Sequence record: LC680885.1
Direction: 5' to 3' (one strand)
Source: Staphylococcus phage S6
DNA: 64,000 nucleotides
Part shown: piece after piece, positions 1-64,000 of the stretch
How the letters are laid out: each line of letters begins with the position of its first letter
Numbering within the stretch: position 1 is the stretch's first letter
Position numbers and translations under genes: made by a program
Notes under the pieces: generated by a model
What the model was told of the DNA's origin: nothing
Seen by the model: only the letters and a program-made list of their open reading frames with translations
The model's database searches: none

Positions 1-3000
1 CAACACCATCAACGCCATTAGCTTCTACTTGTTTACCTCCACCAATGTACATTGTAACGTGTTCTATATTATCACATAAAATAATGTCACCTGGTTTAAG
101 GTCTTTGGGACTTTTAGCTTTAATTTTCTCAAAAGGCGTATCTCCATTCCAGAATGAATGAGTAGTGGCGTTTTTATCCATATCTAAACCAGCTTTTACA
201 TAAGCTCTAGCTATCAAACTAGAACAGTCAAAAGAATTAGCTCCTTGTCTGTTAGGTTGTGAATATTTTGCACCAACCTGTTTCTTAGCCCATGCAACAG
301 CTTTATCAATTTTGGCTTTTTGACTTCCGCCACCACCACCGCCTCTTTGTATAGGTGGATTGCCTTTAATTATTCCTGTTCTACGTGAGCTTTTGTTTTT
401 TCCTGATGTAGATGAAACCATGTTAGAAAATTTACTAATATCATTTGTATCAGCTATAACTGAACCGGCTCCACCTCCACCAGCTCCTCCACCTTTTTTC
501 TTAGTAGATTTTTTACCAGAACCACTGAATTGTTTGATAAAAGCATTACCAGAAGAAATACGTGACCCTAAAGCAGGAACGCCAGCTCTTTCATATTTAC
601 TTACCCAAGAAGCAGCTGCTTGTTCTACTGTTTTAGTAGTTTTAAGGTGAGATAAGGCAGCACTTTCTGATCCACTTAATTCTTTCCATAAATAATCTAA
701 TTGTAAGTCTAAATCAGACCATTTTTTACCTTTTTCTTTAGCATATTTCATTAAACCTTGTCTACGAGTATTATCCCATTGAGCAATACCAATACCATAA
801 CCAGAAATAGCACTATTAGCTTTTGCTTCATCAAATTTGGCATCTCCTTGAACACGATCAGCTTTCATTCCAGATTCATGTGCAAAGTTACCTAAAACAC
901 CAGCAGTTTGTTCATCAGAAAGTCCTTTATCTTTAAGGAAATTCCAAATTTTCTCTGCACCTTCACCTTCAATTCCGGCTGCATCACTTCCTGAAGATGA
1001 TGCTGAACTTGATGAAGATGATCCAGAGCCAGCCATAAAACCAGCCATGATATCATTCATCATTCCTCCGAGCTTGTCAAACCAGTCTCCAATAGTGTTA
1101 ACTACTTCTCCACCTGGTTCATTTATATCTAATTTAGATTTTTTCTTTTTCTTCTTACTTAGTAGAGAATAAAAAGGAGACATACGCATCATAGTTTCTG
1201 CTAATTTCTTAGGAGCCTTTTTAAGTTTACTCATAAGATTTTTAGGCATTAATTTATTCATTTGATGACCAATTCTACCCATTACTGATAATGGTGAATT
1301 TTTCATAGCTCCGTCTACATCTTTTTTAATGTCGTCTCTAGTTTTTCCTGCTGATTCTTCTACTTGTTTCTTAGCATCTTTGTTAGCTTTATCTGACATT
1401 CCATTCATTTCAGCTATTTCTTTTTTAGCTCTATCAGATGCTTCACTTTCAATTCCTTCTTGATATGAGCTTAATTCTTCTTTACTAGCTTCAGTCATTT
1501 CTTTACTCATATTTCCCATTTCTTCTTCATGACTAGAGAATTTGTCTTTTAACCATCCCCAACCAGATTTAATTAATCCAGTTCCTCCTTGAAGAAGCAT
1601 AGAAGTCATACCAGTTAAATTACTTAAGCCTTTACCGGCTAATGCTAAAGGAGCCATCATTAACATAGAAGCACCACCGACAACTTTTTTAATCAACCCA
1701 CCAAAGCCACTTGATTTTTCTTCCATAGCCATATCAGTTTGATCTCCAAAGCTTTTAGCCATACCTGTAGTTTTCTGAACCATGTTCATACCTAAACCAA
1801 ATGCTGGTTTTACAATTGATTTATATAATCCCATTCCAGCTAATCCTAATAAAGGAGTAGAAGCTAATAAAGGATTATCTTTAATAAAACCGCCTATAAT
1901 TGAAGATTTATCTACAGAACCACCCATTTTAGTATCAACTGAAGGATCAACTGCAAAATTTTCTCCACCAGGTTGAGTTGAATCTAATTTCTCTTGTTCT
2001 TTTTTAGTTTTAGAAGGATGATCATTGAATCCAATAATGCTACCTAATGTTTTAATTGGATGTTTTAATGATTCTATAGGATGAGTTATTGTTCTAATAA
2101 TATCTGGTCCAGCTAATGCCAATGATGCAATTTGTCCAATACCAGGTATAGCATTTACTCCAACACGAGCACCTACTTTAGCTCCTGCTTTAAGTAATCC
2201 TTTACCTACAGCTTTTTTAGCACCTTTTCCAGCAGCCATTTTAGCAGCTCTAGCTTTAAGTTTTCCTTTAAGTCTACTACCTGCACCAGCCATTAAAGCA
2301 CCACTAGCAGCAAATTTGCCAGTTAAAGAACCACCCATGCTAGTTACTTTACCACCTAATTTAGTATTAGATAATTTACCTATTTTTTCTTTAACAAGAT
2401 CTTTACCTTTGTTTTTATATTTATCAAATTTTTCTTTGAGATGTTTATTACCCTCAATAAAATCTTGAGCTTCTCCTACTTTATCTGCAAAATCTTTATC
2501 ATCTGAATTGTCAGAAGATTTAGCTTGTCCATTTTCTAAAGTTTGTTCATTAGGAATAATAGTAGATCTATTATCTTCATCTTTAATATTATCATTTCTT
2601 GTATTATCAGATTTTCTACTTTGATTTGTATTAGAAGATGCTGTAGAAGTATTTTTATTTAAAGTTTGCTCTCTAGGATCTATTTCTCTAGAAACATTAT
2701 CATTAGGTTGATTTACATCACTAATTATACCACTTGAATTACTGTCACTAGAATTACTGTTATATCTTTTCTCAGGTATTTTGCTATTTATTCTAGATAC
2801 AATTTGTTTAATTTCACTTATATCTTTATTAACGATATTGAAGTTAATATTATCGTATACTGCATCTTTATTAGTGCTAAGAATACCACTTCCATTTTCA
2901 TTATTTAATTTAGAAGTAATATTTTTAGAAGTACCTTTTCTTTTATTTTCATCATTAAGAGCATTTATAGAACTACTAGATAGTTTCTTCTTAATATCTT

Positions 3001-4603
3001 TAGATTCTTTATTTAATTGCATTCTAGTTTTAGTTAAACTAGTTTTAGCTTCTTTATCATTAAATAATTTATCTAGGAGAATATTAAATGGATCATTCGG
3101 GTCATTTGATTTAACCTGATCAAGTTCATTGCTTTTATTAATATTTTTAGAAATAATTTCTTTAATCTTAGATGTAGCTTTATTTTTGTTATCTTCATTA
3201 CTGAAAAGATCAATTCCCATTTCAGAAGCTATATTTTCAAATTCTTTAGTAAAACTAGATTCTTTGATAGTTTTATTAACTTTTTCTTCTATATCATCTT
3301 TAATAGATTTAGAAGTTTTAAATGAACCTGAATCATAGTCATAATGAATTTCTTGACCATCTTCTGAAGTTAAACCAACTATTTTGGATAAATAACCAGG
3401 TATAACTGTATTAAGTGTATTATGAGTTTCCACATCAAAAGCAACTTTTTGATGTCTATCTTTTCTGTTAGCAGTTGATATACCACCAGTTACACTATCA
3501 AATATTTTGTCAATTAATTTACTTTTACCTGATTTGACATCCTCAAGAAGATCATCTCTTCTTTTGTCTCTTTTTCGTTGTTTAGTACCATCTTTATCAT
3601 CTTTACCAAAAGGATTAATTTTTTTATTGGCAAATTTACCGACTGCTTTTTCTATAAAAGTATTTTCATTATTAAGGAAATCAAAAGCTTTACCTTTAGC
3701 TACATCGACTAAACCTAAACTTTTGATACCTTGTTTTTTAGAACCAATAACTTCTTTAAGTAATTCAGTTCCTTGTTTTTTAATAAAGTCTTTAGCTTTA
3801 TCTTTGAATCCTTCTTCTTGAGATCCTTCTAATATACTTGATAAAGTTATATTAGATAAGAATAGATCTTCTAATGAATTACTATTTTTAATTTCAGATA
3901 TATTTTTAATTTTAGTATTCTGTCTAATAGCATTACTAGTTTGAATTAAACCATTTAAATTCTGGAACATACTTTCTCTAATACTATCATTAGCTTCTCT
4001 CATTAAGTTAAGATTATCAATCATAGAAGTAAAACCAGTAGTATTTATTTGAGAAAGATTAGATACAGAAGAAGTTAATAGAGCTGTAGATTTAGCAGAA
4101 GAACCGCCATCATTAATAACTGTTGTGGAAGATACTATTCTAGATTTATTATCATCTTCTTCGTCAAAGTCATCAAATTCAAAATCACCATCTAAAGAAT
4201 CATCTGTGTCAGAATCCATATCTGAAAAACTATCGTCAAAACTAAAATCTTCAAAATCACCACCGACATCCATGCCCATGTTATTGAAGTTTTTTAATGA
4301 TTCTTTATCTTGGATTGTTTCTCCAGTTTTAAATGTATTCTTAGTAGATTCTAAAGCTTCTTTAGATAAATCTTTAGTAGATTCACTTATCTTTTGTAAT
4401 TGTTTTTTCTTTTTATTCTTTAATTCTTTGACAGCCTTTAATGGATTATTCTGATCCATCATACGCTTCATGTCATTAGATTTCATTTTATTTAAATTTT
4501 TATTAAATTCAATATCTATATATTTTCTAGAAGATTTAGAGGAGGAGTTATTTCTAAACTCCTTCTCTATCTTGCTAGTGTTAAATTTCTTATCTCTAGC
4601 CAA
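1..4603 (-). CDS. Giant virion/tail-associated cell-wall hydrolase protein, paralog A (C-terminus beyond left window edge); lysozyme-like domain + C-terminal NlpC/P60 endopeptidase domain
   Basis: Minus frame open from 4603 to position 1 (no minus ORF fragments listed there; listed + ORFs 360-4454 are low-complexity antisense). TTG start at 4601-4603 with AGGAGGTGG 9 nt upstream. My reverse-complement translation shows 'GVLGNFAHESGMKADRVQGD..GYGIGIAQWDNTRRQGLMKYAKEKG' (about 560-960, phage tail lysozyme-like) and 'AKYSQPNRQGANSFDCSSLIARAY...HVTMYIGGG' (1-330, NlpC/P60 Cys/His). Shares the 'HPIESLKHPIKTLGS' block and a Gly/Ala/Lys-rich region with the downstream 1992-aa paralog. Confidence 0.6.
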   Translation of the reverse strand, partial: MARDKKFNTSKIEKEFRNNSSSKSSRKYIDIEFNKNLNKMKSNDMKRMMDQNNPLKAVKELKNKKKKQLQKISESTKDLSKEALESTKNTFKTGETIQDKESLKNFNNMGMDVGGDFEDFSFDDSFSDMDSDTDDSLDGDFEFDDFDEEDDNKSRIVSSTTVINDGGSSAKSTALLTSSVSNLSQINTTGFTSMIDNLNLMREANDSIRESMFQNLNGLIQTSNAIRQNTKIKNISEIKNSNSLEDLFLSNITLSSILEGSQEEGFKDKAKDFIKKQGTELLKEVIGSKKQGIKSLGLVDVAKGKAFDFLNNENTFIEKAVGKFANKKINPFGKDDKDGTKQRKRDKRRDDLLEDVKSGKSKLIDKIFDSVTGGISTANRKDRHQKVAFDVETHNTLNTVIPGYLSKIVGLTSEDGQEIHYDYDSGSFKTSKSIKDDIEEKVNKTIKESSFTKEFENIASEMGIDLFSNEDNKNKATSKIKEIISKNINKSNELDQVKSNDPNDPFNILLDKLFNDKEAKTSLTKTRMQLNKESKDIKKKLSSSSINALNDENKRKGTSKNITSKLNNENGSGILSTNKDAVYDNINFNIVNKDISEIKQIVSRINSKIPEKRYNSNSSDSNSSGIISDVNQPNDNVSREIDPREQTLNKNTSTASSNTNQSRKSDNTRNDNIKDEDNRSTIIPNEQTLENGQAKSSDNSDDKDFADKVGEAQDFIEGNKHLKEKFDKYKNKGKDLVKEKIGKLSNTKLGGKVTSMGGSLTGKFAASGALMAGAGSRLKGKLKARAAKMAAGKGAKKAVGKGLLKAGAKVGARVGVNAIPGIGQIASLALAGPDIIRTITHPIESLKHPIKTLGSIIGFNDHPSKTKKEQEKLDSTQPGGENFAVDPSVDTKMGGSVDKSSIIGGFIKDNPLLASTPLLGLAGMGLYKSIVKPAFGLGMNMVQKTTGMAKSFGDQTDMAMEEKSSGFGGLIKKVVGGASMLMMAPLALAGKGLSNLTGMTSMLLQGGTGLIKSGWGWLKDKFSSHEEEMGNMSKEMTEASKEELSSYQEGIESEASDRAKKEIAEMNGMSDKANKDAKKQVEESAGKTRDDIKKDVDGAMKNSPLSVMGRIGHQMNKLMPKNLMSKLKKAPKKLAETMMRMSPFYSLLSKKKKKKSKLDINEPGGEVVNTIGDWFDKLGGMMNDIMAGFMAGSGSSSSSSASSSGSDAAGIEGEGAEKIWNFLKDKGLSDEQTAGVLGNFAHESGMKADRVQGDAKFDEAKANSAISGYGIGIAQWDNTRRQGLMKYAKEKGKKWSDLDLQLDYLWKELSGSESAALSHLKTTKTVEQAAASWVSKYERAGVPALGSRISSGNAFIKQFSGSGKKSTKKKGGGAGGGGAGSVIADTNDISKFSNMVSSTSGKNKSSRRTGIIKGNPPIQRGGGGGGSQKAKIDKAVAWAKKQVGAKYSQPNRQGANSFDCSSLIARAYVKAGLDMDKNATTHSFWNGDTPFEKIKAKSPKDLKPGDIILCDNIEHVTMYIGGGKQVEANGVDGV

Positions 4604-4626
4604 TTATTAGTTCCACCTCCTGCTAT

Positions 4627-7600
4627 CTATTTCAATTCTTCTAATAAACGGTCTAATTCTTTAGTAGAAGCTAATGTATTTCTATCTATATTAGCTAACA
4701 TTCTTACTAAATCATCTGAATACCATAATTTTTCATAATCATAGGTATAACCAGAGTTACCATTTTCAATTTTAGAATTTTTATGATTGTTTACAATTTT
4801 ATTATAATGGTTAGTTACTCGGTTTTTACCTTTTATAAATTCTTTATTCACATTTTCATTATTAATGACATTACTTTGTCCATTTTGATAGTTGTTATTA
4901 ACTGTTTTAGTATTTTTACTACCTTGATTATTGACATTGTTATTACCTCTATTAATATTAGAAAAACCACTATTAGCTAATGTTGGTAATTGGAATACCG
5001 GAGGATTTCCGATATTCTTATTATTAGTTATTTGAGATCTTGATTCTTGTGGTTTAGATGGCGATGCTGAAGAATCAGAACTATCTGAAGATTCTTCATC
5101 TCCAGAATCTTCACTTCCAGATCCTGATGAACCTGATCCGGATTCAGATTTCTTCTTACCGGCTTCAGATTTTTTCTTTTCTTGTTGTTCTTGATCGATC
5201 TTTTTAGCTTCTTCATAGTCAATACCGTATATCTGAGCATAACGTTTCATTAATCTATCATTTAATTCTTCTTGCTCGTCTTCATCCATACGGTTATCAT
5301 CACGACCAGTTATTGAACCATACCAAGTACCATTTTTGAAACTATATTCTGAAGCTCCTGGACCTGATTCACTATTTCCTTCTTTATCATCTTCATCACT
5401 TTTAGAAGCAGAAGAACTAGATCCTCCTCCGCCAATAGTCTCTTTAATTGTACTTGCTAAAGCTTTCTTACCTTTACTATTCGGATGAACACCTAAACCA
5501 TCATTTTCAATCATATCAGAACTGGCTTTACTATTCCAGTCTATTACTTTTGAATCTGAACTTTCAATAGCTTTATTAGTTGCTTCAATAATATCAGAAA
5601 TATCAGATCCTTTTCTCTTTTCAGGATCTACATACGTATTAACAAAGTATACATCTGCTTTGTCATACATATCTTCTATTTCTTTAACATTACCTGTAGT
5701 TAATCCTCCATTAGTACCTAATTGCACTATAATTGCATTTTTATCTTTATTGTATTTCTTTTTGTTGGATTCTAATACATTTTTACCATTAGGCGAAGGA
5801 CCTCCACTTGAATAAGTTCTTGAAGGAACTGCATTAATTTGAATTTTACTAACTGATTTTCTTATTTCAGAAGCAGCTCCTGCACCTATGGAGTCACCTA
5901 CCATAAATACTTTATTGTAGGATTTACCTCCACCGCCTCCACCAGTTACCGTTTTAGCTATTTTTCTAATGGCTTCAGGAGTATTACTGAATGGAAATCT
6001 ATCTTTAATAAAATTATCAACTCGTTTTTTAATCTTCTTAATATTGTATATATCTGAATTGTAAATCTTAGTTTTTTCTTTTTCTGCCTTTTCTTCAGTT
6101 TTCTTCTGATTATTTTCTAATTTATTTAAAAGAGCTCTATCATTTCTTACTTCTTTAGCTCTTTGTCTTTTAGCTTCTTTGACTTCTTGTGATTTATAAC
6201 CACCGTCTACCATTTTTACAGTAGGATCAAATGCAGCTCCACCTTTTTTACCTTTTTTAGATTTTCCAGCTTTACTACCTTTGTCTTCATCACTACCGCC
6301 TTTAGAACCTTTTAAAGGAGCTTTAATCCAAGGTGATGGATCTACAGAGTTTTTCTCCATAGCCCAACCGCCTGGTTTACCTTTATTTATTTGGAAGTGA
6401 AGGTGACCTGAACCAGCAGTATTAGCACCAGTGTTACCTGAGATTGCTATAACTTGTCCAATTTTAACTTTATCGCCCTTTTTAACTAATTGTTTAGTTA
6501 AATGCATATACGTACTATAGATGTTACCAGGTGATTTAACTTGAACAATATTACCTCCACCCGGATCGGTGTTTGATCTAATAACTGTACCTTCTACCAT
6601 ACATTTAACTTTTTGACCTGGAAGCATACCTATATCAATACCATAGTGCTTTCCTCCGTTAAATGATAAACCAGAATAGTTACCATATGGTTGCCAAATC
6701 GCAGCACTTGGTATTTTTTTCATCCAAGCACCAACTGTGCCATCTGGTATTTGATTAATAGAACCAGGTACAATTTTCTTAGTATTCATATCTACTTCGC
6801 CAGCTTCACCTGAAACTTCAGGTTCACCGTCTCCACCAGAATCGCCACCACTGGAATTTTTCATTTTAGACATTGCAACAACCATTTCTTCCATTTTAAC
6901 TAAGAAACGACTGAACCAATCTCCGATTTCTCCTTTACCATATTTAGAGAAATCAATTCCGCCTTTAGCTATTTGATACAAACTACCTAGAGGTGTACTC
7001 ATGAACATATCTTTTTGAATATCTTCTTCAGCTTTTGGTCCTGATTTCATTTTATTATCAGTAATTGTTTTAAACATATCTCCACCAACTTTAGCTAGTG
7101 GGAACATAGGAGATGCTCTAAACATTAGTTTAGAAGTACTTAATATTAATCTACCTAAACCTGTTTGATCTTCAGTATGTTTTTCTTCTTTACTTTTAGC
7201 TTCATCTTCTATTTTATCACCAGGATGTTCACCAATTCCGAAGAAACTACCTAATGTTTTAATTGGATGTTTTAATGATTCTATAGGATGTTTAATAGTT
7301 TTAATGATATCAGGAGCCCACATTGCTGCACCAATTACTGGTCCAACAAATGGTATGAATGGTAAGGCTGTTTTCAAACCTGCTTTTAATGCAAATTTTC
7401 CTCCAGCTTTCATTGCACCTTTACCAAATAATTTATTTTTAGCTTTACCTATAGCACCAAAAGCTTTTCCTCCAAGTTTCTTAGCTCCACCGAATAAACC
7501 TTTACCGATAGATTTAGCTCTGTTAAAACCTTTAGAAGCAAATTTACTTATTCCTTTAGTTGCAGCTGAAGCATTCTTTTTATTAAATATTTTAGATATA

Positions 7601-10600
7601 CCACTTTTAGCTACTTTTCCTATAGTTTTACCGGCACTTAATCCTTTTTTAACTAATCCTGCACCTTTACCTATAACCATTTTACCTAAAGATTTAACAG
7701 AAGGTAATTTATCTTTAGCAAATTTTCCAATACCTTTAAATACATTACCTATTTTTTTAGGAGCACCTTTAATACCTCTAAATAATTTTCCTAATCCAAA
7801 TTTTCCAGCTATATTTTTAATTCCGCCACCTATTTTACCTAACATGCCAGGCATACTAGTAAAGAATTTACCTATTCCGCTTGGTAATAATTTAGATAAT
7901 AATTTAGGTCCAAATTTAGCAGCTAAGAATCCTCCAGCACCCAACATTGCAGCGTTACCTAAGAATCCTCCAGCAGATGCTAAGAATCCTTTCTTACCAG
8001 GTTCTAGATCTTTTTTACCATTTTTACCTTTCATTAATGAACCTAATACAGCTGCAGAAGTTCCAGCAAATAAAACTGGCCCCATTTTACTAAAATCAAG
8101 CATACCATTCATCATTTTTTTAGCACCAATGGATTTTTCAGCTTCTCCACCTTTTCCAAAGTTTATATTGCCTCTAATGGATTCAGCAATTTCTTTTTTA
8201 TTGGAACCTGTTATTTTAGACATAACATCTTCCCCAGATTTTCCTGCATCGGCAGTTGAAAGGCCTTGTTTCATTCTTTCTAAAGCTCCAGCATCTTGAG
8301 AATCTTCCATATCTTTTTTAATAGTTGGATCATTGCCAAAAGCAGTTTTAACTAAATCGATTATTGTACTCTTAGCTTTCTTTTCTTTTTCCTCTCTAGT
8401 TAAATCATCTATCGTTTTGCTTGGTTCTTTAGTGTAAGCATCTTTATTAGCTTCATTATTATTAATTGATAATTTATTTAAACCAGGAATATTCTTCATT
8501 AAATCCATTAATGGATTATTATCTATAATACTAGATTGATTTATATTCTGATAAGGATATTCATCATCTTGATCTGGTTGAGTATTTTCTTGAGTTGAAT
8601 TAACTCTACTAGATGCAGAAGAAACCATATCTTTAATAGCACTTGTAGGATTTTCTTTGTATTCTTTAGCTTTACTAACAGCATTAGAAAGACTATTTAA
8701 TTTATCCATTACAGAAGCATGAGCTTCATTATTTCCGTTATTTCCACTTAGAATAGGGAAACTTTTACCTTTATCTATGATACTATTGATCGTATTAACT
8801 TTATTATTAATAAATTCTTTATTATTATTAATATTATCATTACTGAAATTATTATCTAATTTTCTTTCTATTTCTAAGAAAATATTTTTAATTTCTTCTA
8901 AATCACTATTTTCCCAGTTAATATTACCAAAATCTTTAATCTGATTAATATTATCATTATTATTAGATCTAGAATAAGTCGAATTAGATTTATTTAAACC
9001 TTCTATTTCAGTAAATGCCATTATTCTTGAATTATCTTTTTTATCAAGTGTTTTTGAAATAGATTTCTTAATATTGAATAAATCAGTATTAAATTTAGCT
9101 GAATTCTTTTCAAACACTTCAGATAATGACTCAGTATTAACATTTATATTTTTCTGATTAACTATTTCTTTAAGTTTAGAAGTTTTTTGGATAGGTTTGT
9201 CTATTTTAGTTAATTCAGCTAAAACTTCTTTAGTTCTTTCTTCATCATTATCTAATTTAGATAATAATTCTTTACCTAAATAAGTATCTTTAAAATTAAA
9301 TAACGAATCTGATTTAATCTTATCCAAATCTTTTTTCTTAGCCGAACCTCGATTTTCCCAAACACCTTTTCGGTAATTATAGATACTACCTAATTCAGCA
9401 TTATCTGCTAATCCGCCTGAACGACCTTCTTTTTTGGCTATCAAATTACCTTGAAGTCTAGATAAGAAGTCTGGTATAACTTTATTAATAGACGTATGAG
9501 ATTCCATATCAAATTGAACAGGAGTATCTTTTTTACGTTTATTTTTTAGAGAAATTCCACCCTTACCATCACCTAATACTTCTTCTTTAAATTGATCTAA
9601 TCTACCTGAAAGAGCATTTCCTAAATTAGATATATACTTATTATCATTACCAGTTAATCTTTCTAAACCTTTAGTAAGTTTACTATCTTCATCAAGATTT
9701 CTATTAATAAGCATAGAACCTATATTTTGTGGATCAAATCTTTTATTCAATCTATTAAATATATTTTTATTATCGCCTTCAGGATCATAACCACCAATAT
9801 CACCGTAAAGAAGCTTATTAAATGCAATTTTAGCTCCTTGAGTTGCAGCAAATTCAATAGGATTTTTAGCTACACCCATTAACATTGATTTAAGTTGGTC
9901 TCCTGACATCATACCCATTAATAAATTTTCAGGATTAGTTTTCTCATCCAAATATTTTAATAAACTAATATTACCATTCAATATAGAATGTAATTTACTT
10001 TGTTTATTTCTTTTGGTATTTTCTTCCATTATTGTATTTTGATATATACCATCCTGTATTGTACTTAAATTTGATAAAGCTGAATCTACGAGACTGTTAG
10101 TTGCTTGCATTGATAAAGAATAATTATTCAGTGCAATATTTGTTCCAACAAATCCTCTTTGATTTATCTCAGCTAAATTATTCATTGCTACTAGAGGTGA
10201 ATTTGTTATTTTAGATTTCTTTTTATCTGATAAACTAACAATTTCAGATTTAGTCCCATCAGGATTATCAATATATTCTGTTACTGATTCATATTCAGGT
10301 TTTTCATTAGATAATTTTTCATTACTACTTGAAAAAAGATCATTTTCATTAGATTTATTTTTTAGTGTTTTTAATAAATCATTAGTAGAACCTTTAACTT
10401 CAGAAAATTTCTTTAATCTTCTTTCATCATTGTTGAATAATTTTAAACCTGAATCTCCCACTATAGCATCTAATGATGGATTAGATTTTATAAACGCATT
10501 AAAAAGAATACGACCAGTATTTTTAGAAGCATTTTTAATGACAGTTGATTTATTATTATTTTCTAATTGTCTAATATTCTTTTTATTTCTATTATTTTTA

Positions 10601-10605
10601 GCCAA
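4627..10605 (-). CDS. Giant virion/tail-associated protein, paralog B (tape-measure-like): peptidase M23 domain + SGNH/GDSL hydrolase domain, cationic Gly/Lys-rich central region
   Basis: 1992-aa ORF. M23 block 'HYGIDIGMLPGQKVKC..YSTYMHLTK..GNTGANTAGSGHLHFQI' (about 6370-6700). SGNH block 'VFMVGDSIGAGAA..QLGTNGG..DGLGVHPNSKG' (about 5330-5930). Long 'GKxGxxK' low-complexity segment (about 7300-8300). Coiled-coil N-terminal half. Size and position are typical of a tape-measure or tail lysin. Confidence 0.75.
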   Translation of the reverse strand: MAKNNRNKKNIRQLENNNKSTVIKNASKNTGRILFNAFIKSNPSLDAIVGDSGLKLFNNDERRLKKFSEVKGSTNDLLKTLKNKSNENDLFSSSNEKLSNEKPEYESVTEYIDNPDGTKSEIVSLSDKKKSKITNSPLVAMNNLAEINQRGFVGTNIALNNYSLSMQATNSLVDSALSNLSTIQDGIYQNTIMEENTKRNKQSKLHSILNGNISLLKYLDEKTNPENLLMGMMSGDQLKSMLMGVAKNPIEFAATQGAKIAFNKLLYGDIGGYDPEGDNKNIFNRLNKRFDPQNIGSMLINRNLDEDSKLTKGLERLTGNDNKYISNLGNALSGRLDQFKEEVLGDGKGGISLKNKRKKDTPVQFDMESHTSINKVIPDFLSRLQGNLIAKKEGRSGGLADNAELGSIYNYRKGVWENRGSAKKKDLDKIKSDSLFNFKDTYLGKELLSKLDNDEERTKEVLAELTKIDKPIQKTSKLKEIVNQKNINVNTESLSEVFEKNSAKFNTDLFNIKKSISKTLDKKDNSRIMAFTEIEGLNKSNSTYSRSNNNDNINQIKDFGNINWENSDLEEIKNIFLEIERKLDNNFSNDNINNNKEFINNKVNTINSIIDKGKSFPILSGNNGNNEAHASVMDKLNSLSNAVSKAKEYKENPTSAIKDMVSSASSRVNSTQENTQPDQDDEYPYQNINQSSIIDNNPLMDLMKNIPGLNKLSINNNEANKDAYTKEPSKTIDDLTREEKEKKAKSTIIDLVKTAFGNDPTIKKDMEDSQDAGALERMKQGLSTADAGKSGEDVMSKITGSNKKEIAESIRGNINFGKGGEAEKSIGAKKMMNGMLDFSKMGPVLFAGTSAAVLGSLMKGKNGKKDLEPGKKGFLASAGGFLGNAAMLGAGGFLAAKFGPKLLSKLLPSGIGKFFTSMPGMLGKIGGGIKNIAGKFGLGKLFRGIKGAPKKIGNVFKGIGKFAKDKLPSVKSLGKMVIGKGAGLVKKGLSAGKTIGKVAKSGISKIFNKKNASAATKGISKFASKGFNRAKSIGKGLFGGAKKLGGKAFGAIGKAKNKLFGKGAMKAGGKFALKAGLKTALPFIPFVGPVIGAAMWAPDIIKTIKHPIESLKHPIKTLGSFFGIGEHPGDKIEDEAKSKEEKHTEDQTGLGRLILSTSKLMFRASPMFPLAKVGGDMFKTITDNKMKSGPKAEEDIQKDMFMSTPLGSLYQIAKGGIDFSKYGKGEIGDWFSRFLVKMEEMVVAMSKMKNSSGGDSGGDGEPEVSGEAGEVDMNTKKIVPGSINQIPDGTVGAWMKKIPSAAIWQPYGNYSGLSFNGGKHYGIDIGMLPGQKVKCMVEGTVIRSNTDPGGGNIVQVKSPGNIYSTYMHLTKQLVKKGDKVKIGQVIAISGNTGANTAGSGHLHFQINKGKPGGWAMEKNSVDPSPWIKAPLKGSKGGSDEDKGSKAGKSKKGKKGGAAFDPTVKMVDGGYKSQEVKEAKRQRAKEVRNDRALLNKLENNQKKTEEKAEKEKTKIYNSDIYNIKKIKKRVDNFIKDRFPFSNTPEAIRKIAKTVTGGGGGGKSYNKVFMVGDSIGAGAASEIRKSVSKIQINAVPSRTYSSGGPSPNGKNVLESNKKKYNKDKNAIIVQLGTNGGLTTGNVKEIEDMYDKADVYFVNTYVDPEKRKGSDISDIIEATNKAIESSDSKVIDWNSKASSDMIENDGLGVHPNSKGKKALASTIKETIGGGGSSSSASKSDEDDKEGNSESGPGASEYSFKNGTWYGSITGRDDNRMDEDEQEELNDRLMKRYAQIYGIDYEEAKKIDQEQQEKKKSEAGKKKSESGSGSSGSGSEDSGDEESSDSSDSSASPSKPQESRSQITNNKNIGNPPVFQLPTLANSGFSNINRGNNNVNNQGSKNTKTVNNNYQNGQSNVINNENVNKEFIKGKNRVTNHYNKIVNNHKNSKIENGNSGYTYDYEKLWYSDDLVRMLANIDRNTLASTKELDRLLEELK

Positions 10606-10679
10606 ACTTCAAATTCACCCCTAACATGATTTTCTTAATACATATATGTTTCTATCAGATTCATATAGATTAAATTAAA

Positions 10680-10749
10680 GGATAAAAAAAATAAAATATT
10701 CACCCTAACACAAATAATCCAATTAAGGACTAAATGTGTTAGGGTGAAT
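10680..10749 (-). terminator. Rho-independent terminator (15-bp stem 10698-10712/10735-10749, long loop; T-run on minus strand at 10680-10697)
   Basis: Inverted repeat 'attcaccctaacaca..tgtgttagggtgaat'. Read on the minus strand it is followed by 'aatattttatttttttt'. Lies between minus-strand genes 10755-11423 and 4627-10605. Confidence 0.5.
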
Positions 10750-10754
10750 TAATA

Positions 10755-11423
10755 TTATTTATTCTTGACTACATCTTGTATTTTATTCAATACACTATCT
10801 AAATTTTTAGTATAAACTAAATTAGTAAATAATACATCTAATAAAAATACTATCGTTTTATGAGTGATATAAAATAAATTATTAACTATTTTATCTTGTT
10901 CTTCTTCGCTAATTTCTTCTTTATCTTGATGATATTTTCTATTAGGTAATGAACGTCTACTTAATCCCATATATTCAACTAAATATTCATTTAATTTCGT
11001 TTTAATATCATCAAGTCTATCATAATCACTAATACTCTTATCGTTAGCTAAAAGAAGAGTTTTGTTATAATCGATATTACTTGTTTGAAGAAATTTATTG
11101 TCCATATATTTACTTAATAATGTTGAATTGATAGATATTAAGTAAAGAATAATATCTAATAATTCTTTTGATGCATTATTAATATATTCAAACTTCTGAG
11201 ACTGATTGTATTCAGGATTATTAGTAATTTGATTTATTTCATAATTAAATTCATGAATTTCTTCAACTATTTGAGGTATGAATCTATCTACCATTTGATG
11301 TAATTCCTCATTACCAAAATCGTAACGAGAAATTACATTTACATGATTTATATACATAGCACTTATATCTAATTCAATAGATTCTCTTTTCTTATAAAAA
11401 TGTTTCATTGACAATTCCTCCAT
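10755..11423 (-). CDS. hypothetical protein
   Basis: 222-aa ORF with an RBS-like 'ggaggaattg' context upstream. No recognisable motif. Confidence 0.5.
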   Translation of the reverse strand: MEELSMKHFYKKRESIELDISAMYINHVNVISRYDFGNEELHQMVDRFIPQIVEEIHEFNYEINQITNNPEYNQSQKFEYINNASKELLDIILYLISINSTLLSKYMDNKFLQTSNIDYNKTLLLANDKSISDYDRLDDIKTKLNEYLVEYMGLSRRSLPNRKYHQDKEEISEEEQDKIVNNLFYITHKTIVFLLDVLFTNLVYTKNLDSVLNKIQDVVKNK

Positions 11424-11437
11424 GTTTTTAATTGGTC

Positions 11438-12355
11438 TTATCTAAAACGTTTTTTGTATTCTTCTTCATATTTAGCATTGACATCTGAAACTTTAATATC
11501 TTTACCATCATCTGTTTTAAAGTTATCTTTATCAATTTCTTCACCTTTAATTACTTCTTTATCTTCATTTTCTACTTTAGCTACCATAGCAATATGAGGT
11601 GGTACAAATGATGCTTGTTTAACTGTTTCCATTTTAGCATTATGAATACGACCTTTAATTAATTTACGAGAGAAATGTACATTTTTCATAGTTAATGTTT
11701 TACCTTTAACTAATGCATTTTCTCTAAGTGCATCAATTTCATTAATAATATCACTTAATTCTTTTTTAGAATATCTATTATCTTCTAGATTTGTTACTAA
11801 GTCATTAATAAGTTCTTCTTTAGTATAAGATTTCTCACTGAATTTTTTAACATTTTTCTTTCTACTAGTCATTTTCTTTTTACCAACCTTCTGATTTGAT
11901 TTAGTTTTTGTACTTTGTTTCTTTTCTTTTAATACTGGATTCTTAACTTCTTCTTTAGTCTCTTCTTGCTTAGTTTCTACTTTATCCTCTTCTTGTTTAG
12001 TTTCTTTTTGCTTAATTTCTTTTGCTTTCTCTGGATTTAAACCTGAAGCTGTTACAGTTACTTTATCATAAGAACTTTCTGTTGGAATATCCTTAAGATT
12101 AATTTCAACATCTTTAAGTTCATCTGAATTGATGAAAATTTCTTTTTTATCATAATTAATCTTAATAACATCATCATCTTCAGGAATTAAAACTAAATTC
12201 TTTCTGTCATATTTCTCTGGAATAGTTTCGATATCAAATGTAATTGTATCTCCTTCATATCCTTGTTCTTCTGATAATTTAATCTTAGCTGACTCTAATA
12301 CAGTTAAATCCTCTTTTTCTTTTGTAACTTTCTTTCTTGTAATTGCCATATCCAA
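11438..12355 (-). CDS. hypothetical Lys/Glu-rich protein (possible virion/assembly protein)
   Basis: 305-aa ORF. Highly charged 'KQKETKQEEDKVETKQEETKEEVK' region. First gene after the divergent promoter region. Confidence 0.5.
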   Translation of the reverse strand: MDMAITRKKVTKEKEDLTVLESAKIKLSEEQGYEGDTITFDIETIPEKYDRKNLVLIPEDDDVIKINYDKKEIFINSDELKDVEINLKDIPTESSYDKVTVTASGLNPEKAKEIKQKETKQEEDKVETKQEETKEEVKNPVLKEKKQSTKTKSNQKVGKKKMTSRKKNVKKFSEKSYTKEELINDLVTNLEDNRYSKKELSDIINEIDALRENALVKGKTLTMKNVHFSRKLIKGRIHNAKMETVKQASFVPPHIAMVAKVENEDKEVIKGEEIDKDNFKTDDGKDIKVSDVNAKYEEEYKKRFR

Positions 12356-12395
12356 ATCTCTCCTTATATAAAATAATTTGAAGCTAATATTCTTA

Positions 12396-12441
12396 CTAAC
12401 TTCATTAAAATAATATATATTTATATTATTAATTGAAGTTT
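12396..12441. promoter_or_regulatory. Palindromic divergent promoter element carrying the conserved AT-rich motif on both strands
   Basis: 'aacttcattaaaataatatatatttatattattaattgaagtt' is an imperfect 43-bp palindrome. The + strand copy 12413-12441 ('atatatttatattattaattgaag') and the rc of 12396-12421 ('aaatatatattattttaatgaagtt') both match the motif found upstream of 8 other operons. Sits in the 330-bp AT-rich gap between the minus- and plus-strand blocks. Confidence 0.45.
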
Positions 12442-12701
12442 ATAAATTTTTATTATTAGAGTTTTTCTATGATCCAGAGTATTAATATATTTTATTAATT
12501 AAAAATATATTTATTAATAATATTTATATTAATATTAATTATTAAATTTATAATTACTTACTAATATAAGTAATATATTAATACAAAATTTTAAAAATTT
12601 ATAAATAAAAATTTTATAAAATCTGAATAACCAATTTATATTAATTAAAAAATCAATGACGTTTAAAAATATAATAAATTTGATTGAGGTGTATTAAGAT
12701 A

Positions 12702-13910
12702 ATGGGTTTAAATAAAAAACAAGAAGAAGGATTAAGATTAGCTAAAGAATGGTATAATAATGATAGTCATAGACCTTTTGTATTATCAGGTATTGCTGGA
12801 AGTGGGAAGTCATTTACAATGACTAAAATAATTGATTCTTTAGGCTTACATGAAGCTAATGTTTCTTTTATAGCATATACAGGAATGGCTGCAGGTGTAT
12901 TAGTCAAAAGAGGTTTGAATGCTACTACAATCCATAGAACTATTTATAATCATTTTATGGATGAAAAAACTGGTAAAGTGAATTTTAGATTAAAAGATGA
13001 ATTACCGAGAGATATTAAATTAATAATTATAGACGAAGTTTCAATGGTTCCTATGAAGATGATAGAAGAAATTCAAAGTTTTGGAATACCTATACTATGT
13101 TTAGGAGATCCAGCACAGCTTAAAAGTTTATCAGGAAGAAATGAATTACTAGATAAACCTGATATATTCTTAGATGAACCAGTAAGACAATCATTAGATA
13201 ATCCTATACTTGTTGCAGCTAATTTAGTTCGTAATGGTAAAGATTTAGAATATGGTTCATATGGAGATAATGTACATGTAATTACTTCAGATGAATTGAC
13301 TTTAGATATGTATCAGAATGCAGATCAAGTTCTAATGAGCTATAATAGAACAGTGGATCAATTTAATAGATTCTATAGAAGTCAAATATTAAATATTGAT
13401 GTTGAAAATAATCCATTTCCTAAAGAAGATGAAAAAATTATTTGTCTAAAGAATAATTGGTCTAAAGTAGTTAATGAAGGTAATATAACTCAGTACTTAA
13501 CTAATGGTTTGATTGGTAATATAACTAGATCTGGTAAAAAGAAACCTATGACTAAATCAACTCAGTTGGATTTTAAACCTAAAGGTTTTGAATTAGAAAG
13601 GTTTAGTAGAATATATTACGATGATTTAATTTTTGAAGGTACTATTGGAGATCAACAAGAACTATTTGATTTAAGATTCAAAGATAATGAAATTAATAAA
13701 ATATTTAAGAAACGATATGTAACTGAAATGTCTGATTTTGGTATGAAAGTAAATCCATTTAATTTTGCATACGGAATTACTATTCATAAATCTCAAGGTT
13801 CTGAATTTGATAATGTAATAGTATTTAGTGAAAATATGAGTAAAGATAGATTCAAGTCATTATATACAGCTATTACTCGTGCTAAAAAGAATTTGATTGT
13901 AGTTCAATAA
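12702..13910 (+). CDS. SF1B DNA helicase, Dda/RecD-like
   Basis: Walker A 'GIAGSGKSF', Walker B 'LIIIDEVSMV', C-terminal 'ITIHKSQGSEFDNVIV' (UvrD_C_2-like). ATG at 12702 with GAGGTG 9 nt upstream (track start 12684 is an upstream TTG). Confidence 0.75.
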   Translation: MGLNKKQEEGLRLAKEWYNNDSHRPFVLSGIAGSGKSFTMTKIIDSLGLHEANVSFIAYTGMAAGVLVKRGLNATTIHRTIYNHFMDEKTGKVNFRLKDELPRDIKLIIIDEVSMVPMKMIEEIQSFGIPILCLGDPAQLKSLSGRNELLDKPDIFLDEPVRQSLDNPILVAANLVRNGKDLEYGSYGDNVHVITSDELTLDMYQNADQVLMSYNRTVDQFNRFYRSQILNIDVENNPFPKEDEKIICLKNNWSKVVNEGNITQYLTNGLIGNITRSGKKKPMTKSTQLDFKPKGFELERFSRIYYDDLIFEGTIGDQQELFDLRFKDNEINKIFKKRYVTEMSDFGMKVNPFNFAYGITIHKSQGSEFDNVIVFSENMSKDRFKSLYTAITRAKKNLIVVQ

Positions 13911-13930
13911 TATGTATAAGGATGATATAA

Positions 13931-14182
13931 GTGGATAATAATAATGTAAGTAGTAAAATCAATAAAAATCAATTACAAACAGCAATGAATAATATGTCTA
14001 AAAATATAAATGGTATAAGTAGAAAGATAACAGGACAAGATAAAATTGATGAAATTAATAAACTTAAAAGAGAAAATGAAGAATTACATCGTTTTCTCTT
14101 TAAGATCTATCAAGATGATGAATTTGATAGGAAAGAATTGAAGAAAATTATATTTAAAGATGTAAATAAAAAATTTAAATAA
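13931..14182 (+). CDS. small coiled-coil protein, member 1 of an 8-gene array (ends ..KDVNKKFK)
   Basis: 83 aa, heptad-rich. Tightly packed with the following genes. Confidence 0.5.
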   Translation: MDNNNVSSKINKNQLQTAMNNMSKNINGISRKITGQDKIDEINKLKRENEELHRFLFKIYQDDEFDRKELKKIIFKDVNKKFK

Positions 14183-14184
14183 GG

Positions 14185-14391
14185 GTGATTAATTTGAATT
14201 CAGATATCCGAATAGATAGAAGTGGCCTTTATATACAATCTAATGAGAAGCAGATGAAAGGACAAATTAAAATTATAGAAGAAAACAAAAAATTAAAAGA
14301 TTTTATTATTGATATTAAAAATAATGGTGGCTATGATGAAAAGGAATTAAATAAAATAGTAAATGAAATTGTTAAGGAGAATTTAAAATAA
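14185..14391 (+). CDS. small coiled-coil protein (ends ..IVKENLK)
   Basis: 68 aa. Stop overlaps the next start (TAATG). Confidence 0.45.
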   Translation: MINLNSDIRIDRSGLYIQSNEKQMKGQIKIIEENKKLKDFIIDIKNNGGYDEKELNKIVNEIVKENLK

Positions 14392-14846
14392 TGTCAAATG
14401 AAAAAGTTATTGCTAAAGAATTAACGTTAGACCAGAAAATTAAAATGTTAGAACCAAAGATAGATGAAGAGACTTATTTAAGACCATTAAGTCAAGTGGA
14501 TGAGTCTTTTTATAATGAAGTTATTAAAGATGAATTAATTGAGAAAATTAATAATGAAGACCATAAATTTGAAAATAATTTCGATTATCATATATTTAAA
14601 AATGGACCAATACAATTACTAGGTTTCATTTATAAATTTGAATTTAATGAAAATGCAGTAAATGTTAAAAAAGAAAAACCTAATGAAGGTAATATCTATT
14701 TTGGAAGCTTTATATTAAATAATAAAAATAAAAAAGATGATTCAATATATTTACTTAGAGTTGATAGCAGCTTAGTTGATTTTAGTCTATTAGAAAATAA
14801 AAAATATAAAGAATTTGGTAGAAACTTATTTAAATTAATTAAATAG
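14391..14846 (+). CDS. hypothetical protein
   Basis: 151 aa. Translationally coupled to the neighbouring small genes. Confidence 0.5.
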   Translation: MSNEKVIAKELTLDQKIKMLEPKIDEETYLRPLSQVDESFYNEVIKDELIEKINNEDHKFENNFDYHIFKNGPIQLLGFIYKFEFNENAVNVKKEKPNEGNIYFGSFILNNKNKKDDSIYLLRVDSSLVDFSLLENKKYKEFGRNLFKLIK

Positions 14847-14857
14847 GAGTGATATAA

Positions 14858-15136
14858 ATGGATAAAGAAATCGAAGATTTAGCAGGAAAAATAAATAATC
14901 TAGAAATTGACCTTAAAGGGATGAATTACAGATTATCTAATGATAAACAAGTTATTGATTTTGAAATAAATAAAATTAATGAATATATTAAATTTTTACA
15001 TGAAGAAAATCAAAGCATCAAAAAAGAAAATATGTTGTTAAAAGAAGCAATAGTGTCTATTTCTAAACATACAGAATTTAAGAATGATTATATAAATAAA
15101 CTGTCTAAAGAAATTGTTAAAGAAAATTTTAAATAA
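14858..15136 (+). CDS. small coiled-coil protein (ends ..IVKENFK)
   Basis: 92 aa. ATG with AGGAG 9 nt upstream. Confidence 0.55.
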   Translation: MDKEIEDLAGKINNLEIDLKGMNYRLSNDKQVIDFEINKINEYIKFLHEENQSIKKENMLLKEAIVSISKHTEFKNDYINKLSKEIVKENFK

Positions 15137-15156
15137 TAAAGAGATGTGATTTTATT

Positions 15157-15432
15157 TTGAATAATGAAAAAAGTTTAATTAAGCGTATGGAAGATTTAGA
15201 AGAACGTACTAGAATGAATGAAATTAAATTAAATACTATGAAAGATAATTATCATTATATAAATGACATTATAGGCACATTAATTAATAGAATAGAAAAT
15301 TCTAATCAAACTAATGAAAAGAAATTAGATGAAATAAGATTAGAGTTAGTCCGTCTTTCTAACGAATTAAATTCACATTCTGAAGTAACTAAAAAGTATC
15401 TAAAGAATTTTATCAAAGATAATCTTAAATAA
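15157..15432 (+). CDS. small coiled-coil protein (ends ..FIKDNLK)
   Basis: 91 aa. TTG start in the track; an ATG follows shortly after. Confidence 0.45.
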   Translation: MNNEKSLIKRMEDLEERTRMNEIKLNTMKDNYHYINDIIGTLINRIENSNQTNEKKLDEIRLELVRLSNELNSHSEVTKKYLKNFIKDNLK

Positions 15433-15445
15433 AGGAATGAAGTGT

Positions 15446-15724
15446 ATGAAGACTATTAAAAGAATAATTGGTTCAGAAGAATTTATCAATACGGTAAAGA
15501 AAACTATAGCTAGAACTAAGAAAGCAGAAGAAAAATTTTATGATTTAAATAATAGAGTTGATAAAGCTTTATCTTTAGCTAGTAGAGTTGTTGAAGATAA
15601 TAAAGAAAAAGAAAGACAAATTAAAGAGCTAAAAGAAGCTTTATCTAAAGAAAAAATTAATAACAGAAGCATAAAATCCCGATATAATAGATTATTATAT
15701 AAAAATGGAAATGGAGGGAAATAA
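15446..15724 (+). CDS. small coiled-coil basic protein
   Basis: ATG at 15446 with AAAGGA 9 nt upstream (track start 15437 is too close to the RBS). Confidence 0.5.
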   Translation: MKTIKRIIGSEEFINTVKKTIARTKKAEEKFYDLNNRVDKALSLASRVVEDNKEKERQIKELKEALSKEKINNRSIKSRYNRLLYKNGNGGK

Positions 15725-15729
15725 TAATT

Positions 15730-15957
15730 ATGAACTCAAATATTAATTTTAATGATAATGGATCATCTATGGATGAACTATATTCAAGAATGCAACTTAG
15801 AGCCGCTAAACAAGTAGAAAAAGATATATTGGGAGATAATGAAAAAGATTCCCTAGAAAAAGAAGTAAAAGAACTTAGAGAACTTGTTCTTGAAGTAGCT
15901 AAAAAGTATGATGTTAAAGAAATAAAAGAATATCTAGTTAGAAAAAATATGAAATAG
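15730..15957 (+). CDS. small coiled-coil protein (ends ..LVRKNMK)
   Basis: 75 aa. Confidence 0.45.
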   Translation: MNSNINFNDNGSSMDELYSRMQLRAAKQVEKDILGDNEKDSLEKEVKELRELVLEVAKKYDVKEIKEYLVRKNMK

Positions 15958-15982
15958 TGTTTAAGAAAAGAGTTGAATAAAA

Positions 15983-16174
15983 TTGGTTGAAAATGATTTA
16001 GATATCTTTAAAGCAATTGAAAAAGCAACTAATAATATCTTAGATAAAAATGAAAAACTAAAAAGTGAGAATTTAGAACTTAAAGAATTGATATTAGATA
16101 TTTCTAAAGAATATAATATAAAAGATAAAAGAATAACTGAAATAAAAGTTGATCTAGCAAAAAATAAGAGGTAA
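15983..16174 (+). CDS. small coiled-coil protein
   Basis: 63 aa on the same strand as the array. The overlapping minus ORF 15961-16251 is Leu/Ile-rich low complexity. TTG start, so uncertain. Confidence 0.35.
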   Translation: MVENDLDIFKAIEKATNNILDKNEKLKSENLELKELILDISKEYNIKDKRITEIKVDLAKNKR

Positions 16175-16197
16175 TGACAAATTAATGTCATTACCTC
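16168..16197. terminator. Bidirectional hairpin terminator (12-bp stem 'gaggtaatgaca'/'tgtcattacctc')
   Basis: Perfect inverted repeat between convergent genes 15983-16174 (+) and 16211-18439 (-). Followed by 'aattatactgc', which is shared with the hairpin at 33746. Confidence 0.6.
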
Positions 16198-16210
16198 AAT
16201 TATACTGCTT

Positions 16211-18439
16211 TTAGTCATCATATTTATCTTTATATTCATAATAACTATCAAATTGAACTTCTAAACCTGAGAAAGCTGAAATGAATCCCATTCTACCTTC
16301 CATATTGATATTTTCAATATCTTTAAAATCAACATCTGGTTTACGATAATTGAAATTCTTATTTTTGTCTATAAATATTCTAATTCTATTTTCATTTTTA
16401 ATAATCTTGATATACTTGTTATTAATGTCTAATGGAACATGATTAGTTAAAAATAATTGTTTTTCTGATTCATCTTGGAATATTTCTTTAGGTTTTCCAA
16501 ATACTTTATCAATTTCATAGAAACCAGTTTTCATTATACGGTCAGGATCTTTCATTACATCTCCATCATTTAGATCAAAGTAAGGAACATCCCAATTTTC
16601 TTGTTGAGAAGCTATCCAAAGCATGTAACCTGAATTGAGTTGAGTGTTATAATCAAATACGATTCCTGCTCCACCAGTTTTATTTTTATTAATTACTTTA
16701 AATGTCATAATATAATTTTTAGGGAATTTAAAGTTTTGACTATACACATAATTTAATGCATCATCATCGAATTTAGTTGTTCCATCTATGAAGCTGATAT
16801 ATCCATAATTACCTAATGACTGTTTAGATAAAGTTTTATTATAAAATCCTGTATAAGTTTGAGTTTCTACAGGGAATGTACCATATGATCTTAATGCAAC
16901 TATCATAGGATTAAAGTATATTCCTGATCTACTCTCATCATAGAAATAATCAGAACCATCTGGATTTTTAAGTGAATAATTATACTCCAACTCAACATTA
17001 TACCAATCTTCTTTAGTTACGATAAATGTATTATCGAATTCTTCATGACTAATTCCAGCTATTTCAAATTCATCTAAACTAACTTGAATTATTTCATTTG
17101 GATCAACGTCATCAACAAAATTTGTTAATTTGACTTCTATTTCCATTCTCTTAATATTTTTCATATTGTACATCATATGTTTAAGATATGATTTTTGACC
17201 TTGAGTATTATAATTTTTATTATTTGAAGGGAATATATTTTCTACTTTTTTAACTTTACCTGTATTTGATGTTAATGTGATATCATAAACTAACTTAGCT
17301 GTAGGATGATTATTATCTTTAAAGTTAGTTGAATATCCCATATTAAAAGCAAAGAAATCATAATTTAATAAACGTTTAATATTCATTCTAGGATTTTCAT
17401 TTTCATCATCTAAAGTTATTTTAACAAATGATGCAGAATTTTCATCTTCTTTATCAGATTTACTTAAAATATCTCCTTTAACTTCATATAAACCGGTTTC
17501 TTGATTAAAACTTACTGAAGATAATCTTGTTGATTCAAGATTAGAATGACTTACATCTTCATCATTAGCTTTTCTTAAATCAAATATAGCTGTAGGTGCT
17601 TTAAATTGATAGTTCTCTGTAGCATTAATTATATTAAAACCTTTTCGATCTGTTATTTTTAATTTAGATGTACCATTTTGTAAAGGTGCAAATAAATATT
17701 TCTCTCCTGGTTTAAAATACATTTTACCTTGAAATTTACGTGAAAAACCTTTTTTGTAAAATAGATGTGGTAGAGTTTTTAAACCATCGTTATTAAGTGT
17801 AAATGGTTCTACTAAATCTTTATTATCTGTATCAGGTCTATAGAATTTATGCTCATGAACTTCATGTCTTTCTCTTAGATATCTATCAGAAGTGATATTT
17901 TCTAATTTATCTTCAAAATCAGTTTCAGGTACAAACGGTATAATTCTAGGATCGTTATAACCCGGAGTAACTCTACCGGATTTTTCTTCAGTACTTTTCA
18001 TCATGTGTTTAAAAATAGGCTTGGGATTATTTTCAGTGCCTAATATTTCATTTTCTTCATTAATAATCTTATTTAAATCATTAATGACAGTCTCTGGGAA
18101 AATTTTTACAGTATCTGTATTAAATTGATCTACTGTTTGCATATCATTAACAAAAAGTAAAAGATACCAAAGATCAGTAGTTCCATATAGTTCATTAGAT
18201 AGATATTCAGGCCGATAGTGATATGATTTTGATAAGTCATAATCTATTAAATCTCTTTTAAGTACATTTTCATATTTTTTTAGTAATGGTAAACTAAAGA
18301 CAGCTTGTTTTTCAAATAAATACCATTCTGATATATTATTAAGTAATATTTTATTCGTCTTGGAGTATTCTATTTCATCAGACATTTCAGGTACATCATT
18401 TCTACCCATATTGTTATTTCCTACGTCACGAATAAGCAA
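16211..18439 (-). CDS. hypothetical large protein (lone minus-strand gene; beta-rich C-terminal region, possible virion/receptor-binding-type protein)
   Basis: 742-aa ORF. C-terminal 'GGAGIVFDYNTQLNSGYMLWI...GRMGFISAFSGLEVQF' resembles a lectin or jelly-roll fold only weakly. Confidence 0.5.
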   Translation of the reverse strand: MLIRDVGNNNMGRNDVPEMSDEIEYSKTNKILLNNISEWYLFEKQAVFSLPLLKKYENVLKRDLIDYDLSKSYHYRPEYLSNELYGTTDLWYLLLFVNDMQTVDQFNTDTVKIFPETVINDLNKIINEENEILGTENNPKPIFKHMMKSTEEKSGRVTPGYNDPRIIPFVPETDFEDKLENITSDRYLRERHEVHEHKFYRPDTDNKDLVEPFTLNNDGLKTLPHLFYKKGFSRKFQGKMYFKPGEKYLFAPLQNGTSKLKITDRKGFNIINATENYQFKAPTAIFDLRKANDEDVSHSNLESTRLSSVSFNQETGLYEVKGDILSKSDKEDENSASFVKITLDDENENPRMNIKRLLNYDFFAFNMGYSTNFKDNNHPTAKLVYDITLTSNTGKVKKVENIFPSNNKNYNTQGQKSYLKHMMYNMKNIKRMEIEVKLTNFVDDVDPNEIIQVSLDEFEIAGISHEEFDNTFIVTKEDWYNVELEYNYSLKNPDGSDYFYDESRSGIYFNPMIVALRSYGTFPVETQTYTGFYNKTLSKQSLGNYGYISFIDGTTKFDDDALNYVYSQNFKFPKNYIMTFKVINKNKTGGAGIVFDYNTQLNSGYMLWIASQQENWDVPYFDLNDGDVMKDPDRIMKTGFYEIDKVFGKPKEIFQDESEKQLFLTNHVPLDINNKYIKIIKNENRIRIFIDKNKNFNYRKPDVDFKDIENINMEGRMGFISAFSGLEVQFDSYYEYKDKYDD

Positions 18440-18534
18440 AATTATTTCACTTCCATTCTTATTTTGTTATAATAAATGCATGTTAAAGTTCGAATGAGCA
18501 TATTAATAAAAAACTAAAAATTTCAACTAATATT

Positions 18535-18560
18535 TTAAATATATATTATTTTAATGAGAT
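18535..18560 (+). promoter_or_regulatory. Conserved promoter-like motif copy 1 ('ttaaatatatattattttaatgagat')
   Basis: Matches the recurring TTAAATATATATTATAAAAATGAG consensus. Lies 58 nt upstream of the 18618 start. Confidence 0.45.
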
Positions 18561-18617
18561 TGAGATGGAATTAATCTTAATACTCAAAAATAAAAATTTT
18601 TAATTACAAGGAGAGAT

Positions 18618-20168
18618 TTGGATATGGCAAAAGTAAAATACTCACAAACAAAATTATTGGTAAGAGGAGCATTTAGATCAGATGAAATTATCAACGTAGT
18701 TGGTGATGGCGGAATTGGTAAAACACAAATGATGAGAGATATTGCAGAAGAAGATAATATGAACTTCATTACTATCGCTGCAAATAACCTTAAAGAAGGG
18801 GAATTATCTTTACCAATGTTATCACAAAAAGATAATGAAGTTATCTATGCTCCAATGGATAAAATTAAGTTAGCTAATAGTCTTTTTGAGAGATATAAAG
18901 AGTATCAAAGAGAAGGTGGAAAACAATATTCACGTAAAGACCTTTCTTTAAAATCTGTTGATGAATTAAAAGAAATTTATGTGAAATTGACTGGTAAAGA
19001 TGTTGTTGATTATTATGAGGATACTCATGAAAACTATGTTAATAAAGTATTTAACAAAGCTAGAGTTAAAAATGTTAAATATAGTAAAAATGATTTAATG
19101 AAAAAATCATTTAATGAATTAAATGAAATCTTTGTAGAATTAACTGGTAAAGAATTAAGAGATAAAATTGGTAAAGGTTTCTATATCAAAGAAATTTTAG
19201 AAGCAGTTCCAAGACCTTATACTCTATTATTTATTGACGAAATTGGACGTACAGACCAACAAGTACAATCAGAGTTAATGAACTTCTTATTAGAACGTCA
19301 AGTAAATGGTTATCATTTACCACCTAACGTTAAGATTGCATTAGCACAAAACCCATCTTCAGACATGCCAGGATTTGAAGACTCAGAATACGCAGCAACT
19401 TCTATGGATAACGCAGTAAGTTCTCGTATTACATTTGTACACATGGTTCCTGATATTGAAAGTTGGGTAGACTTTGCTACTAAATATAAAGATGGTTCAG
19501 AAAAGCAAAATATTCATCCATCTATTGTTGAGTTCGTAACTGAAAAAGAAAGTACTGAATATTTATTCAGACCTCATAAAGAAGCTGGTAAAGACTTCAA
19601 TGATACTAACCCACGTTCTTGGGAAATGATTTCTAATATGTTATATGTATTAGAAGAAGATGATTTATTTAAATTCTCTAATAGTGAAGAAGAGAAACGT
19701 AAGAAGAAAGATACTTTACAATTCTTCACTGAAGGTAAAATTAATAGTGATTTAGCAAACTTATTTGTTAAATTCTATATTGAAAAACAAGCTAAATTAC
19801 CTCGTCCAAGTGATATTTTATTTGAATATGATAAAGGTAAAATGGTTCCTCGTAAAGAATTAGCTAAACAACACATTGAAGCTATTGAAAGTCAATCAAC
19901 TATTAGACAATTAACATTGAAAACTTCAATGATTAACTATCTTAAAAATAATCCTGATTTAGCTGAAGAACAAGTTATTCAAATTGCTGTAGAAGCTTTA
20001 TTATTAGGTAAAGTTGAAACTAATGCTACACCAATTAGATTAATTTCTAGACTTTCAGAATCTACTGAAGAGTCAGACCAAGAATTATATGAGAAATTCA
20101 CTGATAATGAATTATACAGTGATAAAGCATTTGCATTATACGAACAAATGGTAGGAAGCTTAGGATAA
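18618..20168 (+). CDS. AAA+ ATPase, MoxR-like (AAA_5-type)
   Basis: Walker A 'GDGGIGKTQ', Walker B 'LLFIDEIGRT', sensor 'IALAQNPSS'. An insertion of about 110 aa lies between Walker A and B. AGGAGAG RBS. Confidence 0.65.
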   Translation: MDMAKVKYSQTKLLVRGAFRSDEIINVVGDGGIGKTQMMRDIAEEDNMNFITIAANNLKEGELSLPMLSQKDNEVIYAPMDKIKLANSLFERYKEYQREGGKQYSRKDLSLKSVDELKEIYVKLTGKDVVDYYEDTHENYVNKVFNKARVKNVKYSKNDLMKKSFNELNEIFVELTGKELRDKIGKGFYIKEILEAVPRPYTLLFIDEIGRTDQQVQSELMNFLLERQVNGYHLPPNVKIALAQNPSSDMPGFEDSEYAATSMDNAVSSRITFVHMVPDIESWVDFATKYKDGSEKQNIHPSIVEFVTEKESTEYLFRPHKEAGKDFNDTNPRSWEMISNMLYVLEEDDLFKFSNSEEEKRKKKDTLQFFTEGKINSDLANLFVKFYIEKQAKLPRPSDILFEYDKGKMVPRKELAKQHIEAIESQSTIRQLTLKTSMINYLKNNPDLAEEQVIQIAVEALLLGKVETNATPIRLISRLSESTEESDQELYEKFTDNELYSDKAFALYEQMVGSLG

Positions 20169-20176
20169 CAATTATA

Positions 20177-20220
20177 GATAATGGAGATTATTAGTCTCCA
20201 TTATCTTCATTTATTTTTTT
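20177..20220 (+). terminator. Rho-independent terminator ('gataatggaga..tctccattatc' + T-run)
   Basis: 11-bp stem, 7-nt loop, followed by 'ttcatttattttttt'. Confidence 0.6.
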
Positions 20221-20232
20221 ATAATTAGGAGA

Positions 20233-22170
20233 GTGAATTTGATAATGAATGATAATAGAACAATTAAAGTAATTAGAAAAGAAATATTAGACGAAGTACA
20301 AGAATCGATTGTAAATGATAGACAGTTAGATAAAAAGAAATTAACGAAGCTTGGAGAAGAATTAATTGAAAATAGTATTTTTGTGTTGTATACTTCTGAT
20401 GTTGATATTTATGGAGTAATGTTAATGACTGTAGAAAAGATCATTGACATTGAAATTCCAGAACCAACTTTCTCAGTATTTGATGAAGAAAAAGGTTATA
20501 AGATTGGTATTAATCCAGTGTTATTAGCCACTATGGTTGATAAAGATGAAGAAATAGTTTCTATGTTCCTACATGAAGTTATCCATGTAGCTCATGGACA
20601 TTTAATTGAATTTAGAATGTTAAGAAATAAAGAAGATTCTCAATTAAAAATGTTAAGTCACTTAGGAATGGATTTATCAGTATTTGAAATTGAAGAAGAC
20701 TTCCAATTAGGTAAACGTGAAGCTAATACAAGTAAAAAAGTTTTACCTGAAATTGCACCTAATGTAGATAAGATTGAAAAGTATATTCAAGATAAATTTA
20801 ATAAAACAAATTTTAAATTAAATCATAATGATGCTTCTCACTATTATATTAAACAATTAGTAGATATCTACAAAGAAAATAATGAAGAAGATATGTTTGA
20901 TTCTATGGGTGAATCTATGCAAAATATGATTCAAGAATCTTCAGAAAAACAGAATGAACGTGATGAAGATTCATTGAATGAAGAAAATGAAATGTTGAAA
21001 GACATGTTAGAAGATTTAAAAGACATTGAAGATAAAAATGATTTATCTAGTAAATTAGAAGATAATAAACTAGAAGAAAACAAAGTTAATGATTTTGAAA
21101 ATAAAGCTCAAGATTATATGAATAAATTAGATGAAATGAATCAAAATGATGAAGAGAATAGTAATGATACTCAAAATCAGAAAAATATAGAAGAGAAAAT
21201 GAATGATTTACTAGATTCAATGAGAAATAATACTTCAGATAATAAATTTAATAGTAAAGATAATAATGATTTATCTGATAAAATACAAGAAATGAAATCA
21301 GATATATTAAATCAAATGATTCAGAATAATATGCAACAGGGTTCTCAAGGTATGCAAGGTGAAGATGGTGGAATGCAAGACGGACAAAATGTTTCTGATA
21401 TGGGAAGTAACATGACTATGTCATCTTCTTTAGATGGAAATTCTAAATATGCAGATAAATTTGATTCCAATCCTCTTGAAGGAGATGCTACAGAGGAAAG
21501 AATGAAAGACCAATTGTATGATTTATTAGAAAGTGCTAGTAGTAATAGTCGTGGTGATACACCTAATCATATTAAAGAACAAATTGAAATTCTAAAACGT
21601 AAACCTAAGATTAAATGGCAAGATTATCTTAAAGCTAAAGTAGGTAAAAAACGTTCTTCTAGTACGAAAACTATTTTAAGAAGAAATAGAAGACAACCTT
21701 ATCGTAGTGATGTACGTGGAACTTTACCTGGTAGAAAATTAGGTAAAGTATTTGCGGCTATTGACACTTCAGGTTCAATGGGTAGAAATGAAATTGAAGA
21801 AATTATTGCTGAATTGTATTATATTAGTAGTGATATGAAAATTGATTTAGTTTTATTATTCTTTTCAACTGGTGTTGAAGAAGTAGTTGAAGTAAACAGA
21901 CCAAATCAATTTAATGATTATGTAATGGGTCGTGGCGGAACTTACTTCAGTTCTGTATTTGATTTCTTAAATGAAACTGATAACAAACGTAAATATTCAG
22001 TATCAAAAGATGATACTCTATTATTCTTCTCAGATGGTTTTGGAGAACCTGAGGTGGAATACGGTGTATTAACTGATGTTGTTTGGGTTATTACTGAAGA
22101 TGAAAATAATCTTTCAGTTAGAGATCCAAAAGGTAAAGTACTAAAATTAGAAATAGATAATAAAAGATAA
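20233..22170 (+). CDS. vWA-domain protein with N-terminal HExxH metallopeptidase-like motif (DUF2201-like architecture)
   Basis: 'FLHEVIHVAHGHL' (HExxH..H) near the N-terminus. Long Asp/Glu/Asn-rich coiled middle. C-terminal vWA with MIDAS 'AIDTSGSMG'. Directly downstream of the MoxR-like ATPase. Confidence 0.6.
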   Translation: MNLIMNDNRTIKVIRKEILDEVQESIVNDRQLDKKKLTKLGEELIENSIFVLYTSDVDIYGVMLMTVEKIIDIEIPEPTFSVFDEEKGYKIGINPVLLATMVDKDEEIVSMFLHEVIHVAHGHLIEFRMLRNKEDSQLKMLSHLGMDLSVFEIEEDFQLGKREANTSKKVLPEIAPNVDKIEKYIQDKFNKTNFKLNHNDASHYYIKQLVDIYKENNEEDMFDSMGESMQNMIQESSEKQNERDEDSLNEENEMLKDMLEDLKDIEDKNDLSSKLEDNKLEENKVNDFENKAQDYMNKLDEMNQNDEENSNDTQNQKNIEEKMNDLLDSMRNNTSDNKFNSKDNNDLSDKIQEMKSDILNQMIQNNMQQGSQGMQGEDGGMQDGQNVSDMGSNMTMSSSLDGNSKYADKFDSNPLEGDATEERMKDQLYDLLESASSNSRGDTPNHIKEQIEILKRKPKIKWQDYLKAKVGKKRSSSTKTILRRNRRQPYRSDVRGTLPGRKLGKVFAAIDTSGSMGRNEIEEIIAELYYISSDMKIDLVLLFFSTGVEEVVEVNRPNQFNDYVMGRGGTYFSSVFDFLNETDNKRKYSVSKDDTLLFFSDGFGEPEVEYGVLTDVVWVITEDENNLSVRDPKGKVLKLEIDNKR

Positions 22171-22178
22171 TTCAAATT

Positions 22179-22218
22179 ACGTCAATGGATATTAATTTAT
22201 CCATTGACGTTTATATTT
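22179..22218 (+). terminator. Rho-independent terminator ('acgtcaatggat..atccattgacgt')
   Basis: 12-bp perfect stem followed by 'ttatattt'. Confidence 0.55.
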
Positions 22219-22247
22219 AAAATTTTTTACTTAAAGGAGATTAAACA

Positions 22248-24311
22248 ATGTTAAAAAAGACTACAGAAAATGAATTAGAAAAGTTATTCAATGTCACTAT
22301 TTATAATGAAGAATTTTCTAATTTAAAACCTATGTATAATAGAAAAGATACTGAAACTAGAACTAAATTAAATGACAATCAAAATTCTAGAGTGTATGAG
22401 AATTTAATAAATTTCATTAATTATTCTAAAGCAGGAATGACACACATGTTTTTAACTCGTTCTAATAAATATAGAGATAAATATATTGATTTTCTAAGAA
22501 ATAGACTTGGTAAGGAAGATTTATTAGATGAGGTTGAATTTGAATATACAGATAGATATTTCAGATCTTTCATATATAATATAGATATAATTAGAAGAAG
22601 TGAATATCAAACACATCAATCTATAGAAAATGACTCTAAATTAGAAGATTCATTCTTATTAAGAAATGGAAATACAAATATAGATAGCTTTAAAACGGAT
22701 AATGGTTTATCTATAGAATTTTTAGATAAAGATGTAAAGAAAGATTTTTTAGATAAGAACAAACAAATTAGTTTAGAATCTTTGCTAGCTATCGATACGA
22801 TGGTGTCTAATTCATTAAGAAAGAAATGGTTAAAATCAATTGAAAAAGAAGAATTACCTGATATGAATATTATATTTAAAGAAGTTCCAGAAGTAGTAAT
22901 TATACTAGCAAACAGTATATATGAAAGATCAAATTTCAAATTATCATATGTAGATAGAAGTGTTATTAATATACACGCAGACGTTTCAGATGTTTTTGAA
23001 TCAATACTAACTTTAACTTCTAATTTTAATTATAAATTAATATTAGATTTAATAGATGAAGATTACTTAAGTAAAAATTTAAATCATTTCAAAGCTTCTG
23101 AATTTTCTTTATCTGACAATAATGACATTGATAATATATTTAGTATAATCGGAATTATTAAAAAACAAACGGACGTTATTAATAAATTTATAGAAAAAAG
23201 CAAATCAGATAATCTAGAAGACAATATTAATTTAATAATTAAAGAAAATGAAATAGATGATGACTTTGGAGAAATATTAAAAGTTTATATTGATAGTGTA
23301 TTATCTAAATTTAGAGAATATATTGAAGATGATACCAATATATTAAAAGATTCATCTAAGGTTTTAATAGGTGAAAATCTATTTGATTTCTTTATGAAAT
23401 TAGATGATCTCGAAATTTTAATGATTAGAAATATATACAGAGTTTTAGATAGTAATGTATATAATCCTGTAATCAGAGATGTTAAAGAATCACAAGAAAA
23501 AGTTATGAATGGAATAGTAGATTATTTTAAAAATAATACTAAAAAATTATCTTTAGATTTATCTAATATCGATATAAGTAGATTGAAAGATAGTTCTTTC
23601 ACATTATTAAACGATTTCATAACAAATGGAGAAGTAAGTAATCTTCGTATGAAACCTAATGAAGCTAATATAGAGTATTTCTATAAATTAAGTGTGGATA
23701 AAGAATTAAACCGTGACATATTAAATAGTAATATACAATATATGAAACAGGAATTATTAAAAGGTTTTAATGATGATTCTAAAATGACTTCGAATGCTAT
23801 TATTGAATTTGATAATTTTAATATTAATTTTGCTGTAATAGAAAATAATTCATATAATAATGAAATAGAAATAATGATGCAAGGAGTTACTTTTAAGAAA
23901 AAATTAACTGATGAGGATATTGCTACTATCTTTTTATATTCACATAAAGAAGTTAGTATATATCAAGACAAAAAATTAGTTATCATGGATAGAAATTATT
24001 TCTCTAGAAGAGGTATAAATAAATTTATAAATAATATGAATAATGTCTTCACTGATTTAGATGGAGAAAGTTTATCTAAATATATGTCTTTAATTTATAA
24101 TTTATTATCTTTATCAGATAATTCTTTTGAGGAAGATAAAGCAATTTATAATACTCTATATTACAATAAATTTGAATATATTAATAAAGAAAATGAGTTA
24201 AAAGTTGATAGTTATATTAATATGATTAATAATAAAGATGTAACAGATGATTTTAAAAAGAAATTTAAAAAGGTAAGATCTAAGTATTTAGTTTCTAGAA
24301 TATTTATTTAA
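22248..24311 (+). CDS. hypothetical protein
   Basis: 687 aa. AAAGGAG RBS. No motif recognised. Confidence 0.55.
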   Translation: MLKKTTENELEKLFNVTIYNEEFSNLKPMYNRKDTETRTKLNDNQNSRVYENLINFINYSKAGMTHMFLTRSNKYRDKYIDFLRNRLGKEDLLDEVEFEYTDRYFRSFIYNIDIIRRSEYQTHQSIENDSKLEDSFLLRNGNTNIDSFKTDNGLSIEFLDKDVKKDFLDKNKQISLESLLAIDTMVSNSLRKKWLKSIEKEELPDMNIIFKEVPEVVIILANSIYERSNFKLSYVDRSVINIHADVSDVFESILTLTSNFNYKLILDLIDEDYLSKNLNHFKASEFSLSDNNDIDNIFSIIGIIKKQTDVINKFIEKSKSDNLEDNINLIIKENEIDDDFGEILKVYIDSVLSKFREYIEDDTNILKDSSKVLIGENLFDFFMKLDDLEILMIRNIYRVLDSNVYNPVIRDVKESQEKVMNGIVDYFKNNTKKLSLDLSNIDISRLKDSSFTLLNDFITNGEVSNLRMKPNEANIEYFYKLSVDKELNRDILNSNIQYMKQELLKGFNDDSKMTSNAIIEFDNFNINFAVIENNSYNNEIEIMMQGVTFKKKLTDEDIATIFLYSHKEVSIYQDKKLVIMDRNYFSRRGINKFINNMNNVFTDLDGESLSKYMSLIYNLLSLSDNSFEEDKAIYNTLYYNKFEYINKENELKVDSYINMINNKDVTDDFKKKFKKVRSKYLVSRIFI

Positions 24312-24333
24312 ATATATATTATATAATTGAGTT
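24308..24333 (+). promoter_or_regulatory. Conserved promoter-like motif copy 2 ('ttaaatatatattatataattgag')
   Basis: Overlaps the stop codon of the 22248-24311 gene. Followed by a hairpin 'aattgagttgg..caactcaatt'. Confidence 0.4.
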
Positions 24334-24383
24334 GGTAATTGAACTTATCAACTCAATTTAATTTTTAATTAATAGGAGATGAA

Positions 24384-25571
24384 ATGGATATGAGTAAAGC
24401 AATAAAAGATTTATTTATCAATTACAATATATCTTATATTGAAGTTAATGAAGATCATGAACTTAATGAAATTGATAAAGAAGAATTATTAAAAATATTA
24501 GATTTTGATATTAAATTTGAAAAGGAAGAAATTTTAATAAGTGATAATATTAAAATAAATAATTTTAACGGTAATAAGTTAATAAATTTTGTATTTAATT
24601 ATTACTATACAGATAATGAATCACTAAAAGTATTTTTAAAAGACGTTATCAAAGATATTATTATGTATGGATATAAAGAAGATAGAAAAATAAGTCTAAA
24701 TATAAATCAATTACCTTTAGTATTTTATATAAATAAATTTTGTAAAGATAATGACATTAAAAATATTAAATTCTTTTATACTTTTAAAAATTCTTATGGG
24801 AATTTTTCATTTGGTTTATTAAAAGAAGAACATCTAGATGAATTTATTGATGATATAGAAGAAATAAGCAATAATAAGTTCTTCAATTTAAATAGTGGAT
24901 TATTAGATAATGACTTAATAATTAATGGAAATGAAAAGAAATTTATGAAGCTAATATCAAGTTTAATAGATTTAGATATGTCACATAAGGGTAATATATT
25001 TAAATTAAAAATGATAAATTATTTTTATAAATTATTTAATAGTTATATTAATAGTAAAGAAGATTTAGAATATGCAGATGAATTAATGAAGTTTAAAATA
25101 GATAGTCTTAAATATGGTGAATTTAATAAATATTATCTATATGAAAGATTTATAATCGGTATAGATAATTTATATGAACAAGAATTCTTAGGATATAATA
25201 CAAGAATGAATTATAATTATTTTATTGATAAAATACAAAAAATTGAAGATGAAGATGAAGTTAAATATATTTCAAAAATTGTTTTCTTTACATTAATAGA
25301 TGATATTTATAATGAAGCATCATTCTTTTTATCTTTTAGAACAGTCAATAAATATACTGATATTGCAGTTAAAGAAATATTGAAATTGATTGAAGACAAT
25401 CTTACAGAAAATCAGAAGAAACAATTTGTCAGAGAATATATGAGTATGAAAGATAGTTCATTTTATGCTTCAAATGAAAAATATAATCAAACATCTACAC
25501 TTGTTAAAATGTCTAAAGGGAAATTGAAAAAATTAATTATGAATGAAACAGTTAAAAAGACATTTATTTAA
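24384..25571 (+). CDS. hypothetical protein
   Basis: 395 aa. AGGAG RBS. Confidence 0.5.
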   Translation: MDMSKAIKDLFINYNISYIEVNEDHELNEIDKEELLKILDFDIKFEKEEILISDNIKINNFNGNKLINFVFNYYYTDNESLKVFLKDVIKDIIMYGYKEDRKISLNINQLPLVFYINKFCKDNDIKNIKFFYTFKNSYGNFSFGLLKEEHLDEFIDDIEEISNNKFFNLNSGLLDNDLIINGNEKKFMKLISSLIDLDMSHKGNIFKLKMINYFYKLFNSYINSKEDLEYADELMKFKIDSLKYGEFNKYYLYERFIIGIDNLYEQEFLGYNTRMNYNYFIDKIQKIEDEDEVKYISKIVFFTLIDDIYNEASFFLSFRTVNKYTDIAVKEILKLIEDNLTENQKKQFVREYMSMKDSSFYASNEKYNQTSTLVKMSKGKLKKLIMNETVKKTFI

Positions 25572-25585
25572 AGGAGAATCAGCTT

Positions 25586-26299
25586 ATGTTAGTTAAAAAA
25601 GAAAAATTAAAGAATAGAAATGATATCAGAATAGATCATATTATAAGTATTAATTTAGATGATCCTTCTGCACTTAATATGGTTTCATTCCAATTATTAA
25701 TAGAAAGTAATATTCTGAGTTGTTATATTAATAACAACTTAGATACTACTTTATTTACTAAAAAAGAATTAGATAAATATAATAAATTCATAGATTTTGC
25801 TATTGATAATTTTGAATCAAATGGTTTATTTATAAATAAAAAACCAGATGAATTTCTAACTGGTTTAATAAGAAAAGCTTCTATTTCTAGATTATTTAAA
25901 ATGATCGATCCAATTGATAAAACTATCAGCAATGAAAATTTATTTATTACCAGATTAAAAAATATTAGACATAATATAAATGAAACTGATAGTAAAGATT
26001 TAGCTTACTTCTTATATACTAACTTTAGAGAAGATGTTCCGTTAGATAGATTAAAAGGTTTAATGTCTAACCCACATTTAACATCATTATTTGAGTATTT
26101 AATGAATGGTAATTTAATAATGGAGATTGATGAGCAATTGTTAAATAAATGGATTATGTTTATTGATTATGAAATAGATGGCCTTAAAGGATCCATTTAT
26201 CATAGATTAAGACATAGTTTAGTTAATGTAATCAATAAGTATAATAATATACAAGAAGCTAAAGGTTATTTAGGGTATGAAAGATTAGAATTAGAATAA
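25586..26299 (+). CDS. hypothetical protein
   Basis: 237 aa. AAGGAG RBS. Confidence 0.5.
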   Translation: MLVKKEKLKNRNDIRIDHIISINLDDPSALNMVSFQLLIESNILSCYINNNLDTTLFTKKELDKYNKFIDFAIDNFESNGLFINKKPDEFLTGLIRKASISRLFKMIDPIDKTISNENLFITRLKNIRHNINETDSKDLAYFLYTNFREDVPLDRLKGLMSNPHLTSLFEYLMNGNLIMEIDEQLLNKWIMFIDYEIDGLKGSIYHRLRHSLVNVINKYNNIQEAKGYLGYERLELE

Positions 26300-26332
26300 A
26301 CTTAAAAAGTTTAGTGAGAAGGGAAATTTTGA

Positions 26333-26992
26333 ATGAAAAAATTTAGAGATGAATTAATAAATCACTATACAAATTTATTGAGATTCAACGATGATTCTTT
26401 TTATTATAGATTAAAAATTAATTATTTGAATTTCGATTTCTCTAAAGATGTAAATTTAAGAAAAAATAATGTGTTTAAATTAAATTATAAAATCAGCTTT
26501 TTCCTATATTTTAAAATTTTAATAAAAGATTTTATTTCAAATAATTTAGATGAAAATGGTGTATCATTATTATTTTCAGATAGTGTTAATAATAATAATT
26601 TTATTTCTACATTATTTGTTAAGAATAATTCTGATATTGAATTGAAACTAGATTTGGGTGTGTATTATGAACTAGATGAAACTAAAATAGTTCTAATAGA
26701 TTTAAATGAAGAGTTTAATATAGAATATTCAGATGATAGTATTATAATTCATACAGATGAAGATAATTTTGAAAATGTAGTTTATTCTATTCTAAACAAA
26801 ATCAAATTCATCTTAGAAGGAAATATATATGCATTTAGCATATCTTTATTTGGCAATGGAAAAATAGGAGATAGTAATATATTTTATTTAGAAGAGATTG
26901 AAAATATATTTAACTCTAGAAAAAATAGTATAATTGAAGAACTTTCTGAAAGTGAAGTTAAAAAATATAAAATCAAAGAAGGGTTTAAATAG
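26333..26992 (+). CDS. paralog-family protein (conserved C-terminal tail ..SEVKKYKIKEGFK)
   Basis: 219 aa. C-terminal tail matches the KKYLVKNNFK family consensus. Confidence 0.5.
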   Translation: MKKFRDELINHYTNLLRFNDDSFYYRLKINYLNFDFSKDVNLRKNNVFKLNYKISFFLYFKILIKDFISNNLDENGVSLLFSDSVNNNNFISTLFVKNNSDIELKLDLGVYYELDETKIVLIDLNEEFNIEYSDDSIIIHTDEDNFENVVYSILNKIKFILEGNIYAFSISLFGNGKIGDSNIFYLEEIENIFNSRKNSIIEELSESEVKKYKIKEGFK

Positions 26993-26994
26993 TA

Positions 26995-27606
26995 ATGGGT
27001 GATATTAAATTTAATGAAGAATATATGTCAGTTAAAATTTATAAGTTAATTAATTTGTTTGAGTTTCAACAAACAACTCGTAAAAGAGCATTTTCAAACC
27101 ATAATTCTGAAAGTGATGAAAATGAGCTTAATATGTATATAGGTAAAAATGACAATAAAAATATGATTGACATTTTTACTAGTTCTTTCTTTTTATACAA
27201 TCAATTTAAAGATGTTTGCAGTTTAGTATTTAACAATGGTAATACTATTATTGCAGAAATTGAGATATTAAATAAAAATAAATTGTCAATTGAAATTAAT
27301 TCAGAAATCTTAATTGATGATAGTGAAATTAAAAATTTCATTATCAAAAATGATTTTAGTGTAGGAGATGGATTCTTAGGCTTAATTATTGAAAATGATA
27401 AAGAAAAAATTCTTAAATTATTTTTAGAATCATTGTCTGATAGTTATTTTTGGATAAACAAGAAAAGAAGTTTAAATATATCTGATTCTAAAAAAATTAA
27501 ATTTAAAAAATATTTAGAAGATTTATATAAAATGAAAGATTTTTATAGTAAAGAAATCACTGAAAAAGAATATAAAGAAAATATAGTAAAAGATAATTTC
27601 AAATAA
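26995..27606 (+). CDS. paralog-family protein (tail ..EITEKEYKENIVKDNFK)
   Basis: 203 aa. Tail motif present. Paralog of 27698-28339, with the same 'SKEITEKEYKENIVKDNFK'/'SKSITKKEYTDNLVKENFK' ending. Confidence 0.55.
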   Translation: MGDIKFNEEYMSVKIYKLINLFEFQQTTRKRAFSNHNSESDENELNMYIGKNDNKNMIDIFTSSFFLYNQFKDVCSLVFNNGNTIIAEIEILNKNKLSIEINSEILIDDSEIKNFIIKNDFSVGDGFLGLIIENDKEKILKLFLESLSDSYFWINKKRSLNISDSKKIKFKKYLEDLYKMKDFYSKEITEKEYKENIVKDNFK

Positions 27607-27697
27607 TATAATCCCAATACTTATTAATGTAATTAACAAATTTAAAAGATTAAAAATTATTTAGTTTACGAAAGATTAGAACTGGAGTGATATTTTA

Positions 27698-28339
27698 ATG
27701 GAAGAGATTTATCTTGATAAAAGATTTGATAGTGAATATTTTAAAATAAAAACTAGAGATATGATAAACTCTGTAAGATTTACTAAAGAACCAAACTTTG
27801 ATTTAATTATAAATAACCGTAAAGAAGAAAAAATTTTATATACTAAAAATGACAGTATTAGAAATTTATTTATTGAATCTTTTATCTTGTATTTAAATAA
27901 TATTACAGACGTTTATACATTTAGTATATCAATCAGTAATATTAAGTTAATTTTTAGTTTAAGATACAATCATACGAATAAAGATACCAAATTTTTAATT
28001 TATATAATAGAAAATGATAAATTTAATTATGAAAAAGATGTATCTGAATTAGAAAAAATATTAAATGACATATCTTCTTTAGTAAATAAAGAATACTATA
28101 TATCTAAAGGTAGTTTTATAATAGACTATTTAGATATAGAAAAAATTGATAAGATATTATATTACATTAATAAATTAGATGATCTTCGTATAATGTTAGA
28201 TGATTCAGAAAAAGAAGGAAAATCGTATTTAAGTTACAACTCTTTTCTTAAAGAACTTTATTTAAAAAGAAACCTATATTCTAAAAGTATTACTAAAAAG
28301 GAATATACTGATAATTTAGTTAAAGAAAATTTTAAATAA
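27698..28339 (+). CDS. paralog-family protein (tail ..SITKKEYTDNLVKENFK)
   Basis: 213 aa. Tail motif present. The 3' flank 'taatataatcccaatac' is duplicated at 27603. Confidence 0.55.
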   Translation: MEEIYLDKRFDSEYFKIKTRDMINSVRFTKEPNFDLIINNRKEEKILYTKNDSIRNLFIESFILYLNNITDVYTFSISISNIKLIFSLRYNHTNKDTKFLIYIIENDKFNYEKDVSELEKILNDISSLVNKEYYISKGSFIIDYLDIEKIDKILYYINKLDDLRIMLDDSEKEGKSYLSYNSFLKELYLKRNLYSKSITKKEYTDNLVKENFK

Positions 28340-28345
28340 TATAAT

Positions 28346-28376
28346 CCCAATACCTATTACATCAATAGGTATTGGG
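28346..28376. terminator. Bidirectional hairpin terminator ('cccaatacctat..ataggtattggg')
   Basis: 12-bp perfect stem between convergent genes 27698-28339 (+) and 28395-28691 (-). T-rich flanks on both strands. Confidence 0.6.
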
Positions 28377-28394
28377 AAAAATTTAAATTATTTT

Positions 28395-28691
28395 TTATTT
28401 CATGCTGTCTAATTCAGCTAATTTTAATTTAGCTTTAGTTGCATATTTTTGACGAATTATGTCACGCCATTTTTTACGAGCACGAGCAGCTTTTTGATAT
28501 TTAAAATAGATTGGATCTTGAGCTTCTTTAGCTGCAACTAATGCTAATTGGTTTAATCTACGTTTACGTTTAGTACGTTCATCTAAACGCATGATATTTT
28601 GTTCACGTAAAAGAGCTTCATCAGTTGCTTGCATAATTTGCTCTTCTAGTGGAGTAATGTTATTTTTCATAATGGAAGATCTTCCTTTCAA
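28395..28691 (-). CDS. small basic protein (lone minus-strand gene)
   Basis: 98 aa. Lys/Arg-rich 'KYQKAARARKKWRDIIRQKYATKAKLKLAE'. Own AGGAAG RBS. Isolated between hairpin terminators. Possible nucleic-acid binder. Confidence 0.45.
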   Translation of the reverse strand: MKGRSSIMKNNITPLEEQIMQATDEALLREQNIMRLDERTKRKRRLNQLALVAAKEAQDPIYFKYQKAARARKKWRDIIRQKYATKAKLKLAELDSMK

Positions 28692-28817
28692 TTATTTTTA
28701 TTATTCATTATAATGATTATAAGAAATATGTTTTATTTAAGAAATATGAAAAAATTATTGAACCATAATAACTTATCTTATATAAGTATGAATCTATAAG
28801 GAGATGAGAATTTATTT

Positions 28818-30752
28818 ATGTCTAATCAAGATAATAAATATGAACGTAAAAGAGCTATAACAGGATATTTAGAAAATTTAATCAAATTAATTAAAATAAG
28901 AAAACCTGATATTGATAATGAAAAGTTAATTAATACTTGTAGAGAGTATATTAAAAAACATGTAGATCCAGCTTTAATAGAAATATCTGGACAAAAAATG
29001 AATGTGGATACAACTTTAAGACAAATTATAGATAATAATTTAATTGTAACTGGTTCTGGTTCTATTTATCAGCCTCAATCACAAAGAAAAAATTTAAATG
29101 CAGACATGTTAAAAGACTTTATAGATTCTCGTAAAGTAGCTAAACATAATATGTTTATATATAAAGGTAAAGATGATGTTTTACATGATAAATATATGAA
29201 CGAACAAAAAACAATTAAGATCTTGGCTAACAGTTATTACGGTGCTATGATTCAAAAGAATAGTACATTCTATGATGCTAATTCAGGTCCAGCAACTACA
29301 TATAGTGGTGTTGATATTGTAACTACTTCAGCAATAGCTTTAGAAAGATTTATAGGTGGAAAAATATTCTTTATGAAAATTGATGAAATATATCATTATA
29401 TATTAAGAATAATCAATGAAGAATATAAAGATCATGATATTAAAATAAAAACAATTCCAACTGATATGGAAATTTTAGAAGGTTTAGTTTCTAATGTTGA
29501 AGAATCTTTTAGCGAAGAAGAATATCTTAAATTAGAAGAAGTATTTAGTAAATTAAGTCAAGAAGATAAAAATAAGGTATATTTCAAAAATAACTTATTT
29601 GGTTTAATTGATCATACTGATATATTTGAGAATAAAATTAGTAAAATGACTGGTAGAGAAGATTTCTTAGATCCGAACGAACCACCTGAAGATATGATTC
29701 CATTATTAGATGAATTATTTGAAATATTAAAAGATTGGGTTATATACAACTATCAAGATTATAATAGAATGTATAGAATGAATTACAAGAAACGTAGAAG
29801 TGTTCTCACAATTGACACAGATTCAAATTTCGTTCACTTAGATCCATTATACGAAAAAATGAAATCATTAAAACCTGAAGATTTTCCTTTAGCAGAAAAT
29901 GGTTTAGAAGATAAATTAGAAGAACGTGTAGGTAATATATCTATTATTAACTATCAAATAACTAAATTATTAGAATTATCTTACTATGGATTCTGTAAAG
30001 ATGTAGGATTAGAAGAAGAACATTTAGGTTTAATATCAATGAAAAATGAATTTTTACTTGATAAACAATTAACAACAGATAAAAAGAAAACTTATGCATC
30101 ATCAGTAATTCAACAAGAAGGTAATTTAATTCAACCTCCAGATTTAGATGTTAAAGGTATGGCTATTAGAAAAGTTAACACTAATAAACGTATTAGAGAA
30201 TTATTTACTGAAATATTACAAAAAGATATTTTAGAAAATAAAACTGGTGTAGATCGTATTAAGATAATACGTAAATTTAAAGATATTGAAGAAATGATTA
30301 AGAAATCATTAGATAATGGAGAAATTGAATTCTTAAAACCGTTTAAAGCTAATAATGCTGAAGTGTATAAAGATCCTTATTCTCAAATGGCTTATAGAGC
30401 TGCTTTAGCATGGAATATAATGTTCCCAGAAAAGGAAATAGCACTACCTGCTAAGATATTAGCAGTTAAATTAAATATTAGTACATTTGGAGATATTAAG
30501 AATAAGATAACTGATGAAAATACTTTAAATAGATTTAGAGAAGTATTTAAGAATGAAAGTTTAGTTAAAAATGGTTTAAATGTAATTGCAGTTGAAGGTA
30601 ATACAATTCCTGAAGAGTTTAGACCTTTTATTGACTATGATAGTATGATTGAAGATCATATTAAACCAGGTAAAGATATTATTGAATCTATAGGAGTTAG
30701 AGTATTGGAATCTTCAAATAGCTCATTTGTATCTAATATGATTAAATTCTAA
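28818..30752 (+). CDS. Family B DNA polymerase, C-terminal half (palm motifs B and C, KxY, thumb) encoded as a separate gene
   Basis: Motif B 'KILANSYYGAM' (K-x3-NSxYG). Motif C 'LTIDTDSNFVHL' (DTDS). 'TDKKKTYASSV' (KKRY-like). AAGGAGATG RBS. No exonuclease or motif A in this ORF. Confidence 0.75.
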   Translation: MSNQDNKYERKRAITGYLENLIKLIKIRKPDIDNEKLINTCREYIKKHVDPALIEISGQKMNVDTTLRQIIDNNLIVTGSGSIYQPQSQRKNLNADMLKDFIDSRKVAKHNMFIYKGKDDVLHDKYMNEQKTIKILANSYYGAMIQKNSTFYDANSGPATTYSGVDIVTTSAIALERFIGGKIFFMKIDEIYHYILRIINEEYKDHDIKIKTIPTDMEILEGLVSNVEESFSEEEYLKLEEVFSKLSQEDKNKVYFKNNLFGLIDHTDIFENKISKMTGREDFLDPNEPPEDMIPLLDELFEILKDWVIYNYQDYNRMYRMNYKKRRSVLTIDTDSNFVHLDPLYEKMKSLKPEDFPLAENGLEDKLEERVGNISIINYQITKLLELSYYGFCKDVGLEEEHLGLISMKNEFLLDKQLTTDKKKTYASSVIQQEGNLIQPPDLDVKGMAIRKVNTNKRIRELFTEILQKDILENKTGVDRIKIIRKFKDIEEMIKKSLDNGEIEFLKPFKANNAEVYKDPYSQMAYRAALAWNIMFPEKEIALPAKILAVKLNISTFGDIKNKITDENTLNRFREVFKNESLVKNGLNVIAVEGNTIPEEFRPFIDYDSMIEDHIKPGKDIIESIGVRVLESSNSSFVSNMIKF

Positions 30753-30774
30753 ATAATTGAATGAGGTATTTATT

Positions 30775-31353
30775 ATGGAAAAATACTATAAATTTAATTT
30801 ATTTGAGTGCATACTAAAAAATATTGGTATGCACTCAGATAAATATGAAAATTTGATAAGTAATATAAATAAAAATTTTACATCTTTATATTTTTATGAC
30901 TATGAGATTAATAATAGTGATATAGATAAATTGATATATGATAACATTCAAAAACAATTAATTGATGATAGTTATTTTTTATTTGAAATCAATAATAAAG
31001 AAGAAAGACTATTAGTTGATTTTGAAAATAACCTTTTATATGATAAATATAATGAGAAAATAGGAATGGTTTCTTTAAATAGGATTACTTCTTCTAGAGT
31101 AAATTTATTTTCAGATTTTGAGAATAAATATAGAGATTTAATATTTATGGAAAAAGAAGATATAAAATATGAAAATTTAATTGATATGGGATTTAATATT
31201 GTTACTACTTTTGAAATTTCTACCGTATGTAAAAATAAAATAAATAATTTTAGTTACTTTGGTTTTGATATTAAAGATAATAAAAATAATCTATTAATTG
31301 AATGTGATGAAAAAGAATTCAAAATTAATAAAGTTAAGAATAATTTTATATAA
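30775..31353 (+). CDS. hypothetical protein (ends ..KVKNNFI, weak family-like tail)
   Basis: ATG at 30775 with TGAGGT 7 nt upstream. The track start 30757 is a TTG. Confidence 0.45.
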   Translation: MEKYYKFNLFECILKNIGMHSDKYENLISNINKNFTSLYFYDYEINNSDIDKLIYDNIQKQLIDDSYFLFEINNKEERLLVDFENNLLYDKYNEKIGMVSLNRITSSRVNLFSDFENKYRDLIFMEKEDIKYENLIDMGFNIVTTFEISTVCKNKINNFSYFGFDIKDNKNNLLIECDEKEFKINKVKNNFI

Positions 31354-31411
31354 TTAGAAAAGTTAAAAGATAAATTTATTAATGATTATGAATAAGGAGA
31401 CTTTGAATTTT

Positions 31412-32131
31412 ATGTATAAAGAAGATGAAATGAATACAGGTCATATAGTTGCTGATTGTGATGAAGTTTTAGTAAATATTTCCCCTAAGATAGTTCAATT
31501 AATGCATGAAGATTTTGATTATTACAGTCAATTCTTTAGACTATCTCCAGAGTATAATTACGGTACTCATTACAATACAGTTCTTAATCGTCCTGAATAT
31601 TATATTGACCAATGGTTAGTAAGAAAAGATGTTTATGAAAGATTTTCTGAAGATGAAGTTAATGAAGCTAGAAATAGGTTACAAAATGAAATTATATTTA
31701 AAAAAGATTTATACGATACATTAGAACCAACAAATTTAGCTAAAAGTTTATCATATACAATCAATACACCTTTAATGAATAGATTATCAATTGTAACTAA
31801 AACTTCTGATAATAACTTAAAATCTAAAGAGAAATTTTTGAAAACTTTATTTAGAGGAAGTATGGAAAAGGTTGATATTTATTATCTTGAATCAGATGAA
31901 AAGAAATCAGATGTAATTAATACATTAGGTTATGTTACTAGAATATATGAGGATGAAGTTAGTAATATTAAAGACATTATTATGAATTGTGATAATGTTA
32001 TGCAAACTGGCATCGATATTCCTTCATTAGGATATAACCAAAAATTAGATGAAGCAACTATTATGAAAGCTAAAGAAAAAGAAATAGACTTAAATTATTT
32101 TAGTTATATGAGTAATAGTTTAGTTAATTAA
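31412..32131 (+). CDS. HAD-superfamily 5'(3')-deoxyribonucleotidase-like protein (possible dNMP phosphohydrolase)
   Basis: N-terminal 'GHIVADCDEVLVNI' matches the DxDx(V/T) phosphatase motif I (compare 'IAVDMDGVLADF' of NT5C-family enzymes). Start is uncertain (ATG 31382/31388/31412; AAGGAG at 31394). Confidence 0.4.
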   Translation: MYKEDEMNTGHIVADCDEVLVNISPKIVQLMHEDFDYYSQFFRLSPEYNYGTHYNTVLNRPEYYIDQWLVRKDVYERFSEDEVNEARNRLQNEIIFKKDLYDTLEPTNLAKSLSYTINTPLMNRLSIVTKTSDNNLKSKEKFLKTLFRGSMEKVDIYYLESDEKKSDVINTLGYVTRIYEDEVSNIKDIIMNCDNVMQTGIDIPSLGYNQKLDEATIMKAKEKEIDLNYFSYMSNSLVN

Positions 32132-32139
32132 TAATTATT

Positions 32140-32192
32140 GCCATGTTAAGTTTATAGCTTAACATGGCTTTTATATATTTATTTTTTTTTTT
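32140..32192 (+). terminator. Rho-independent terminator ('gccatgttaag..cttaacatggc' + long T-run)
   Basis: 11-bp stem, 7-nt loop, followed by 'ttttatatatttattttttttttt'. Confidence 0.7.
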
Positions 32193-32221
32193 ATAAAATA
32201 AGATTGGAAGTGAAATGTTAG

Positions 32222-33733
32222 ATGAAAATAGATATGATCAACGTTGATCAAATTATTACAGCCTATGAAGCTAAAGAAGTTACCAATCCTATTTTCTTTG
32301 ATTCAGGAACTTTACCTAAAGAAGACGGTTTATTCTCATATGAAATATTTGGTTTAATAGGTACTGATGAAAGAAAGAACAATGTGGGGTGGATTAATTT
32401 AGGTGGTAAATACTTAAATCCTGTAGCGTATAAAGCTATGAAAGAATTAGATAAGAATATAGATTTATGTATTCAAGGATCTGATTACTTTAAAATTGAA
32501 AAAGGACAATTAGTTCCAGATGAAAATGGTGAAACTGGATTAAATTTCCTATACGATAATTATGAAAATCTTAAATTTAGAAAAAATGATTCTCGTATCC
32601 GAAATGAAAAAATTGATATGCTTAAAAATACTCCTAAAGATAGAATATTTACAGATAAATGGCTTGTAATACCTGCTTTCTATCGTGACTTTAACCCTAA
32701 TGAAACTTCAGGAGAAATTCAAGATACTGAAGAAATAAATGATATGTATGCGAGTATTTTAAGATCTGTAGATTCAATTAGTTTTAACTCATTTGATTTT
32801 GTAGCTAATACGACTAAATATAATATTCAAAATAAATTATTTGAAATATACGTTAAATTAACTTCAGGTGAACTATCAGGTAAAACTGGTATGATGCAAA
32901 GAAATATTTTAGGTAAGACAGTAGATAATAGTACTCGTTCAGTTATTTCATCACCTAAAATCAATTCAAATAAATGGAATGAAATGCAAATTGAATTCGG
33001 TCAATTAGGTGTTCCATTAACTCAATTAGTAACATTGTTCTTACCTTTCTTTAGTAAATATATTATAGACTTTATTGAAATTCATAAAGATGCTTTCCAA
33101 ACTGCTACTGGAACTGATGAAAAGGAATTAACATTAGAAGAAGTATATGAACAATTTGATGATAAATCTATTAAGAATATGTTAGAATACTTTATTAAAG
33201 ACCCTAATGAAAGATTTAGTCCTATATATGTAAATGATAGACAAGGTAAACGTCATAAAGTTAAATTATTTGAAAATACTTTAGGTAGAACTTTTACTGT
33301 AATTGATTTACTTTATATAGCTGCTACAGAAATATGTGAAGATAAGTATGTGGTTTATTCAAGATATCCGATTGAAAATTTCTTGAATGTGGCTCCTGCT
33401 AAAATTAAAATACTAACTACAGTTGATACAATTCCAGAAATTACTTTAGATGATATTGTACTTAAAGATTATCCTAAAGTTGTTCATGAATATCCTGTTG
33501 ATGAAGATGTATTTATAGATACTGCTATTATACACAACAGTTATGCCGGAGCACTTGGTGCAGATTTTGACGGTGATATGATCTCTATTAGATCTTTATG
33601 GACAGTTGAAGCTAATAAAGAAGCTAATAAACTTCTTAATAAGAAAACTAACTATCTAAACTACACTGGTAATTCAGTACGTAATTTGGGTAACGAATCG
33701 GTACAAGCTTTATATTCATTAACTAAAGAATAA
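32222..33733 (+). CDS. Multisubunit RNA polymerase beta-prime-like subunit, N-terminal fragment (catalytic NADFDGD region)
   Basis: 'KEDGLFSYEIFGL' aligns to the beta-prime N-terminus 'ERDGLFCARIFGP'. 'LVIPAFYRDFNP...EINDMYASILR' aligns to 'LPVLPPDLRPL..DLNDLYRRVI'. 'HNSYAGALGADFDGDMISI' aligns to 'AAYNADFDGDQMAVH', and 'NESVQALYSLT' to 'QDVVLGLYYMT'. No zinc-finger Cys. The ORF ends before the bridge helix. Confidence 0.7.
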   Translation: MKIDMINVDQIITAYEAKEVTNPIFFDSGTLPKEDGLFSYEIFGLIGTDERKNNVGWINLGGKYLNPVAYKAMKELDKNIDLCIQGSDYFKIEKGQLVPDENGETGLNFLYDNYENLKFRKNDSRIRNEKIDMLKNTPKDRIFTDKWLVIPAFYRDFNPNETSGEIQDTEEINDMYASILRSVDSISFNSFDFVANTTKYNIQNKLFEIYVKLTSGELSGKTGMMQRNILGKTVDNSTRSVISSPKINSNKWNEMQIEFGQLGVPLTQLVTLFLPFFSKYIIDFIEIHKDAFQTATGTDEKELTLEEVYEQFDDKSIKNMLEYFIKDPNERFSPIYVNDRQGKRHKVKLFENTLGRTFTVIDLLYIAATEICEDKYVVYSRYPIENFLNVAPAKIKILTTVDTIPEITLDDIVLKDYPKVVHEYPVDEDVFIDTAIIHNSYAGALGADFDGDMISIRSLWTVEANKEANKLLNKKTNYLNYTGNSVRNLGNESVQALYSLTKE

Positions 33734-33745
33734 ATTTAAAAAAAT

Positions 33746-33776
33746 GAGGTAACGGACAATTATAGTTCGTTACCTC
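33746..33776 (+). terminator. Hairpin terminator ('gaggtaacg..cgttacctc') followed by 'tattatactgc'
   Basis: 9-bp stem, 13-nt loop. The stem sequence and 3' tail are related to the hairpin at 16168. Confidence 0.5.
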
Positions 33777-33808
33777 TATTATACTGCAAAAACGTATCTA
33801 ATGATATT

Positions 33809-33833
33809 TTAAATTTATATTATAATTATGAAG
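33809..33833 (+). promoter_or_regulatory. Conserved promoter-like motif copy 3 ('ttaaatttatattataattatgaag')
   Basis: Matches the consensus. Lies 45 nt upstream of the 33878 start. Confidence 0.4.
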
Positions 33834-33877
33834 TTGATAATTATTATCAACTAATTTAAATAAAAGGATGATTTAAT

Positions 33878-34177
33878 ATGAATGAAATTAAAATAATGGA
33901 TACTGAACTACTACAGGAAGCTGTAGAAGGAAAAGAGAATAACGGTGGAGGTTACGAACATACTCGTACCGTTTTCGAATTCCAAGGAAAACAAGGAGTT
34001 TTCGAAGACACTTCTTGTGGTGATTTCGGTAGCAGATTCTTCATGGAATGGGATGGAAAAATGGCTATGTGGGGAAGTATGATTGATGAAGAACTCGAAT
34101 ACAGTGAATTCGATGAACAAGAACAATCAGAACTTCTAAAGCATTTTAGAGTTCCTGTTTTTGAAGAAACAATCTAG
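33878..34177 (+). CDS. small acidic protein (locally GC-richer moron-like gene)
   Basis: 99 aa. Codon usage is visibly richer in G/C-ending codons (GAATTC, TTCGAA, GGTGGAGG) than its neighbours. Flanked by terminator hairpins on both sides and its own copy of the promoter motif. Confidence 0.5.
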   Translation: MNEIKIMDTELLQEAVEGKENNGGGYEHTRTVFEFQGKQGVFEDTSCGDFGSRFFMEWDGKMAMWGSMIDEELEYSEFDEQEQSELLKHFRVPVFEETI

Positions 34178-34211
34178 GACATTAATGTCCTAGATTTCTT
34201 TTATTTTTTTT
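34174..34211 (+). terminator. Rho-independent terminator (perfect 20-nt palindrome 'ctaggacattaatgtcctag' + T-run)
   Basis: Palindrome overlaps the stop codon and is followed by 'atttcttttattttttttc'. Confidence 0.7.
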
Positions 34212-34233
34212 CTAAAAATATTCTATTTTATGA

Positions 34234-34260
34234 TTAAATATATATTATAAAAATAGATGC
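34234..34260 (+). promoter_or_regulatory. Conserved promoter-like motif copy 4 ('ttaaatatatattataaaaatagatgc')
   Basis: Exact core TTAAATATATATTATAAAAAT, located just after the terminator. Confidence 0.45.
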
Positions 34261-34334
34261 AATTAAATATATTGAAAGATGTTGTTTTATATGTAAAGTT
34301 TTAGAAGAATTTAATAAGGGAGCTGAAATAGATA

Positions 34335-34817
34335 ATGATATATTACAAAAATAAAGTAAATGGTGAAATATACGAAGTTAATGATATTCATAGAAAAGAT
34401 GATGCATTTTATTATGTGTTTGGTAATGAATTTAAAAAAGAAAGAATAGGATTATATGAATCAGTGGGTAAAAAAATTGATTTATTTGATAAAGATAAAG
34501 GACATAAAGAATTAAACTTCCAATTAAATTATGACTCATCTAGATTATTTTTAGTTACACATATGAAATATGATAATAATAATCCTTTTGCACCTAAAGC
34601 AGTAGATTTAAAGAATCAAAATTTTGTCGCATCCGATTCTTCAGAAGATCTTTACTATATATTATATAAAAGAATGTGTAATGCAATAGATATACCTTTA
34701 TTAGATTATAATGTATTATTAAAAGAATTTAATTTTGATAATGAAGATATATTTAAAATAATATCAGAAGATTGTAAAGAAGTAAAAGATTTTAAAATTA
34801 GAAATCTTTTTAAATAA
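34335..34817 (+). CDS. paralog-family protein, subfamily C (tail ..KEVKDFKIRNLFK); paralog of 35551-36036
   Basis: 160 aa. The first ~35 aa 'MIYYKNKVNGEIYEVNDIHRKDDAFYYVFGNEFKKE' and the last ~22 aa are nearly identical to the 35551 gene at both DNA and protein level, while the middle has diverged. Confidence 0.6.
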   Translation: MIYYKNKVNGEIYEVNDIHRKDDAFYYVFGNEFKKERIGLYESVGKKIDLFDKDKGHKELNFQLNYDSSRLFLVTHMKYDNNNPFAPKAVDLKNQNFVASDSSEDLYYILYKRMCNAIDIPLLDYNVLLKEFNFDNEDIFKIISEDCKEVKDFKIRNLFK

Positions 34818-34832
34818 AAGGAGAAATTTTAA

Positions 34833-35534
34833 ATGGAAAATATTAAATTGTATAAAAATCTAGAAAACGGTGATAAATTTACTTTATCTAAAGATGAAAT
34901 TAATAATGGTAGATTTCTTTATAAAGTCATGAAACAAATAAAAAGTAATTTTTATCCATATTATAATTATGAAGACCAACCCATTACAACCAATGGAAAC
35001 TCTTATTTAATTAATAAACAACTGAATTTTCATTTTTATACACATTCTGATATTATTATAAATTTTAAAAATTTAATTGGAATAGATGAAGATATAATAA
35101 TTAAGAGTAATGAAAATAAAGAAAGAAATATTTCATCTTCAATTGTTTGTTTCTCTGATTCTAATACAAATAATGATAGAATTTATGAAAATATATTTCA
35201 AATTGTTTTGAACACAAAAAAGGCTAAGAAAATAAATCGTATGCTAGATAAATATAAAAGCGATAAATATGAAATATCTTCTTATACAATGGATAAAAAT
35301 GAAGTAATTTTTAAAGTTAGTTTCAAACAAGATTATTTGTCTGATAAGAGTAATGACGCTTATGATTCTCTAGATGAATTGATATATTATATGTTAAAGG
35401 ACCTTAGAATTAAGATCGACAATTCGTATATGTATTTTATGGATTATCTAAGATGGAATTTGGAATTTATTGCTGAAGAAATTACTGATAAGGAAGAAAT
35501 TAAAAAATACTTAATTAAAGAAAAATTTAAATAA
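34833..35534 (+). CDS. paralog-family protein (tail ..EITDKEEIKKYLIKEKFK)
   Basis: 233 aa. Canonical family tail. GGAG RBS. Confidence 0.6.
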   Translation: MENIKLYKNLENGDKFTLSKDEINNGRFLYKVMKQIKSNFYPYYNYEDQPITTNGNSYLINKQLNFHFYTHSDIIINFKNLIGIDEDIIIKSNENKERNISSSIVCFSDSNTNNDRIYENIFQIVLNTKKAKKINRMLDKYKSDKYEISSYTMDKNEVIFKVSFKQDYLSDKSNDAYDSLDELIYYMLKDLRIKIDNSYMYFMDYLRWNLEFIAEEITDKEEIKKYLIKEKFK

Positions 35535-35550
35535 GGAAGTGTAAATGGAT

Positions 35551-36036
35551 ATGATATATTACAAAAATAAAGTAAATGGTGAAATATATGAAGTTAATAA
35601 TATTCATAGAAAAGATGATGCATTTTATTATGTATTCAATAATGAATTTAAAAAAGAGAATTCGTCTTTTTATAAATCTTATGGTAAAAAGATTGATTTA
35701 TATGATGAAGACGTAGGAATTATAAAATTGGAGTTTTTCTTAATTTATGATTTTATTAATCTTCATTTAACTACACACTTTTCTTGGGATTTTAATAATA
35801 TTCCTTTTATACCTAAAAATATAGAATTAACAAATCAAAATTTTGTCATATCAGACTCTTCAATTGATCTTTATTATTTATTCTATAAAAGAATATGTGA
35901 TGTGATAGATATAAATATGGCACATTATAATATTCCATTAGGAAAATTTAATTTTGATAATGGAGATATATTTGAAATAATATCAGAAGATTGCAAAGAA
36001 GTAAAAGATCTTAAAGTTAGAAATCATTTTAGATAA
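35551..36036 (+). CDS. paralog-family protein, subfamily C (tail ..KEVKDLKVRNHFR)
   Basis: ATG at 35551 with AAGGAAG 10 nt upstream (track start 35545 is too close to the RBS). Paralog of 34335-34817. Confidence 0.6.
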   Translation: MIYYKNKVNGEIYEVNNIHRKDDAFYYVFNNEFKKENSSFYKSYGKKIDLYDEDVGIIKLEFFLIYDFINLHLTTHFSWDFNNIPFIPKNIELTNQNFVISDSSIDLYYLFYKRICDVIDINMAHYNIPLGKFNFDNGDIFEIISEDCKEVKDLKVRNHFR

Positions 36037-36041
36037 GGAGA

Positions 36042-36227
36042 TTGATAAATATGAGAAAAGAAATTAGAAAAAATGAAAGTAAACAATTGACTTTACAAGA
36101 AAAATGGGAAATTGATGCAGAATTATACAGAGAGAAAAATAAAGACAAGAAAAAAATAAAAGGGCCAATTATAGGAAAGAAAGTTTCTAAAGAAGAAATG
36201 GAAAGAATCTTAAAAGGAGAAGAATAA
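36042..36227 (+). CDS. small basic protein
   Basis: 61 aa, Lys-rich. AAGGAG RBS. Stop overlaps the next start. Confidence 0.4.
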   Translation: MINMRKEIRKNESKQLTLQEKWEIDAELYREKNKDKKKIKGPIIGKKVSKEEMERILKGEE

Positions 36228-36228
36228 A

Positions 36229-36882
36229 ATGTTTAATCACAATATCTTACTATATAAACCTATTAGCATTGATTATAATGATTTTATTGAGTTAAACAAA
36301 GAAAAATATAAAAATGATAGAGAATATATTAAAATGATAAATGTATTTAACTTAATGGAACTGTTAAAAATAGACTCTTTTAAAGATAAAACTTTCTTTG
36401 AAACTGAATGTAAATTAAAATTAAGAGGTTATGATGAATATAAAAATATAAAAGTGGTTTACAATCAATCATTAGACAGTGATCCAATATTCTCTAATTT
36501 AAAAAACTTTAATGCAGAATTAGATATTATAAGTAAAGAAAGAGATAATACTTATATGACTGAAGAATTATTATATGAATACAATATGATGAAAATGAGC
36601 ACATGTATAAATGATAAAGCTAACACTATTACAATTAAAATAAAAAATTTCATTAATTCAAATAAAGAAAATTTTAATAACGATTTTGAATTCCTTATTA
36701 AAGAATTTGAAAATAATTTATTAAAGAATTTAACAGACCTCCATAAATATGAAGACTTACAACTTCTAATTAATAGTGAATATCACAGTTTAAAAGATAT
36801 TAGTGTATATAATGAAAAAATATTTAGACCTGCTACTGATAAAGAGTTTAAGAATTATTTAGTTAAAAAAGGATTTAGATGA
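36229..36882 (+). CDS. paralog-family protein (tail ..TDKEFKNYLVKKGFR)
   Basis: 217 aa. Family tail. AAGGAG RBS. Confidence 0.55.
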   Translation: MFNHNILLYKPISIDYNDFIELNKEKYKNDREYIKMINVFNLMELLKIDSFKDKTFFETECKLKLRGYDEYKNIKVVYNQSLDSDPIFSNLKNFNAELDIISKERDNTYMTEELLYEYNMMKMSTCINDKANTITIKIKNFINSNKENFNNDFEFLIKEFENNLLKNLTDLHKYEDLQLLINSEYHSLKDISVYNEKIFRPATDKEFKNYLVKKGFR

Positions 36883-36891
36883 AAATATGTA

Positions 36892-36917
36892 TTAAATATA
36901 TATTATAAAAATGAGAT
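36892..36917 (+). promoter_or_regulatory. Conserved promoter-like motif copy 5 ('ttaaatatatattataaaaatgagat') followed by hairpin 36913-36943
   Basis: Exact consensus. A 13-bp hairpin 'gagataatgaatt..aattcattatctc' overlaps its 3' end. Confidence 0.45.
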
Positions 36918-36975
36918 AATGAATTAATATAATTCATTATCTCTATATTAATTTAATTAGGAGAGTGAAAAAGAT

Positions 36976-37584
36976 ATGGATTTAAAAGAGAATAAATTTT
37001 ATTATAATAAAGATATTAATGAGCTTTTTATAATTGGTAAGGATGAAAGTGATATTAACGATAAGATAAATAAATTCTATTATAAAAAATTATTAGAAAA
37101 AAATTTAGATTATCATGGTTTAATTAATAATCTTTATTATAATAGAAATATAAATTTTGATTTAATGGATGATGACGATATATATTTTAGTAATATGTAT
37201 AATGGAATTAGAGAATATATTAAGGTGAGTTATGTAGAATTTTCATGTACAAATTTTGAAGATAATGAAGTAATATTACAGTTAGATACTTTTATTGATA
37301 AAAGCAATGATAAAAATCTTTTAGAAGTTCATAAAGATTCGCATGGTGTTACCATAACAATGGTAAAAGGTTTTTATGAAAAAGATCTTATAAATTATAA
37401 TGAATACAAAAATATTTTAGACAAATTATCTGATCTGTTTGACACAATGCTTAAAGAAGAAAATGATGGAAATATTAAAATCTTTATAAATGATATTGAT
37501 ATATTTGAACCTTATGCATATTTTAGAGAGTTAGAAGACGAAAGAGGAATTAAAAATATTTTGGTTAAGAAAAATTTTATATAA
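36976..37584 (+). CDS. paralog-family protein (tail ..ELEDERGIKNILVKKNFI)
   Basis: 202 aa. AGGAGAG RBS. Confidence 0.55.
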   Translation: MDLKENKFYYNKDINELFIIGKDESDINDKINKFYYKKLLEKNLDYHGLINNLYYNRNINFDLMDDDDIYFSNMYNGIREYIKVSYVEFSCTNFEDNEVILQLDTFIDKSNDKNLLEVHKDSHGVTITMVKGFYEKDLINYNEYKNILDKLSDLFDTMLKEENDGNIKIFINDIDIFEPYAYFRELEDERGIKNILVKKNFI

Positions 37585-37598
37585 AGGAGATAGATATA

Positions 37599-38219
37599 AT
37601 GGATGTAAATGAATATATAAATAATCATGATTTTTATAGAGTTGGGAATGACGGTCAAGTATTTGTATTTAATAAAGATATATCAAAAGATGAATTAAAT
37701 TCTAAAATATTTACTAAATTATTTTCATGCGAAAATATAGGAATTATACTGTCTGAATGTGGTCATTATATAATAGATGGAAATAATATATTCTTAAGAA
37801 ATAATGATAAAATATTATTAGTCGAAAATATGACTATTGATATAAGTTTATTTAAAGATGATCTAATTGAATTAAATTTTATATTAAATATTGAATCTGA
37901 TCTTTATTCAAAAATTGGTCCTTTTGAAAAAGATAATCATGATCCTTTTTATTATTATAATACTATTATTCAAATAGAAAATAAAGATAACTTTCAACAT
38001 GAATTAATTTCTCATATAACAAATCATTTTAATAAAATGAGTGATGTTGATTTAATGCTTTTAACTACTAAAAATGAAATTAGATTTAATAAAGATTATA
38101 GTATTAATAAAAAATGTATTGATTTTAAATGTAATTTTAATGAAATTTATAAAATATTTAATAAATTAGAAGATGAAAAAGAAATTAAGAAATATATAGT
38201 AAGAGAAAATTTTAAATAA
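37599..38219 (+). CDS. paralog-family protein (tail ..LEDEKEIKKYIVRENFK)
   Basis: 206 aa. AAGGAG RBS. Confidence 0.55.
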   Translation: MDVNEYINNHDFYRVGNDGQVFVFNKDISKDELNSKIFTKLFSCENIGIILSECGHYIIDGNNIFLRNNDKILLVENMTIDISLFKDDLIELNFILNIESDLYSKIGPFEKDNHDPFYYYNTIIQIENKDNFQHELISHITNHFNKMSDVDLMLLTTKNEIRFNKDYSINKKCIDFKCNFNEIYKIFNKLEDEKEIKKYIVRENFK

Positions 38220-38232
38220 GGATAGAATAAAT

Positions 38233-38796
38233 ATGAATTTAGATAATATTGTAATATTAAAAAAGAAAAATGATGGTAAATTTGACAATAACAAATTTAT
38301 AGAATTTAATCATAATAATATTAATAATGATGAAATATTAAGTCTTTCTTTAATTACTCTATATACGAGCGTGTATGCATTTTATATAAAAAGTGATGTA
38401 AAACCTGACAATTTTGTTAGTTATTTAGCTAATTTTTATTTAGAAATAGATGGGCATTTAAAAGGACCTTTAAATATAACACATGATGAAAATAATAGAA
38501 TACTTATAATTTATAAAGGAAGACTACCACAAGATATTTTTGAGATTAGAGAATTTAACGTAAATACTAAATTATATGCATACTTAATTAAAGGTGGTAA
38601 TTACAATACGGTAGAAGATGATCTAATCAAATCAATAATCAATGGTTCAGAGTATATAATAAATAATGAAAGAATTAAGCCAAAAATTATTATTAATGGA
38701 GCATATAAGGATATTACAAATGTATTAAATTATTTTGAAAAACTTACTGATGAAAAAGAAATTAAAAAATATCTAATTAAAAAAAATTTTAAGTAG
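38233..38796 (+). CDS. paralog-family protein (tail ..LTDEKEIKKYLIKKNFK)
   Basis: 187 aa. AAGGA RBS. Confidence 0.55.
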   Translation: MNLDNIVILKKKNDGKFDNNKFIEFNHNNINNDEILSLSLITLYTSVYAFYIKSDVKPDNFVSYLANFYLEIDGHLKGPLNITHDENNRILIIYKGRLPQDIFEIREFNVNTKLYAYLIKGGNYNTVEDDLIKSIINGSEYIINNERIKPKIIINGAYKDITNVLNYFEKLTDEKEIKKYLIKKNFK

Positions 38797-38813
38797 AATA
38801 AGGAGGATTAAAT

Positions 38814-39437
38814 TTGGATAAGTCATTATATGTATCGGATATATTCGATGAGAAAGTTATAGGAAGAAAGGATCTTAATAAAGATGAACTTTTTGATTTG
38901 TCATTTAATACAATTTTAAATAATTCTGCTGACACTAGATTTAATAAAGAAGGAATTAGGTTAATGTTATCATTTTCAAAAGGATTAATTTTAAAATTTG
39001 ATTATGCAGACAAATATTTTTATGTGAAAGATTTTATATTTTTAATAGAAAAAGTTGATGGTAACTATGAATTTAATTTTACATTAAGTATTCCAGAATT
39101 TGCAGACAGTGAAATTGAAATTGAATTAGGAATTTTTGAATCGGATAAAGGTCATAGAGAATTTTATTTTAATGATTTTTCTTATTATAAAGAAGGAAAA
39201 ACTTTATTAGAAAGAGCTAAAGAATATTTAATATACGATATTTTTAATAATTATGGTGTTATTTTTAGTATTTTTTCATTAAAAGACAAAAATAGAATTT
39301 TAACAGACGATAATTTTATCATAGATAATAATGATATAGATGAATTTTATAGTCTAAAAAATATAGATAACGTATTTAGAGAAGTAACAAACGAAAAAGA
39401 AATTAAAGAATACTTAGTTCAGAAAGGATTTAGATAA
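38814..39437 (+). CDS. paralog-family protein (tail ..VTNEKEIKEYLVQKGFR)
   Basis: 207 aa. TTG start after AAGGAGG. Its final codons (AAAGGA) serve as the RBS of the next gene. Confidence 0.5.
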   Translation: MDKSLYVSDIFDEKVIGRKDLNKDELFDLSFNTILNNSADTRFNKEGIRLMLSFSKGLILKFDYADKYFYVKDFIFLIEKVDGNYEFNFTLSIPEFADSEIEIELGIFESDKGHREFYFNDFSYYKEGKTLLERAKEYLIYDIFNNYGVIFSIFSLKDKNRILTDDNFIIDNNDIDEFYSLKNIDNVFREVTNEKEIKEYLVQKGFR

Positions 39438-39438
39438 A

Positions 39439-40050
39439 ATGAAAATAGACTTAGAATCTTATGAATACTATTACCATGATGAAGAAAAAATATTAGTTCC
39501 AGTATCATTAGATATGAAGAAAGAAAATGCAAATGAGTTAATGACGTTTGAATATTATAAGAAAGTTTTTAAAAGTTTTAATCATAATATATTTCATAAA
39601 AGAATTCATGATGATAATATACTATTTAGTACTCGATTAAATAAAGTGATTAACAAAAGTACTGGTATATCAATACCTACTTATGATTTATATATACATT
39701 TTGAAATAGATAACTCATTAAATATTATTTCCTTAGAATTAAGTTTTTCAATGGATACAAATCACTTTGATTTATTTAGAACATTCTATAAAGATAAAAT
39801 AGAAGTTATAAATTTTTCAAAGACAGATTTTTTAAAATATAATCAAAATGTAGATAATTTAGAAGATAAAATGGCATGTCTATTAGCTAAATTATTCTTT
39901 GATATGCACAATGATGAAAATGAAGATATTGAAATATATGTAGACAATTTTTACCATGAATCACTAGACATAGCTAAGCCATATAAATATTTTAGATTGA
40001 TGGGAGAAAAAGAAATAAAAAATCTAGCAACTAAAAAAACTTTTAAATAA
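39439..40050 (+). CDS. paralog-family protein (tail ..GEKEIKNLATKKTFK)
   Basis: 203 aa. ATG lies 10 nt after the AAAGGA formed by the K-G codons of the upstream gene. Confidence 0.55.
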   Translation: MKIDLESYEYYYHDEEKILVPVSLDMKKENANELMTFEYYKKVFKSFNHNIFHKRIHDDNILFSTRLNKVINKSTGISIPTYDLYIHFEIDNSLNIISLELSFSMDTNHFDLFRTFYKDKIEVINFSKTDFLKYNQNVDNLEDKMACLLAKLFFDMHNDENEDIEIYVDNFYHESLDIAKPYKYFRLMGEKEIKNLATKKTFK

Positions 40051-40107
40051 TTTAATTAACTTTCTTTTATATTAATAAATACAATGAAAGAGAGTTGAAT
40101 ATAATAA

Positions 40108-40887
40108 ATGTCTGAAACTAATGAAATTGATTTAATATCACAAATCAATGATATGATGGATGAATATAAGATGTTAGTAAAATTTAAAGATAAAATGGAA
40201 AATAAAGAAATTCAATTAGAAAATCGTATACAGGATTTAACTAAGAATTTGAAATATCCTAAACATACATTCGTATCTAATATGGAAGCTAACATTATTA
40301 GTGTAGAAAAAGAAATTAAAGACACTATTATGCAAATGAAAAATGTTAAAAAAGATATTATTGACTTAACTATGAAAGCTCAGAAAATGGCTGAAGATGA
40401 TGAATCTGAAGATAATTATAAAACTCTTGCTAAAAATGTACTTAATGAGCTTAATAATATGTCTAATAAAGATATTTTAAACAGTATGATGGAACCTGAA
40501 GAAGTAAATGATGAAGATACTGATTTTAGTGAAGAATTAGATGCAAAATTGTCACAATTAGATGAAGAAGAGAAATCTATTAATAAAGAAGTAGATCAAA
40601 AAGAAGAATTGAGTCAAGAAATTAATGAACTAGATCAACAAGATTTATCTTCTATATTAAAAGTCTATAAAGGTACATTACAATTCTTTGTTGTAGGAGA
40701 TTCTCCTGAAGAATATGAATTAGTAGTTGCTGATATGGATATGAATATTATTGAAGAAGATGAAATGGAAGATGAATACCCAGAATTATTTACTATGACT
40801 AGAGATCTTATCTTTGAAGATGTTGAAGGTAATGATGAAATAGTTAAAGATGAATTTGGAAATATTTATCAAAAAGCAGAATTTTAA
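40108..40887 (+). CDS. highly acidic coiled-coil protein
   Basis: 259 aa. Runs such as 'EEDEMEDEYPELF', 'DEDTDFSEELD'. GAGAG RBS. Confidence 0.55.
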   Translation: MSETNEIDLISQINDMMDEYKMLVKFKDKMENKEIQLENRIQDLTKNLKYPKHTFVSNMEANIISVEKEIKDTIMQMKNVKKDIIDLTMKAQKMAEDDESEDNYKTLAKNVLNELNNMSNKDILNSMMEPEEVNDEDTDFSEELDAKLSQLDEEEKSINKEVDQKEELSQEINELDQQDLSSILKVYKGTLQFFVVGDSPEEYELVVADMDMNIIEEDEMEDEYPELFTMTRDLIFEDVEGNDEIVKDEFGNIYQKAEF

Positions 40888-40895
40888 ATTATTTT

Positions 40896-40929
40896 ACCCC
40901 ATAATATATTAATACAATATATTATGGGT
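40896..40929 (+). terminator. Hairpin terminator ('accccataatatat..atatattatgggt')
   Basis: Near-perfect 14-bp stem followed by an AT-rich T tract. Confidence 0.5.
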
Positions 40930-40956
40930 ATTTATTATATATGAAGGCTATGTGTT

Positions 40957-41322
40957 ATGGGATTTGAGTTAACGATATATGGAATAAATAAAAGTAAGCA
41001 AAGAGATTTACAATGGTATATTAATCATCATAGATATACTAAAGAGAAGAATCATTTATTTGAATTGGAATTATATAAACCACATGAACTTTTTGATGTA
41101 TTAAAATATAAAGTAATTAATTATAAAAATGAAGATGGTTTTGATATTCAAGTAATAGATGAAAATACTTTAAAAGAGTTAATGGAAAATGAATTAAGAG
41201 AAAATAATTTTGAATATGGCTTAACTCAATATTATGAACTTATGACTGAAATATCCAGAAATAAATATTTTATAAATAATGATAAATTTGATTTTTACCT
41301 AATTTTAGATACATCATTTTAA
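40957..41322 (+). CDS. hypothetical protein
   Basis: 121 aa. Confidence 0.45.
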   Translation: MGFELTIYGINKSKQRDLQWYINHHRYTKEKNHLFELELYKPHELFDVLKYKVINYKNEDGFDIQVIDENTLKELMENELRENNFEYGLTQYYELMTEISRNKYFINNDKFDFYLILDTSF

Positions 41323-41343
41323 TAATAGGAGAGTGAAATAGAT

Positions 41344-41469
41344 ATGTTAAAAAGATTATACAATTTATTAACTAAGAAAAAATTTGAAAGAAGATTATAC
41401 GACTTTAGATTTAATTATCAAGATCATGAACATTTAAATCAAGTTCATAGAGATTCAAATAATATTTAA
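41344..41469 (+). CDS. small ORF (41 aa) not in the supplied track
   Basis: ATG at 41344 with AGGAGAGTG 8 nt upstream. Encodes 'MLKRLYNLLTKKKFERRLYDFRFNYQDHEHLNQVHRDSNNI'. Verified in-frame stop at 41467-41469. Confidence 0.4.
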   Translation: MLKRLYNLLTKKKFERRLYDFRFNYQDHEHLNQVHRDSNNI

Positions 41470-41488
41470 TATGAAAGGATGATTATTA

Positions 41489-41890
41489 ATGCTATCAGAA
41501 TACAGATTAAATTCAAGTAAAGAAGACATTAAACAGCTATTAAGAGATTATGGTTTTAAAAAAGATTCTTATACTAAAGCTTTATTATATAGAAAACGTG
41601 TAACTGACCCAAATGATATTTTATTTATAGTGGCCGAAGTAGTTATTGAAACTAATTCAGATCTAGTTAAATTAAATTACTATGATAGTAAACATAATAG
41701 ATTTAATCCTTCTAATGAATCACCAGAAGTTCAAAAAGGTTTAAGTATATTAGAAGATATGAAAGAAAAAGAATTATTAATTGAACCAGAGTTAACTCAA
41801 AATGAAGAAGAAAAAGAAGTTCTTGATAGACTTAAAGAACAACGTGAAGAAATGGAAAATGGTCAAGTATCACCCAATTCTGAAAATTAG
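41489..41890 (+). CDS. hypothetical protein
   Basis: 133 aa. AAAGGATG RBS. Confidence 0.5.
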   Translation: MLSEYRLNSSKEDIKQLLRDYGFKKDSYTKALLYRKRVTDPNDILFIVAEVVIETNSDLVKLNYYDSKHNRFNPSNESPEVQKGLSILEDMKEKELLIEPELTQNEEEKEVLDRLKEQREEMENGQVSPNSEN

Positions 41891-41891
41891 A

Positions 41892-41917
41892 ATAAATATA
41901 TATTATAAAAATGTTAT
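41892..41917 (+). promoter_or_regulatory. Conserved promoter-like motif copy 6 ('ataaatatatattataaaaatgttat') + hairpin 'tcccaatacta..tagtattggga'
   Basis: Begins 2 nt after the stop of the 41489 gene. Hairpin at about 41917-41945. AAAGGAG RBS of the 41971 gene follows. Confidence 0.45.
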
Positions 41918-41970
41918 CCCAATACTATTAAATTAGTATTGGGATTATTATAATAAAAGGAGTTAAGTAA

Positions 41971-42747
41971 ATGGAGAAAATTAAAAAATACTACATTAGT
42001 AAATCGAAAGATGAATTTATGGAATTAACTTTCAATGAAAATGAAACACTCTATTTTGACTTTAAGTGGAAAGTTTTAAGTGAGCTATTCACTACAATGC
42101 AAATAAATTATAATAAGAGATTTCTTATATCTCATGAAGAACATGATGACAATGGTTTAGTTGGTCTTAGAATAAATTTCAATGCTTTTCCCACAGTTAA
42201 ATACAAATATAAGGGTAAGAAAAATAAAATGGAACTTCTTATATACGCTATAATACGCTTTAGTCTAAATGAAGAAGACGATAATTATATTAAGTTTAAA
42301 GCTGTTCCTTTATATAATAATAGTGAAATAGGGAAAAGATTATTTAGTAAAAGATCTGGTATATTTGATGATAATGGTGAACTAAATTTACCGCATGACT
42401 TTAATGAAGAAGTTATGATTCGTTTTTTAAAATATTTTAAAAGTCATATACAAAAAGGTAAAAGACCTTTAGAACTCAAGGATGATTTACACAAGATGTT
42501 TACTACTACAAATAAATTAATTTTTGAATTACTAGATCAGATACAAGATCATTCAGATATTGAATTTCTTATTGCACCCGATTGGGATTTTAGTGGTAAA
42601 GAAATGGAAAAAGAAAAAGGTTTTAGTTTTGAAAAAGAATATGATAAGTATATCAGTTTAAATGATTTCGATGTTGATGCATATTTTAGAGAAATAACTG
42701 ATGAGAAAGAGATTAAAAAATTTAAAGTTAAGAAAGGATTTTCCTAA
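41971..42747 (+). CDS. paralog-family protein (tail ..EITDEKEIKKFKVKKGFS)
   Basis: 258 aa. Also has the internal 'QIQDHSDIEFLIAPDW' block shared with the 44346 member ('QIRDHFDIEFFVSDG'). Confidence 0.6.
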   Translation: MEKIKKYYISKSKDEFMELTFNENETLYFDFKWKVLSELFTTMQINYNKRFLISHEEHDDNGLVGLRINFNAFPTVKYKYKGKKNKMELLIYAIIRFSLNEEDDNYIKFKAVPLYNNSEIGKRLFSKRSGIFDDNGELNLPHDFNEEVMIRFLKYFKSHIQKGKRPLELKDDLHKMFTTTNKLIFELLDQIQDHSDIEFLIAPDWDFSGKEMEKEKGFSFEKEYDKYISLNDFDVDAYFREITDEKEIKKFKVKKGFS

Positions 42748-42748
42748 T

Positions 42749-43567
42749 ATGAAAAATAATACAAAATATTTTATAGATAAAAAAAGAGATGAATTAATTG
42801 AAATTGATAAAGAATATCTTAATCGATATGAGTATATTGCACACGTATTAACTGTCATTGATATGAATAAGCTTTTATATATTGAAGATCATGCTAGATC
42901 CTTTATAAATGGTATTAATATTGAAGAAAATGATGTGGGAAATGGATTGACTTTTAATAATATAGAAATTCATAATAATATCCATTTCAAAAATATAAAT
43001 AGTAAAAATAATGCGTATAAAAATTTTAATACCGATTTTTATATAAACTTCTTTATTGATAGAATGGATAAAGTTAAAACTCAGAATTTTAAGTTAAAAT
43101 TTAATTTTTATAATTCAATATATAAAGAATATTTTAATAAAATTACCAATAATTTATTAAATGAAGATAATTTAGTCAATGAAGGAGTAAATAAAGAAAT
43201 AAGATCTCTTATGAATTTTGAATTATTTAAAAAAGAGTTATATAATACTAAATACAATAATAGTGAATATTTAAATCTTTTTGAAAATTCATCATATATG
43301 AAGGACAATGTTATTGGATTTATAAATAAATTTGAAGGATTATTTTCTAGTGTAATATACCAAAATAACCTTAGTGTATTAATGACTCTTTATGAAATAA
43401 AATACATGTATGAAGATGACATAGATTTTTATATTAATTTTTATAATGAAAATTATGGTTTAGTTAATATATTAGAATTAATCGAAAGTGATGAAAATGA
43501 TTTATTTAAAGAAATTAAAACAGAAAAAGAAATGAAAGCGTTTAAAGTTAGAAAAGGATTCAAATAA
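42749..43567 (+). CDS. paralog-family protein (tail ..EIKTEKEMKAFKVRKGFK)
   Basis: ATG at 42749 lies 2 nt after the upstream stop. The RBS AAAGGA is formed by the K-G-F codons of the upstream gene (track start 42701 is an internal overlap). Confidence 0.55.
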   Translation: MKNNTKYFIDKKRDELIEIDKEYLNRYEYIAHVLTVIDMNKLLYIEDHARSFINGINIEENDVGNGLTFNNIEIHNNIHFKNINSKNNAYKNFNTDFYINFFIDRMDKVKTQNFKLKFNFYNSIYKEYFNKITNNLLNEDNLVNEGVNKEIRSLMNFELFKKELYNTKYNNSEYLNLFENSSYMKDNVIGFINKFEGLFSSVIYQNNLSVLMTLYEIKYMYEDDIDFYINFYNENYGLVNILELIESDENDLFKEIKTEKEMKAFKVRKGFK

Positions 43568-43588
43568 TATAAAGAAAGGATTTTTGTA

Positions 43589-44329
43589 ATGGAATATAAT
43601 AATTACTATAGATATAAATTAGATGGAAAAATACTTCACTTTGATATGGATAGAACTGATTTACGTAGAGATAAATTGGCTGAAATATTTACTAAAGTTA
43701 AGATGGAATATATTTATAAAGATAAAAAAATGATTAAAAAAGCAAGAAACTTTATTTACCGATCTAATCTTTCTTTAGAGTATTCTCATTTTAAAGATAA
43801 AGTATTTGTAATCAAACAAATTTCTAAAATGCTAAGTAAAAACAATGTAAGGGATTTATTAATTTACGATACGGATCTTAGTTTAGAATTTAATTCTATT
43901 TTAGACGGTGGTATATTTAAAAAAGATTTTCCAGAAGGATCCTTTTATGAAAAAATAGAAAGTAATATGAATAGAAAATATTTAATTTTAAGTGATAATA
44001 TAAGACACACTAGTGAAAGTTTTGTTGATTTATATGATAAAGATTATATTTTAAATTTTGAAGAAGTAGAATTGCTAGTCAAAGAATTTAATAAAACTCT
44101 TTTAAATTATCTTATGGATTTAATGAGTTATGGAAATCTAGAATTAAAAGTTAGAAAATCGGAGTTAGCATATTTTATGACAGGAATATATACAAAAATG
44201 GAAGAAAACGAAGATAAGTTATTCCCTATATTTGATTATAAATTTTTACTTAATGAATCTGGATTATTTGAAGAGATTACAGATGAGAAAGTTATTAAAG
44301 AATATTTAGTGAAAAATAATTTTAAATAA
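43589..44329 (+). CDS. paralog-family protein (tail ..EEITDEKVIKEYLVKNNFK)
   Basis: 246 aa. Last ~80 nt are nearly identical at DNA level to the ends of the next two genes. Confidence 0.6.
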   Translation: MEYNNYYRYKLDGKILHFDMDRTDLRRDKLAEIFTKVKMEYIYKDKKMIKKARNFIYRSNLSLEYSHFKDKVFVIKQISKMLSKNNVRDLLIYDTDLSLEFNSILDGGIFKKDFPEGSFYEKIESNMNRKYLILSDNIRHTSESFVDLYDKDYILNFEEVELLVKEFNKTLLNYLMDLMSYGNLELKVRKSELAYFMTGIYTKMEENEDKLFPIFDYKFLLNESGLFEEITDEKVIKEYLVKNNFK

Positions 44330-44345
44330 AAAGGAGATCAATGTA

Positions 44346-45128
44346 ATGAGTATAAATAAAAGTCATAAAAAATATTTTTTGAGTAAAATGACAGATGATT
44401 TATTTGAAGTTACTAACTTATACAGATATAATATAAATGAAGATTATTTATATCTACCTCAATTACTTTCTAATTTACAAGTAAAAAGTAATGAAGAAAT
44501 AAATATACTTTCTGAAGAGATTGTTGGTAAAGATGATAATGGAGAGAATTTATGGTCAGGAACTATATCAGCTGGATATATTTTTCCAGTTATCAAATAT
44601 AATGTTAATAATAAAAAGACAACGAATATACTTATTATTGATTTTGATATTATTTTCAACGAATCAATAGAAAATGAAAACTATTTAAAAGTTAGAATTG
44701 AAAATCCATACTCTTCAGGTATAAATTCAATAATTTTTAATAGCGTTATTGGCAATATATTAGATGAATCCAATTCTTTAAAAGTACCTTTTAGATTTCA
44801 TATAAATAGCATGGAAGATTTAATATCAGATTTTAATAATGGTACAGAAAATGATTTTAGAAATAATAAAGATTTATACCAAATATTAGTTGAAGTAAAT
44901 AGTTCTATATTGGAAATTTTATCACAAATTAGAGATCATTTTGATATAGAATTCTTTGTATCAGATGGTTGTTTCTCGCACATACCAGAGAATGATAAAA
45001 GAGATAATGATGATATAGATGATAAATACTATAATTTATTTGACGAGTATAAAATGTCTGGAGTATTTGAAGAGATTACAGATGAAAAGATTATTAAAAA
45101 ATATTTAGTGAAAAATAATTTTAAATAA
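44346..45128 (+). CDS. paralog-family protein (tail ..EEITDEKIIKKYLVKNNFK)
   Basis: 260 aa. N-terminal 'KKYFLSKMTDDLFEV' is shared with the 45144 gene ('KKYFLCKINDELFEV'). Confidence 0.6.
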   Translation: MSINKSHKKYFLSKMTDDLFEVTNLYRYNINEDYLYLPQLLSNLQVKSNEEINILSEEIVGKDDNGENLWSGTISAGYIFPVIKYNVNNKKTTNILIIDFDIIFNESIENENYLKVRIENPYSSGINSIIFNSVIGNILDESNSLKVPFRFHINSMEDLISDFNNGTENDFRNNKDLYQILVEVNSSILEILSQIRDHFDIEFFVSDGCFSHIPENDKRDNDDIDDKYYNLFDEYKMSGVFEEITDEKIIKKYLVKNNFK

Positions 45129-45143
45129 AAGGAGATTAATATA

Positions 45144-45941
45144 ATGGGTGTAATTAAAAGTAATAAAAAATACTTCCTATGTAAAATAAATGATGAATTA
45201 TTTGAAGTTGATAAGAACAATAGAGATTCATTTTTATATGACTATTTACCTTTAATAATAGCTGAAAAAATAATTAATTCAACTGAAAAAGATTCATATG
45301 AAACTAGTGCATTGGATGTTTATTATAAAAAAGAAGATAACATAATTGAAGGGAATTTAAAATTTTTAGCAAGATGTTTACTTCCCGTCCTGTATAATTT
45401 CAATAATAAAAATTCATTTAAAACAGTTATGACTATCGCAGATTTTAAATTTAAAAGAGATGCTAATAAATCTACTTTTAGTATAGATAAAAATAGTGTT
45501 AATGATAAAATACTATTTCAAATGAGACCTTTAGGAAATGAAATTGATGATATTTTATTTAATAGTATTATAAGTGACCTTTTAAATGAAAATGACGAAA
45601 TAGAAATGAAACAAATGTTATTAATTGGTAATTTTGAAAAATTGTTAAGTGAAATTGATAATCAAAATATAAAACATCATGATGATTTTAAAATTTTAAT
45701 CAAAGATATATTCAATATTTATCTTAATTTATTAAACTCATTAAGTCATCATTTTAATATTGAATTTTTCTTTTCTGAATCTTCTTTTCTAGACATGTTA
45801 AATATTTATGATTATGATATTATTAATAATAAAGATAGTTATAAAATAAATATTTTTGAAGATGATTTAGATGGAATATTTGAAGAGATTACAGATGAAA
45901 AATTTGTTAGAGAATATTTAGTGAAAAATAATTTCAAATAA
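45144..45941 (+). CDS. paralog-family protein (tail ..EEITDEKFVREYLVKNNFK)
   Basis: 265 aa. AAGGAG RBS. Confidence 0.6.
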   Translation: MGVIKSNKKYFLCKINDELFEVDKNNRDSFLYDYLPLIIAEKIINSTEKDSYETSALDVYYKKEDNIIEGNLKFLARCLLPVLYNFNNKNSFKTVMTIADFKFKRDANKSTFSIDKNSVNDKILFQMRPLGNEIDDILFNSIISDLLNENDEIEMKQMLLIGNFEKLLSEIDNQNIKHHDDFKILIKDIFNIYLNLLNSLSHHFNIEFFFSESSFLDMLNIYDYDIINNKDSYKINIFEDDLDGIFEEITDEKFVREYLVKNNFK

Positions 45942-45997
45942 AATTAAAAATTTATAGTAACGGAAATATATTTATCAATAGGAGTTGAAACTGGATA

Positions 45998-48733
45998 ATG
46001 AAGATTAAAAGATTAAAGTTAAAGAATTTTATCGGTATTTATGCTGGTATGGGATTAAAAGAAGTTGAAATTGATTTTAGTAAAAGTAAAAATAATATGA
46101 TTATGCTTCTTGGAGATAACGCTTCAGGTAAGACGACAGTTATGTCTAATCTTAATCCATATAGAGAAACTAATGATCAACGTAAAACTATAGTATTAGA
46201 AGATGAAAAAGGTATAAAAGAGATTGATTATATTAAGGGTAATGATGTTTATGAAATTAAACATCATTATGGTAAAAACAGTTCTCAAAATAAATCATTC
46301 ATTAAGAAAAATGGTGAAGAACTTAATGAAAATGGTGGTATTAAATTATTCAATGAAATAGTAGATAAAGAATTAGGTGTATCTAAAGAATACTTTACTG
46401 TAGGTCGTTTAGGCGATAACGTATCAAACTTCATTGACTATACTACAGGTGATCGTAAATCATATATCAATAAATTTGTACCTAATATTGATAGATACTT
46501 AGAAGCTTATAAAGTAGCTAATGAGAAATTAAAAATTATTACTAAAGATTTAAAATCACTTAGATTTGATTTAGACAAATATAAAGAATTTGATGAAATC
46601 AAAAAAGAAAAAGAGAATTTAGAAACTTTAATTGATCAATTACAAAATGAACTTGATGAAGCTAATAAAGATAAAACAACTCATGAAACTAAAATGAATT
46701 CTATCATGGAAGATAAGTACAAAGAGATTCATCCAACTGAATATAAAAATCAATTAATTAATGAAATTAATGAACTTAATCAAGAATTAGAAAAAGAAAG
46801 AAAGTTAAAAGAAGATAATGAGAATTTAAATAAATATACTATTGAATCCGCTAATGAGAAAAAAGATAAAATAGATACTATATTAAATAATACTAATAAT
46901 GAGTTGACTTCTGTTGAAAAAGATAAAGAGAATAATCAAGATAAATTAGATGATTTAATCAGTAGAAAATCTAAAATAGAATCTCGTATGAATGCTATCA
47001 AATTTAATGAAGATTATGATGCTTCTGATGAAATTGATTCAATTCTTGAAGGATATAAAGAAGATTTAGAAGGTATTAAAGATGATGTAGATATTTCTAG
47101 AGGGTCTTTTGTAAGTGAATTCGGTTTACAAATTAAAGATAATATTAAAGAGGATTCATTAAGATTATATGTAAATGATTTAATTTCTAAGGTAGATAAT
47201 TTTAAAGAATTTATTAATGATAATGAATTTAAATATGGTTCTATTCGTGGAGATTTTGAAAGTGAAATTAAAGATAATAATGAAAAAATTTCTATGAACC
47301 AGAATGAATTTAATGAAATTAATACTAAGCTTAATCAAATTAAAGGCAAATCAGACTTATTAAAAATATTAGATCAAAAAGATCATGATCACTATAATGA
47401 ATGTGTATTTGTTCCTTTAGTAGCTGACTTTAAAGACAATGAATTTGATTCAATCTCTGAATTAGAAAATAAAGGTAATCAACTTTATAAAGATAATCAA
47501 GAATTAGAAAAAGATAATAAATTATTATCTAATCATATTGACTTATTACGTAAATTTAATGACATACTTACTAGTAGAAATAGTTTAATTGAATATATTG
47601 GTTTTGAAATGATTGATATTGATAGTATTGAAGAAATATTTACAAATGGTAATACATTCTCTAGTGAACTAAATAGACTTAATTCATTAATTGAAAAGAC
47701 AAATGAAATTCGTACTAATGAAACTAATAGAGATAAATTGACTATTGAATTAGAGAGAAAAGAAAATGCTCTTAAAGAAGATTATTCTAATAAGAAAATA
47801 TTAGATCAATATAAAGAAGATAAAGAAGATTTAGTTAAACAAATTGAAGAAATTAAAAATAAAAATAATGAAATTTCTGAGAATCTTAATTATCTTAATG
47901 GTCGTAAAGAAAAAGCAATTACTAACTTAAATATTATTAATGAATTTATTAATCTAACAGAGAGATCTGAAGAAATTAAATTAAAAATGAAAGATAAAAA
48001 TGATATAGTTGATGACATTGATAAGGATCTTTCAAAATTAAGTAATTTATATGAACTTAATCAAAAAGCAGACAATAAAATTCAATCTATTAAAGATAAT
48101 TTAACTATGAAGAAAAATGATTTAGAATCTACTAAAGAAAAATACTTTGCAGTTAATTCTATTATTACTAAGATTGATGAAATTGAATCAGTGTTATGGA
48201 AATATAATATGGTGGTAGATTCATTAAATCCTAAGAAAGACTCTATACCATTAATATTCATTACTAATTATCTTAAAGATATTGCAGTAAGTACTAATGA
48301 ATTACTTTCAGTTGCTTATAATAATTCATTTAAAATTGACTTTGACTTAACAGATAAAGATTTCTTTATTAATGTGTATAAAGGTAATGGAACTGAGCTG
48401 AAAGATATTAAAGAAGCTTCTCAAGGAGAAACAGCTTTAACTAATATTAGTTTATCTTTATCATTATTAAACAAAGTATCTCAAGATTATAATATTCTAT
48501 ATTTAGATGAAATGGATTCAACGTTAGATTCTAATAATAGAAGAAGATTTGTTGATGTAATTGATAGACAAATTGAATTAATGGGTCTAGAGCAAGTATT
48601 CTTAATTAGTCATAATGATGAATTCTATAGTGCTAATATTGACTTAATTTTACTTAAAGGATATGAAAGTAAAATTGATATTAATAATGAAGAAATGATG
48701 CAAGGTAAAAATGTATTATTTAAAGTAAACTAA
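45998..48733 (+). CDS. Rad50/SbcC-like recombination/repair ATPase (T4 gp46-like)
   Basis: N-terminal Walker A 'LLGDNASGKTTVMSNL'. Long coiled-coil. C-terminal signature 'ASQGETAL', Walker B 'ILYLDEMDS', H-loop 'FLISHNDEF'. Confidence 0.75.
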   Translation: MKIKRLKLKNFIGIYAGMGLKEVEIDFSKSKNNMIMLLGDNASGKTTVMSNLNPYRETNDQRKTIVLEDEKGIKEIDYIKGNDVYEIKHHYGKNSSQNKSFIKKNGEELNENGGIKLFNEIVDKELGVSKEYFTVGRLGDNVSNFIDYTTGDRKSYINKFVPNIDRYLEAYKVANEKLKIITKDLKSLRFDLDKYKEFDEIKKEKENLETLIDQLQNELDEANKDKTTHETKMNSIMEDKYKEIHPTEYKNQLINEINELNQELEKERKLKEDNENLNKYTIESANEKKDKIDTILNNTNNELTSVEKDKENNQDKLDDLISRKSKIESRMNAIKFNEDYDASDEIDSILEGYKEDLEGIKDDVDISRGSFVSEFGLQIKDNIKEDSLRLYVNDLISKVDNFKEFINDNEFKYGSIRGDFESEIKDNNEKISMNQNEFNEINTKLNQIKGKSDLLKILDQKDHDHYNECVFVPLVADFKDNEFDSISELENKGNQLYKDNQELEKDNKLLSNHIDLLRKFNDILTSRNSLIEYIGFEMIDIDSIEEIFTNGNTFSSELNRLNSLIEKTNEIRTNETNRDKLTIELERKENALKEDYSNKKILDQYKEDKEDLVKQIEEIKNKNNEISENLNYLNGRKEKAITNLNIINEFINLTERSEEIKLKMKDKNDIVDDIDKDLSKLSNLYELNQKADNKIQSIKDNLTMKKNDLESTKEKYFAVNSIITKIDEIESVLWKYNMVVDSLNPKKDSIPLIFITNYLKDIAVSTNELLSVAYNNSFKIDFDLTDKDFFINVYKGNGTELKDIKEASQGETALTNISLSLSLLNKVSQDYNILYLDEMDSTLDSNNRRRFVDVIDRQIELMGLEQVFLISHNDEFYSANIDLILLKGYESKIDINNEEMMQGKNVLFKVN

Positions 48734-48769
48734 AATTTGTTATTAAAAATTTGAGAGGAGTAGATCTAT

Positions 48770-49057
48770 TTGATTCTTAATGTTAATAAAACTTTAGATG
48801 CTAAATTGGAAAAAGAAATGCAGGATGATATTAGAACTGCATTCATTGATAGTACGTTATCACCAATCCTTTATAAAAAATTAGAAGATTTATGTGAAAT
48901 TCATGATAAAGATATAAAACTTTATTATAACCATGATATGATAGAATTTAAAGAATTAAGAAAAAGTTTGATTAGATTTTATAAAGAAAATAATTTAGAT
49001 GAAGACGAATTCATTATAAAGATTAAAAAAGAAGTTATTAAAGATACATTTAAATAG
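48770..49057 (+). CDS. small protein with family-like tail (..KKEVIKDTFK)
   Basis: 95 aa. GAGGAG RBS. Too small, and lacking motifs, to be an Mre11/SbcD nuclease. Confidence 0.45.
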   Translation: MILNVNKTLDAKLEKEMQDDIRTAFIDSTLSPILYKKLEDLCEIHDKDIKLYYNHDMIEFKELRKSLIRFYKENNLDEDEFIIKIKKEVIKDTFK

Positions 49058-49073
49058 AAAAGGACGGTTTTAT

Positions 49074-49226
49074 ATGGATAAAAAGAAATTATGGATATTG
49101 ACAGGTATAACTTTTTTAACATCTCTCACAGTAAATTTCATTATTTTATATTATAAAGATAAATATAAAATGGATGATATTGATACAGCAGAAGATCCAT
49201 TTATGAAAGGTCCATTATTTATATAA
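49074..49226 (+). CDS. small predicted membrane protein (50 aa), not in the supplied track
   Basis: ATG at 49074. Hydrophobic stretch 'LWILTGITFLTSLTVNFIILYY'. In-frame stop at 49224-49226. Followed by the hairpin terminator at 49236-49278. Confidence 0.35.
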   Translation: MDKKKLWILTGITFLTSLTVNFIILYYKDKYKMDDIDTAEDPFMKGPLFI

Positions 49227-49235
49227 TTTAAATAT

Positions 49236-49278
49236 TGCCAAACATTCTTTAAATAGAGTGTTTGGCATTTTATATTTT
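49236..49278 (+). terminator. Rho-independent terminator ('tgccaaaca..tgtttggca' + T-run)
   Basis: 9-bp stem, 14-nt loop, followed by 'ttttatatttt'. Confidence 0.5.
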
Positions 49279-49349
49279 AATTTTTTATGAAATTTAAGTA
49301 ACGATTAAATTATCAAAGTAGCAATTGAATTGAGGAGTGTTCAAAGATA

Positions 49350-51071
49350 ATGGGTAGATTTATTAAATCAACATATTTAAATAAAAAAGAGACACATTCA
49401 GGAAAAGAAAAAGTAGTAATGGTAGTTAAAGAAGAAGACGGTAATAAAAAACATATGGAAATAACTGATCCAATGATGCATTATTATGTAACTAAAGATG
49501 AACATTGGTTACCACCTAATAAAATTGTAGGTTCTATTGAAAAAGATAAAGTAAGAACTGTTACTTGTAAGCATAAAGATATTATCAAATCAGTAGTTAA
49601 AGAAGCTGGTAATGCTCAAGATAAAGCAGAATATGATAGAATTATGAAATCAGGTAATTGGCAAGAATATAGAAAATTAAAAGATTTTCATTTATTAAAT
49701 AATGCTCATGGATCTGATATTAATATAGAAGATTATAATATTAATGAGTATATTAAAAAGAATTTAGATAGTAAAGTCGGTATAGATATATGTCTATTCG
49801 ATATTGAGGTTGATGGTTCTCAAGTAACAGGCTTCCCAGATCCTGAAAAGGCTGAAGCAGAGATAAATATTATAACTGTAGTGGATTGGAGTAAGAAAAA
49901 AGTATTAACATTCGCTCTTAAATATGACACTGATACTTATAGAGAAACTATGGAAGATCAGGATAAGTTAATTAAAGACTTAAATGAAATCTATAATAAT
50001 GAAAATAGTGAAATTGGTAAAGATTTAGGTTTAGAATTTGAAATATATGAATTAGATACAGAAATGCAAGTAATTAAATCTTTCTTATACTATATTAATG
50101 AAATTAGTAAACCTGATATATGTACAGCATGGAATCTAGATTATGACTTCCCTGCAATATTTGAACGTATTAGAGCTAATGGAGAAGATCCTGCAGATTA
50201 TTTCTGTTCTAAAGAATTTGAAGATAAGAAAGCATATTATAAATTAGATAAAAACGCTACAGATATGGCTAATAGATCTTCTACATTTGAGACTAATTCT
50301 TATACTAACTGGATTGACCAATTAGCTTTATATGCAAATATTAATAAACCTAATGGTGCTTTGGAATCAGTTAAGTTAAATGATATTGGAGAAAAAGAAG
50401 CGAGAGTTACTAAAGATGTTTATGAAGGTTCTATTTCTGATTTACATTTTAGAGATTATTACACATTTATACTTTATAATATTAAAGATACTGTATTAGC
50501 TGCATTAATTGAACATAACACTAATATGTTTGATTTATTATTCTCTATTGTAGATATGACTAGAACAAGACCTAGTAAAGCACTTAAGAAAACTATTTGT
50601 TTAAGAAATCGTAGTTCAGTATTCTTTGAAAATCAAGGATACGTATTAAGTAATAACCACTCAAAATTATTATCAGATCCGAATGCAGATAAAATTCGTG
50701 GTGGATTTGTAGCAGATATGATGTTAATTGAACGTAATGGTGATACATTAGTTAAAGGTAGAGATATTAGATCTAATAGATTATTTAGTAATGTTTGTGA
50801 CTTTGACTTGAGTGCTCTATATCCATCTATTATTAGAGCATATAATATAACACCTGAAGGACATGTGGGTAAAATGAATATTCTTGATAAAGATAGAATA
50901 ACAGTGCCTAAGTATGAGGAAGATAAAGATAACTATGATTTTAATACTGAATTCGTAAGTAAGTTTAACAGTCAAGATAGTGTTGCTTTTGCTCAAGAAT
51001 TTCATGGTTTACCTCCTCTTATTAAAGCATCTGATGACATTATTAAAGAATTAGAGGAGGAAATTGGTTAA
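49350..51071 (+). CDS. Family B DNA polymerase, N-terminal half (3'-5' exonuclease domain + palm motif A) encoded as a separate gene
   Basis: Exo I 'ICLFDIEVDG'. Exo II 'AWNLDYDFPAIF'. Exo III 'YTFILYNIKDTV'. Motif A 'DFDLSALYPSII'. The ORF ends about 75 aa after motif A, and no motif B or C follows it. The next ORF starts at an overlapping ATGA. Confidence 0.75.
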   Translation: MGRFIKSTYLNKKETHSGKEKVVMVVKEEDGNKKHMEITDPMMHYYVTKDEHWLPPNKIVGSIEKDKVRTVTCKHKDIIKSVVKEAGNAQDKAEYDRIMKSGNWQEYRKLKDFHLLNNAHGSDINIEDYNINEYIKKNLDSKVGIDICLFDIEVDGSQVTGFPDPEKAEAEINIITVVDWSKKKVLTFALKYDTDTYRETMEDQDKLIKDLNEIYNNENSEIGKDLGLEFEIYELDTEMQVIKSFLYYINEISKPDICTAWNLDYDFPAIFERIRANGEDPADYFCSKEFEDKKAYYKLDKNATDMANRSSTFETNSYTNWIDQLALYANINKPNGALESVKLNDIGEKEARVTKDVYEGSISDLHFRDYYTFILYNIKDTVLAALIEHNTNMFDLLFSIVDMTRTRPSKALKKTICLRNRSSVFFENQGYVLSNNHSKLLSDPNADKIRGGFVADMMLIERNGDTLVKGRDIRSNRLFSNVCDFDLSALYPSIIRAYNITPEGHVGKMNILDKDRITVPKYEEDKDNYDFNTEFVSKFNSQDSVAFAQEFHGLPPLIKASDDIIKELEEEIG

Positions 51072-51853
51072 TGTCTATTATTATTGAAGAATCAAAAATA
51101 GTGAATAAATTAGTAATGACTTTTGAAGAAATATCTAAGCTATTCAATAATATTGTTGATGGAAGTAAGTATATTAGTTTAAATAAAAATATTATAACAA
51201 ATCATTCTAAGTCAGATGATAATCCTAATTCAGTTGAAGTGGAAATTATAGAAGATAATCCAATTTACGATTATCTTCTACCTATTGAAAATTGTGTTTT
51301 TAGTGTAGAAGACTTTATTGAAGTAAGAAAAAATAAGGGAGATAAAATTGTTAAAGTTGAATTTTTCAATGAAATCGATAATAGTGGTATTAAAATAACT
51401 AGAGAATCTGATTTAGAAACTACTATTAATGGTGATGAGTTTGATGAAGATTTATTAGATGAAGAATTAAATTATTCATTGGATGCTATTAATTATTTTA
51501 GTTCTTTTGAACCAAGTCTAAATTTCAAATTAGATAATGATAGTTTATTGGAAATTAAGGAAAGAAAACCTTCTGAGTTCTTTAAGTTTATATTCACTGA
51601 AGATGATGTTATTGTTAAAGATCCTTATTATATTTATAATGAAGAAGACTACCTTATTGATTTTAGAACTTCTAAAAAGTATTTATTAGGATTAAAATAT
51701 AAAAAGACTAAAGGAGAAACAGTTTGTCCATTAGTTAAAATAGATGTATACGCCCCAGAAACAACTGTATATAGTGAATTGATTATGATAAAATTTTCAA
51801 TTTACCAAGACAAATTTGTTGCAAAATTGAAGAATTTAGTTTATAATATATAA
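51071..51853 (+). CDS. hypothetical protein
   Basis: 260 aa. Start overlaps the stop of the polymerase N-half (GGAGGAAATTGGTTAATG). No polymerase motifs. Confidence 0.5.
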   Translation: MSIIIEESKIVNKLVMTFEEISKLFNNIVDGSKYISLNKNIITNHSKSDDNPNSVEVEIIEDNPIYDYLLPIENCVFSVEDFIEVRKNKGDKIVKVEFFNEIDNSGIKITRESDLETTINGDEFDEDLLDEELNYSLDAINYFSSFEPSLNFKLDNDSLLEIKERKPSEFFKFIFTEDDVIVKDPYYIYNEEDYLIDFRTSKKYLLGLKYKKTKGETVCPLVKIDVYAPETTVYSELIMIKFSIYQDKFVAKLKNLVYNI

Positions 51854-51917
51854 TGTGAAAAAATACTTATAAATTAAGAGAAAATTCTAAAAAGTATTGA
51901 AAAGGAGTGTTTTGAAT

Positions 51918-54362
51918 TTGGCTGATGAGAATAAAACTCAGAGAAGTATAAATAATCTCAACAGAGATATGGTCAGAGGATTAGGCGATGAAGAAAATCC
52001 TAAGAACTTATCTGACAATATAAATGATTTTGATGATAGGCTAAAAAAGATAAGACGTAAAAGTAATCATGGTAATAGTAATGGTGATATTCTATCTTTA
52101 GCATCTAAAGTAAACGGTAAAAGTAGAAATGTTAGAAAATCTAATACCGGTGATGATAAAAAAGATTTCATTAAAGATTTTATAGAAGAGAATATTGAAA
52201 ATCAAGATTTTTCATCTGAAATTGCTAGGGTGTCTAGATACGATGACTATAGAATTATAGATAAATTTATACCTGAAATATCAACAAGTATTGATGTATT
52301 CGCTACTTCTATTATTGCACCTGACGATACTTCTAAATTATCATTGATGTATCGTTATGGTGATACAAATAATAAAGATGAATCAGAAAATAAAGAAGTT
52401 TTAAATGAATTAGATAGAATTGTAAAGAAATACAATTTGGATAATTTAACATATACTTCTATCCGTGAAGGTTTATTATTAGGAGACGTATTCTATATCA
52501 TTAAAGATACTAAATCTGATTTTGAAGAAATACTTAATGAGAATGATGATGTATTAGGAAGAGAAACAAGAGAAGAACAAAAAGTGATTAATGAATCATT
52601 TATAGATCAGAATCTTAAAGAATCTGATTTAGATATTGTCATTAATGAATTTAATAATCAATTTGAAAAACCTATCAAAGATGAAGAGCAGTTAAATGAA
52701 CAAAGAGCTAATTTTAAAAATGAGATACTAAAGAGTATTAATGAAAATGTATCTTTCTTTGAAAATTCTTCTGAATTACTATCTGATATAGGTAAATACA
52801 AAGGTTCTAATGATTTACAAGCATTTTTAAATAAAGCAGATGACAAAAATAAATCTAGTAAATTAAAATCTGGTTCTGTATATTTCAGATCTGTTGAACC
52901 TGAAGATATGATTAAATTAGAAATTGATGGTATGTGTATTGGTTATCTTTATATTGAACCTGATTCTGGAACTGATTTAAGAGGTGGAGCTAATCCTCTA
53001 TTATCTGCTATGAATAATTTAATGGGAGACGGTTATCAGAAGCAAGGTCAAACAGGATCATTCTCAGGTGGTATGGGAGTTACTAACTTAGATCCTGTTA
53101 CTGGTAATGTTGCAGGAAATAATATGTCTAGTAATTCCAAAAATCCTAATTCAGGAATGAATGCTACATCTGGATCATATTATGAAAATGGAAATACTGT
53201 TATGGCGTATCAAGGTTTAGTTGATGTTATAGTTAAAGGTATATCTCAAAAAATCAATATGGACTTCATTAATAAAAATGATTCATTTAAAGATATCATA
53301 TATAGATTAATACGTAAGAATTATATTATTGAAAATGGTATTAAAATGACTTTCTTAGAAGCTGATGAAGTATTTCATCACAAATTAGACAGTCAAAAAA
53401 CTTATGGAGTTTCTAAACTTAATAAATCATTATTCTTTGCTAAATTATATTTAAGTACATTAATAACTACAATGATGGTTAAATTAAATCAATCAAGAGA
53501 TAGACGTGTATTTAGAGTTAATGCAGGTTTAGATGATGATTATGAGGGAACTGTAGAAGAAATAATTCGTAATGTAAGACAAAATGAAATGTCTACAGGT
53601 TTATTTGGTGATGGAACTTCAGTTCAAACATTGTTCAATCAAGTAGGTAACTTAGAAAACATGTACATTCCTCAAAATAAAGAAGGTACTTCACCTTTAG
53701 AAATAGATACAATTTCTGGTATCCAAGTTGATATTAATGATGAATTCTTAGAATGGCTTAAGAAATCAGTTATATCAGGTACAGGAGTTCCTTTAAACTA
53801 TATTGATGCTGAAACTGAAACTGATTATGCACGTTCATTATCAATGCAGAATAATAACTTTGTAAGACGTGTAGTTAACTATCAAAAATCTTTCGGGGAA
53901 TTCTATACTGAAGTTTTAAGAAAGCTTTACTATCTAGAAAATGTAAATAGCAAAGATAAAAAGTATAATGAAGAACTAAATAATAGACTACAAGAAATTG
54001 AAGCTTACTTCCCAGCACCTGTATTCTTAAACTTAGGAAACCTTAATGAAGAAGTTGGAGCTGTTACACAAATGATAGACTTCTTAGTTCCTTTATACAC
54101 TTCAGAAGCTACTGGTGACGAAGAAGAAGATGATAATGAAAAATTAAAACGTCTATTCCGTAAAGAATTAGTTCAACAAGAATTCATGTCTAATTTAGAT
54201 TATGATAGATACGAAGACATTATTAACAATATTAAAGATGAAATAAATAAAGATAAAAAGAAAAATGACATGGTAAATAGCAATAATGCTGATGAAGACG
54301 ATTTATCTTCTTCAGATGATTCTGAAAATAATTCAGACGATAATTTTGAGGATGATTTCTAA
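51918..54362 (+). CDS. hypothetical large protein with acidic C-terminal tail
   Basis: ORF to 54362. TTG at 51918 with AAAGGAG 10 nt upstream (track start 51897 is a GTG inside the RBS). Gly/Asn-rich insert 'GGMGVTNLDPVTGNVAGNNMSSNSKNPNSGMN'. C-terminus 'DEDDLSSSDDSENNSDDNFEDDF'. Confidence 0.5.
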   Translation: MADENKTQRSINNLNRDMVRGLGDEENPKNLSDNINDFDDRLKKIRRKSNHGNSNGDILSLASKVNGKSRNVRKSNTGDDKKDFIKDFIEENIENQDFSSEIARVSRYDDYRIIDKFIPEISTSIDVFATSIIAPDDTSKLSLMYRYGDTNNKDESENKEVLNELDRIVKKYNLDNLTYTSIREGLLLGDVFYIIKDTKSDFEEILNENDDVLGRETREEQKVINESFIDQNLKESDLDIVINEFNNQFEKPIKDEEQLNEQRANFKNEILKSINENVSFFENSSELLSDIGKYKGSNDLQAFLNKADDKNKSSKLKSGSVYFRSVEPEDMIKLEIDGMCIGYLYIEPDSGTDLRGGANPLLSAMNNLMGDGYQKQGQTGSFSGGMGVTNLDPVTGNVAGNNMSSNSKNPNSGMNATSGSYYENGNTVMAYQGLVDVIVKGISQKINMDFINKNDSFKDIIYRLIRKNYIIENGIKMTFLEADEVFHHKLDSQKTYGVSKLNKSLFFAKLYLSTLITTMMVKLNQSRDRRVFRVNAGLDDDYEGTVEEIIRNVRQNEMSTGLFGDGTSVQTLFNQVGNLENMYIPQNKEGTSPLEIDTISGIQVDINDEFLEWLKKSVISGTGVPLNYIDAETETDYARSLSMQNNNFVRRVVNYQKSFGEFYTEVLRKLYYLENVNSKDKKYNEELNNRLQEIEAYFPAPVFLNLGNLNEEVGAVTQMIDFLVPLYTSEATGDEEEDDNEKLKRLFRKELVQQEFMSNLDYDRYEDIINNIKDEINKDKKKNDMVNSNNADEDDLSSSDDSENNSDDNFEDDF

Positions 54363-54370
54363 TATTAACA

Positions 54371-54406
54371 TTTGAATAACGGATTAAATACAATTCGTTA
54401 TTCAAA
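54371..54406 (+). terminator. Hairpin terminator ('tttgaataacg..cgttattcaaa')
   Basis: 11-bp stem, 14-nt loop. Its 3' arm overlaps promoter-motif copy 7. Confidence 0.55.
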
Positions 54407-54426
54407 TTTATATTATATAAGTGTAG
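54402..54426 (+). promoter_or_regulatory. Conserved promoter-like motif copy 7 ('tcaaatttatattatataagtgtag')
   Basis: Variant of the consensus. Lies 37 nt upstream of the 54463 start. Confidence 0.4.
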
Positions 54427-54462
54427 TACATAATATTTATTTATAAGGAGAATGAATTAGAT

Positions 54463-56376
54463 ATGACAAATGAAGAAATTGTTTTAGATTTAAAATTAGG
54501 TAAGTATAATGATTATTTACACTCAGATAATTATTTTGAAATTTTAGAAGATTTAAAGAAAGATATTATTAGTAATCCTCAAAAAAGAATGGAAGACTAT
54601 TTTGAAGACAATATATCTAAAAGTAATTATTTCACTTTATTAGTATTAGGTAAACCTTTTAGAGATATGAATAAAGAGTTTACGGAAGAATACTTAGTTA
54701 ATCCAACTGATATTGAAGATTATTATGATTATTTTGACAAAGTTGTTGTTAATTTTATTCATGAAGGACATGATCCAATAAAAGTTAGTCAATCTATTGC
54801 ATTTATTATTGATGAATTAACTATATTTTCAAATGAATATATTTTACCTTTAGATGGACCATCTATTTCATTATACGATATTATGAGATTGGCTAATGAA
54901 GATAAAGAAGTAGAAAAATTAATTAACTTTGATAAAGAAGATATTGACCCTAGCTTAAACTATCAGCAAATTATCAATGAAGTTCAAAAACCTAATATGC
55001 ATAAATTAATTGATCGTATTAAATCTGATAAAGAAAATGATTATAAAACTTTCTTACATTCAGGAACAGGTATTAATAAGATACAATTGAATGAGGTTTT
55101 AAGTTTCGTAGGATACAAACCAGATATTCGTGGCGATGTTGTAACTGATATTATTGATACCTCATTCATGCGTGGTTTAAAAGATACAACACAATTTGCT
55201 ATTGATGCAGAATCTTCATTAAACGCATTAATGAACTCTAAGAATAAAGTACGTGAATCAGGATACTTAAACCGTAAAATTACTTTATTAACTTCAGATT
55301 TAAAATTATCAGAAAATGAAGATTGTGAAAGTAAACATTTTGTTTACGTTAATATGAATAGTCAAGATAAATTAGATAGATTTAATGATAGATTCTATTA
55401 TGATGATACAGATCAAGAATTAAAATTAATTAATTCTAAAGAAGATAGTCATTTAATAGGACAGATTGTTCCATTACGTTCTCCTATTACATGTGCTGAA
55501 TCTAAAGGAAAAATATGTCAAACTTGTTATGGTAAACGTTTATATAACATTAATAGAAACTTATCTGTAGGTATATTAGCTACTTTAAGATTAACAGAAC
55601 CTATGACTCAAAAATTACTATCAACAAAACACTTACAAGCTGTACAGTTATCTGAATTCTCTTGGCCAGATATCTTTAAAGAACACTTTGAATTCTCTGG
55701 AGACAATATTGTTCCACGTAATGAAAAGACTAAGGTTATTATTGATGAAATGGTTATTAATGAAGATTATGAATATGGAAGATATAAAGCTAACAGTTTT
55801 AAATTTAAAGTAGGTACTAAAACTCATACTGTTAAATCACCTGTAACTCTTAAAATACCAGATCAAAATATTGAAACTATGGATAAGTTTTACGATGAAG
55901 ATGAAAATGCATTTATATTCAGTATGAAAGACTTAAAAGAGAATTTCTTATTCAATATTAAAATTAAAAATGAAGGTGTTGCTGACCCACTTCTTAAAAT
56001 ACGTTCTATATTAGAAAGTACTAAATACATTAGAAATGATTATGAAGAAAATAACTATCAAGCAATGTTCAATGATGTAACAGATTTATTACTTAAATCA
56101 GGTACAGACGTTATGAGTGTTCATTTAGAGACTATTATTAGAAACATGGTATTCTTAAATGAAGATTATAAAGAAAGAACTAAATATAGAGATCCTGAAT
56201 TTGAACCTGATATTGAATTGAAAAATGTAGGTAGTGCTATTTTAAGTTCACCTTCACCAGTTCAATCATTAATCTTTGAAAAGATTAAAGCTCAGTTAAG
56301 CACTGATGAAACTAATAACTTCTTCAGTAAAGATGGGGATTCAATGTTCGATCCGTTATTTGATTTTGATATTTAA
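54463..56376 (+). CDS. Multisubunit RNA polymerase beta-prime-like subunit, C-terminal fragment (bridge helix + trigger-loop region)
   Basis: 'NKVRESGYLNRKITLLTSDL' aligns to the bridge helix 'TANSGYLTRRLVDVAQD'. 'RSPITCAESKGKICQTCYGKRL...VGILATLRLTEPMTQKLLSTKH' aligns to region G '[21 protein letters not shown]...[22 protein letters not shown]'. AAGGAGAATG RBS. Confidence 0.7.
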   Translation: MTNEEIVLDLKLGKYNDYLHSDNYFEILEDLKKDIISNPQKRMEDYFEDNISKSNYFTLLVLGKPFRDMNKEFTEEYLVNPTDIEDYYDYFDKVVVNFIHEGHDPIKVSQSIAFIIDELTIFSNEYILPLDGPSISLYDIMRLANEDKEVEKLINFDKEDIDPSLNYQQIINEVQKPNMHKLIDRIKSDKENDYKTFLHSGTGINKIQLNEVLSFVGYKPDIRGDVVTDIIDTSFMRGLKDTTQFAIDAESSLNALMNSKNKVRESGYLNRKITLLTSDLKLSENEDCESKHFVYVNMNSQDKLDRFNDRFYYDDTDQELKLINSKEDSHLIGQIVPLRSPITCAESKGKICQTCYGKRLYNINRNLSVGILATLRLTEPMTQKLLSTKHLQAVQLSEFSWPDIFKEHFEFSGDNIVPRNEKTKVIIDEMVINEDYEYGRYKANSFKFKVGTKTHTVKSPVTLKIPDQNIETMDKFYDEDENAFIFSMKDLKENFLFNIKIKNEGVADPLLKIRSILESTKYIRNDYEENNYQAMFNDVTDLLLKSGTDVMSVHLETIIRNMVFLNEDYKERTKYRDPEFEPDIELKNVGSAILSSPSPVQSLIFEKIKAQLSTDETNNFFSKDGDSMFDPLFDFDI

Positions 56377-56389
56377 AACAATATAATTC

Positions 56390-56421
56390 AACCAAACTTC
56401 TATTAACTTAGGAGTTTGGTT
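56390..56421 (+). terminator. Hairpin terminator ('aaccaaact..agtttggtt')
   Basis: 9-bp stem, 14-nt loop, located after the beta-prime C-fragment gene. Confidence 0.5.
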
Positions 56422-56449
56422 ATATATAATAACTTTGGAGGTTTTTAAT

Positions 56450-56740
56450 ATGGAAAATATACCAGAATATAGTTTATTAGGGAAATATAATTTTAATTAT
56501 GATAAAGAGAAATTAATAATGTCTATAATAAAAAATTGTCATATTGTCTTTAACACTCTTAATGAGGATGGAGAAAGAGATATTTATTTATTATCTGATT
56601 TAGAAATTAGTGACGATGGAATATTTTCTTTTGTATTAACTAAAGATGATTTACCAGTATCAGTTCATAATTTCTCAATTAAAGAAGTATATAATTTTGA
56701 TGAACTTAATAAATTAATAGTGAAAGAAATTAATTCTTAA
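56450..56740 (+). CDS. hypothetical protein
   Basis: ATG at 56450 with TGGAGGT 7 nt upstream (track start 56435 is a TTG). Confidence 0.5.
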   Translation: MENIPEYSLLGKYNFNYDKEKLIMSIIKNCHIVFNTLNEDGERDIYLLSDLEISDDGIFSFVLTKDDLPVSVHNFSIKEVYNFDELNKLIVKEINS

Positions 56741-56807
56741 AAAATTAATTTTTTATAATAACTGATAGATATAAAATTTTAAAGCAAAAAGGAGAATTTA
56801 ATTTAAC

Positions 56808-57254
56808 ATGGAAATTTTCAAATTAAAAGAATTAGAAGGTAAACAAGAACAAACAATCGAATTAACTGGTGATGATAAAAACCTTAAAGAAATTAGAGAG
56901 GCATTCTTTAACAGTCAATCAGGTACTTATATGGTAAATAAAACTATCAATGACAATATTGAAGAGTTCTTCAAACATTCTGAAGACGGAGTAACTGTAG
57001 ATGATGTTTATAAACTTAATGTAATTGTTGAAGATGATAAACAAATTACTTTAGTTAAAGCTGAAAAAGATGATCAATTTAAGAAAGGTTGTTTCTACAT
57101 GGTATTTGACTTAATGGGTTCTGTACCTGTTTATACTGATTTAGAAAATCCTGAAGCTACATTTGATTTGTCTGGTATGTTTAAAGAAGATGGATTTAAT
57201 TTCTTTGAAACTATTGCAGAAGTATTCCCTACTACTATTGAGCTTAAACAATAA
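56808..57254 (+). CDS. hypothetical protein
   Basis: 148 aa. AAAGGAG RBS. Confidence 0.5.
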   Translation: MEIFKLKELEGKQEQTIELTGDDKNLKEIREAFFNSQSGTYMVNKTINDNIEEFFKHSEDGVTVDDVYKLNVIVEDDKQITLVKAEKDDQFKKGCFYMVFDLMGSVPVYTDLENPEATFDLSGMFKEDGFNFFETIAEVFPTTIELKQ

Positions 57255-57271
57255 AGAAAGAAGCTGATAAT

Positions 57272-58819
57272 ATGGTAGTATTAAATGAAACAAGAAAAAT
57301 AAAAGTATCTGTATATCCTACTCGTATATTAGTTGAAAATTACGAGTTAGGATTTTGTTCTGCAATAGAAAGTTATCTATCAGTATGGGATAAAATATAT
57401 CATAAACATACTTATAAAGCTTTCAAATATGATGAAGAAAATAAAACTATATCTTTTCCAGCAGGTATTAATACTAAATTATTATTACAGTCATTAAAAA
57501 ATCATGGAGAAATTGATTATCAAGATTTTAGAGCAGTTGAAAATTTATTCTTTAAACCTAAGCCAAATTATGATGTTAAAATGAATTTTAAACCTAGAGA
57601 TCTTTTACAAAGAAAAGCTATAGAATTTTTAAATTCATTTAGTATATATGATCCATCAACACAAAAATTTCTTTCATTACAAACTGGTGAAGGTAAAACT
57701 TTCTGTGCTTTAAAATCAGTTATTGACAGAGAATTAGTACCTATGATTTTTGTTAATAACAATAAACTTAAAGAACAATGGGAAGAAAAAATAAAAGAGT
57801 ACACTAATGTTGATGATGAAAAGATATATGTGATTCAAGGGAGATCAAGTATTAATAAATTATTTAAAATGAAATCTAAAGAGAGAAATAAAATAGATTT
57901 CTATATAGTAATGTATAAAACGTTAAATTCTTTTATTCAAGAAGATGAAGAAAGATTACAAGAATTACTATTAAAAACTAAAGTAGGTATTAAAATATTT
58001 GATGAAGCACATTTAGATTTTCGAAGTTTAACTAATATTGATATACAAACAGATTTACCATCAATATACTTATCAGCTACACCTAGAAGATCTGACAAAT
58101 CAGAGAATATGGTATTTAGTAATATATTCTTAAAAACACCTATATTTAGTTCTGATAATTACGATAGACAAATCGCTAATAATAGAAAAATACCATCTAA
58201 ATATCATGATGTATTTATTATCAGATGGAATAGTAATCCTAAAGAAATTGAATTAGCTGATTTCATGAAAGCTTCTAAACGTAATGGTCTTAATGTAAAT
58301 CATTATAGTAAATACTTAATTGAAGAAGATAAAAGAAGAAAAGAATACTTTGATATTGTATTCAATATTATTAATAATGTCATTATGAAAGAAGAAGTTA
58401 AAAAGACTGTAGTTATGTTTAAATTAAAGAATATGATAGACGATTTTTATTCATATTTAGAAGATAAACTTGGACCTGAAGGATTAGAATTCTTAAACTG
58501 TATTAGATATTATGATGGTATTGATAAAGAAGAAAAAGATAAAGTATTAGAATCTAACTTAATTATTACTACTGATTTATCTTTAGGAACTGGAATAGAT
58601 ATACCTGATTTAAAAGCTGTAATTAATACAGTTCCTTTATCAAGTGAAAGTAAAGTAACTCAAATTATGGGTAGATTAAGATATATTGAAAATGAAAAAT
58701 TAATGTTCTTTGATCTAATTGATCATGGATTTAAGAAATTAGTTTCTCAAGGAAGTAATAGATTAAGAAATGTATATAAGAAGAAAGCTTTAAATATAAC
58801 TGATTTTAAAATTAAATAA
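57272..58819 (+). CDS. SF2 DEAH-box helicase
   Basis: Motif I 'LQTGEGKTF'. Motif II 'IFDEAHLDF'. Motif III-like 'YLSATP'. C-terminal 'TDLSLGTGIDIPD...QIMGRLRY' (motifs V and VI). Confidence 0.7.
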   Translation: MVVLNETRKIKVSVYPTRILVENYELGFCSAIESYLSVWDKIYHKHTYKAFKYDEENKTISFPAGINTKLLLQSLKNHGEIDYQDFRAVENLFFKPKPNYDVKMNFKPRDLLQRKAIEFLNSFSIYDPSTQKFLSLQTGEGKTFCALKSVIDRELVPMIFVNNNKLKEQWEEKIKEYTNVDDEKIYVIQGRSSINKLFKMKSKERNKIDFYIVMYKTLNSFIQEDEERLQELLLKTKVGIKIFDEAHLDFRSLTNIDIQTDLPSIYLSATPRRSDKSENMVFSNIFLKTPIFSSDNYDRQIANNRKIPSKYHDVFIIRWNSNPKEIELADFMKASKRNGLNVNHYSKYLIEEDKRRKEYFDIVFNIINNVIMKEEVKKTVVMFKLKNMIDDFYSYLEDKLGPEGLEFLNCIRYYDGIDKEEKDKVLESNLIITTDLSLGTGIDIPDLKAVINTVPLSSESKVTQIMGRLRYIENEKLMFFDLIDHGFKKLVSQGSNRLRNVYKKKALNITDFKIK

Positions 58820-58839
58820 TGAAAGGTTGTTGAGGTATT

Positions 58840-59550
58840 GTGTCCATTATATCTCGTGGAGAGGCTATTGATAATTATCAATACCTCAATGAATTATTTA
58901 TAAGTTTTAGAAAAGAAATTAATGAATTTTTATCTAGTGAGATATTTAAGATTAATCATACTGATTTTAAAAACTCTATTATAGGTAGTGTTAATTCAGA
59001 ATTTAAAGTTAAGGAAGAAAAAGATTCAATATGCTTATTATTAGAAGATAAATTTATTGAATTCGACCTTTATGAAGGATTTATTATCCTTTACAACTTT
59101 AAAGAGAATATTAGTTTAATGAAAGAAAAAATTGATATCCAAAAATCTATAATAGAAAATAAATTAGATACTAGATATAATTCTAATAATAAACTTAAAA
59201 ATAAGAATAAAAAGCTTAATAATGAAATAACTGAAAAGAATAATGAACTTAATGAAAGAATTAAATTAGGTGTTTTAACTAATGCATTACTAAATATGTT
59301 AAGAATGCCCAATTCATTTAAATTAAAAGAAGAAATAGATGAACTTAATAAAAGTATTGAGAAAAATAATCTAATTATAGAGAATAATGATAGTAATATA
59401 AAATTATTAGAAGAAGATAAGAAAGATATTAGTAAATATGATTTTAGGTTTGCCAATGATAAATATCTATTCAATAAGATTAGTGAGTTTGTACAGTACT
59501 TTAAAAACGAATATGGTTTTGAATTTTATATTAAAAATGATACTATATAA
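58840..59550 (+). CDS. hypothetical coiled-coil protein
   Basis: 236 aa. GTG start after TGAGGT. Confidence 0.45.
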   Translation: MSIISRGEAIDNYQYLNELFISFRKEINEFLSSEIFKINHTDFKNSIIGSVNSEFKVKEEKDSICLLLEDKFIEFDLYEGFIILYNFKENISLMKEKIDIQKSIIENKLDTRYNSNNKLKNKNKKLNNEITEKNNELNERIKLGVLTNALLNMLRMPNSFKLKEEIDELNKSIEKNNLIIENNDSNIKLLEEDKKDISKYDFRFANDKYLFNKISEFVQYFKNEYGFEFYIKNDTI

Positions 59551-59561
59551 GGAGTAAATAT

Positions 59562-60218
59562 ATGAATAGAGAATTAAGCAAATTAAGTTTAGAAGAGTTG
59601 AATGATTTAAAAGAAGAAATCAATAGATTTTTCAATAATGATTTATTTAAATTTCCAAGAAAAGGACTTGTAGAACATTTAACTTTACCTGTAGAACATT
59701 ATAATCTTTTAATAAGAAATATAATAGAAGATAGTGAATTGAAATTTACTTTTGTTGGTGCTGATATGATTATTTTTGATTTAAATGATTTGAAGGTGAA
59801 GATGTCTAATAAATATAAACATAACCTTCAATTAGCCAAAAAATCTCTATACTATAATTATGACGGTTTTTCAGATAGAGAAAGACTTTCAGATGTAATA
59901 AAAAACGAAAAAGAGTTAATAGAAGAAAGGTTTTTATTTGAAAATAATATAAAAGCTATTAATAATGAAATATCAAATATAGAGAATAAATTTGGTATTA
60001 AATTTATTTTTAGTGAAAATTTTGAAGGATACGAAATAGAAATAAATGAAAAATCTGATGAAGCAGAAATTTATATTTTAAAAAATAAAGAAGAAACTGA
60101 AAAAGATAATATAATTGAAGATAATAAAGTTACTAAAGAAAGTAATGAACATGAAATTACACATAGTAAAAAAGATTCTTTAATTAAAAGAATAATTAAG
60201 AGAGTGGTGAAATTTTAA
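59562..60218 (+). CDS. hypothetical protein
   Basis: 218 aa. AAGGAG RBS. Confidence 0.5.
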   Translation: MNRELSKLSLEELNDLKEEINRFFNNDLFKFPRKGLVEHLTLPVEHYNLLIRNIIEDSELKFTFVGADMIIFDLNDLKVKMSNKYKHNLQLAKKSLYYNYDGFSDRERLSDVIKNEKELIEERFLFENNIKAINNEISNIENKFGIKFIFSENFEGYEIEINEKSDEAEIYILKNKEETEKDNIIEDNKVTKESNEHEITHSKKDSLIKRIIKRVVKF

Positions 60219-60818
60219 ATGACTGAAGAAAAATTACCTGCATTAAATATTATTGCTTCTGCAGTAACTACTACACCTAAGACTAATACAGAGTTTATTA
60301 ATATGACATTTATGGTGGATAATCCTAAATTTAAAGATATGTATTTAGAATTTTCTGACATTGATTTATCAGAAGTATTTAAAAACGAAATGCTTAAAGA
60401 AGCTTATGAAAACGGTCAATTAGCAGAGTATACTAAAATTGATCAGACTTTAGATAATTACAATATTAGAATGATTAAAGATGATACAGTTATACAAATA
60501 CAACGTATTAGAGATTACTTTGAAGAATTATCTGAATATGCTGATAAATTAATATTCTGGGTTGATGAGATTACTTTATGGTCTCAGTTAATAGAATTAG
60601 TTTATGGAGGTTCATCAGATAACACATATGAATTACCTTCATATATTGACTTCCAACCTATTGACATAAAATCAGTAGTTAGAATGTCAGCTATAAGAGA
60701 TAATGATTATTCATATGCAGAAGAATTAATGGGAACAAGTGAATCACTAACAGATTCATCTTTATCAATTTCATCATTCTTATTAACATTCATTAAAAAT
60801 GCTGGAATATTAAAATAA
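60219..60818 (+). CDS. hypothetical protein
   Basis: 199 aa. Start overlaps the upstream stop (TAAATG). Confidence 0.5.
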   Translation: MTEEKLPALNIIASAVTTTPKTNTEFINMTFMVDNPKFKDMYLEFSDIDLSEVFKNEMLKEAYENGQLAEYTKIDQTLDNYNIRMIKDDTVIQIQRIRDYFEELSEYADKLIFWVDEITLWSQLIELVYGGSSDNTYELPSYIDFQPIDIKSVVRMSAIRDNDYSYAEELMGTSESLTDSSLSISSFLLTFIKNAGILK

Positions 60819-60822
60819 ATTT

Positions 60823-60847
60823 TTAAATATATATTATAAAGATGTAT
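60823..60847 (+). promoter_or_regulatory. Conserved promoter-like motif copy 8 ('ttaaatatatattataaagatgtat') + palindrome 'tattaataatagaatattattaata'
   Basis: Begins 5 nt after the stop of the 60219 gene. GGAGAG RBS of the 60889 gene lies downstream. Confidence 0.45.
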
Positions 60848-60888
60848 TAATAATAGAATATTATTAATATAAATAATTTAAATGGAGA

Positions 60889-62145
60889 GTGTCAGATATT
60901 ATGTTAACAAATTTTAAAGATCATTTACACAGAGGCGGAAACCTTTCAGTTTCAATTTATACTTTATTTACTAGAAAGAATAAAAATACTGGTAATGCTA
61001 TTCATGGTGAATATATTAATACGTATCAATCAAGTCAATATAACAATGTACCTTTCTTAAGTGAAATTGAAAATAATGGTAATCATTATATTTCTTTCTC
61101 TTATAACAAATTTCAACAAGGTCAAGCACCTATTCGTGAAGATGTATTAATTAGTTATCCACATTTACAAGAATTTAATAATTTCTTAAAAGCAACTTAT
61201 ACAAGTATTAGTGAGAATTTTAATAATATTTTCTCTAATAATCAAGTTAATCCAGATTACCAACAACATATTTGGCAATCACCAAAATTAGTGTCTGGTA
61301 AAGAAATTGCTATTGCTCCTGCAGTAATTCAAAATAATAGAACTAATAATTTTGAAATTGGTTTTAATATTATGGTAAATGATACTAATAAATATGATTT
61401 TGTATCAGCTAATACATTTATCAGTTTAGTTAATTTATTAGTTAGAATTACTAATGATCCATTAACATTCAGAAATCAATGTGTACAAGCTGAAATGCAA
61501 GCTAAAGAAATTGAAAATAATCAGTTATTAAAAGGGTTATTAAGAGCTCAAGGTTTACCTACAGACATGAGTAATCATCATATGGATGAAAAATCAGCTC
61601 AAGGTAATGCTCCACGTAATAATAACTTTAATAATAACAATGGTGGAGGTTTCAATAACAATAATCAATTCGGTAATTTTGGTGGTAATAACGGAAATTT
61701 TAACCAAGCTCCACAACAAAATAAATTTAATCAACAACAATCTAATAACCAATCTCAAGGAAATTCTTTTGGAAATTTTAATCAACCTCAACAACAACAG
61801 AATCAACAATCGGTACAACAGAATGACAATCCTTTCAATGTGAGTCCGCAACAATCAGCACCACAACAAAGTAATAGTAGTAATCCATTTGATGTTGGTC
61901 AAACGGATCAAATTAGTGATGATGATTTACCATTTGAAACTAAAGGAACTCCACAACAAGATGATAGACAAATTGATAAATCTAACATGTTTAAAGATGC
62001 TGAAGTTAACAAAGAATCAGGTTCTTTAGAAGACTTATCAAATACCGTAAATAATGAAAGTGAAGGTAAAGCTAGTTCTTTACTAGACGATTTCATTAAA
62101 AAAGGTAAAGAATCAGAACAAGAAGATGACGATTTAGGAATTTAA
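60889..62145 (+). CDS. SSB-like protein candidate: globular N-domain, Q/N/G-rich disordered linker, 'DDDLPF' acidic-tip-like motif and acidic C-terminus
   Basis: 418 aa. Low-complexity 'NNNFNNNNGGGFNNNNQFGNFGGNNGNFNQAPQQNKFNQQQSNNQSQGN..'. Then 'ISDDDLPFETKG' (compare the bacterial SSB tip DDDIPF). The sequence ends '..EQEDDDLGI'. Confidence 0.35.
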   Translation: MSDIMLTNFKDHLHRGGNLSVSIYTLFTRKNKNTGNAIHGEYINTYQSSQYNNVPFLSEIENNGNHYISFSYNKFQQGQAPIREDVLISYPHLQEFNNFLKATYTSISENFNNIFSNNQVNPDYQQHIWQSPKLVSGKEIAIAPAVIQNNRTNNFEIGFNIMVNDTNKYDFVSANTFISLVNLLVRITNDPLTFRNQCVQAEMQAKEIENNQLLKGLLRAQGLPTDMSNHHMDEKSAQGNAPRNNNFNNNNGGGFNNNNQFGNFGGNNGNFNQAPQQNKFNQQQSNNQSQGNSFGNFNQPQQQQNQQSVQQNDNPFNVSPQQSAPQQSNSSNPFDVGQTDQISDDDLPFETKGTPQQDDRQIDKSNMFKDAEVNKESGSLEDLSNTVNNESEGKASSLLDDFIKKGKESEQEDDDLGI

Positions 62146-62156
62146 GAATTAAATAA

Positions 62157-62217
62157 TATATGATCTAATATGGATAAACATCTGTATTAGATCATATATA
62201 CCTTTTATTTTTTATAA
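62157..62217 (+). terminator. Rho-independent terminator (14-bp stem 'tatatgatctaata'/'tattagatcatata' + T-run)
   Basis: Perfect inverted repeat 62157-62170/62185-62198, followed by 'taccttttattttttat'. Confidence 0.65.
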
Positions 62218-62229
62218 AAAATAAATAAA

Positions 62230-63081
62230 GTGAGTGAATATTATATGGCAAATAAAAAGGATCTAAGTGAGTTAGAAAGAATTATAAGTAGTATGGACAC
62301 TATTGATGTTAGAGAAGTTTTTAAAGATGTAAGAAGTTCAGATAATGTTAATGAAGAAGATGATTTAAATTCATCTAAATATAAAGGTGATATTAAAGGT
62401 TTAGTAACTAAAGAAGAGTATGAAAGTCTTCCATATTTAGGTAAACGTGTTATTCAGTTTATGGAAAATATTGCAGCTGATAAAGAAAATTTAGACTTTG
62501 AATCTTATTTTGAAAGATATGCAAAAGCATATGGTAAAGATGAAATTGATTCATTTAAAAACACTATGTATAGACTTAAAAGTAGTAAGGTTTTTACAAT
62601 ACAATCATTAATGACAATTACTGAAGCTATTGATTATAAAGTTCATATAATAACTGAAGAATTTAAAGGTATGGATGAATTAAGATTATATGAACCTAAA
62701 CGTAAAGTTAAATCTTCTAGATTTATGGGTAAATTAAAATTTGATTTAATGCCAGATGTTATATATGAAGACTTTATATTAGAGTTTGTAGAGTTTTTAG
62801 AAGAATTAGGAAAAGAAGGATATACTTTTGAGATGTTATTCGGAGAACTTGAAAATACTTCTGATGAGAAAAATCCTATAAGTAAAATTAAATCATCTAT
62901 GGATAAAATGATTAAGCAAGGTAAACTTACTTGGAAGACTATGGAAACTATAACAGAATCTTTAGGTATGAATATTAAAGTTGATTTTATAAAAGAAGTT
63001 ATTGATACTGATGAAGTCAATAAAATTGATGCTTCTAATCAAATACAACTAGAAGATGATAATATAATTCATAAGAAATAA
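62230..63081 (+). CDS. hypothetical protein
   Basis: 283 aa. GTGAGTG RBS-like context. Confidence 0.5.
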   Translation: MSEYYMANKKDLSELERIISSMDTIDVREVFKDVRSSDNVNEEDDLNSSKYKGDIKGLVTKEEYESLPYLGKRVIQFMENIAADKENLDFESYFERYAKAYGKDEIDSFKNTMYRLKSSKVFTIQSLMTITEAIDYKVHIITEEFKGMDELRLYEPKRKVKSSRFMGKLKFDLMPDVIYEDFILEFVEFLEELGKEGYTFEMLFGELENTSDEKNPISKIKSSMDKMIKQGKLTWKTMETITESLGMNIKVDFIKEVIDTDEVNKIDASNQIQLEDDNIIHKK

Positions 63082-63087
63082 AATATA

Positions 63088-63140
63088 TCCCCTAACCTTA
63101 TTAATTTAAGGTTAGGGGAATTTATATCATTTTTTTTTTA
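63088..63140. terminator. Bidirectional terminator (13-bp stem 'tcccctaacctta'/'taaggttagggga' + T9 run)
   Basis: Perfect hairpin 63088-63119 between convergent genes. Followed by 'atttatatcattttttttttatt' on the + strand, and T-rich on the minus side too. Confidence 0.7.
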
Positions 63141-64000
63141 TTCTGTTGTAGTTTCTTCTGGAGTTTCTTCTACTTGTGAAGTAGAAATAGTAACACTAAC
63201 ATCTTTACTTACACTATCAGAAGTGACTTTAACTTTAGCAGTTCCTGCAGCTTTAGCAGTTACAAGACCACTGTTGTTAACTGAAGCATACTCAGATCCT
63301 TCAGTAATAGAGTAACTTACAGAGTTTGTAGATGGTTGAATTTTAACGTCTAACTGTTGAGTTGATTCTGCATCTATGTTAACTTCTTCTGGAGTAACAG
63401 TTAGACTCTTAGTCTTTAAACGGCTTACATTAACCTCTACATTTTTAGAAACATCATCTGATTTAACTGTAACGTTTGCAGTTCCTTCAGAAATACCAGT
63501 AATATTTCCGTTATTATCAACTGAAGCAAATTCAGAACCGTCTTTTAATTCAAAGCTTACTTTTCTTCCTTCTGGTTCAGTAGTAACCTCTAATTTCTGA
63601 GTTTGTTCTGCTTCAATATTAACTGTCTCTGGAGTAACAGTTATACTTTTAGTTTGATTAATGCTTTCAAATTTTCCATCTTTAGGATCATAAACAGAAT
63701 ATTCAATTTTCTTATCAATTTCGTTTTGTATAGTTTCCTCATCTAAAATGCGGATATTGAAATTAACAATATTGTCTTGAATACTTCTCTCAATTACTTT
63801 AACTAAAATTTCACCAGTCTTACTAAAGAATAATAAACGATTTTTATCTGCTTGATATCTAGCATAACTTTCATCACTAACATTTACAGATAATAATTGT
63901 AATAGATTTTCTTTAGCTACAGGAGTGACTTCTTTAGTATCGAAATCTTTATAACCTAAGATTTTATCTAAAGGTAAAGCAGATTCTTTAAGAACGTTAA
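63138..64000 (-). CDS. Big_2 (bacterial Ig-like group 2) repeat protein, C-terminal part (N-terminus beyond right window edge); likely virion surface/decoration or tail fiber protein
   Basis: Stop at 63138-63140 (tta). Reverse translation shows tandem repeats 'LTVTPEEVNIDAESTQQLDVKIQPSTNSVSYSITEGSEYASVNNSGLVTAKAAGTAKVKVTS..' typical of Big_2. Near-identical DNA repeats 'tctggagtaacagtta(g/t)act(c/t)ttag' at 63389 and 63629. Confidence 0.55.
   Translation of the reverse strand, partial: NVLKESALPLDKILGYKDFDTKEVTPVAKENLLQLLSVNVSDESYARYQADKNRLLFFSKTGEILVKVIERSIQDNIVNFNIRILDEETIQNEIDKKIEYSVYDPKDGKFESINQTKSITVTPETVNIEAEQTQKLEVTTEPEGRKVSFELKDGSEFASVDNNGNITGISEGTANVTVKSDDVSKNVEVNVSRLKTKSLTVTPEEVNIDAESTQQLDVKIQPSTNSVSYSITEGSEYASVNNSGLVTAKAAGTAKVKVTSDSVSKDVSVTISTSQVEETPEETTTE

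Follow-up and report, generated by a model that had tools for sequence, protein, structure and literature searches.

Two related tape-measure-type proteins of a Staphylococcus jumbo myophage jointly carry four predicted cell-wall enzymes

Pairs of giant tail-gene products are already known from Staphylococcus jumbo phages. For MarsHill, Madawaska, Machias, PALS_2 and DC4 the pair itself is published (Korn et al., bioRxiv 10.1101/2020.12.14.422802; PMC10638138), and Korn et al. describe "two potential tape measure proteins," each with helical content and transmembrane segments, in phages with a tail of 233 nm. In these papers PF18013 and PF00877 are assigned to one protein and M23 to the other, with M23 noted in the DC4 paper. 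More distant counterparts occur as single genes. Bacillus phages AR9 (gp203, 1925 amino acids [aa]) and BpSp (gp263, 1797 aa) have one giant gene directly upstream of a phiKZ-gp182-like virion protein gene. The gp181-type gene of PhiPA3 (2319 aa) is likewise immediately upstream of the gp182 homologue. In phiKZ itself, also a jumbo myophage, gp181 is a very large virion protein (246 kDa) whose C-terminal domain is a glycosidase; it is described as a structural peptidoglycan hydrolase (PMC5380687, summarising Briers et al. 2008).

The window analysed here, a stretch of 64,000 nucleotides, derives from a Staphylococcus jumbo myophage with 98.8% identity to PALS_2. PALS_2, DC4, Madawaska and MarsHill match it at 96-99% nucleotide identity, and their tape measure and tail lysin genes are the same genes as the two considered here, A and B, at that same level of identity. 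A preliminary description had presented the wall-degrading toolkit of this pair as unusual. As a claim of novelty this was overstated: the papers above already report the pair of genes, together with lysozyme, NlpC/P60 and M23 as three of its four enzymes. The fourth is the subject of much of what follows.

Gene layout and paralogy

The minus strand encodes both A and B, so B is upstream of A (Table 1). The preliminary description had placed them at the correct coordinates but missed their strand and the truncation of A, whose last ~425 aa fall outside the window; the full length is 1959-1963 aa in PALS_2 and Madawaska. The gene B product is labelled "tape measure protein" in the Madawaska, MarsHill and PALS_2 records, which are 97-99% identical, and the gene A product is labelled "tail lysin" in near-identical records. 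They are flanked by genes for virion and tail components, namely the sheath, the baseplate wedge and the gp182-like virion protein. A terminator-like hairpin follows the gene preceding B, at the spot where Madawaska has an annotated terminator. A motif scan placed AACATATATGTA at 10639-10650 upstream of B; by comparison with AR9 late promoters it may be a promoter. The Shine-Dalgarno sequence AGGGGTG lies ahead of gene B, and the ribosome-binding sites of both genes are good.

Table 1. Features of the two giant genes in the window
Feature	Coordinates	Strand	Remarks
Upstream control region of gene B	10606..10750	minus	hairpin, AACATATATGTA, Shine-Dalgarno
Gene B	4627..10605	minus	ORF of 1992 aa, TTG start; clade-specific extra paralogue
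N-terminal homology region of B	8857..10188	minus	aa ~140-583
Gly/Ala/Lys-rich tract of B	7306..8118	minus	aa 830-1100, 51% G+A+K; glycine-zipper-like hydrophobic stretches
Shared mid block of B	7153..7413	minus	aa 1065-1151; hydrophobic IPxxG stretch and PDIIKTIKHPIESLKHPIKTLGS
Peptidase_M23 of B	6379..6651	minus	aa 1319-1409; Pfam E=1.5e-21
OatA-C-like SGNH esterase domain of B (predicted)	5431..5913	minus	aa ~1565-1725; Ser1572, Asn1632, Asp1702, His1707
C-terminal shared block of B	4645..5361	minus	aa 1749-1987; GASEYSFKNGTWYGSITGRDDNRMDE...
Gene A	1..4603	minus	first 1534 aa in window; start 4603, TTG; positional counterpart of AR9 gp203
N-terminal homology region of A	2777..4069	minus	aa ~179-609
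Gly/Ala/Lys-rich tract of A	2084..2401	minus	aa 735-840, 52% G+A+K
Shared mid block of A	1967..2194	minus	aa 804-879; contains PDIIRTITHPIESLKHPIKTLGS
Phage_lysozyme2 of A	527..958	minus	aa 1216-1359; tail-lysozyme type glycosidase; Pfam E=1.1e-35
NlpC/P60 of A	2..310	minus	aa ~1432-1534, cut by window edge

The preliminary description had regarded A and B as duplicates on the strength of one conserved block and a Gly/Ala/Lys-rich segment, and both features proved real. The mid block (PDII...HPIESLKHPIKTLGS) is 45% identical over 87 aa (BLASTP, E=2e-17), with 90% nucleotide identity between B and A across 68 nt, and in B it is 92% conserved with Machias; the composition of the two tracts is given in Table 1. 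The homology also extends further than had been noticed. Comparison with the full-length PALS_2 copies revealed three collinear blocks: besides the mid block, one is N-terminal (E=3e-9) and one C-terminal, the latter with 48% identity across 239 aa (E=3e-39) and, in PALS_2, 87% nucleotide identity over 255 nt. The C-terminal block of A is outside the window and is present in Madawaska gene A.

Gene A has sequence similarity to proteins of AR9, BpSp and LPJP1, all of which share VAFDVETHNTLNTVIPGYLSKI of its N-terminal region, and the VQFDMESHTSINKVIPDFLSRL motif of B (around aa 360-385) is common to AR9 gp203; both AR9 gp203 and BpSp gp263 have an N-terminal motif in common with A and B. AR9 gp203 matches A with an E value of 1e-8 and B with 9e-5, at equivalent positions and with the same downstream neighbour. 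Two giant genes are present in each of the nine Staphylococcus jumbo phages, while AR9 and BpSp have a single one at the syntenic position. We conclude from these comparisons that A and B are true paralogues, that the pair arose by duplication of a single giant tape-measure gene still found in AR9 and BpSp, and that gene A occupies the ancestral position beside the phiKZ-gp182 homologue, gene B being the added copy. By position it is A rather than B that corresponds to the AR9 tape measure and to phiKZ gp181. The enzyme cassettes of both sit between the shared blocks, and close relatives have demonstrably swapped that of B as a single block, which bears out the earlier proposal that the copies acquired different modules after duplication.

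Enzyme domains and the predicted OatA-like esterase of gene B

Three of the enzyme domains first described scored above their Pfam thresholds. Peptidase_M23 (PF01551) in B reached 76.9 bits (cut-off, 28.7), and its motifs H1320-YGI-D1324 and H1401-L-H1403 are conserved in all nine phages; HxxxD and HxH are the zinc ligands of this family. Phage_lysozyme2 (PF18013) in A reached 123.2 bits (cut-off, 28.2), with an H-E-S motif at aa 1242-1244 that is conserved in all relatives and whose Glu would be the catalytic residue by analogy with lysozyme and transglycosylase families. NLPC_P60 (PF00877) matched aa 1455-1529 of the edge-truncated A with 38.9 bits (E=9e-10; cut-off, 23), and the full-length Madawaska copy scored 43 bits. 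Amidase_5 also matches this stretch in Pfam (E=2e-4), and Cys1460 (FDCSSL) and His1515 (EHVTMY) are present and conserved in all relatives.

The fourth, described earlier as an SGNH/GDSL esterase, did not stand up to a direct Pfam search: SGNH models on B were sub-threshold, with Lipase_GDSL at 18.0 bits against 23.6 and DUF459 at 15.8 against 27.2. It was, however, recovered by way of its homologues. A HMMER search gave 195 matches at E<=0.001 among 1.84 billion proteins, and two of these relatives, P0019 (E=8.5e-16) and P0031 (E=8e-12), reached 42.8 and 46.3 bits with Lipase_GDSL_2 (cut-off, 32.9). The best PDB match by sequence was the C-terminal domain of S. aureus OatA (OatA-C; phmmer, E=4.4e-10). 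An AlphaFold model of the domain (pLDDT 89.3) again had OatA-C as its top Foldseek PDB match (E=3e-9; TM 0.76-0.80 on the target; PDB 6VJP/6WN9; PMC5697884), followed by PatB, ahead of generic lipases; the best 24 of 26 PDB matches (E<=0.001) were all SGNH/GDSL-type esterases or acyltransferases. The SGNH motifs are intact in B (G1570-D-S1572, S-R in block II, G-T-N1632 and D1702...H1707), and 150 homologues show little or no variation at G, D, S, N and H. The Asp-His spacing contains a 2-residue insert common to a large subfamily. Despite the sub-threshold Pfam scores, homology and the predicted fold confirm that B carries an SGNH-fold domain. The term "SGNH" does not occur in the passages searched of either Korn et al. 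or the DC4 paper.

What might this domain act on? Peptidoglycan O-acetyl groups had been guessed as the target, and the specific likeness of sequence and model to the OatA catalytic domain strengthens that guess. OatA-C itself is a transferase with weak esterase activity, and OatA-dependent O-acetylation blocks lysozymes (PMC5697884). Unlike the OatA-type homologues P0042 and P0045, B has no Acyl_transf_3 match anywhere in a Pfam scan. At the position of SaOatA Val475 the phage domain has Pro in place of the transfer-promoting Val/Ile; this position is variable in the lysozyme-linked SGNH subfamily, and in SpOatA the V460G/A substitutions lowered transfer 5- to 10-fold and slightly raised esterase activity (PMC5697884). 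Moreover, in 53 of the 150 representative homologues this domain is fused to one of the Phage_lysozyme2 type found in gene A, a domain-fusion argument that esterase and glycosidase may share a task.

The SGNH Ser and His have nevertheless been lost, with the domain retained, in five of nine relatives (LY01, SA1, AH12, Machias and PB50), which have GD[D/E] for GDS. For four of these five, S. aureus is the recorded host (the SA1 record gives S. lentus, and its paper S. aureus); hence, infection of staphylococci cannot depend on the esterase. Could the domain instead act on another envelope ester, such as a capsule O-acetyl or teichoic-acid ester, or be a non-catalytic wall-binding or spacer module? 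The five inactivated copies favor this, as do the highly varied substrates of SGNH enzymes (PMC9487903) and the SGNH domains of phi11 Gp44 and 80alpha Tal, which are likewise uncharacterised. We consider it the less likely reading: sequence and fold both single out a peptidoglycan O-acetyl enzyme, OatA-C, as the closest solved structure, with PatB next, the window copy has every catalytic motif, and fusion to a muramidase-type domain is recurrent. The passages searched in the two papers likewise contain no mention of inactivated esterase variants, collinear paralogy, the Bacillus single-copy state or cassette exchange.

Probable role of the pair in the tail

As tape-measure or ejection proteins, the role first suggested for them, A and B would fit the synteny with AR9 gp203, which is annotated as a tail tape measure protein, and the position of phiKZ gp181; the AR9 annotation is itself apparently bioinformatic. 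Tape-measure Pfam families gave no match at E<=1 on the non-enzymatic segments of A and B, and PHROG "tape measure" matches were confined to the M23 or lysozyme stretches. Neither protein is among the 15 in the DC4 virion mass spectrometry, the coverage of which is very thin. The extended part of a tape measure spans ~1.5 A per residue. Before the first enzyme domain there are ~1215 residues in A and ~1318 in B; for the 233-nm tail these give ~1.8-1.9 A per residue, and ~1975 residues give 1.2, values that are both compatible with a ruler and do not discriminate.

It is conceivable, though less likely, that one protein only is the length ruler. Its partner would then be a passenger lysin, anchored at the hub of the baseplate or at the tip of the tail, that retains the ancestral scaffold solely as an assembly handle and does not span the tube. 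GenBank annotation already calls one protein "tape measure" and the other "tail lysin," the outgroup phages have one such protein, and the stretches before the first enzyme differ by ~100 residues. However, the two proteins differ in total length by only 1-4% in every phage (B, 1973-2020 aa; A, 1900-1963 aa), and the same N-terminal, mid and C-terminal blocks are kept, as expected if both proteins make the same tail contacts. Synteny, furthermore, would make the ruler A, the protein labelled lysin.

We regard it as improbable that A and B are head-internal ejection proteins of the T7 gp16 or N4 type. They do resemble podovirus ejection proteins in being giant and basic (pI ~10 for the DC4 orthologues) and in combining lysin domains with hydrophobic segments, and their tail location is one that we infer. 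However, a contractile 233-nm tail needs a ruler; the genome parts examined contain no further annotated candidate for a tape measure, and Korn et al. named only these two. The genes also lie among tail and baseplate genes, at the position of the AR9 tape measure and phiKZ gp181, and a review locates gp181 at the tail or baseplate.

That one copy is a decaying, unexpressed duplicate, one of the outcomes that the preliminary description had named as refuting its reading, has next to no probability: nothing speaks for it but the duplication itself, and it is effectively refuted by ORFs intact across ~6 kb in nine phages diverged down to 52% identity, dN/dS values of 0.13-0.31 for gene B and 0.16-0.25 for gene A, good ribosome-binding sites on both and catalytic residues conserved in the M23, lysozyme and NlpC/P60 domains. 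These same data argue that both genes are functional.

We favor, with moderate confidence, the reading that B and A are transcribed together and encode paralogous tape-measure-type proteins of a jumbo-phage contractile tail, which would serve as ruler and ejection proteins and would first de-O-acetylate and then cut the wall. The common plan is, in this order, an N-terminal part, the IPxxG/PDII block, an exchangeable two-enzyme cassette and a conserved C-terminal block. The N-terminal ~1200-1300 residues of each protein, helical according to Korn et al. and about half Gly/Ala/Lys in places, may run stretched out through the lumen of the 233-nm tail tube. When the sheath contracts, A and B would leave the tube first and reach the thick wall. 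The 6-O-acetyl group of MurNAc is the modification that makes S. aureus peptidoglycan lysozyme resistant. Its removal by the SGNH domain of B would allow the lysozyme-type glycosidase of A to cut the glycan, while M23 of B and NlpC/P60 of A would cleave cross-bridges and stem peptides. A membrane passage for the DNA might then be built with the help of the hydrophobic glycine-rich segments. Overall, the observation made in the preliminary description is confirmed, and its interpretation is supported.

Comparison with known systems

AR9 gp203 and BpSp gp263 are similar in size to A and B, and AR9 gp203 has a wall-glycosidase-type domain near its C-terminal third, a likeness to the A/B plan. Unlike the pair, both are single copy, and AR9 gp203 carries one enzyme domain, lysozyme-like but of another family (T6SS_VgrG3-like_C), without M23, NlpC/P60 or SGNH. 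phiKZ gp181 differs in being single copy, in having one lytic domain and in its Gram-negative host, and a direct sequence relationship to A or B was not found. The T5 tape measure Pb2 resembles A and B in having a muralytic (peptidase) domain for wall penetration, in this case one such domain in a single protein.

For the SGNH domain, phi11 Gp44 and 80alpha gp59 (Tal) provide a precedent as virion tail proteins with a C-terminal SGNH domain for wall penetration. There it belongs to a baseplate hub protein rather than a tape-measure-type protein, finds its matches among generic GDSL esterases, not OatA-C, and has a putative esterase role. OatA-C shares with the phage domain the Ser/Asn/Asp/His arrangement and the Ser/Gly-Arg type of block II at an identity of only ~25%, but is joined to an acetyl-feeding acyltransferase-3 membrane domain that the phage domain does not have as a partner.

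Compared with the published pairs of MarsHill and its relatives, what is new here is an OatA-like esterase domain in B that resembles the host's own peptidoglycan O-acetyl enzyme, the frequent fusion of this domain elsewhere to the lysozyme type of gene A, the loss of its catalytic Ser and His in five of nine relatives, and the block-wise exchange of B's enzyme cassette. Two related proteins of ~2000 residues jointly carry four predicted cell-wall enzymes.

The paired tail genes

A megablast search with window positions 1-10700 against deposited phage genomes matched nine records, every one a Staphylococcus jumbo myophage, among them PALS_2 (98.8% identity, 100% of the query covered), vB_SauM-UFV_DC4 (DC4; 97.3%), Madawaska (96.8%) and MarsHill (95.8%). 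The products of genes B and A are labeled "tape measure protein" and "tail lysin", respectively (Madawaska_087/086, MarsHill_087/086); the PALS_2 labels for the two ORFs are "tail length tape-measure protein" and "hypothetical protein". Elsewhere, the window carries genes expected for this phage group: a split DNA polymerase, pieces of a multisubunit RNA polymerase, a portal and a baseplate wedge. The preliminary description had placed A and B correctly, but A is incomplete at the window edge and, as both ORFs lie on the minus strand, is the downstream gene. It is visible for 1534 aa, up to position 1; its full length is 1959 aa in PALS_2 and 1963 aa in Madawaska.

Positions of genes A and B, of domains and homologous stretches in their products (residues, aa) and of other features of the window (nucleotides)
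Feature	Position	Strand	Details
Gene B	4627-10605	-	1992 aa; TTG start 10 nt 3' of AGGGGTG
Gene A	1-4603	-	TTG start at 4603, 9 nt 3' of GGAGGTG and 23 nt past the stop of B
N-terminal stretch	B aa 349-583 / A aa 373-609		29% identity, E=3e-9
Mid block	B aa 1065-1151 / A aa 804-879		45% identity, E=2e-17
C-terminal block	B aa 1749-1987 / A aa 1576-1801		48% identity, E=3e-39; copy of A outside the window
M23 (Pfam)	B aa 1319-1409		E=1.5e-21
Phage_lysozyme2 (Pfam)	A aa 1216-1359		E=1.1e-35
NlpC/P60 (Pfam)	A aa 1455-1529		E=9.4e-10
ORF upstream of B	10755-11423	-	222 aa
ORF upstream of B	11438-12355	-	305 aa
AACANNNNNNTA copy	10639-10650	-	34 nt upstream of the start of B
AACANNNNNNTA copy	18473-18484	-	just upstream of the baseplate-wedge ORF
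Baseplate-wedge ORF	16211-18439	-	
Tandem ORF arrays	36229-40050 and 41971-45941	+	six ORFs of ~200 aa, five of ~260 aa

A and B had been proposed to be duplicates, and the full-length PALS_2 proteins bear this out, sharing three collinear homologous stretches. The conserved PDII...HPIESLKHPIKTLGS block is indeed common to both (45% over 87 aa, E=2e-17), and both contain Gly/Ala/Lys-rich tracts (51% and 52% G+A+K). At the nucleotide level, A and B are 90% identical in the mid block and 87% identical in the C-terminal block, while the remainder is invisible to blastn. This difference suggests that the two blocks are under strong constraint or subject to gene conversion. Both enzyme domains of each protein lie between them. 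The C-terminus of A beyond the window (Madawaska genome, L001 7069-8000, minus strand) holds the second shared block and long collagen-like G-N-N repeats rich in Ser, Gly and Asn (Pfam Collagen, 27.6 bits; cut-off, 27.2). The extreme C-termini of A and B are unrelated; the last ~50 residues of B are 78-96% conserved in the clade.

Three of the predicted enzyme domains, M23 in B and the lysozyme-like and NlpC/P60 domains in A, score well over the curated Pfam thresholds. The HxxxD and HxH motifs of M23, the E-S motif of the lysozyme domain, and Cys1460 and His1515 of NlpC/P60 are present and are kept in all relatives examined. NCBIfam added nothing beyond M23 and NlpC/P60 relatives, and Pfam at E<=1 gave no credible family for the N-terminal 620 aa, the PDII region or the C-terminal 253 aa of B or for the mid region of A.

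Both genes are present in all nine Staphylococcus jumbo phages, and tblastn with the N-terminal 1150 aa of B found matches only in these phages. Could one gene be an unexpressed pseudogene copy, as the preliminary description had allowed? We reject this on dN/dS: B has 0.13 versus Madawaska and 0.31 versus SA1, and A has 0.16 and 0.25, respectively. Both ORFs are intact even in phages diverged to 52% identity; this objection is therefore removed, and the pattern points to two functional copies.

In Bacillus phages AR9 and BpSp, this locus has one giant gene only, gp203 in AR9 (1925 aa, annotated as a tape measure) and gp263 in BpSp (1797 aa), each directly 5' of a gene homologous to the one after A, which encodes a 483-aa virion protein. 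This neighbor of A is a homologue of phiKZ gp182. In PhiPA3, the gene upstream of the gp182 homologue, and hence in the gp181 position, has a 2319-aa product that includes a phiKZ-type lysin domain; phiKZ gp181 is a 246-kDa structural peptidoglycan hydrolase of the tail/baseplate (reviewed in PMC5380687). Pairwise BLAST detected the AR9 link: equivalent N-terminal positions align between gp203 and A (39% over 80 aa, E=1e-8) and between gp203 and B (E=9e-5). Matches in tblastn to AR9, BpSp and Listeria phage LPJP1 came from A only. AR9 gp203 differs in having one lysozyme-like domain, T6SS_VgrG3-like_C, of another family than that of A. Given the AR9, BpSp and PhiPA3 synteny and the similarity to the outgroups, it is A ("tail lysin") that descends by position from the ancestral tape measure; B ("tape measure") is the added copy. 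Downstream of A in Machias, two exons make up the gp182-like virion protein gene (L003 21766-23273), and the element between them encodes a transposase; the annotation cites an HHpred match to CasX (6NY2).

Two ORFs lie directly 5' of B, at the expected tail assembly chaperone site; Pfam and PHROGs matched no family to either. An intrinsic terminator lies between them and B. The motif AACANNNNNNTA, which we take to be the consensus of late promoters in the related phage AR9, is strongly depleted window-wide (35 copies versus 85.6 +/- 9.4 in shuffles); its copy upstream of B lies just past the terminator-like hairpin. The window also holds two tandem arrays of diverged paralogous ORFs, with full-length pairwise identities of 25-31% and short near-identical N-terminal stretches, which are "hypothetical" throughout in Madawaska.

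The SGNH domain of B

The SGNH domain predicted in B fell short in Pfam, where the segment alone scored 18 bits against Lipase_GDSL, under the threshold of 23.6, but was upheld by more sensitive evidence. A word-indexed homology search with the segment gave no match at E<=0.001. HMMER, run exhaustively over 1.84 billion representative proteins, gave 195 matches at E<=0.001 (35 at E<=1e-10), and two of the matches themselves exceed the Lipase_GDSL_2 threshold. In an alignment of the best 150 of the 195, the GDS, the GTN and the last-block His are essentially invariant; the window's copy has Ser1572, Asn1632, Asp1702 and His1707. Searching all PDB sequences with just the window's segment, phmmer found only two chains, 6WN9 (E=4.4e-10) and 6VJP (E=2.1e-9). 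Both are OatA-C, the C-terminal catalytic domain of the S. aureus peptidoglycan O-acetyltransferase OatA, and the alignments span almost the entire domain. AlphaFold modeled the segment with a pLDDT of 38 from the single sequence and a confident 89.3 with a 22-sequence alignment. With the AlphaFold model, the top Foldseek match in the PDB was S. aureus OatA-C (E=3e-9, TM 0.76-0.80 on target), followed by Campylobacter PatB/Cj0610c, S. pneumoniae OatA-C and sialate O-acetylesterases. Hence, the SGNH domain of B is real and belongs specifically to the peptidoglycan O-acetyl-handling branch of the superfamily. Recent capture of the host oatA is rejected: identity to S. aureus OatA-C is ~25%, versus 35-43% to metagenomic, lysozyme-linked homologues.

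Is the domain a transferase or an esterase? OatA-C is supplied with acetyl groups by the acyltransferase-3 membrane domain of the same protein and, alone, is a weak esterase (PMC5697884). This partner domain is absent from B. In block II, the window has Pro where OatA has an invariant Val/Ile. In SpOatA, this Val promotes transfer; V460G and V460A cut transfer 5-10-fold and raised hydrolysis slightly (PMC5697884). The position varies within the subfamily nearest the phage domain. For a virion protein outside the cell, the acetyl donor is absent. From the missing partner, the Pro and the missing donor, we infer that the domain hydrolyses O-acetyl groups and would thus be an O-acetyl-peptidoglycan esterase. 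The literature searched, incomplete in coverage, held no direct precedent for a phage peptidoglycan O-acetylesterase or for an SGNH domain in a tape measure.

Domain fusions support a link between the SGNH domain and glycan cleavage. Among 150 representative SGNH homologues, 53 also have a Phage_lysozyme2 domain similar to that of A (BLASTP E<1e-5); SGNH precedes the lysozyme in 48 of these fusions, and some include M23 as well. One SGNH-lysozyme fusion protein is encoded in a Candidatus Saccharibacteria genome. Outside phages, the closest giant homologue is P0003 (1662 aa; metagenome contig L014 10001-14989), whose SGNH domain, 40% identical, is N-terminal. The conjugative element that encodes P0003 also has genes for a MobL relaxase, an AAA ATPase and a VirD4/TraG-type coupling protein, which suggests use of the same esterase type by Gram-positive conjugation systems. 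A further database match, P0031 (4266 aa), combines SLT, SGNH and C39-like peptidase domains in one protein. Together, these proteins indicate that the putative esterase recurs in wall-crossing machines.

Exchange of the B cassette and altered triads

B and its LY01 counterpart are 87-98% identical over aa 1-1230, except for one ~60-residue stretch at 68%, and 73-98% identical over aa 1747-1992. Over aa 1230-1746, identity is just 30-63%, and this span is exactly the M23-linker-SGNH cassette. Comparison with SA1 gives the same pattern for B. The cassette of A, unlike that of B, shows gradual divergence.

Only the window, PALS_2, Madawaska and MarsHill have an intact SGNH triad. LY01, SA1, AH12, Machias and PB50 have GDD or GDE in place of GDS and lack the His; these five retain the GxN block and the fold-defining SGNH residues, and M23 is intact in all. 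Judged by its residues, the SGNH-like domain retained in these five of the nine phages resembles a pseudo-enzyme. Because the window-type SGNH domain is equally near its metagenomic homologues and the Machias type (both ~43%), the likeliest history is that the window's sub-lineage took up an active cassette in exchange for a degenerate one. When donors of M23 and SGNH together were sought, the matches covered M23 alone and no donor emerged; the best M23 relative (60% identity) belongs to a siphoviral prophage, in whose tail module it directly follows a TMP_3-family gene. Phages with the altered triad still infect S. aureus. Hence, the esterase is accessory at most.

A proposed route through the wall and comparison with known systems

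The two genes form a paralogous, selected and co-oriented pair among tail genes and encode four enzyme-type domains with intact catalytic motifs, the E-S of the lysozyme being a presumed one; the esterase domain has affinity to OatA-C and is recurrently fused to the sister protein's type of lysozyme. Korn et al. describe high helical content and transmembrane segments in both proteins, and the tail is 233 nm long. Only 15 proteins were detected in the DC4 virion proteome, with neither the A nor the B product among them.

In the likeliest scheme, the lumen of the tail tube would house both proteins, their long N-terminal parts extended within it, and they would leave the tube first upon contraction. 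MurNAc 6-O-acetyl groups block lysozymes (PMC5697884). The esterase of B would strip these groups, after which the glycosidase and the two peptidases would open the wall, and hydrophobic glycine-rich stretches would contribute to the membrane channel. Read jointly, a domain from the fold family of the host OatA might undo the lysozyme-resistance modification so that the muramidase of A can cut. The paralogues might form a heteromeric tape measure whose cassettes, flanked by conserved anchor blocks, are swapped between phages as units. Esterase plus muramidase might be a general device of machines crossing Gram-positive-type walls, including conjugative elements and Saccharibacteria proteins. 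That all three hold, a phage-delivered peptidoglycan O-acetylesterase, a heteromeric tape measure with swapped cassettes and a general esterase-muramidase device, strikes us as somewhat improbable, and we advance the combination tentatively.

The lysins that staphylococcal phages carry in their virions are candidate antibacterials, and S. aureus owes its lysozyme resistance mainly to O-acetylation by OatA. If active, a de-protecting esterase naturally paired with a muramidase could serve lysin engineering; the proposal, if true, would explain how the wide tube of a jumbo phage passes a thick, modified wall. The pair also provides a clean natural experiment: an intact or a disrupted esterase active site is all that separates close relatives.

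The searchable literature, as far as its text is accessible, makes no mention of the OatA-like SGNH domain, its dead-catalysis variants or block exchange of the B cassette, nor of collinear three-block paralogy with single-copy outgroups or of a reassigned ancestral copy. Korn et al. described the gene pair, its tape-measure-like character and its PF18013 and PF00877 domains, and the DC4 paper the M23 domain. Lytic domains on tape measures and tail proteins are well known, as are SGNH domains on Tal proteins of S. aureus siphophages. Because the pair with its lysozyme, NlpC/P60 and M23 domains is already in the literature, what is gained is one more annotation and a hypothesis open to testing rather than a system of a new kind.

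Follow-up and report, generated by a model that had tools for sequence, protein, structure and literature searches.

Encapsulin C-terminal cargo-loading peptides and the capsid-targeting sequence of the internal proteins of phage T4 are terminal peptides of unrelated cargo, that is, short conserved ends on otherwise unrelated proteins of one system, an arrangement that implies a single receptor. The ssrA and MuA-type ClpX tags also need the extreme C-terminus and have a basic and hydrophobic ending, and in ssrA there are sites for both SspB and ClpX. Where gene organisation is concerned, the families of phiKZ/201phi2-1, the hyperplastic regions of T4 and the host-takeover module of SPO1 are sets of tandem, tiny, fast-evolving and clade-restricted genes that are gained and lost between close relatives, and YabA/bZIP-type coiled-coil regulators are small helical proteins with leucine-zipper-like stretches. 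The locus described here has a likeness to each of these. Most jumbo-phage genes are unannotated ORFans; in a single clade, one short C-terminal peptide connects about 37 of them, among them members of an array of small genes to which an earlier note had drawn attention, and 'hypothetical proteins' are thereby reduced to a single testable question, namely the binding partner of this tail. Should the tail prove to signal docking, localisation or degradation, Staphylococcus would gain a compact transferable tag, and the means by which one large virulent phage keeps many accessory proteins in step would become visible; should it be nothing more than a structural remnant, the array would count as an ordinary fast-evolving ORFan cluster.

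We analysed a stretch of 64,000 nucleotides from Staphylococcus phage S6 (LC680885.1), hereafter called the window, which is that of a MarsHill/PALS_2-type Staphylococcus jumbo phage. The array (13931-16174) comprises eight + strand ORFs, arranged back-to-back and spanning the distance from a helicase stop codon to a convergent terminator, and it is placed between structural gene blocks (tape-measure and baseplate genes). The operon is headed by a RecD/Dda-like helicase gene (12684-13910, + strand; the start annotated in relatives is ATG 12702), whose product is 99.8% identical to the 'RecD-like helicase' of PALS_2/Madawaska and 41-42% identical to the 'Dda-like helicase' of AR9/PBS1, and which ends just before the first array gene, as the earlier note had it. 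At the other end, a 12-bp hairpin terminator (16168-16197) separates the array from the convergent baseplate-wedge gene; no other terminator-like site occurs within 12300-16400, and the annotations of MarsHill and Machias give the counterpart of this hairpin as a terminator. All ORF starts listed in the earlier note were found (13931, 14185, 14391, 14858, 15157, 15437/15446, 15730 and 15983). Its description of the spacing was right about overlaps, one of 1 nt being seen, and too narrow in its upper limit of 20 nt, given that gaps reach 25 nt. The proteins are 63-95 aa long, plus one of 151 aa, and dN/dS across nine phages is below 1 for each of the eight ORFs (0.11-0.63), from which we conclude that they are real genes. 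Absence of the array from related phages, which the earlier note had counted towards refuting its reading, is not what is observed: all nine relatives keep it, with 6-8 genes each. In a check of synteny, AR9 and Listeria phage LPJP1 were found to possess the helicase without a comparable array.

The array genes are referred to in order as P1 to P8. Their endings were scored with a position-specific scoring matrix (PSSM) built from the C-terminal heptapeptides of 20 large proteins, p being the rank among all 7-mers of unrelated proteins, and relationships were assessed by profile-profile comparison of ortholog alignments (hhalign), for which the best reversed-profile control reached about E=0.014. 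A tail of the form ..(I/V)(V/I)K-x-N-(F/L/M)-K ends five of the eight proteins, P1, P2, P4, P5 and P7 (p 8e-5 to 0.006), against a background in which only 2 of 34 other genes have p<0.01. The assertion of a C-terminus common to all eight therefore holds for these five and fails for P3, P6 and P8 by the tail PSSM; the endings quoted for it, IVKENLK, IVKENFK, FIKDNLK and VRKNMK, are literal in the sequence. Since three of the eight genes are without the tail, this feature does not define the array. The array is a mixture and not a set of eight alike, P3 being unrelated, P6 tailless and P5 marginal.

On profile comparison, P1 (13931-14182; 83 aa), P2 (14185-14391; 65-68 aa, probable start TTG 14194), P4 (14858-15136; 92 aa), P7 (15730-15957; 75 aa) and P8 (15983-16174; 63 aa) are assigned to one fast-evolving paralog family, together with a sixth member outside the array, a + strand gene for 95 aa situated after an SbcC-like ATPase gene (48770-49057; tail ..KKEVIKDTFK, p=5e-4), which matches the small-family profile at E=1.2e-4, end-to-end over the C-terminal module (hhalign). 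Pairs within the family align at E=8e-9 to 2.6e-4 over this module of about 40 aa (P1-P2, 4.5e-6; P2-P4, 8e-9; P4-P8, 6e-6; P7-P8, 2.6e-4). Their tails read ..IIFKDVNKKFK in P1 (p=0.0017), ..NEIVKENLK in P2 (p=2e-4), ..SKEIVKENFK in P4 (p=8e-5) and, in degenerate form, ..IKVDLAKNKR in P8 (p=0.11). P7 has p=1.6e-4 on the 7-aa PSSM, and its last 16 aa, YDVKEIKEYLVRKNMK, provide the closest match to the large-family tail, with a 16-aa PSSM score of 22.7 that lies inside the large-family leave-one-out range. P2 is missing in Machias, AH12 and PB50, and P8 in the same three phages and LY01. Of the remaining genes, P3 (14391-14846; 151 aa) is without the tail and strongly conserved (dN/dS 0.11); hhalign gave no profile link to any array neighbour, sequence searches of Pfam and PDB returned nothing, and there is one relative, 41% identical, on a metagenomic contig with a different gene context. 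P5 (15157-15432; 91 aa) is well conserved (dN/dS 0.20) and has the tail-like ending ..KNFIKDNLK (p=0.006), and its match to the small-family profile (E=0.003) is near the reversed-control range; its membership of the family appears marginal. P6 (15437-15724; 92-95 aa, probable start ATG 15446) is a basic helical protein confined to the nine phages (dN/dS 0.17), which ends in ..YKNGNGGK, does not have the tail (p=0.022) and matches the small family at E=0.003 over an internal helix only.

Constraint is concentrated in the C-terminal module. Over the last 40 codons dN/dS is 0.16 in P1, 0.46 in P2 and 0.18 in P4, compared to 0.62, 0.90 and 0.97 respectively in their N-terminal parts, which drift. 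In the module, a leucine-zipper-like helix (..ENxxLKxxIxxI..) is separated by a short break from the terminal helix, which is capped and has the ending L/I-V-K-x-(N/G)-F-K-COOH. The AlphaFold2 model of P4 (pLDDT 88.8) has helices at residues 3-72 and 77-91 with a break between them; when searched with Foldseek against BFVD and PDB, all matches of the model had E>3. In a crude heptad test, P4, P5, P6 and P8 score above shuffled sequences at p<0.05, P1 and P7 are borderline and P2 and P3 fail, and heptad periodicity is modest across the array proteins (z 0.2-2.8). The description of these proteins as coiled coils is supported in part only, by the predicted 70-residue and 15-residue helices of P4 and by heptads in four of the eight.

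Within PALS_2, a PSSM score of at least 9 occurs at the C-terminus of 34 of 287 ORFs compared to 13 of 80,875 internal positions, and at p<0.003 there are 38 tail carriers where 0.86 are expected. The carriers represent about 13% of phage proteins, approximately 37 proteins with sizes of 63-395 aa, and in PALS_2 all are encoded on the + strand (224 + genes, 63 - genes), opposite the structural genes. When a 23-aa tail consensus was compared by tblastn with 50,697 phage records at E<=10, matches were confined to the nine Staphylococcus jumbo phages. By these comparisons the tail is a clade-restricted, genome-wide, almost strictly C-terminal, protein-level motif. We rejected a cause at the DNA level (a repeat, promoter or terminator in gene 3' ends), given that synonymous sites vary and that only ribosome-binding sites recur downstream; codon usage in the tail equals that of the genome and, together with the varying synonymous codons, this places the constraint on the protein and not on the DNA. 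An example of a tail peptide sequence is FEEITDEKEIKKYLVKNNFK. The motif and its families are not mentioned in the genome, proteome and transcriptome papers on these phages that we consulted, and the tail looks like an undescribed shared tag.

The 'big paralog family' of the earlier note corresponds to about 20 larger proteins (160-395 aa) encoded in blocks on the + strand between 24384 and 45941, which end in ..(T/S)(D/E)EKE(I/Y)K..(L/I)VK.(N/G)F(K/R/I); the feature by which membership was judged is ..(L/I/K)(V/I)(K/R)-x-(N/G/T)-F-(K/R/I) at the very C-terminus. Once their last 22 aa are removed, phmmer connects only 4+2 members, and identity among large carriers is 0.22 in the bodies (0.20 in shuffles) and 0.44 in the tail; hence they seem hardly to be a family, and it is apparently the tail that mainly unites them. 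A weak N-terminal YY..K motif is common to the large proteins and is not present in the small ones. The proposed profile-profile check of small against large proteins yielded a weak match, limited to the last 13 columns and at both C-termini (E=0.0033, probability 9.6%), with P7 alone reaching E=4e-5 against the large-family C-termini. Upstream of the tail no alignment was obtained by hhalign, either with family profiles or with single families. The idea that the array proteins are 'tail-only' relatives of the large ones is accordingly sustained for the shared C-terminal peptide and for nothing beyond the last 13 or so residues, so that common descent of the two sets is not established. An AlphaFold2 model of one large tail-bearer (38233-38796), made with a paralog alignment, has a pLDDT of 47.6, which makes it unusable for a fold search; the tail is its most confident segment and is helical.

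Scans of the eight ORFs and 12 tail-bearers against Pfam, PHROG and PADLOC returned only sub-threshold coiled-coil noise, and when the small- and large-family alignments were run as profiles against 5.8 billion proteins, only 'hypothetical' proteins of Staphylococcus jumbo phages or short contigs were recovered. YabA (PF06156) and other named coiled-coil families were rejected, the best score being 16.3 bits compared to a cut-off of 30; with matches of 14-16 bits against Pfam cut-offs of 27-30, the similarity of the array to YabA/bZIP-type regulators is one of composition only. Unlike the encapsulin and T4 peptides, the tail is carried by proteins that are not found in virions and are encoded on the non-structural strand, and its sequence is unrelated. 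It has no sequence identity to the ssrA and MuA tags, its helical conserved region is longer, and it is encoded in the gene, whereas ssrA is added co-translationally; it could nevertheless have a similar two-part layout to the SspB and ClpX sites of ssrA, made up of an upstream helix and the terminal residues. The phiKZ/201phi2-1, T4 and SPO1 families show no sequence similarity to the array, and the staphylococcal set differs from them in being unified by a C-terminal peptide that crosses families and amounts to around 13% of the proteome.

Our best explanation, which we put forward tentatively, is that the small proteins are coiled-coil proteins presenting a shared docking peptide. The array would comprise lineage-specific small helical proteins, expanded by tandem duplication around the older conserved gene P3, and five to six of its genes are modular, pairing a fast-evolving N-terminal helix with a constrained C-terminal module of approximately 40 aa. 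The terminal helix of that module is the same peptide that closes at least 30 otherwise dissimilar accessory proteins, and could be a portable C-terminal element through which one common partner, either phage or host, recognises or docks its carriers. As oligomeric coiled coils displaying several copies of the peptide, the small proteins might, probably at a later stage of infection, be adaptors or competitors at the site used by the large tail-bearers that are expressed early; we infer the oligomerisation, the common partner, the competition and the timing. In a more ambitious form, unlikely in our estimation, the capped helix V-K-x-N-F-K-COOH would be an 'address' peptide by which a single receptor (a hub, protease or localisation factor) controls around 13% of the proteome, mostly early accessory proteins, until the later, oligomeric, tail-only mini-proteins of the array compete for it and thereby turn off the early set or move it elsewhere.

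Against docking, the conserved terminal helix could be a purely intramolecular cap. On one rival view the tail would be only an inherited structural element, a capped helix kept from one ancestral gene through many duplications and without a common partner, and the small genes would be truncated or degenerate paralogs whose functions are individually unrelated or unimportant, a doubtful alternative yet the foremost among the rivals. By inspection of its sequence the tail resembles a self-contained helix closed by a structural motif, a Schellman-type cap (L-V-K-x-N/G-F), the YY..K motif of the large proteins suggests common descent, the N-termini of P1, P2 and P4 are near neutral (dN/dS 0.6-0.97), and some phages do without P2 and P8. 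However, a helix packed only on its own body should have diverged with the bodies, which are now at shuffle level, and yet this is the one segment retained in some 37 proteins of differing predicted architecture, always at the extreme C-terminus; in P4, moreover, the model places it after one long helix, without a globular body that it could cap. A special case of the docking explanation, which we think unlikely, is that an AAA+ protease of the host or the phage recognises the tail as a degron, causing collective, timed turnover of accessory proteins, with the small proteins as short-lived regulators or protease-saturating decoys. The strictly C-terminal position agrees with this, as does the extreme end, which is basic and hydrophobic with a net charge of about +2 and which we take to resemble ClpX 'C-motif 2' (MuA ..RRKKAI); the carriers are also non-structural, absent from virions and in many cases behind early promoters. 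The conserved part, though, is helical and at 13-16 aa or thereabouts longer than typical minimal degrons, and we noticed no phage protease of the Clp or Lon kind among the annotated genes of PALS_2. Membrane targeting by an amphipathic helix, as in MinD/FtsA, for which one might cite the Lys-rich C-terminal helix, the Phe near its end and variants in ..KKGF(K/R), is highly improbable: over the final 14 aa the helical hydrophobic moment has a median of 0.15, below the proteome median of 0.26, and mean hydrophobicity is 0.06. Jumbo phages have paralogous head-protein families, and a very unlikely role in the virion, either as a capsid- or virion-targeting signal of packaged or ejected proteins or with the small proteins as tail or baseplate assembly chaperones, could draw on these, on the position of the array between structural blocks, on the late class of the helicase ortholog in phage SA1 and on weak PHROG matches to a tail chaperone and a tape-measure protein (E 0.013-0.044). 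Those matches are coiled-coil noise, however, and the carriers are all on the strand opposite the structural genes. Among 52 proteins identified by LC-MS/MS in SA1 virions there were none from the array (ORF159-166) or the tail-bearing blocks (ORF63-69, 171-172 and 179-191), bearing in mind that small Lys-rich proteins give few tryptic peptides, and the virion proteome of DC4 lists no array or tail-bearing proteins either.

The earlier note had also suggested that the array encodes small early host-takeover proteins. In this case they would be independent, each with a different host target, and the tail would be incidental, which we regard as distinctly unlikely. The array proteins are indeed small, ORFan, clade-restricted, fast-evolving and variable in copy number; the AR9 ortholog of the helicase belongs to an island that follows an annotated early promoter, and the only early-type match on the + strand for the present operon (11/13) is found 280 nt upstream of the helicase. 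The AR9-type early promoter consensus is AAATATATATTAT-N6-G, which is informative solely as the complete 13-mer plus G, given that neither the short TATATTAT core nor a 14-mer with one mismatch is enriched over chance in AT-rich DNA. Six perfect sites are present in the window where 0.02 are expected, and none of them serves the helicase/array operon; the nearest (12403-12422) is on the minus strand and points away. The AR9 virion RNA polymerase (vRNAP) reportedly does not tolerate even one deviation from this consensus (PMC5312081), and RNA-seq of SA1 places the helicase ortholog in a late cluster, in a summary that is not per-gene (PMC9414953). With no consensus early promoter and a late SA1 helicase, the suggestion of early host-takeover proteins is unsupported; furthermore, constraint falls on the shared module and not on the variable part. 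Matches to the AR9-type late promoter AACA-N6-TR are absent from the intergenic stretch that precedes the helicase, and the array has 3 compared to 5 expected. Perfect early-promoter sites at 24310, 36894 and 41894 directly head large tail-bearing blocks and, genome-wide, relaxed early-type promoters accompany 30 of 37 tail genes compared to 115 of 187 others, a link that is modest at best.

Over positions 12684-16300 the sequence has 98% identity to the Staphylococcus jumbo phage PALS_2 and 82-98% identity to eight other MarsHill-like phages, which are related to AR9/PBS1 and possess split multisubunit RNA polymerases. A RecD/Dda-like helicase gene (12684-13910, +), with 41-42% identity to the Dda-like helicase of AR9/PBS1, is followed on the same strand by eight ORFs, P1 to P8, which start at 13931, 14185 (or 14194), 14391, 14858, 15157, 15437 (or 15446), 15730 and 15983, with spacing from a 1-nt overlap up to 25 nt. 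Given this tight spacing and the sole terminator-like site within 12300-16400, a 12-bp hairpin (16168-16197) that closes the array and is common to it and a convergent baseplate-wedge gene, helicase and array look like one operon. In relatives the same genes, each with ribosome-binding sites, are annotated as hypothetical proteins; P2 and P8 are missing from Machias, AH12 and PB50, and P8 from LY01. G+C content is 20-27% over most of the window; positions 1-4600 are higher (27-36%), with strongly negative GC skew and plus-strand ORFs that look spurious, and are the counterpart of a large gene on the minus strand of PALS_2, located upstream of the tape-measure gene; this region runs off the window.

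All eight ORFs have dN/dS below 1 across nine phages (Nei-Gojobori method): 0.11 for P3, 0.17 for P6, 0.20 for P5, 0.32 for P7, 0.33 for P1, 0.37 for P8, 0.49 for P4 and 0.63 for P2. Within the ortholog sets of P1, P2 and P4 the C-terminal module is constrained and the N-termini drift almost neutrally, dN/dS being 0.62 in the N-terminal part against 0.16 in the last 40 codons for P1, 0.90 against 0.46 for P2 and 0.97 against 0.18 for P4. A longer antisense ORF (15961-16251) was dismissed as spurious.

The earlier note described an array of eight alike genes, a description that the profiles contradict. Comparing the ortholog alignments as profile pairs, with composition and periodicity controlled by reversed profiles (best control about E=0.014), linked P1 to P2 (E=4.5e-6), P2 to P4 (E=8e-9), P4 to P8 (E=6e-6), P2 to P8 (E=3.7e-4) and P7 to P8 (E=2.6e-4), and added a further gene at 48770-49057 (E=1.2e-4). 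P5 and P6 match this small family marginally (E=0.003), and P3 proved unrelated to the other array genes in the same comparison. Members of the family have in common a C-terminal module, about 40 aa long, whose consensus reads ..LKxENKELKExIxxIxK......K...KI....VKxNFK. In an AlphaFold2 model of P4 (mean pLDDT 88.8), a helix of 70 residues is followed by a break of 4 and a terminal helix of 15; so long a lone helix implies that P4 would be an oligomeric coiled coil, for which a crude heptad test gave only moderate support.

The tail, a short C-terminal peptide of the form (I/V)(V/I)K-x-N-(F/L/M)-K, was scored with a PSSM built on the C-terminal 7 residues of 20 large proteins. Ranked among all 7-mers of unrelated proteins, the ends of P1, P2, P4, P5 and P7 lie at p=8e-5 to about 0.006; those of P3, P6 and P8 have no match to this 7-residue matrix, and p<0.01 is reached in just 2 of 34 other genes. 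Across the whole PALS_2 genome, 38 of 287 ORFs carry the tail at p<0.003 (0.86 expected; 37-38 in total), and a score of at least 9 occurs at 34 C-termini versus 13 of 80,875 internal positions. Every carrier is on the plus strand (224 plus-strand and 63 minus-strand genes), and tail-bearing clusters beyond the window lie at PALS_2 positions 38037-40725, 67518-70643, 75082-77924, 96406-102697, 179512-201951 and 204780. Among them is a tandem of six genes, each encoding about 150 aa, that follows the DNA ligase; their products end in ..TEKEYKENKVKENFK. Because tail codons differ at synonymous sites, ribosome-binding sites are the sole recurring downstream element and codon usage is that of the genome, the constraint is on peptide rather than DNA, and a DNA-level artefact was excluded. 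A 687-aa protein (22248-24311, +), which carries the PALS_2 annotation 'RNA polymerase omega subunit family', ends in ..SKYLVSRIFI and is weakly tail-like (leave-one-out score about 1-2).

About 20 larger tail-bearing proteins, in blocks within 24384-45941 (+), had been regarded as one big paralog family, which they barely constitute: phmmer without the last 22 residues joins only 4+2 members. Their pairwise body identity (0.22) resembles that of shuffled partners (0.20), and identity over the last 16 residues is 0.44; apart from the tail they have in common just a weak YY..K motif at the N-terminus. With bodies at shuffle level and endings alike, the tail is a module common to dissimilar proteins of 63-395 aa. 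The proposal that the small proteins are tail-only relatives of the large ones, for which a profile comparison had been suggested, holds at the terminus, where the last 13 profile columns align and end exactly at both C-termini (E=0.0033, probability 9.6%), but nothing aligns upstream of them; P7 alone gave E=4e-5 against the large-set profile. An apparent 47-nt overlap of two tail-bearing genes (41971-42747 and 42701-43567, +) probably reflects a true start of the second at an internal ATG near 42749 (..NMKNNTKYF), since PALS_2 annotation places the start just past the first gene's stop.

We tentatively favour the reading that the array encodes helical proteins that are small and probably oligomeric, with a constrained part that would serve as a C-terminal docking or recognition helix. 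This helix, also borne by some 30 further accessory proteins of which many are early, would be directed at one common partner. That partner would be external, because the tail stays conserved and terminal while divergence has reduced the rest of each carrier to noise. On inspection the tail reads as a helix of about 12 residues, N-capped (T/S/D) and closed by a Schellman-type C-cap, L-V-K-x-(N/G)-F. That it is a purely structural remnant is less probable. A degron, which would be a special case of docking, is unlikely. Membrane targeting is the least credible proposal; the tail is not amphipathic (median hydrophobic moment 0.15 against a background of 0.26).

That the array genes are independent early host-takeover proteins ranks slightly below a degron in our estimate, and promoters and timing bear on it. 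The full early-promoter consensus of AR9, AAATATATATTAT-N6-G (PMC5312081), has six perfect copies in the window against 0.02 expected. Five on the plus strand (18537-18556, 24310-24329, 36894-36913, 41894-41913 and 60825-60844) lie 59-77 nt upstream of genes, one before an AAA ATPase gene and three (24310, 36894, 41894) before tail-bearing blocks. The sixth (12403-12422, -), in the intergenic stretch that precedes the helicase, points away from that gene; it would drive 11438-12355 (-), which adjoins the tape-measure block, and suggests an early gene amid structural neighbours. On the helicase side the best early-type match is 11/13, 280 nt upstream, and no AR9-type late motif was found. SA1 RNA-seq places the helicase ortholog in a late cluster and the ATPase gene among early ones (PMC9414953), classes easily misread on transfer since ORF numbers are shifted by one between the genome paper (PMC9096886) and the RNA-seq paper (PMC9414953; genes 2-260), the helicase being ORF158 or ORF159 according to the paper. 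Virion-related roles seem very improbable: of the 52 proteins detected by LC-MS/MS in SA1 virions (PMC9096886), none comes from the array (ORF159-166) or from the tail-bearing blocks, and the DC4 virion list contains neither array proteins nor tail-bearers. The AAA/MoxR-like ATPase (18618-20168, +), behind its perfect early promoter, and the next gene (20233-22170, +) are an early-transcribed yet packaged pair, given the early RNA-seq class of the ATPase and the presence of both products (ORF168, ORF169) in SA1 virions. A small basic minus-strand ORF (28395-28691) within a plus-strand early block has orthologs that were detected in virions of DC4 (UFVDC4_00019, 91 aa, pI 10.2, 24% coverage) and SA1 (ORF173, 10.8 kDa, 36% coverage).

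Accessible papers on PALS2, MarsHill/Madawaska/Machias, SA1 and DC4 make no mention of the tail motif or these families. We rate the finding as a lineage-specific multigene family with a terminal signature that crosses family boundaries; its chief interest is that about 13% of a proteome otherwise hard to read could be approached experimentally through one feature, the tail. Among 5.8 billion proteins the small-family profile found 29 and the large-family profile 13, all hypothetical proteins of Staphylococcus jumbo phages or short contigs, and a 23-aa tail consensus matched, at E<=10 among 50,697 phage records, the nine phages only, at 4-10 places in each. The helicase is also present in AR9 and Listeria phage LPJP1, with different genes downstream. 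P3 is the sole array gene with an older relative (41% identity), the only distant one it has; this relative adjoins a metallophosphatase and a DUF3920/zincin-like gene on a 3088-bp metagenomic contig (Logan ERR13865851). The contig recalls the island in AR9, where a zincin-like protease occurs together with the helicase and a phosphoesterase, and is probably from an unsequenced AR9-like phage. Since the helicase occurs in AR9 and LPJP1 and P3 alone has an older relative, helicase and P3 appear to be the conserved core around which the small tail genes accreted.

What the first reader, a model, noticed from the sequence alone, without database searches (positions are those of the whole stretch)
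28818..30752. Family-B DNA polymerase is split into two non-adjacent genes in inverted order (C-terminal half here, N-terminal half 18.6 kb downstream)
This ORF carries motif B (KILANSYYG), motif C (DTDS) and a KxY motif, but no exonuclease or motif A. Gene 49350-51071 carries Exo I (FDIEVDG), Exo II (NLDYDFP), Exo III (YNIKD) and motif A (DLSALYPSII), then stops. Both are on the plus strand. The C-half gene lies upstream of the N-half gene. About 25 unrelated genes, including the whole paralog array, sit between them. Adjacent split gp43 genes and intron or intein interruptions are known in phages. A split between motifs A and B with the halves dispersed and reordered is unusual and implies assembly of the polymerase in trans. 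The paralog array looks like a large insertion within what may once have been a replication module.
Basis: partly seen in the sequence, partly recalled or inferred. Interest (0 to 1): 0.7.

Follow-up and report, generated by a model that had tools for sequence, protein, structure and literature searches.

The report
Two-gene DNA polymerase of jumbo phage
This Staphylococcus jumbo phage encodes its replicative family-B DNA polymerase as two separate proteins from genes 18.6 kb apart, which is real but is the normal, already annotated arrangement in the AR9/phiKZ-like jumbo phages.

Summary
ORF 49350-51071 (573 aa) carries the N-terminal domain, Exo I-III and motif A. ORF 28818-30752 (644 aa) carries the fingers (motif B), motif C, KxY and the thumb. 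Both are intact, and their catalytic residues are invariant across the homologues aligned.

The window is a Staphylococcus jumbo phage (S6/DC4/MarsHill group, relatives of Bacillus phage AR9). The same two-gene layout occurs in nine independent Staphylococcus phage assemblies and in AR9, PBS1, BpSp, phiR1-37 and an EL-like phiKZ-type phage. It is annotated there as polymerase "subunits", and AR9 is annotated as "exonuclease + partial catalytic domain". So this is not a misassembly, a pseudogene pair or a new discovery.

The break lies after motif A, near RB69 residues 437-455, inside a clade-specific helical insert. There is no intein or intron. A 1224-aa fused homologue aligns with N+C with almost no gap at the junction.

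The most likely mechanism is a non-covalent heterodimer with a composite palm. This is inferred, not shown.

The paralog arrays are specific to the Staphylococcus phages and did not cause the separation.

One detail departs from the literature. Motif A sits on the "exonuclease" chain in the EL-like phage too, which disagrees with the published assignment for phage EL.

The parts
49350..51071 (+). N-subunit gene (573 aa). It encodes the PolB N-terminal domain, the 3'-5' exonuclease, the first palm segment with motif A, and a conserved helical tail.
   Evidence: ORF, translation. PHROG 3011 E 3.6e-63. The family profile aligns to RB69 gp43 residues 87-436, E 2.5e-33. AF2 model has pLDDT 82.7, and its best Foldseek hits are RB69/T4 gp43, E 3e-18. 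The protein is 100% identical to a Staphylococcus phage S6 protein.
49797..49817 (+). Exo I motif FDIEVDG (residues 150-156)
   Evidence: D151, I152 and E153 are invariant in 28 homologues.
50133..50153 (+). Exo II motif NLDYDFP (residues 262-268)
   Evidence: N262 and D266 are invariant.
50475..50489 (+). Exo III motif YNIKD (residues 376-380)
   Evidence: Y376 and D380 are invariant.
50805..50834 (+). Motif A DLSALYPSII (residues 486-495). D486 corresponds to the RB69 D411 metal ligand and Y491 to the RB69 Y416 steric gate.
   Evidence: Alignment to RB69 residues 404-439. D484, D486, L490, Y491 and P492 are at least 90% conserved. pLDDT is below 50 when the N-half is modelled alone.
50877..51068 (+). 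N-subunit C-terminal tail (about residues 510-573). It is helical, has no counterpart in RB69, and is conserved across the family (consensus F.D.Y.S.D.I.FG....LP). It is the proposed first half of the inter-subunit helical module.
   Evidence: Conservation. Helices 523-572 in the model. The profile match to RB69 ends at residue 436. The tail is retained in the fused homologue P0211 and in the EL-like phage exo chain.
28818..30752 (+). C-subunit gene (644 aa). It encodes a helical head, a pre-finger beta-hairpin, the fingers with motif B, a clade-specific helical insert, the second palm segment with motif C and KxY, and the thumb.
   Evidence: ORF, translation. PF20286 E 4.9e-53 and PF00136 E 7.7e-11. 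PHROG 2927 E 1.3e-96. AF2 model has pLDDT 80.2, and its best Foldseek hits are RB69/T4 gp43.
28818..29033 (+). C-subunit N-terminal head (residues 1-72). It has two long helices and a small hairpin and lies upstream of anything aligned to canonical PolB fingers. It is the proposed second half of the inter-subunit helical module.
   Evidence: Model elements H6-28, H34-48, E53-62 and H63-72. The archaeal PolB fingers (residue 448) align only from profile position 98 onward. There is no invariant acidic residue before R105.
29217..29243 (+). Motif B KILANSYYG (residues 134-142) in the fingers
   Evidence: K134, N138, Y141 and G142 are invariant. R105 and K109, the equivalents of RB69 R482 and K486, are also invariant.
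29385..29777 (+). Clade-specific multi-helical insert (about residues 190-320) between the fingers/motif B region and the motif C hairpin
   Evidence: Helices 189-323 in the model. In archaeal PolB, motif C follows motif B by about 50 residues, whereas here it follows by about 190. The insert is described for this clade by Iyer et al. 2021.
29814..29825 (+). Motif C DTDS (residues 333-336)
   Evidence: D333, T334, D335 and S336 are invariant. pLDDT is below 60 when the C-half is modelled alone.
30084..30095 (+). KxY motif KKTY (residues 423-426)
   Evidence: K423, K424 and Y426 are invariant.
49236..49277 (+). Terminator-like hairpin with a T-run immediately upstream of the N-subunit gene. It implies that the gene starts its own transcription unit.
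   Evidence: 13-bp stem, 2 such sites found against 0.3 expected. MarsHill has an annotated terminator at the equivalent place.

Best explanation
The two ORFs are the two subunits of one replicative family-B DNA polymerase. It is the two-chain enzyme typical of AR9-like and phiKZ-like jumbo phages.

The N-subunit supplies the N-terminal domain, the proofreading exonuclease and the first palm strand with the motif A aspartate. The C-subunit supplies the fingers (motif B), the motif C aspartates, KxY and the thumb. Each gene is translated separately, with its own Shine-Dalgarno site, ATG and stop codon. The N-subunit gene also follows a terminator-like hairpin.

The proteins are proposed to associate non-covalently. 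Two contacts are proposed. One is between the helical tail of the N-subunit and the helical head of the C-subunit, which together make up a roughly 135-aa clade-specific insert. The other is completion of the palm beta-sheet, which would give a catalytic site built from both chains.

The fission is ancient. The break position is the same in the Staphylococcus, Bacillus and EL-like Pseudomonas phages. The positions of the genes have since drifted.

Shown here: the gene structure, the motif content, the conservation, the break position, and the absence of an intein or intron. Inferred: heterodimer formation and the composite active site.
For: - **Complementary motif content.** Catalytic residues are invariant in both families.
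- **The C-half has no motif A.** No conserved acidic residue precedes the fingers. The N-half keeps motif A, aligned to RB69 D411-S418.
- **Break position.** The N-half profile matches RB69 87-436. The C-half aligns to canonical PolB from the start of the fingers.
- **Behaviour of the isolated models.** The confidently folded parts are the exonuclease domain, the fingers and the thumb. The low-confidence parts are exactly the two palm pieces: N 447-509 including motif A, and C 310-340 including motif C.
- **A natural fusion.** P0211 is a single 1224-aa ORF on contig L003. It aligns end to end with N+C, with only a single-residue gap near the junction. Its nearest sampled relatives are split.
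- **The family is almost entirely split.** Of the best 150 representatives for the C-half, 149 are C-half-sized or shorter, out of 1248 hits. All of the best 120 N-half homologues are 710 aa or shorter.
- **Both halves co-occur** in every relative examined: nine Staphylococcus phages, AR9, PBS1, BpSp, phiR1-37, LPJP1 and the EL-like phage HHBS47_1.
- **Expression in AR9.** Both genes have annotated early promoters and fall in the same 'continuously expressed' replication class.
- **Translation signals.** Both genes have a Shine-Dalgarno site and a true stop codon.
Against: There is no direct evidence of physical association or of activity. I could not run a two-chain structure prediction. The attempts to build a concatenated alignment for one failed.

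Published analyses treat the N-half homologue as a stand-alone exonuclease that 'might associate'. One of them places both catalytic aspartates on the polymerase chain of phage EL.

Low pLDDT in the palm pieces could also reflect the shallow alignments used (14 and 28 sequences).
Confidence: 0.85

Rival explanations
1. There are two independent enzymes. The C-half is a self-sufficient polymerase that uses some other acidic residue in place of motif A. The N-half is only a free-standing 3'-5' proofreading exonuclease that may or may not dock onto it. This is the view implied for phiKZ-like phages in the literature.
For: Kazlauskas & Venclovas 2011 assign both metal-binding aspartates (D229 and D398) to the phage EL polymerase chain and call the other ORF an exonuclease. 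Iyer et al. 2021 describe a polymerase 'without a fused exonuclease'.
Against: In an EL-like phage, D229 lies after motif B, in an 11-residue segment that the Staphylococcus and metagenomic family members aligned with it lack. No acidic residue upstream of the fingers is conserved in the C-half family.

The 'exonuclease' chain keeps a canonical, conserved motif A and tail in both the Staphylococcus and the EL-like phages. Selection on DxxSLYP in a pure exonuclease would be unexplained. The AR9 annotators already call it a 'partial catalytic domain'.
Confidence: 0.08
2. The halves are joined covalently after expression. This could happen by protein trans-splicing with a split intein, as reported for the phage MIJ3 PolB and, from memory, for Nanoarchaeum equitans PolB. 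It could also happen by RNA trans-splicing of intron halves.
For: Relatives of this phage are rich in group I introns, homing endonucleases and an intein in gyrase A. Close relatives have introns or HNH genes inside both polymerase halves.
Against: There is no Hint/intein Pfam match even at E up to 1. The residues after motif A contain no Cys. The C-half head has no terminal His-Asn followed by Cys, Ser or Thr.

N+C aligns with the fused homologue with almost no gap at the junction, so there is no room for the roughly 130 or more residues of an intein. No Rfam family, including group I and II introns, reaches its threshold anywhere in the window. The N-half stop codon overlaps the next gene's ATG.
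Confidence: 0.02
3. The finding is an artefact or decay: a misassembly that separated one gene, or two dead fragments with a working full-length polB elsewhere in the genome.
For: None found.
Against: Nine independently sequenced Staphylococcus jumbo phages are collinear across the interval. The same order is found in AR9, PBS1 and BpSp. Each half has exactly one place in the 263-kb DC4 genome. The ORFs are intact, with invariant catalytic residues.
Confidence: 0.01

Closest known systems
[quoted passage not shown] The papers number them g132 and g152.
   Same: Both halves are orthologous (38% and 35% identity over 88-92%). The break is the same. The strand and order are the same, with the C-half upstream. 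The neighbours are the same: virion RNAP beta', then an SbcC-like 911-aa ATPase, then the N-half. In AR9 both are expressed in the same kinetic class.
   Different: The interval is about 15 kb in AR9 and 18.6 kb here. The extra length comes largely from paralog arrays specific to the Staphylococcus phages.
The divergent PolB of phiKZ-like phages with a separately encoded 'exonuclease' (Kazlauskas & Venclovas 2011; Iyer et al. 2021; Pfam PF20286)
   Same: It is the same protein family (PF20286, 180.8 bits). The two-chain organisation is the same. By my comparison with an EL-like phage, the break position is also the same.
   Different: The literature describes the split as exonuclease versus complete polymerase, with both catalytic Asp on the polymerase chain. 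Here motif A is clearly on the exonuclease chain. The Staphylococcus/AR9 branch also has much more canonical motifs (KILANSYYG, DTDS).
Split gp43 (43A/43B) of T4-related Aeromonas phages 44RR and 25 (Petrov et al. 2006, 2010). Recalled from memory; the papers are not held in the library.
   Same: A phage PolB is encoded as N-terminal and C-terminal cistrons that form a two-subunit enzyme. Homing endonucleases and introns are associated with the locus.
   Different: There the cistrons are adjacent and in N-to-C order, separated by a short untranslated spacer or a homing endonuclease gene. Here they are 18.6 kb apart with unrelated genes between. I could not verify the exact break position in 44RR.
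Archaeal split PolBs: Methanothermobacter thermautotrophicus PolB1 (non-adjacent genes) and Nanoarchaeum equitans PolB (split intein). Also the phage MIJ3 PolB with an intein (PMC6892783). The two archaeal cases are from memory.
   Same: A family-B polymerase is encoded by two separate genes, dispersed in the genome in the archaeal cases.
   Different: N. equitans and MIJ3 rejoin or interrupt the protein with an intein, and none is present here. As I recall, the M. thermautotrophicus break lies further towards the C-terminus. These lineages are unrelated.
Split beta/beta' subunits of the multisubunit RNA polymerases in the same jumbo phages
   Same: It is the same genomes and the same theme. 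Large nucleic-acid polymerases are encoded as several dispersed genes whose products assemble. One such gene (32222-33733) lies between the two DNA polymerase halves.
   Different: It is a different enzyme family. Assembly of the RNAPs has been shown experimentally, whereas assembly of the DNA polymerase has not.

Membership tests
Family B DNA polymerase (PolB, RB69/T4 gp43 type) | 3'-5' exonuclease motifs Exo I (DxE), Exo II (Nx2-3F/YD) and Exo III (Yx3D) | tested here: met
   N-half residues 150-156, 262-268 and 376-380. The key residues are invariant in 28 homologues.
Family B DNA polymerase (PolB, RB69/T4 gp43 type) | Polymerase motifs A (DxxSLYPS), B (KxxxNSxYG) and C (DTD), plus KxY | tested here: met
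   All are present and conserved. Motif A is on the N-half (486-495). Motifs B, C and KxY are on the C-half (134-142, 333-336, 423-426).
Family B DNA polymerase (PolB, RB69/T4 gp43 type) | PolB fold | tested here: met
   The best Foldseek hits for both AF2 models are RB69/T4 gp43. N-half: E 3.4e-18, about 450 columns. C-half: E 1.5e-7, about 530 columns.
Family B DNA polymerase (PolB, RB69/T4 gp43 type) | All domains on one polypeptide | tested here: not met
   There are two ORFs 18.6 kb apart, each with its own start and stop codon.
Jumbo-phage divergent PolB (Pfam PF20286 divDNApol; 'group 1' of Iyer et al. 2021) | Score above the curated Pfam cut-off | tested here: met
   180.8 bits against a cut-off of 25.7.
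Jumbo-phage divergent PolB (Pfam PF20286 divDNApol; 'group 1' of Iyer et al. 2021) | Long multi-helical insert before the motif C hairpin, with the exonuclease on a separate protein | tested here: met
   Helices fill about residues 190-320 between motifs B and C. The exonuclease lies on ORF 49350-51071. The feature is described.
AR9-type two-gene PolB (AR9 gp131 + gp151) | Orthologues of both genes, with the same break and conserved neighbourhood | tested here: met
   tblastn gives 38% identity over 92% and 35% over 88%. The order and strand are the same, and the vRNAP beta' and SbcC-like genes lie between.
AR9-type two-gene PolB (AR9 gp131 + gp151) | Co-expression of the two genes and formation of a heterodimer | not testable with these tools
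   AR9 transcriptomics places both genes in the 'continuously expressed' class. I found no biochemical study of the complex.
Split-intein (trans-spliced) PolB, as in N. equitans; intein-bearing PolB of phage MIJ3 | Intein/Hint blocks at the junction: a Cys or Ser at the start of the N-intein, and a C-intein ending in His-Asn followed by Cys, Ser or Thr | tested here: not met
   There is no Hint/intein Pfam hit at E up to 1. The junction sequences lack the required residues. The alignment with the fused homologue has almost no gap at the junction.
Adjacent split gp43A/gp43B of T4-related Aeromonas phages | Two adjacent cistrons in N-to-C order, separated only by a short spacer, a homing endonuclease gene or an intron | tested here: not met
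   The genes are 18,597 nt apart with 24 plus-strand ORFs between them, and the C-half comes first.
Intron-interrupted polymerase gene (group I intron with or without a homing endonuclease, as in close relatives) | Intron RNA structure between the exons, with the exons joined by splicing | tested here: not met
   Rfam gives 0 hits at gathering thresholds in the whole window. Both ORFs are uninterrupted here, unlike the MarsHill, Machias and PALS_2 copies.

The most novel reading that the evidence does not exclude
The whole AR9/phiKZ-type jumbo-phage PolB clade, with more than a thousand representative sequences, may be an obligate two-chain polymerase. Its palm would be split right after motif A, inside a clade-specific helical insert. 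The protein usually annotated as a stand-alone 'exonuclease' would then be indispensable for polymerisation because it carries the motif A metal ligand. The published placement of both catalytic aspartates on the phage EL 'polymerase' chain (D229) would be wrong. Rare fused relatives such as P0211 would offer a natural control.
Probability: 0.7. Interest if true: 0.45.

Novelty: already known. Interest (0 to 1): 0.3.

Why it matters
For annotation, the two genes should be named as the two subunits of one DNA polymerase. Several deposited relatives, including DC4 in GenBank, still call one or both 'hypothetical protein'.

For biology, an active site built from two separately encoded chains would be an unusual architecture for a replicative family-B polymerase. 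It has never been examined biochemically in these phages, although they include the model phages phiKZ and AR9/PBS1. If the motif A assignment made here is right, attempts to express the 'polymerase' chain alone would be expected to fail, for example when seeking a uracil-tolerant enzyme from these dU-DNA phages. The 'exonuclease' gene would also be essential for replication. As a discovery, however, the split itself is not new.

Tried and rejected
- **Single-chain N+C model.** I wanted to model N+C as one chain to see the interface. MAFFT alignments of the concatenated query with both homologue sets misplaced the distant C-half sequences (identity fell from 24-38% to 11-21%). I did not submit them and modelled the halves separately instead.
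- **Second profile search.** A search with the C-half alignment added almost no new homologues.
- **Residue ranges from Foldseek.** The Foldseek output gives no residue ranges. I took the break position from HMMER profile alignments to PDB sequences instead.
- **AR9/MarsHill early-promoter core TATATTAT.** It is not enriched in this AT-rich window (40 found, 35 expected). It has no exact copy in the intergenic DNA directly upstream of either gene (nearest is 49147-49154, upstream of the terminator-like hairpin). Promoter assignment is therefore left open.
- **Literature.** Searches for a biochemical study of the PBS2/AR9 polymerase and for the Petrov et al. papers found nothing held. Statements about those works are from memory.
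- **Hypotheses rejected.** The intein, trans-splicing, pseudogene and misassembly explanations were considered and rejected (see the rival explanations).
Full report
**What is in the sequence**

ORF 28818-30752 (+, 644 aa) and ORF 49350-51071 (+, 573 aa) exist as described.

The downstream ORF carries:
- Exo I, FDIEVDG, residues 150-156
- Exo II, NLDYDFP, residues 262-268
- Exo III, YNIKD, residues 376-380
- motif A, DLSALYPSII, residues 486-495

The upstream ORF carries:
- motif B, KILANSYYG, residues 134-142
- motif C, DTDS, residues 333-336
- KKTY, residues 423-426

The homology is unambiguous. The C-half hits Pfam PF20286 'divergent family B DNA polymerase' at E 4.9e-53 and PF00136 at E 7.7e-11. 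The two halves hit two different PHROG 'DNA polymerase' families, each about the length of one half. The N-half aligns to RB69 gp43 through the exonuclease and motif A.

Both genes have a Shine-Dalgarno sequence, an ATG and a true stop codon. A terminator-like hairpin sits just upstream of the N-half gene. The genes are 18,597 nt apart, with 24 plus-strand ORFs between them.

**Where the window comes from**

The N-half is 100% identical to a protein of Staphylococcus phage S6. Both halves are 99.8-100% identical to vB_SauM-UFV_DC4. These are the Staphylococcus jumbo phages (S6, PALS_2, MarsHill, Madawaska, Machias, SA1 and others). They are relatives of the Bacillus phages AR9/PBS1 and BpSp and of Yersinia phage phiR1-37. 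Uracil replaces thymine in the DNA of AR9 and S6.

**Not an artefact and not decay**

The 24-kb interval is collinear in nine independently sequenced Staphylococcus jumbo phages. Each half has a single place in the DC4 genome. All catalytic residues are invariant or nearly so across the homologues aligned.

**The split is the rule in this lineage**

All of the best 120 N-half homologues (of 357) are 435-710 aa long. An exhaustive HMMER search with the C-half finds 1248 representatives. Of the best 150, 149 are C-half-sized or shorter.

AR9 has the same two genes on one strand, with the C-half upstream, about 15 kb apart. The neighbours are the same: virion RNA polymerase beta' and an SbcC-like ATPase lie between them. 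[quoted passage not shown] AR9 transcriptomics places both genes in the same 'continuously expressed' replication class.

MarsHill, Madawaska and Machias annotate 'DNA polymerase catalytic subunit' and 'exonuclease subunit/domain protein'. The DC4 paper lists both genes as DNA polymerase.

For phiKZ-like phages, separate exonuclease and polymerase chains were described in 2011 and again in 2021. So the finding is already known in substance.

**Gene arrangement is plastic**

| Arrangement | Where |
|---|---|
| Same strand, C-half first, roughly 9-23 kb apart | Bacillus and Staphylococcus phages |
| Divergent, about 2 kb apart | phiR1-37 and metagenomic contig L004 |
| Opposite strands, about 37 kb apart | Listeria phage LPJP1 |
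| Fused into one 1224-aa ORF | Metagenomic contig L003 (P0211) |

The paralog arrays between the halves here (36229-40050 and 41971-45941) belong to a family found only in Staphylococcus jumbo phages. They lengthen the interval but did not create the separation. MarsHill's genome is reported as circularly permuted, and the genes are independent, so 'inverted order' carries no mechanistic weight.

**Where the break is**

The N-half family profile aligns to RB69 gp43 residues 87-436 and stops just after NISPET. The C-half profile aligns to archaeal PolBs from residue 448, the start of the fingers, at profile position 98. The pre-finger hairpin (LIVTGSGSIYQ) lies just before that.

The break therefore falls at the equivalent of RB69 residues ~437-455. 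RB69 has about 20 residues there. This clade instead has the N-half tail (~510-573) plus the C-half head (1-72), about 135 largely helical residues. Both segments are conserved across the family.

The concatenated N+C sequence aligns with the fused protein P0211 with only a single-residue gap near the junction. The two genes therefore represent a clean cut in the middle of this insert. P0211's closest sampled relatives (44% and 39% identity) are themselves split.

**How it most likely works**

The C-half has no conserved acidic residue ahead of the fingers. The N-half keeps DxxSLYP, aligned to RB69 D411-S418. The simplest reading is that the motif A metal ligand comes from the N-subunit and the motif C aspartates from the C-subunit. 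That makes an obligate heterodimer with a composite palm.

The isolated AF2 models fit this. The exonuclease, fingers and thumb fold confidently. The only long low-confidence internal stretches are the two palm fragments, N 447-509 and C 310-340. Both models match RB69/T4 gp43 best.

This step is inferred. I could not run a two-chain prediction, and I found no biochemical work on the complex.

**Covalent joining is unlikely**

There is no Hint/intein match at E up to 1, and the junction lacks the required intein residues. The alignment with the fused form leaves no room for an intein. No Rfam family, including group I and II introns, is detected anywhere in the window.

**A point that departs from the literature**

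Kazlauskas & Venclovas placed both catalytic aspartates of phage EL on the polymerase chain, as D229 and D398. I examined an EL-like phage, HHBS47_1.

- Its polymerase chain aligns end to end with the Staphylococcus C-half (A1 profile E 2e-55).
- D398 is the motif C aspartate.
- D229 lies after motif B, in an 11-residue segment that the Staphylococcus and metagenomic members aligned with it lack.
- Its 601-aa 'DNA polymerase/exonuclease' chain ends with a motif A-like SSDIDVEGAYPHATLALNV followed by the conserved tail. This stretch matches the N-half profile at positions 475-548 (E 1.1e-5).

So the break position, and motif A on the 'exonuclease' chain, appear to be shared across the clade. 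This refines what is known about a known system. It is not a new system.

**Verdict**

Novelty is 'already known' and interest is modest.

Noticed in passing
window 36229-40050 and 41971-45941: There are two tandem arrays of paralogous genes: six ORFs of about 190-217 aa and five of about 246-288 aa. Members of both arrays share a conserved C-terminal stretch of 20-30 aa. No Pfam match was found for the members tested. The family is found only in Staphylococcus jumbo phages and varies between isolates.
   Followed up: partly
window 34335-34817 and 35545-36036: These two ORFs are 67% identical over their full length (160 and 163 aa) and flank an unrelated 233-aa ORF. This looks like a recent local duplication. 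The one tested (34335-34817) has no Pfam match.
   Followed up: no
window 30714-30749 (C-half residues 632-644): The last residues of the C-subunit (...FVSNMIKF) are conserved across the family, with N640 nearly invariant and a consensus of SNiIKF. They are disordered in the model (pLDDT below 50). This pattern fits a short partner-binding peptide. Kazlauskas & Venclovas noted a possible clamp-binding motif at the C-terminus of phiKZ-like polymerases, although no clamp is known in these phages.
   Followed up: no
L003 18-3692 (Logan SRR23702512 contig, protein P0211): This is a single 1224-aa ORF that fuses the N- and C-halves in N-to-C order. It aligns along its whole length with the window's two proteins. 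It was the only fused form among the best 150 representatives. The contig is only 3.8 kb, so the genomic context is unknown.
   Followed up: partly
L009 46402-48207 (-) and 11411-13513 (+) (Pseudomonas phage HHBS47_1, EL-like): In this phiKZ-type phage, the canonical motif A (SSDIDVEGAYPH) is on the 'exonuclease' chain. Residue D229 of the polymerase chain was published as a catalytic aspartate for phage EL. It lies after motif B, in a segment missing from the Staphylococcus-phage and metagenomic C-halves aligned with it.
   Followed up: partly
L001 2062-4182 (MarsHill), plus hits H32, H37 and H38 (PALS_2, PB50, Machias): Close relatives have the polymerase halves further interrupted by introns and HNH homing-endonuclease genes. 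The N-half is in up to three pieces in Machias and PB50, and the C-half in two pieces in MarsHill. The window's copies are uninterrupted, and Rfam detects no intron in the window.
   Followed up: partly
window 32222-33733: [quoted passage not shown] Here it is a single 503-aa ORF. In MarsHill the orthologue is annotated as three exons with a homing endonuclease, and in AR9 as three exons with two endonuclease genes.
   Followed up: no
window 4627-10605 (-): This is a very large ORF (1992 aa) on the minus strand, in a region of higher GC content and opposite GC skew. I did not examine it.
   Followed up: no
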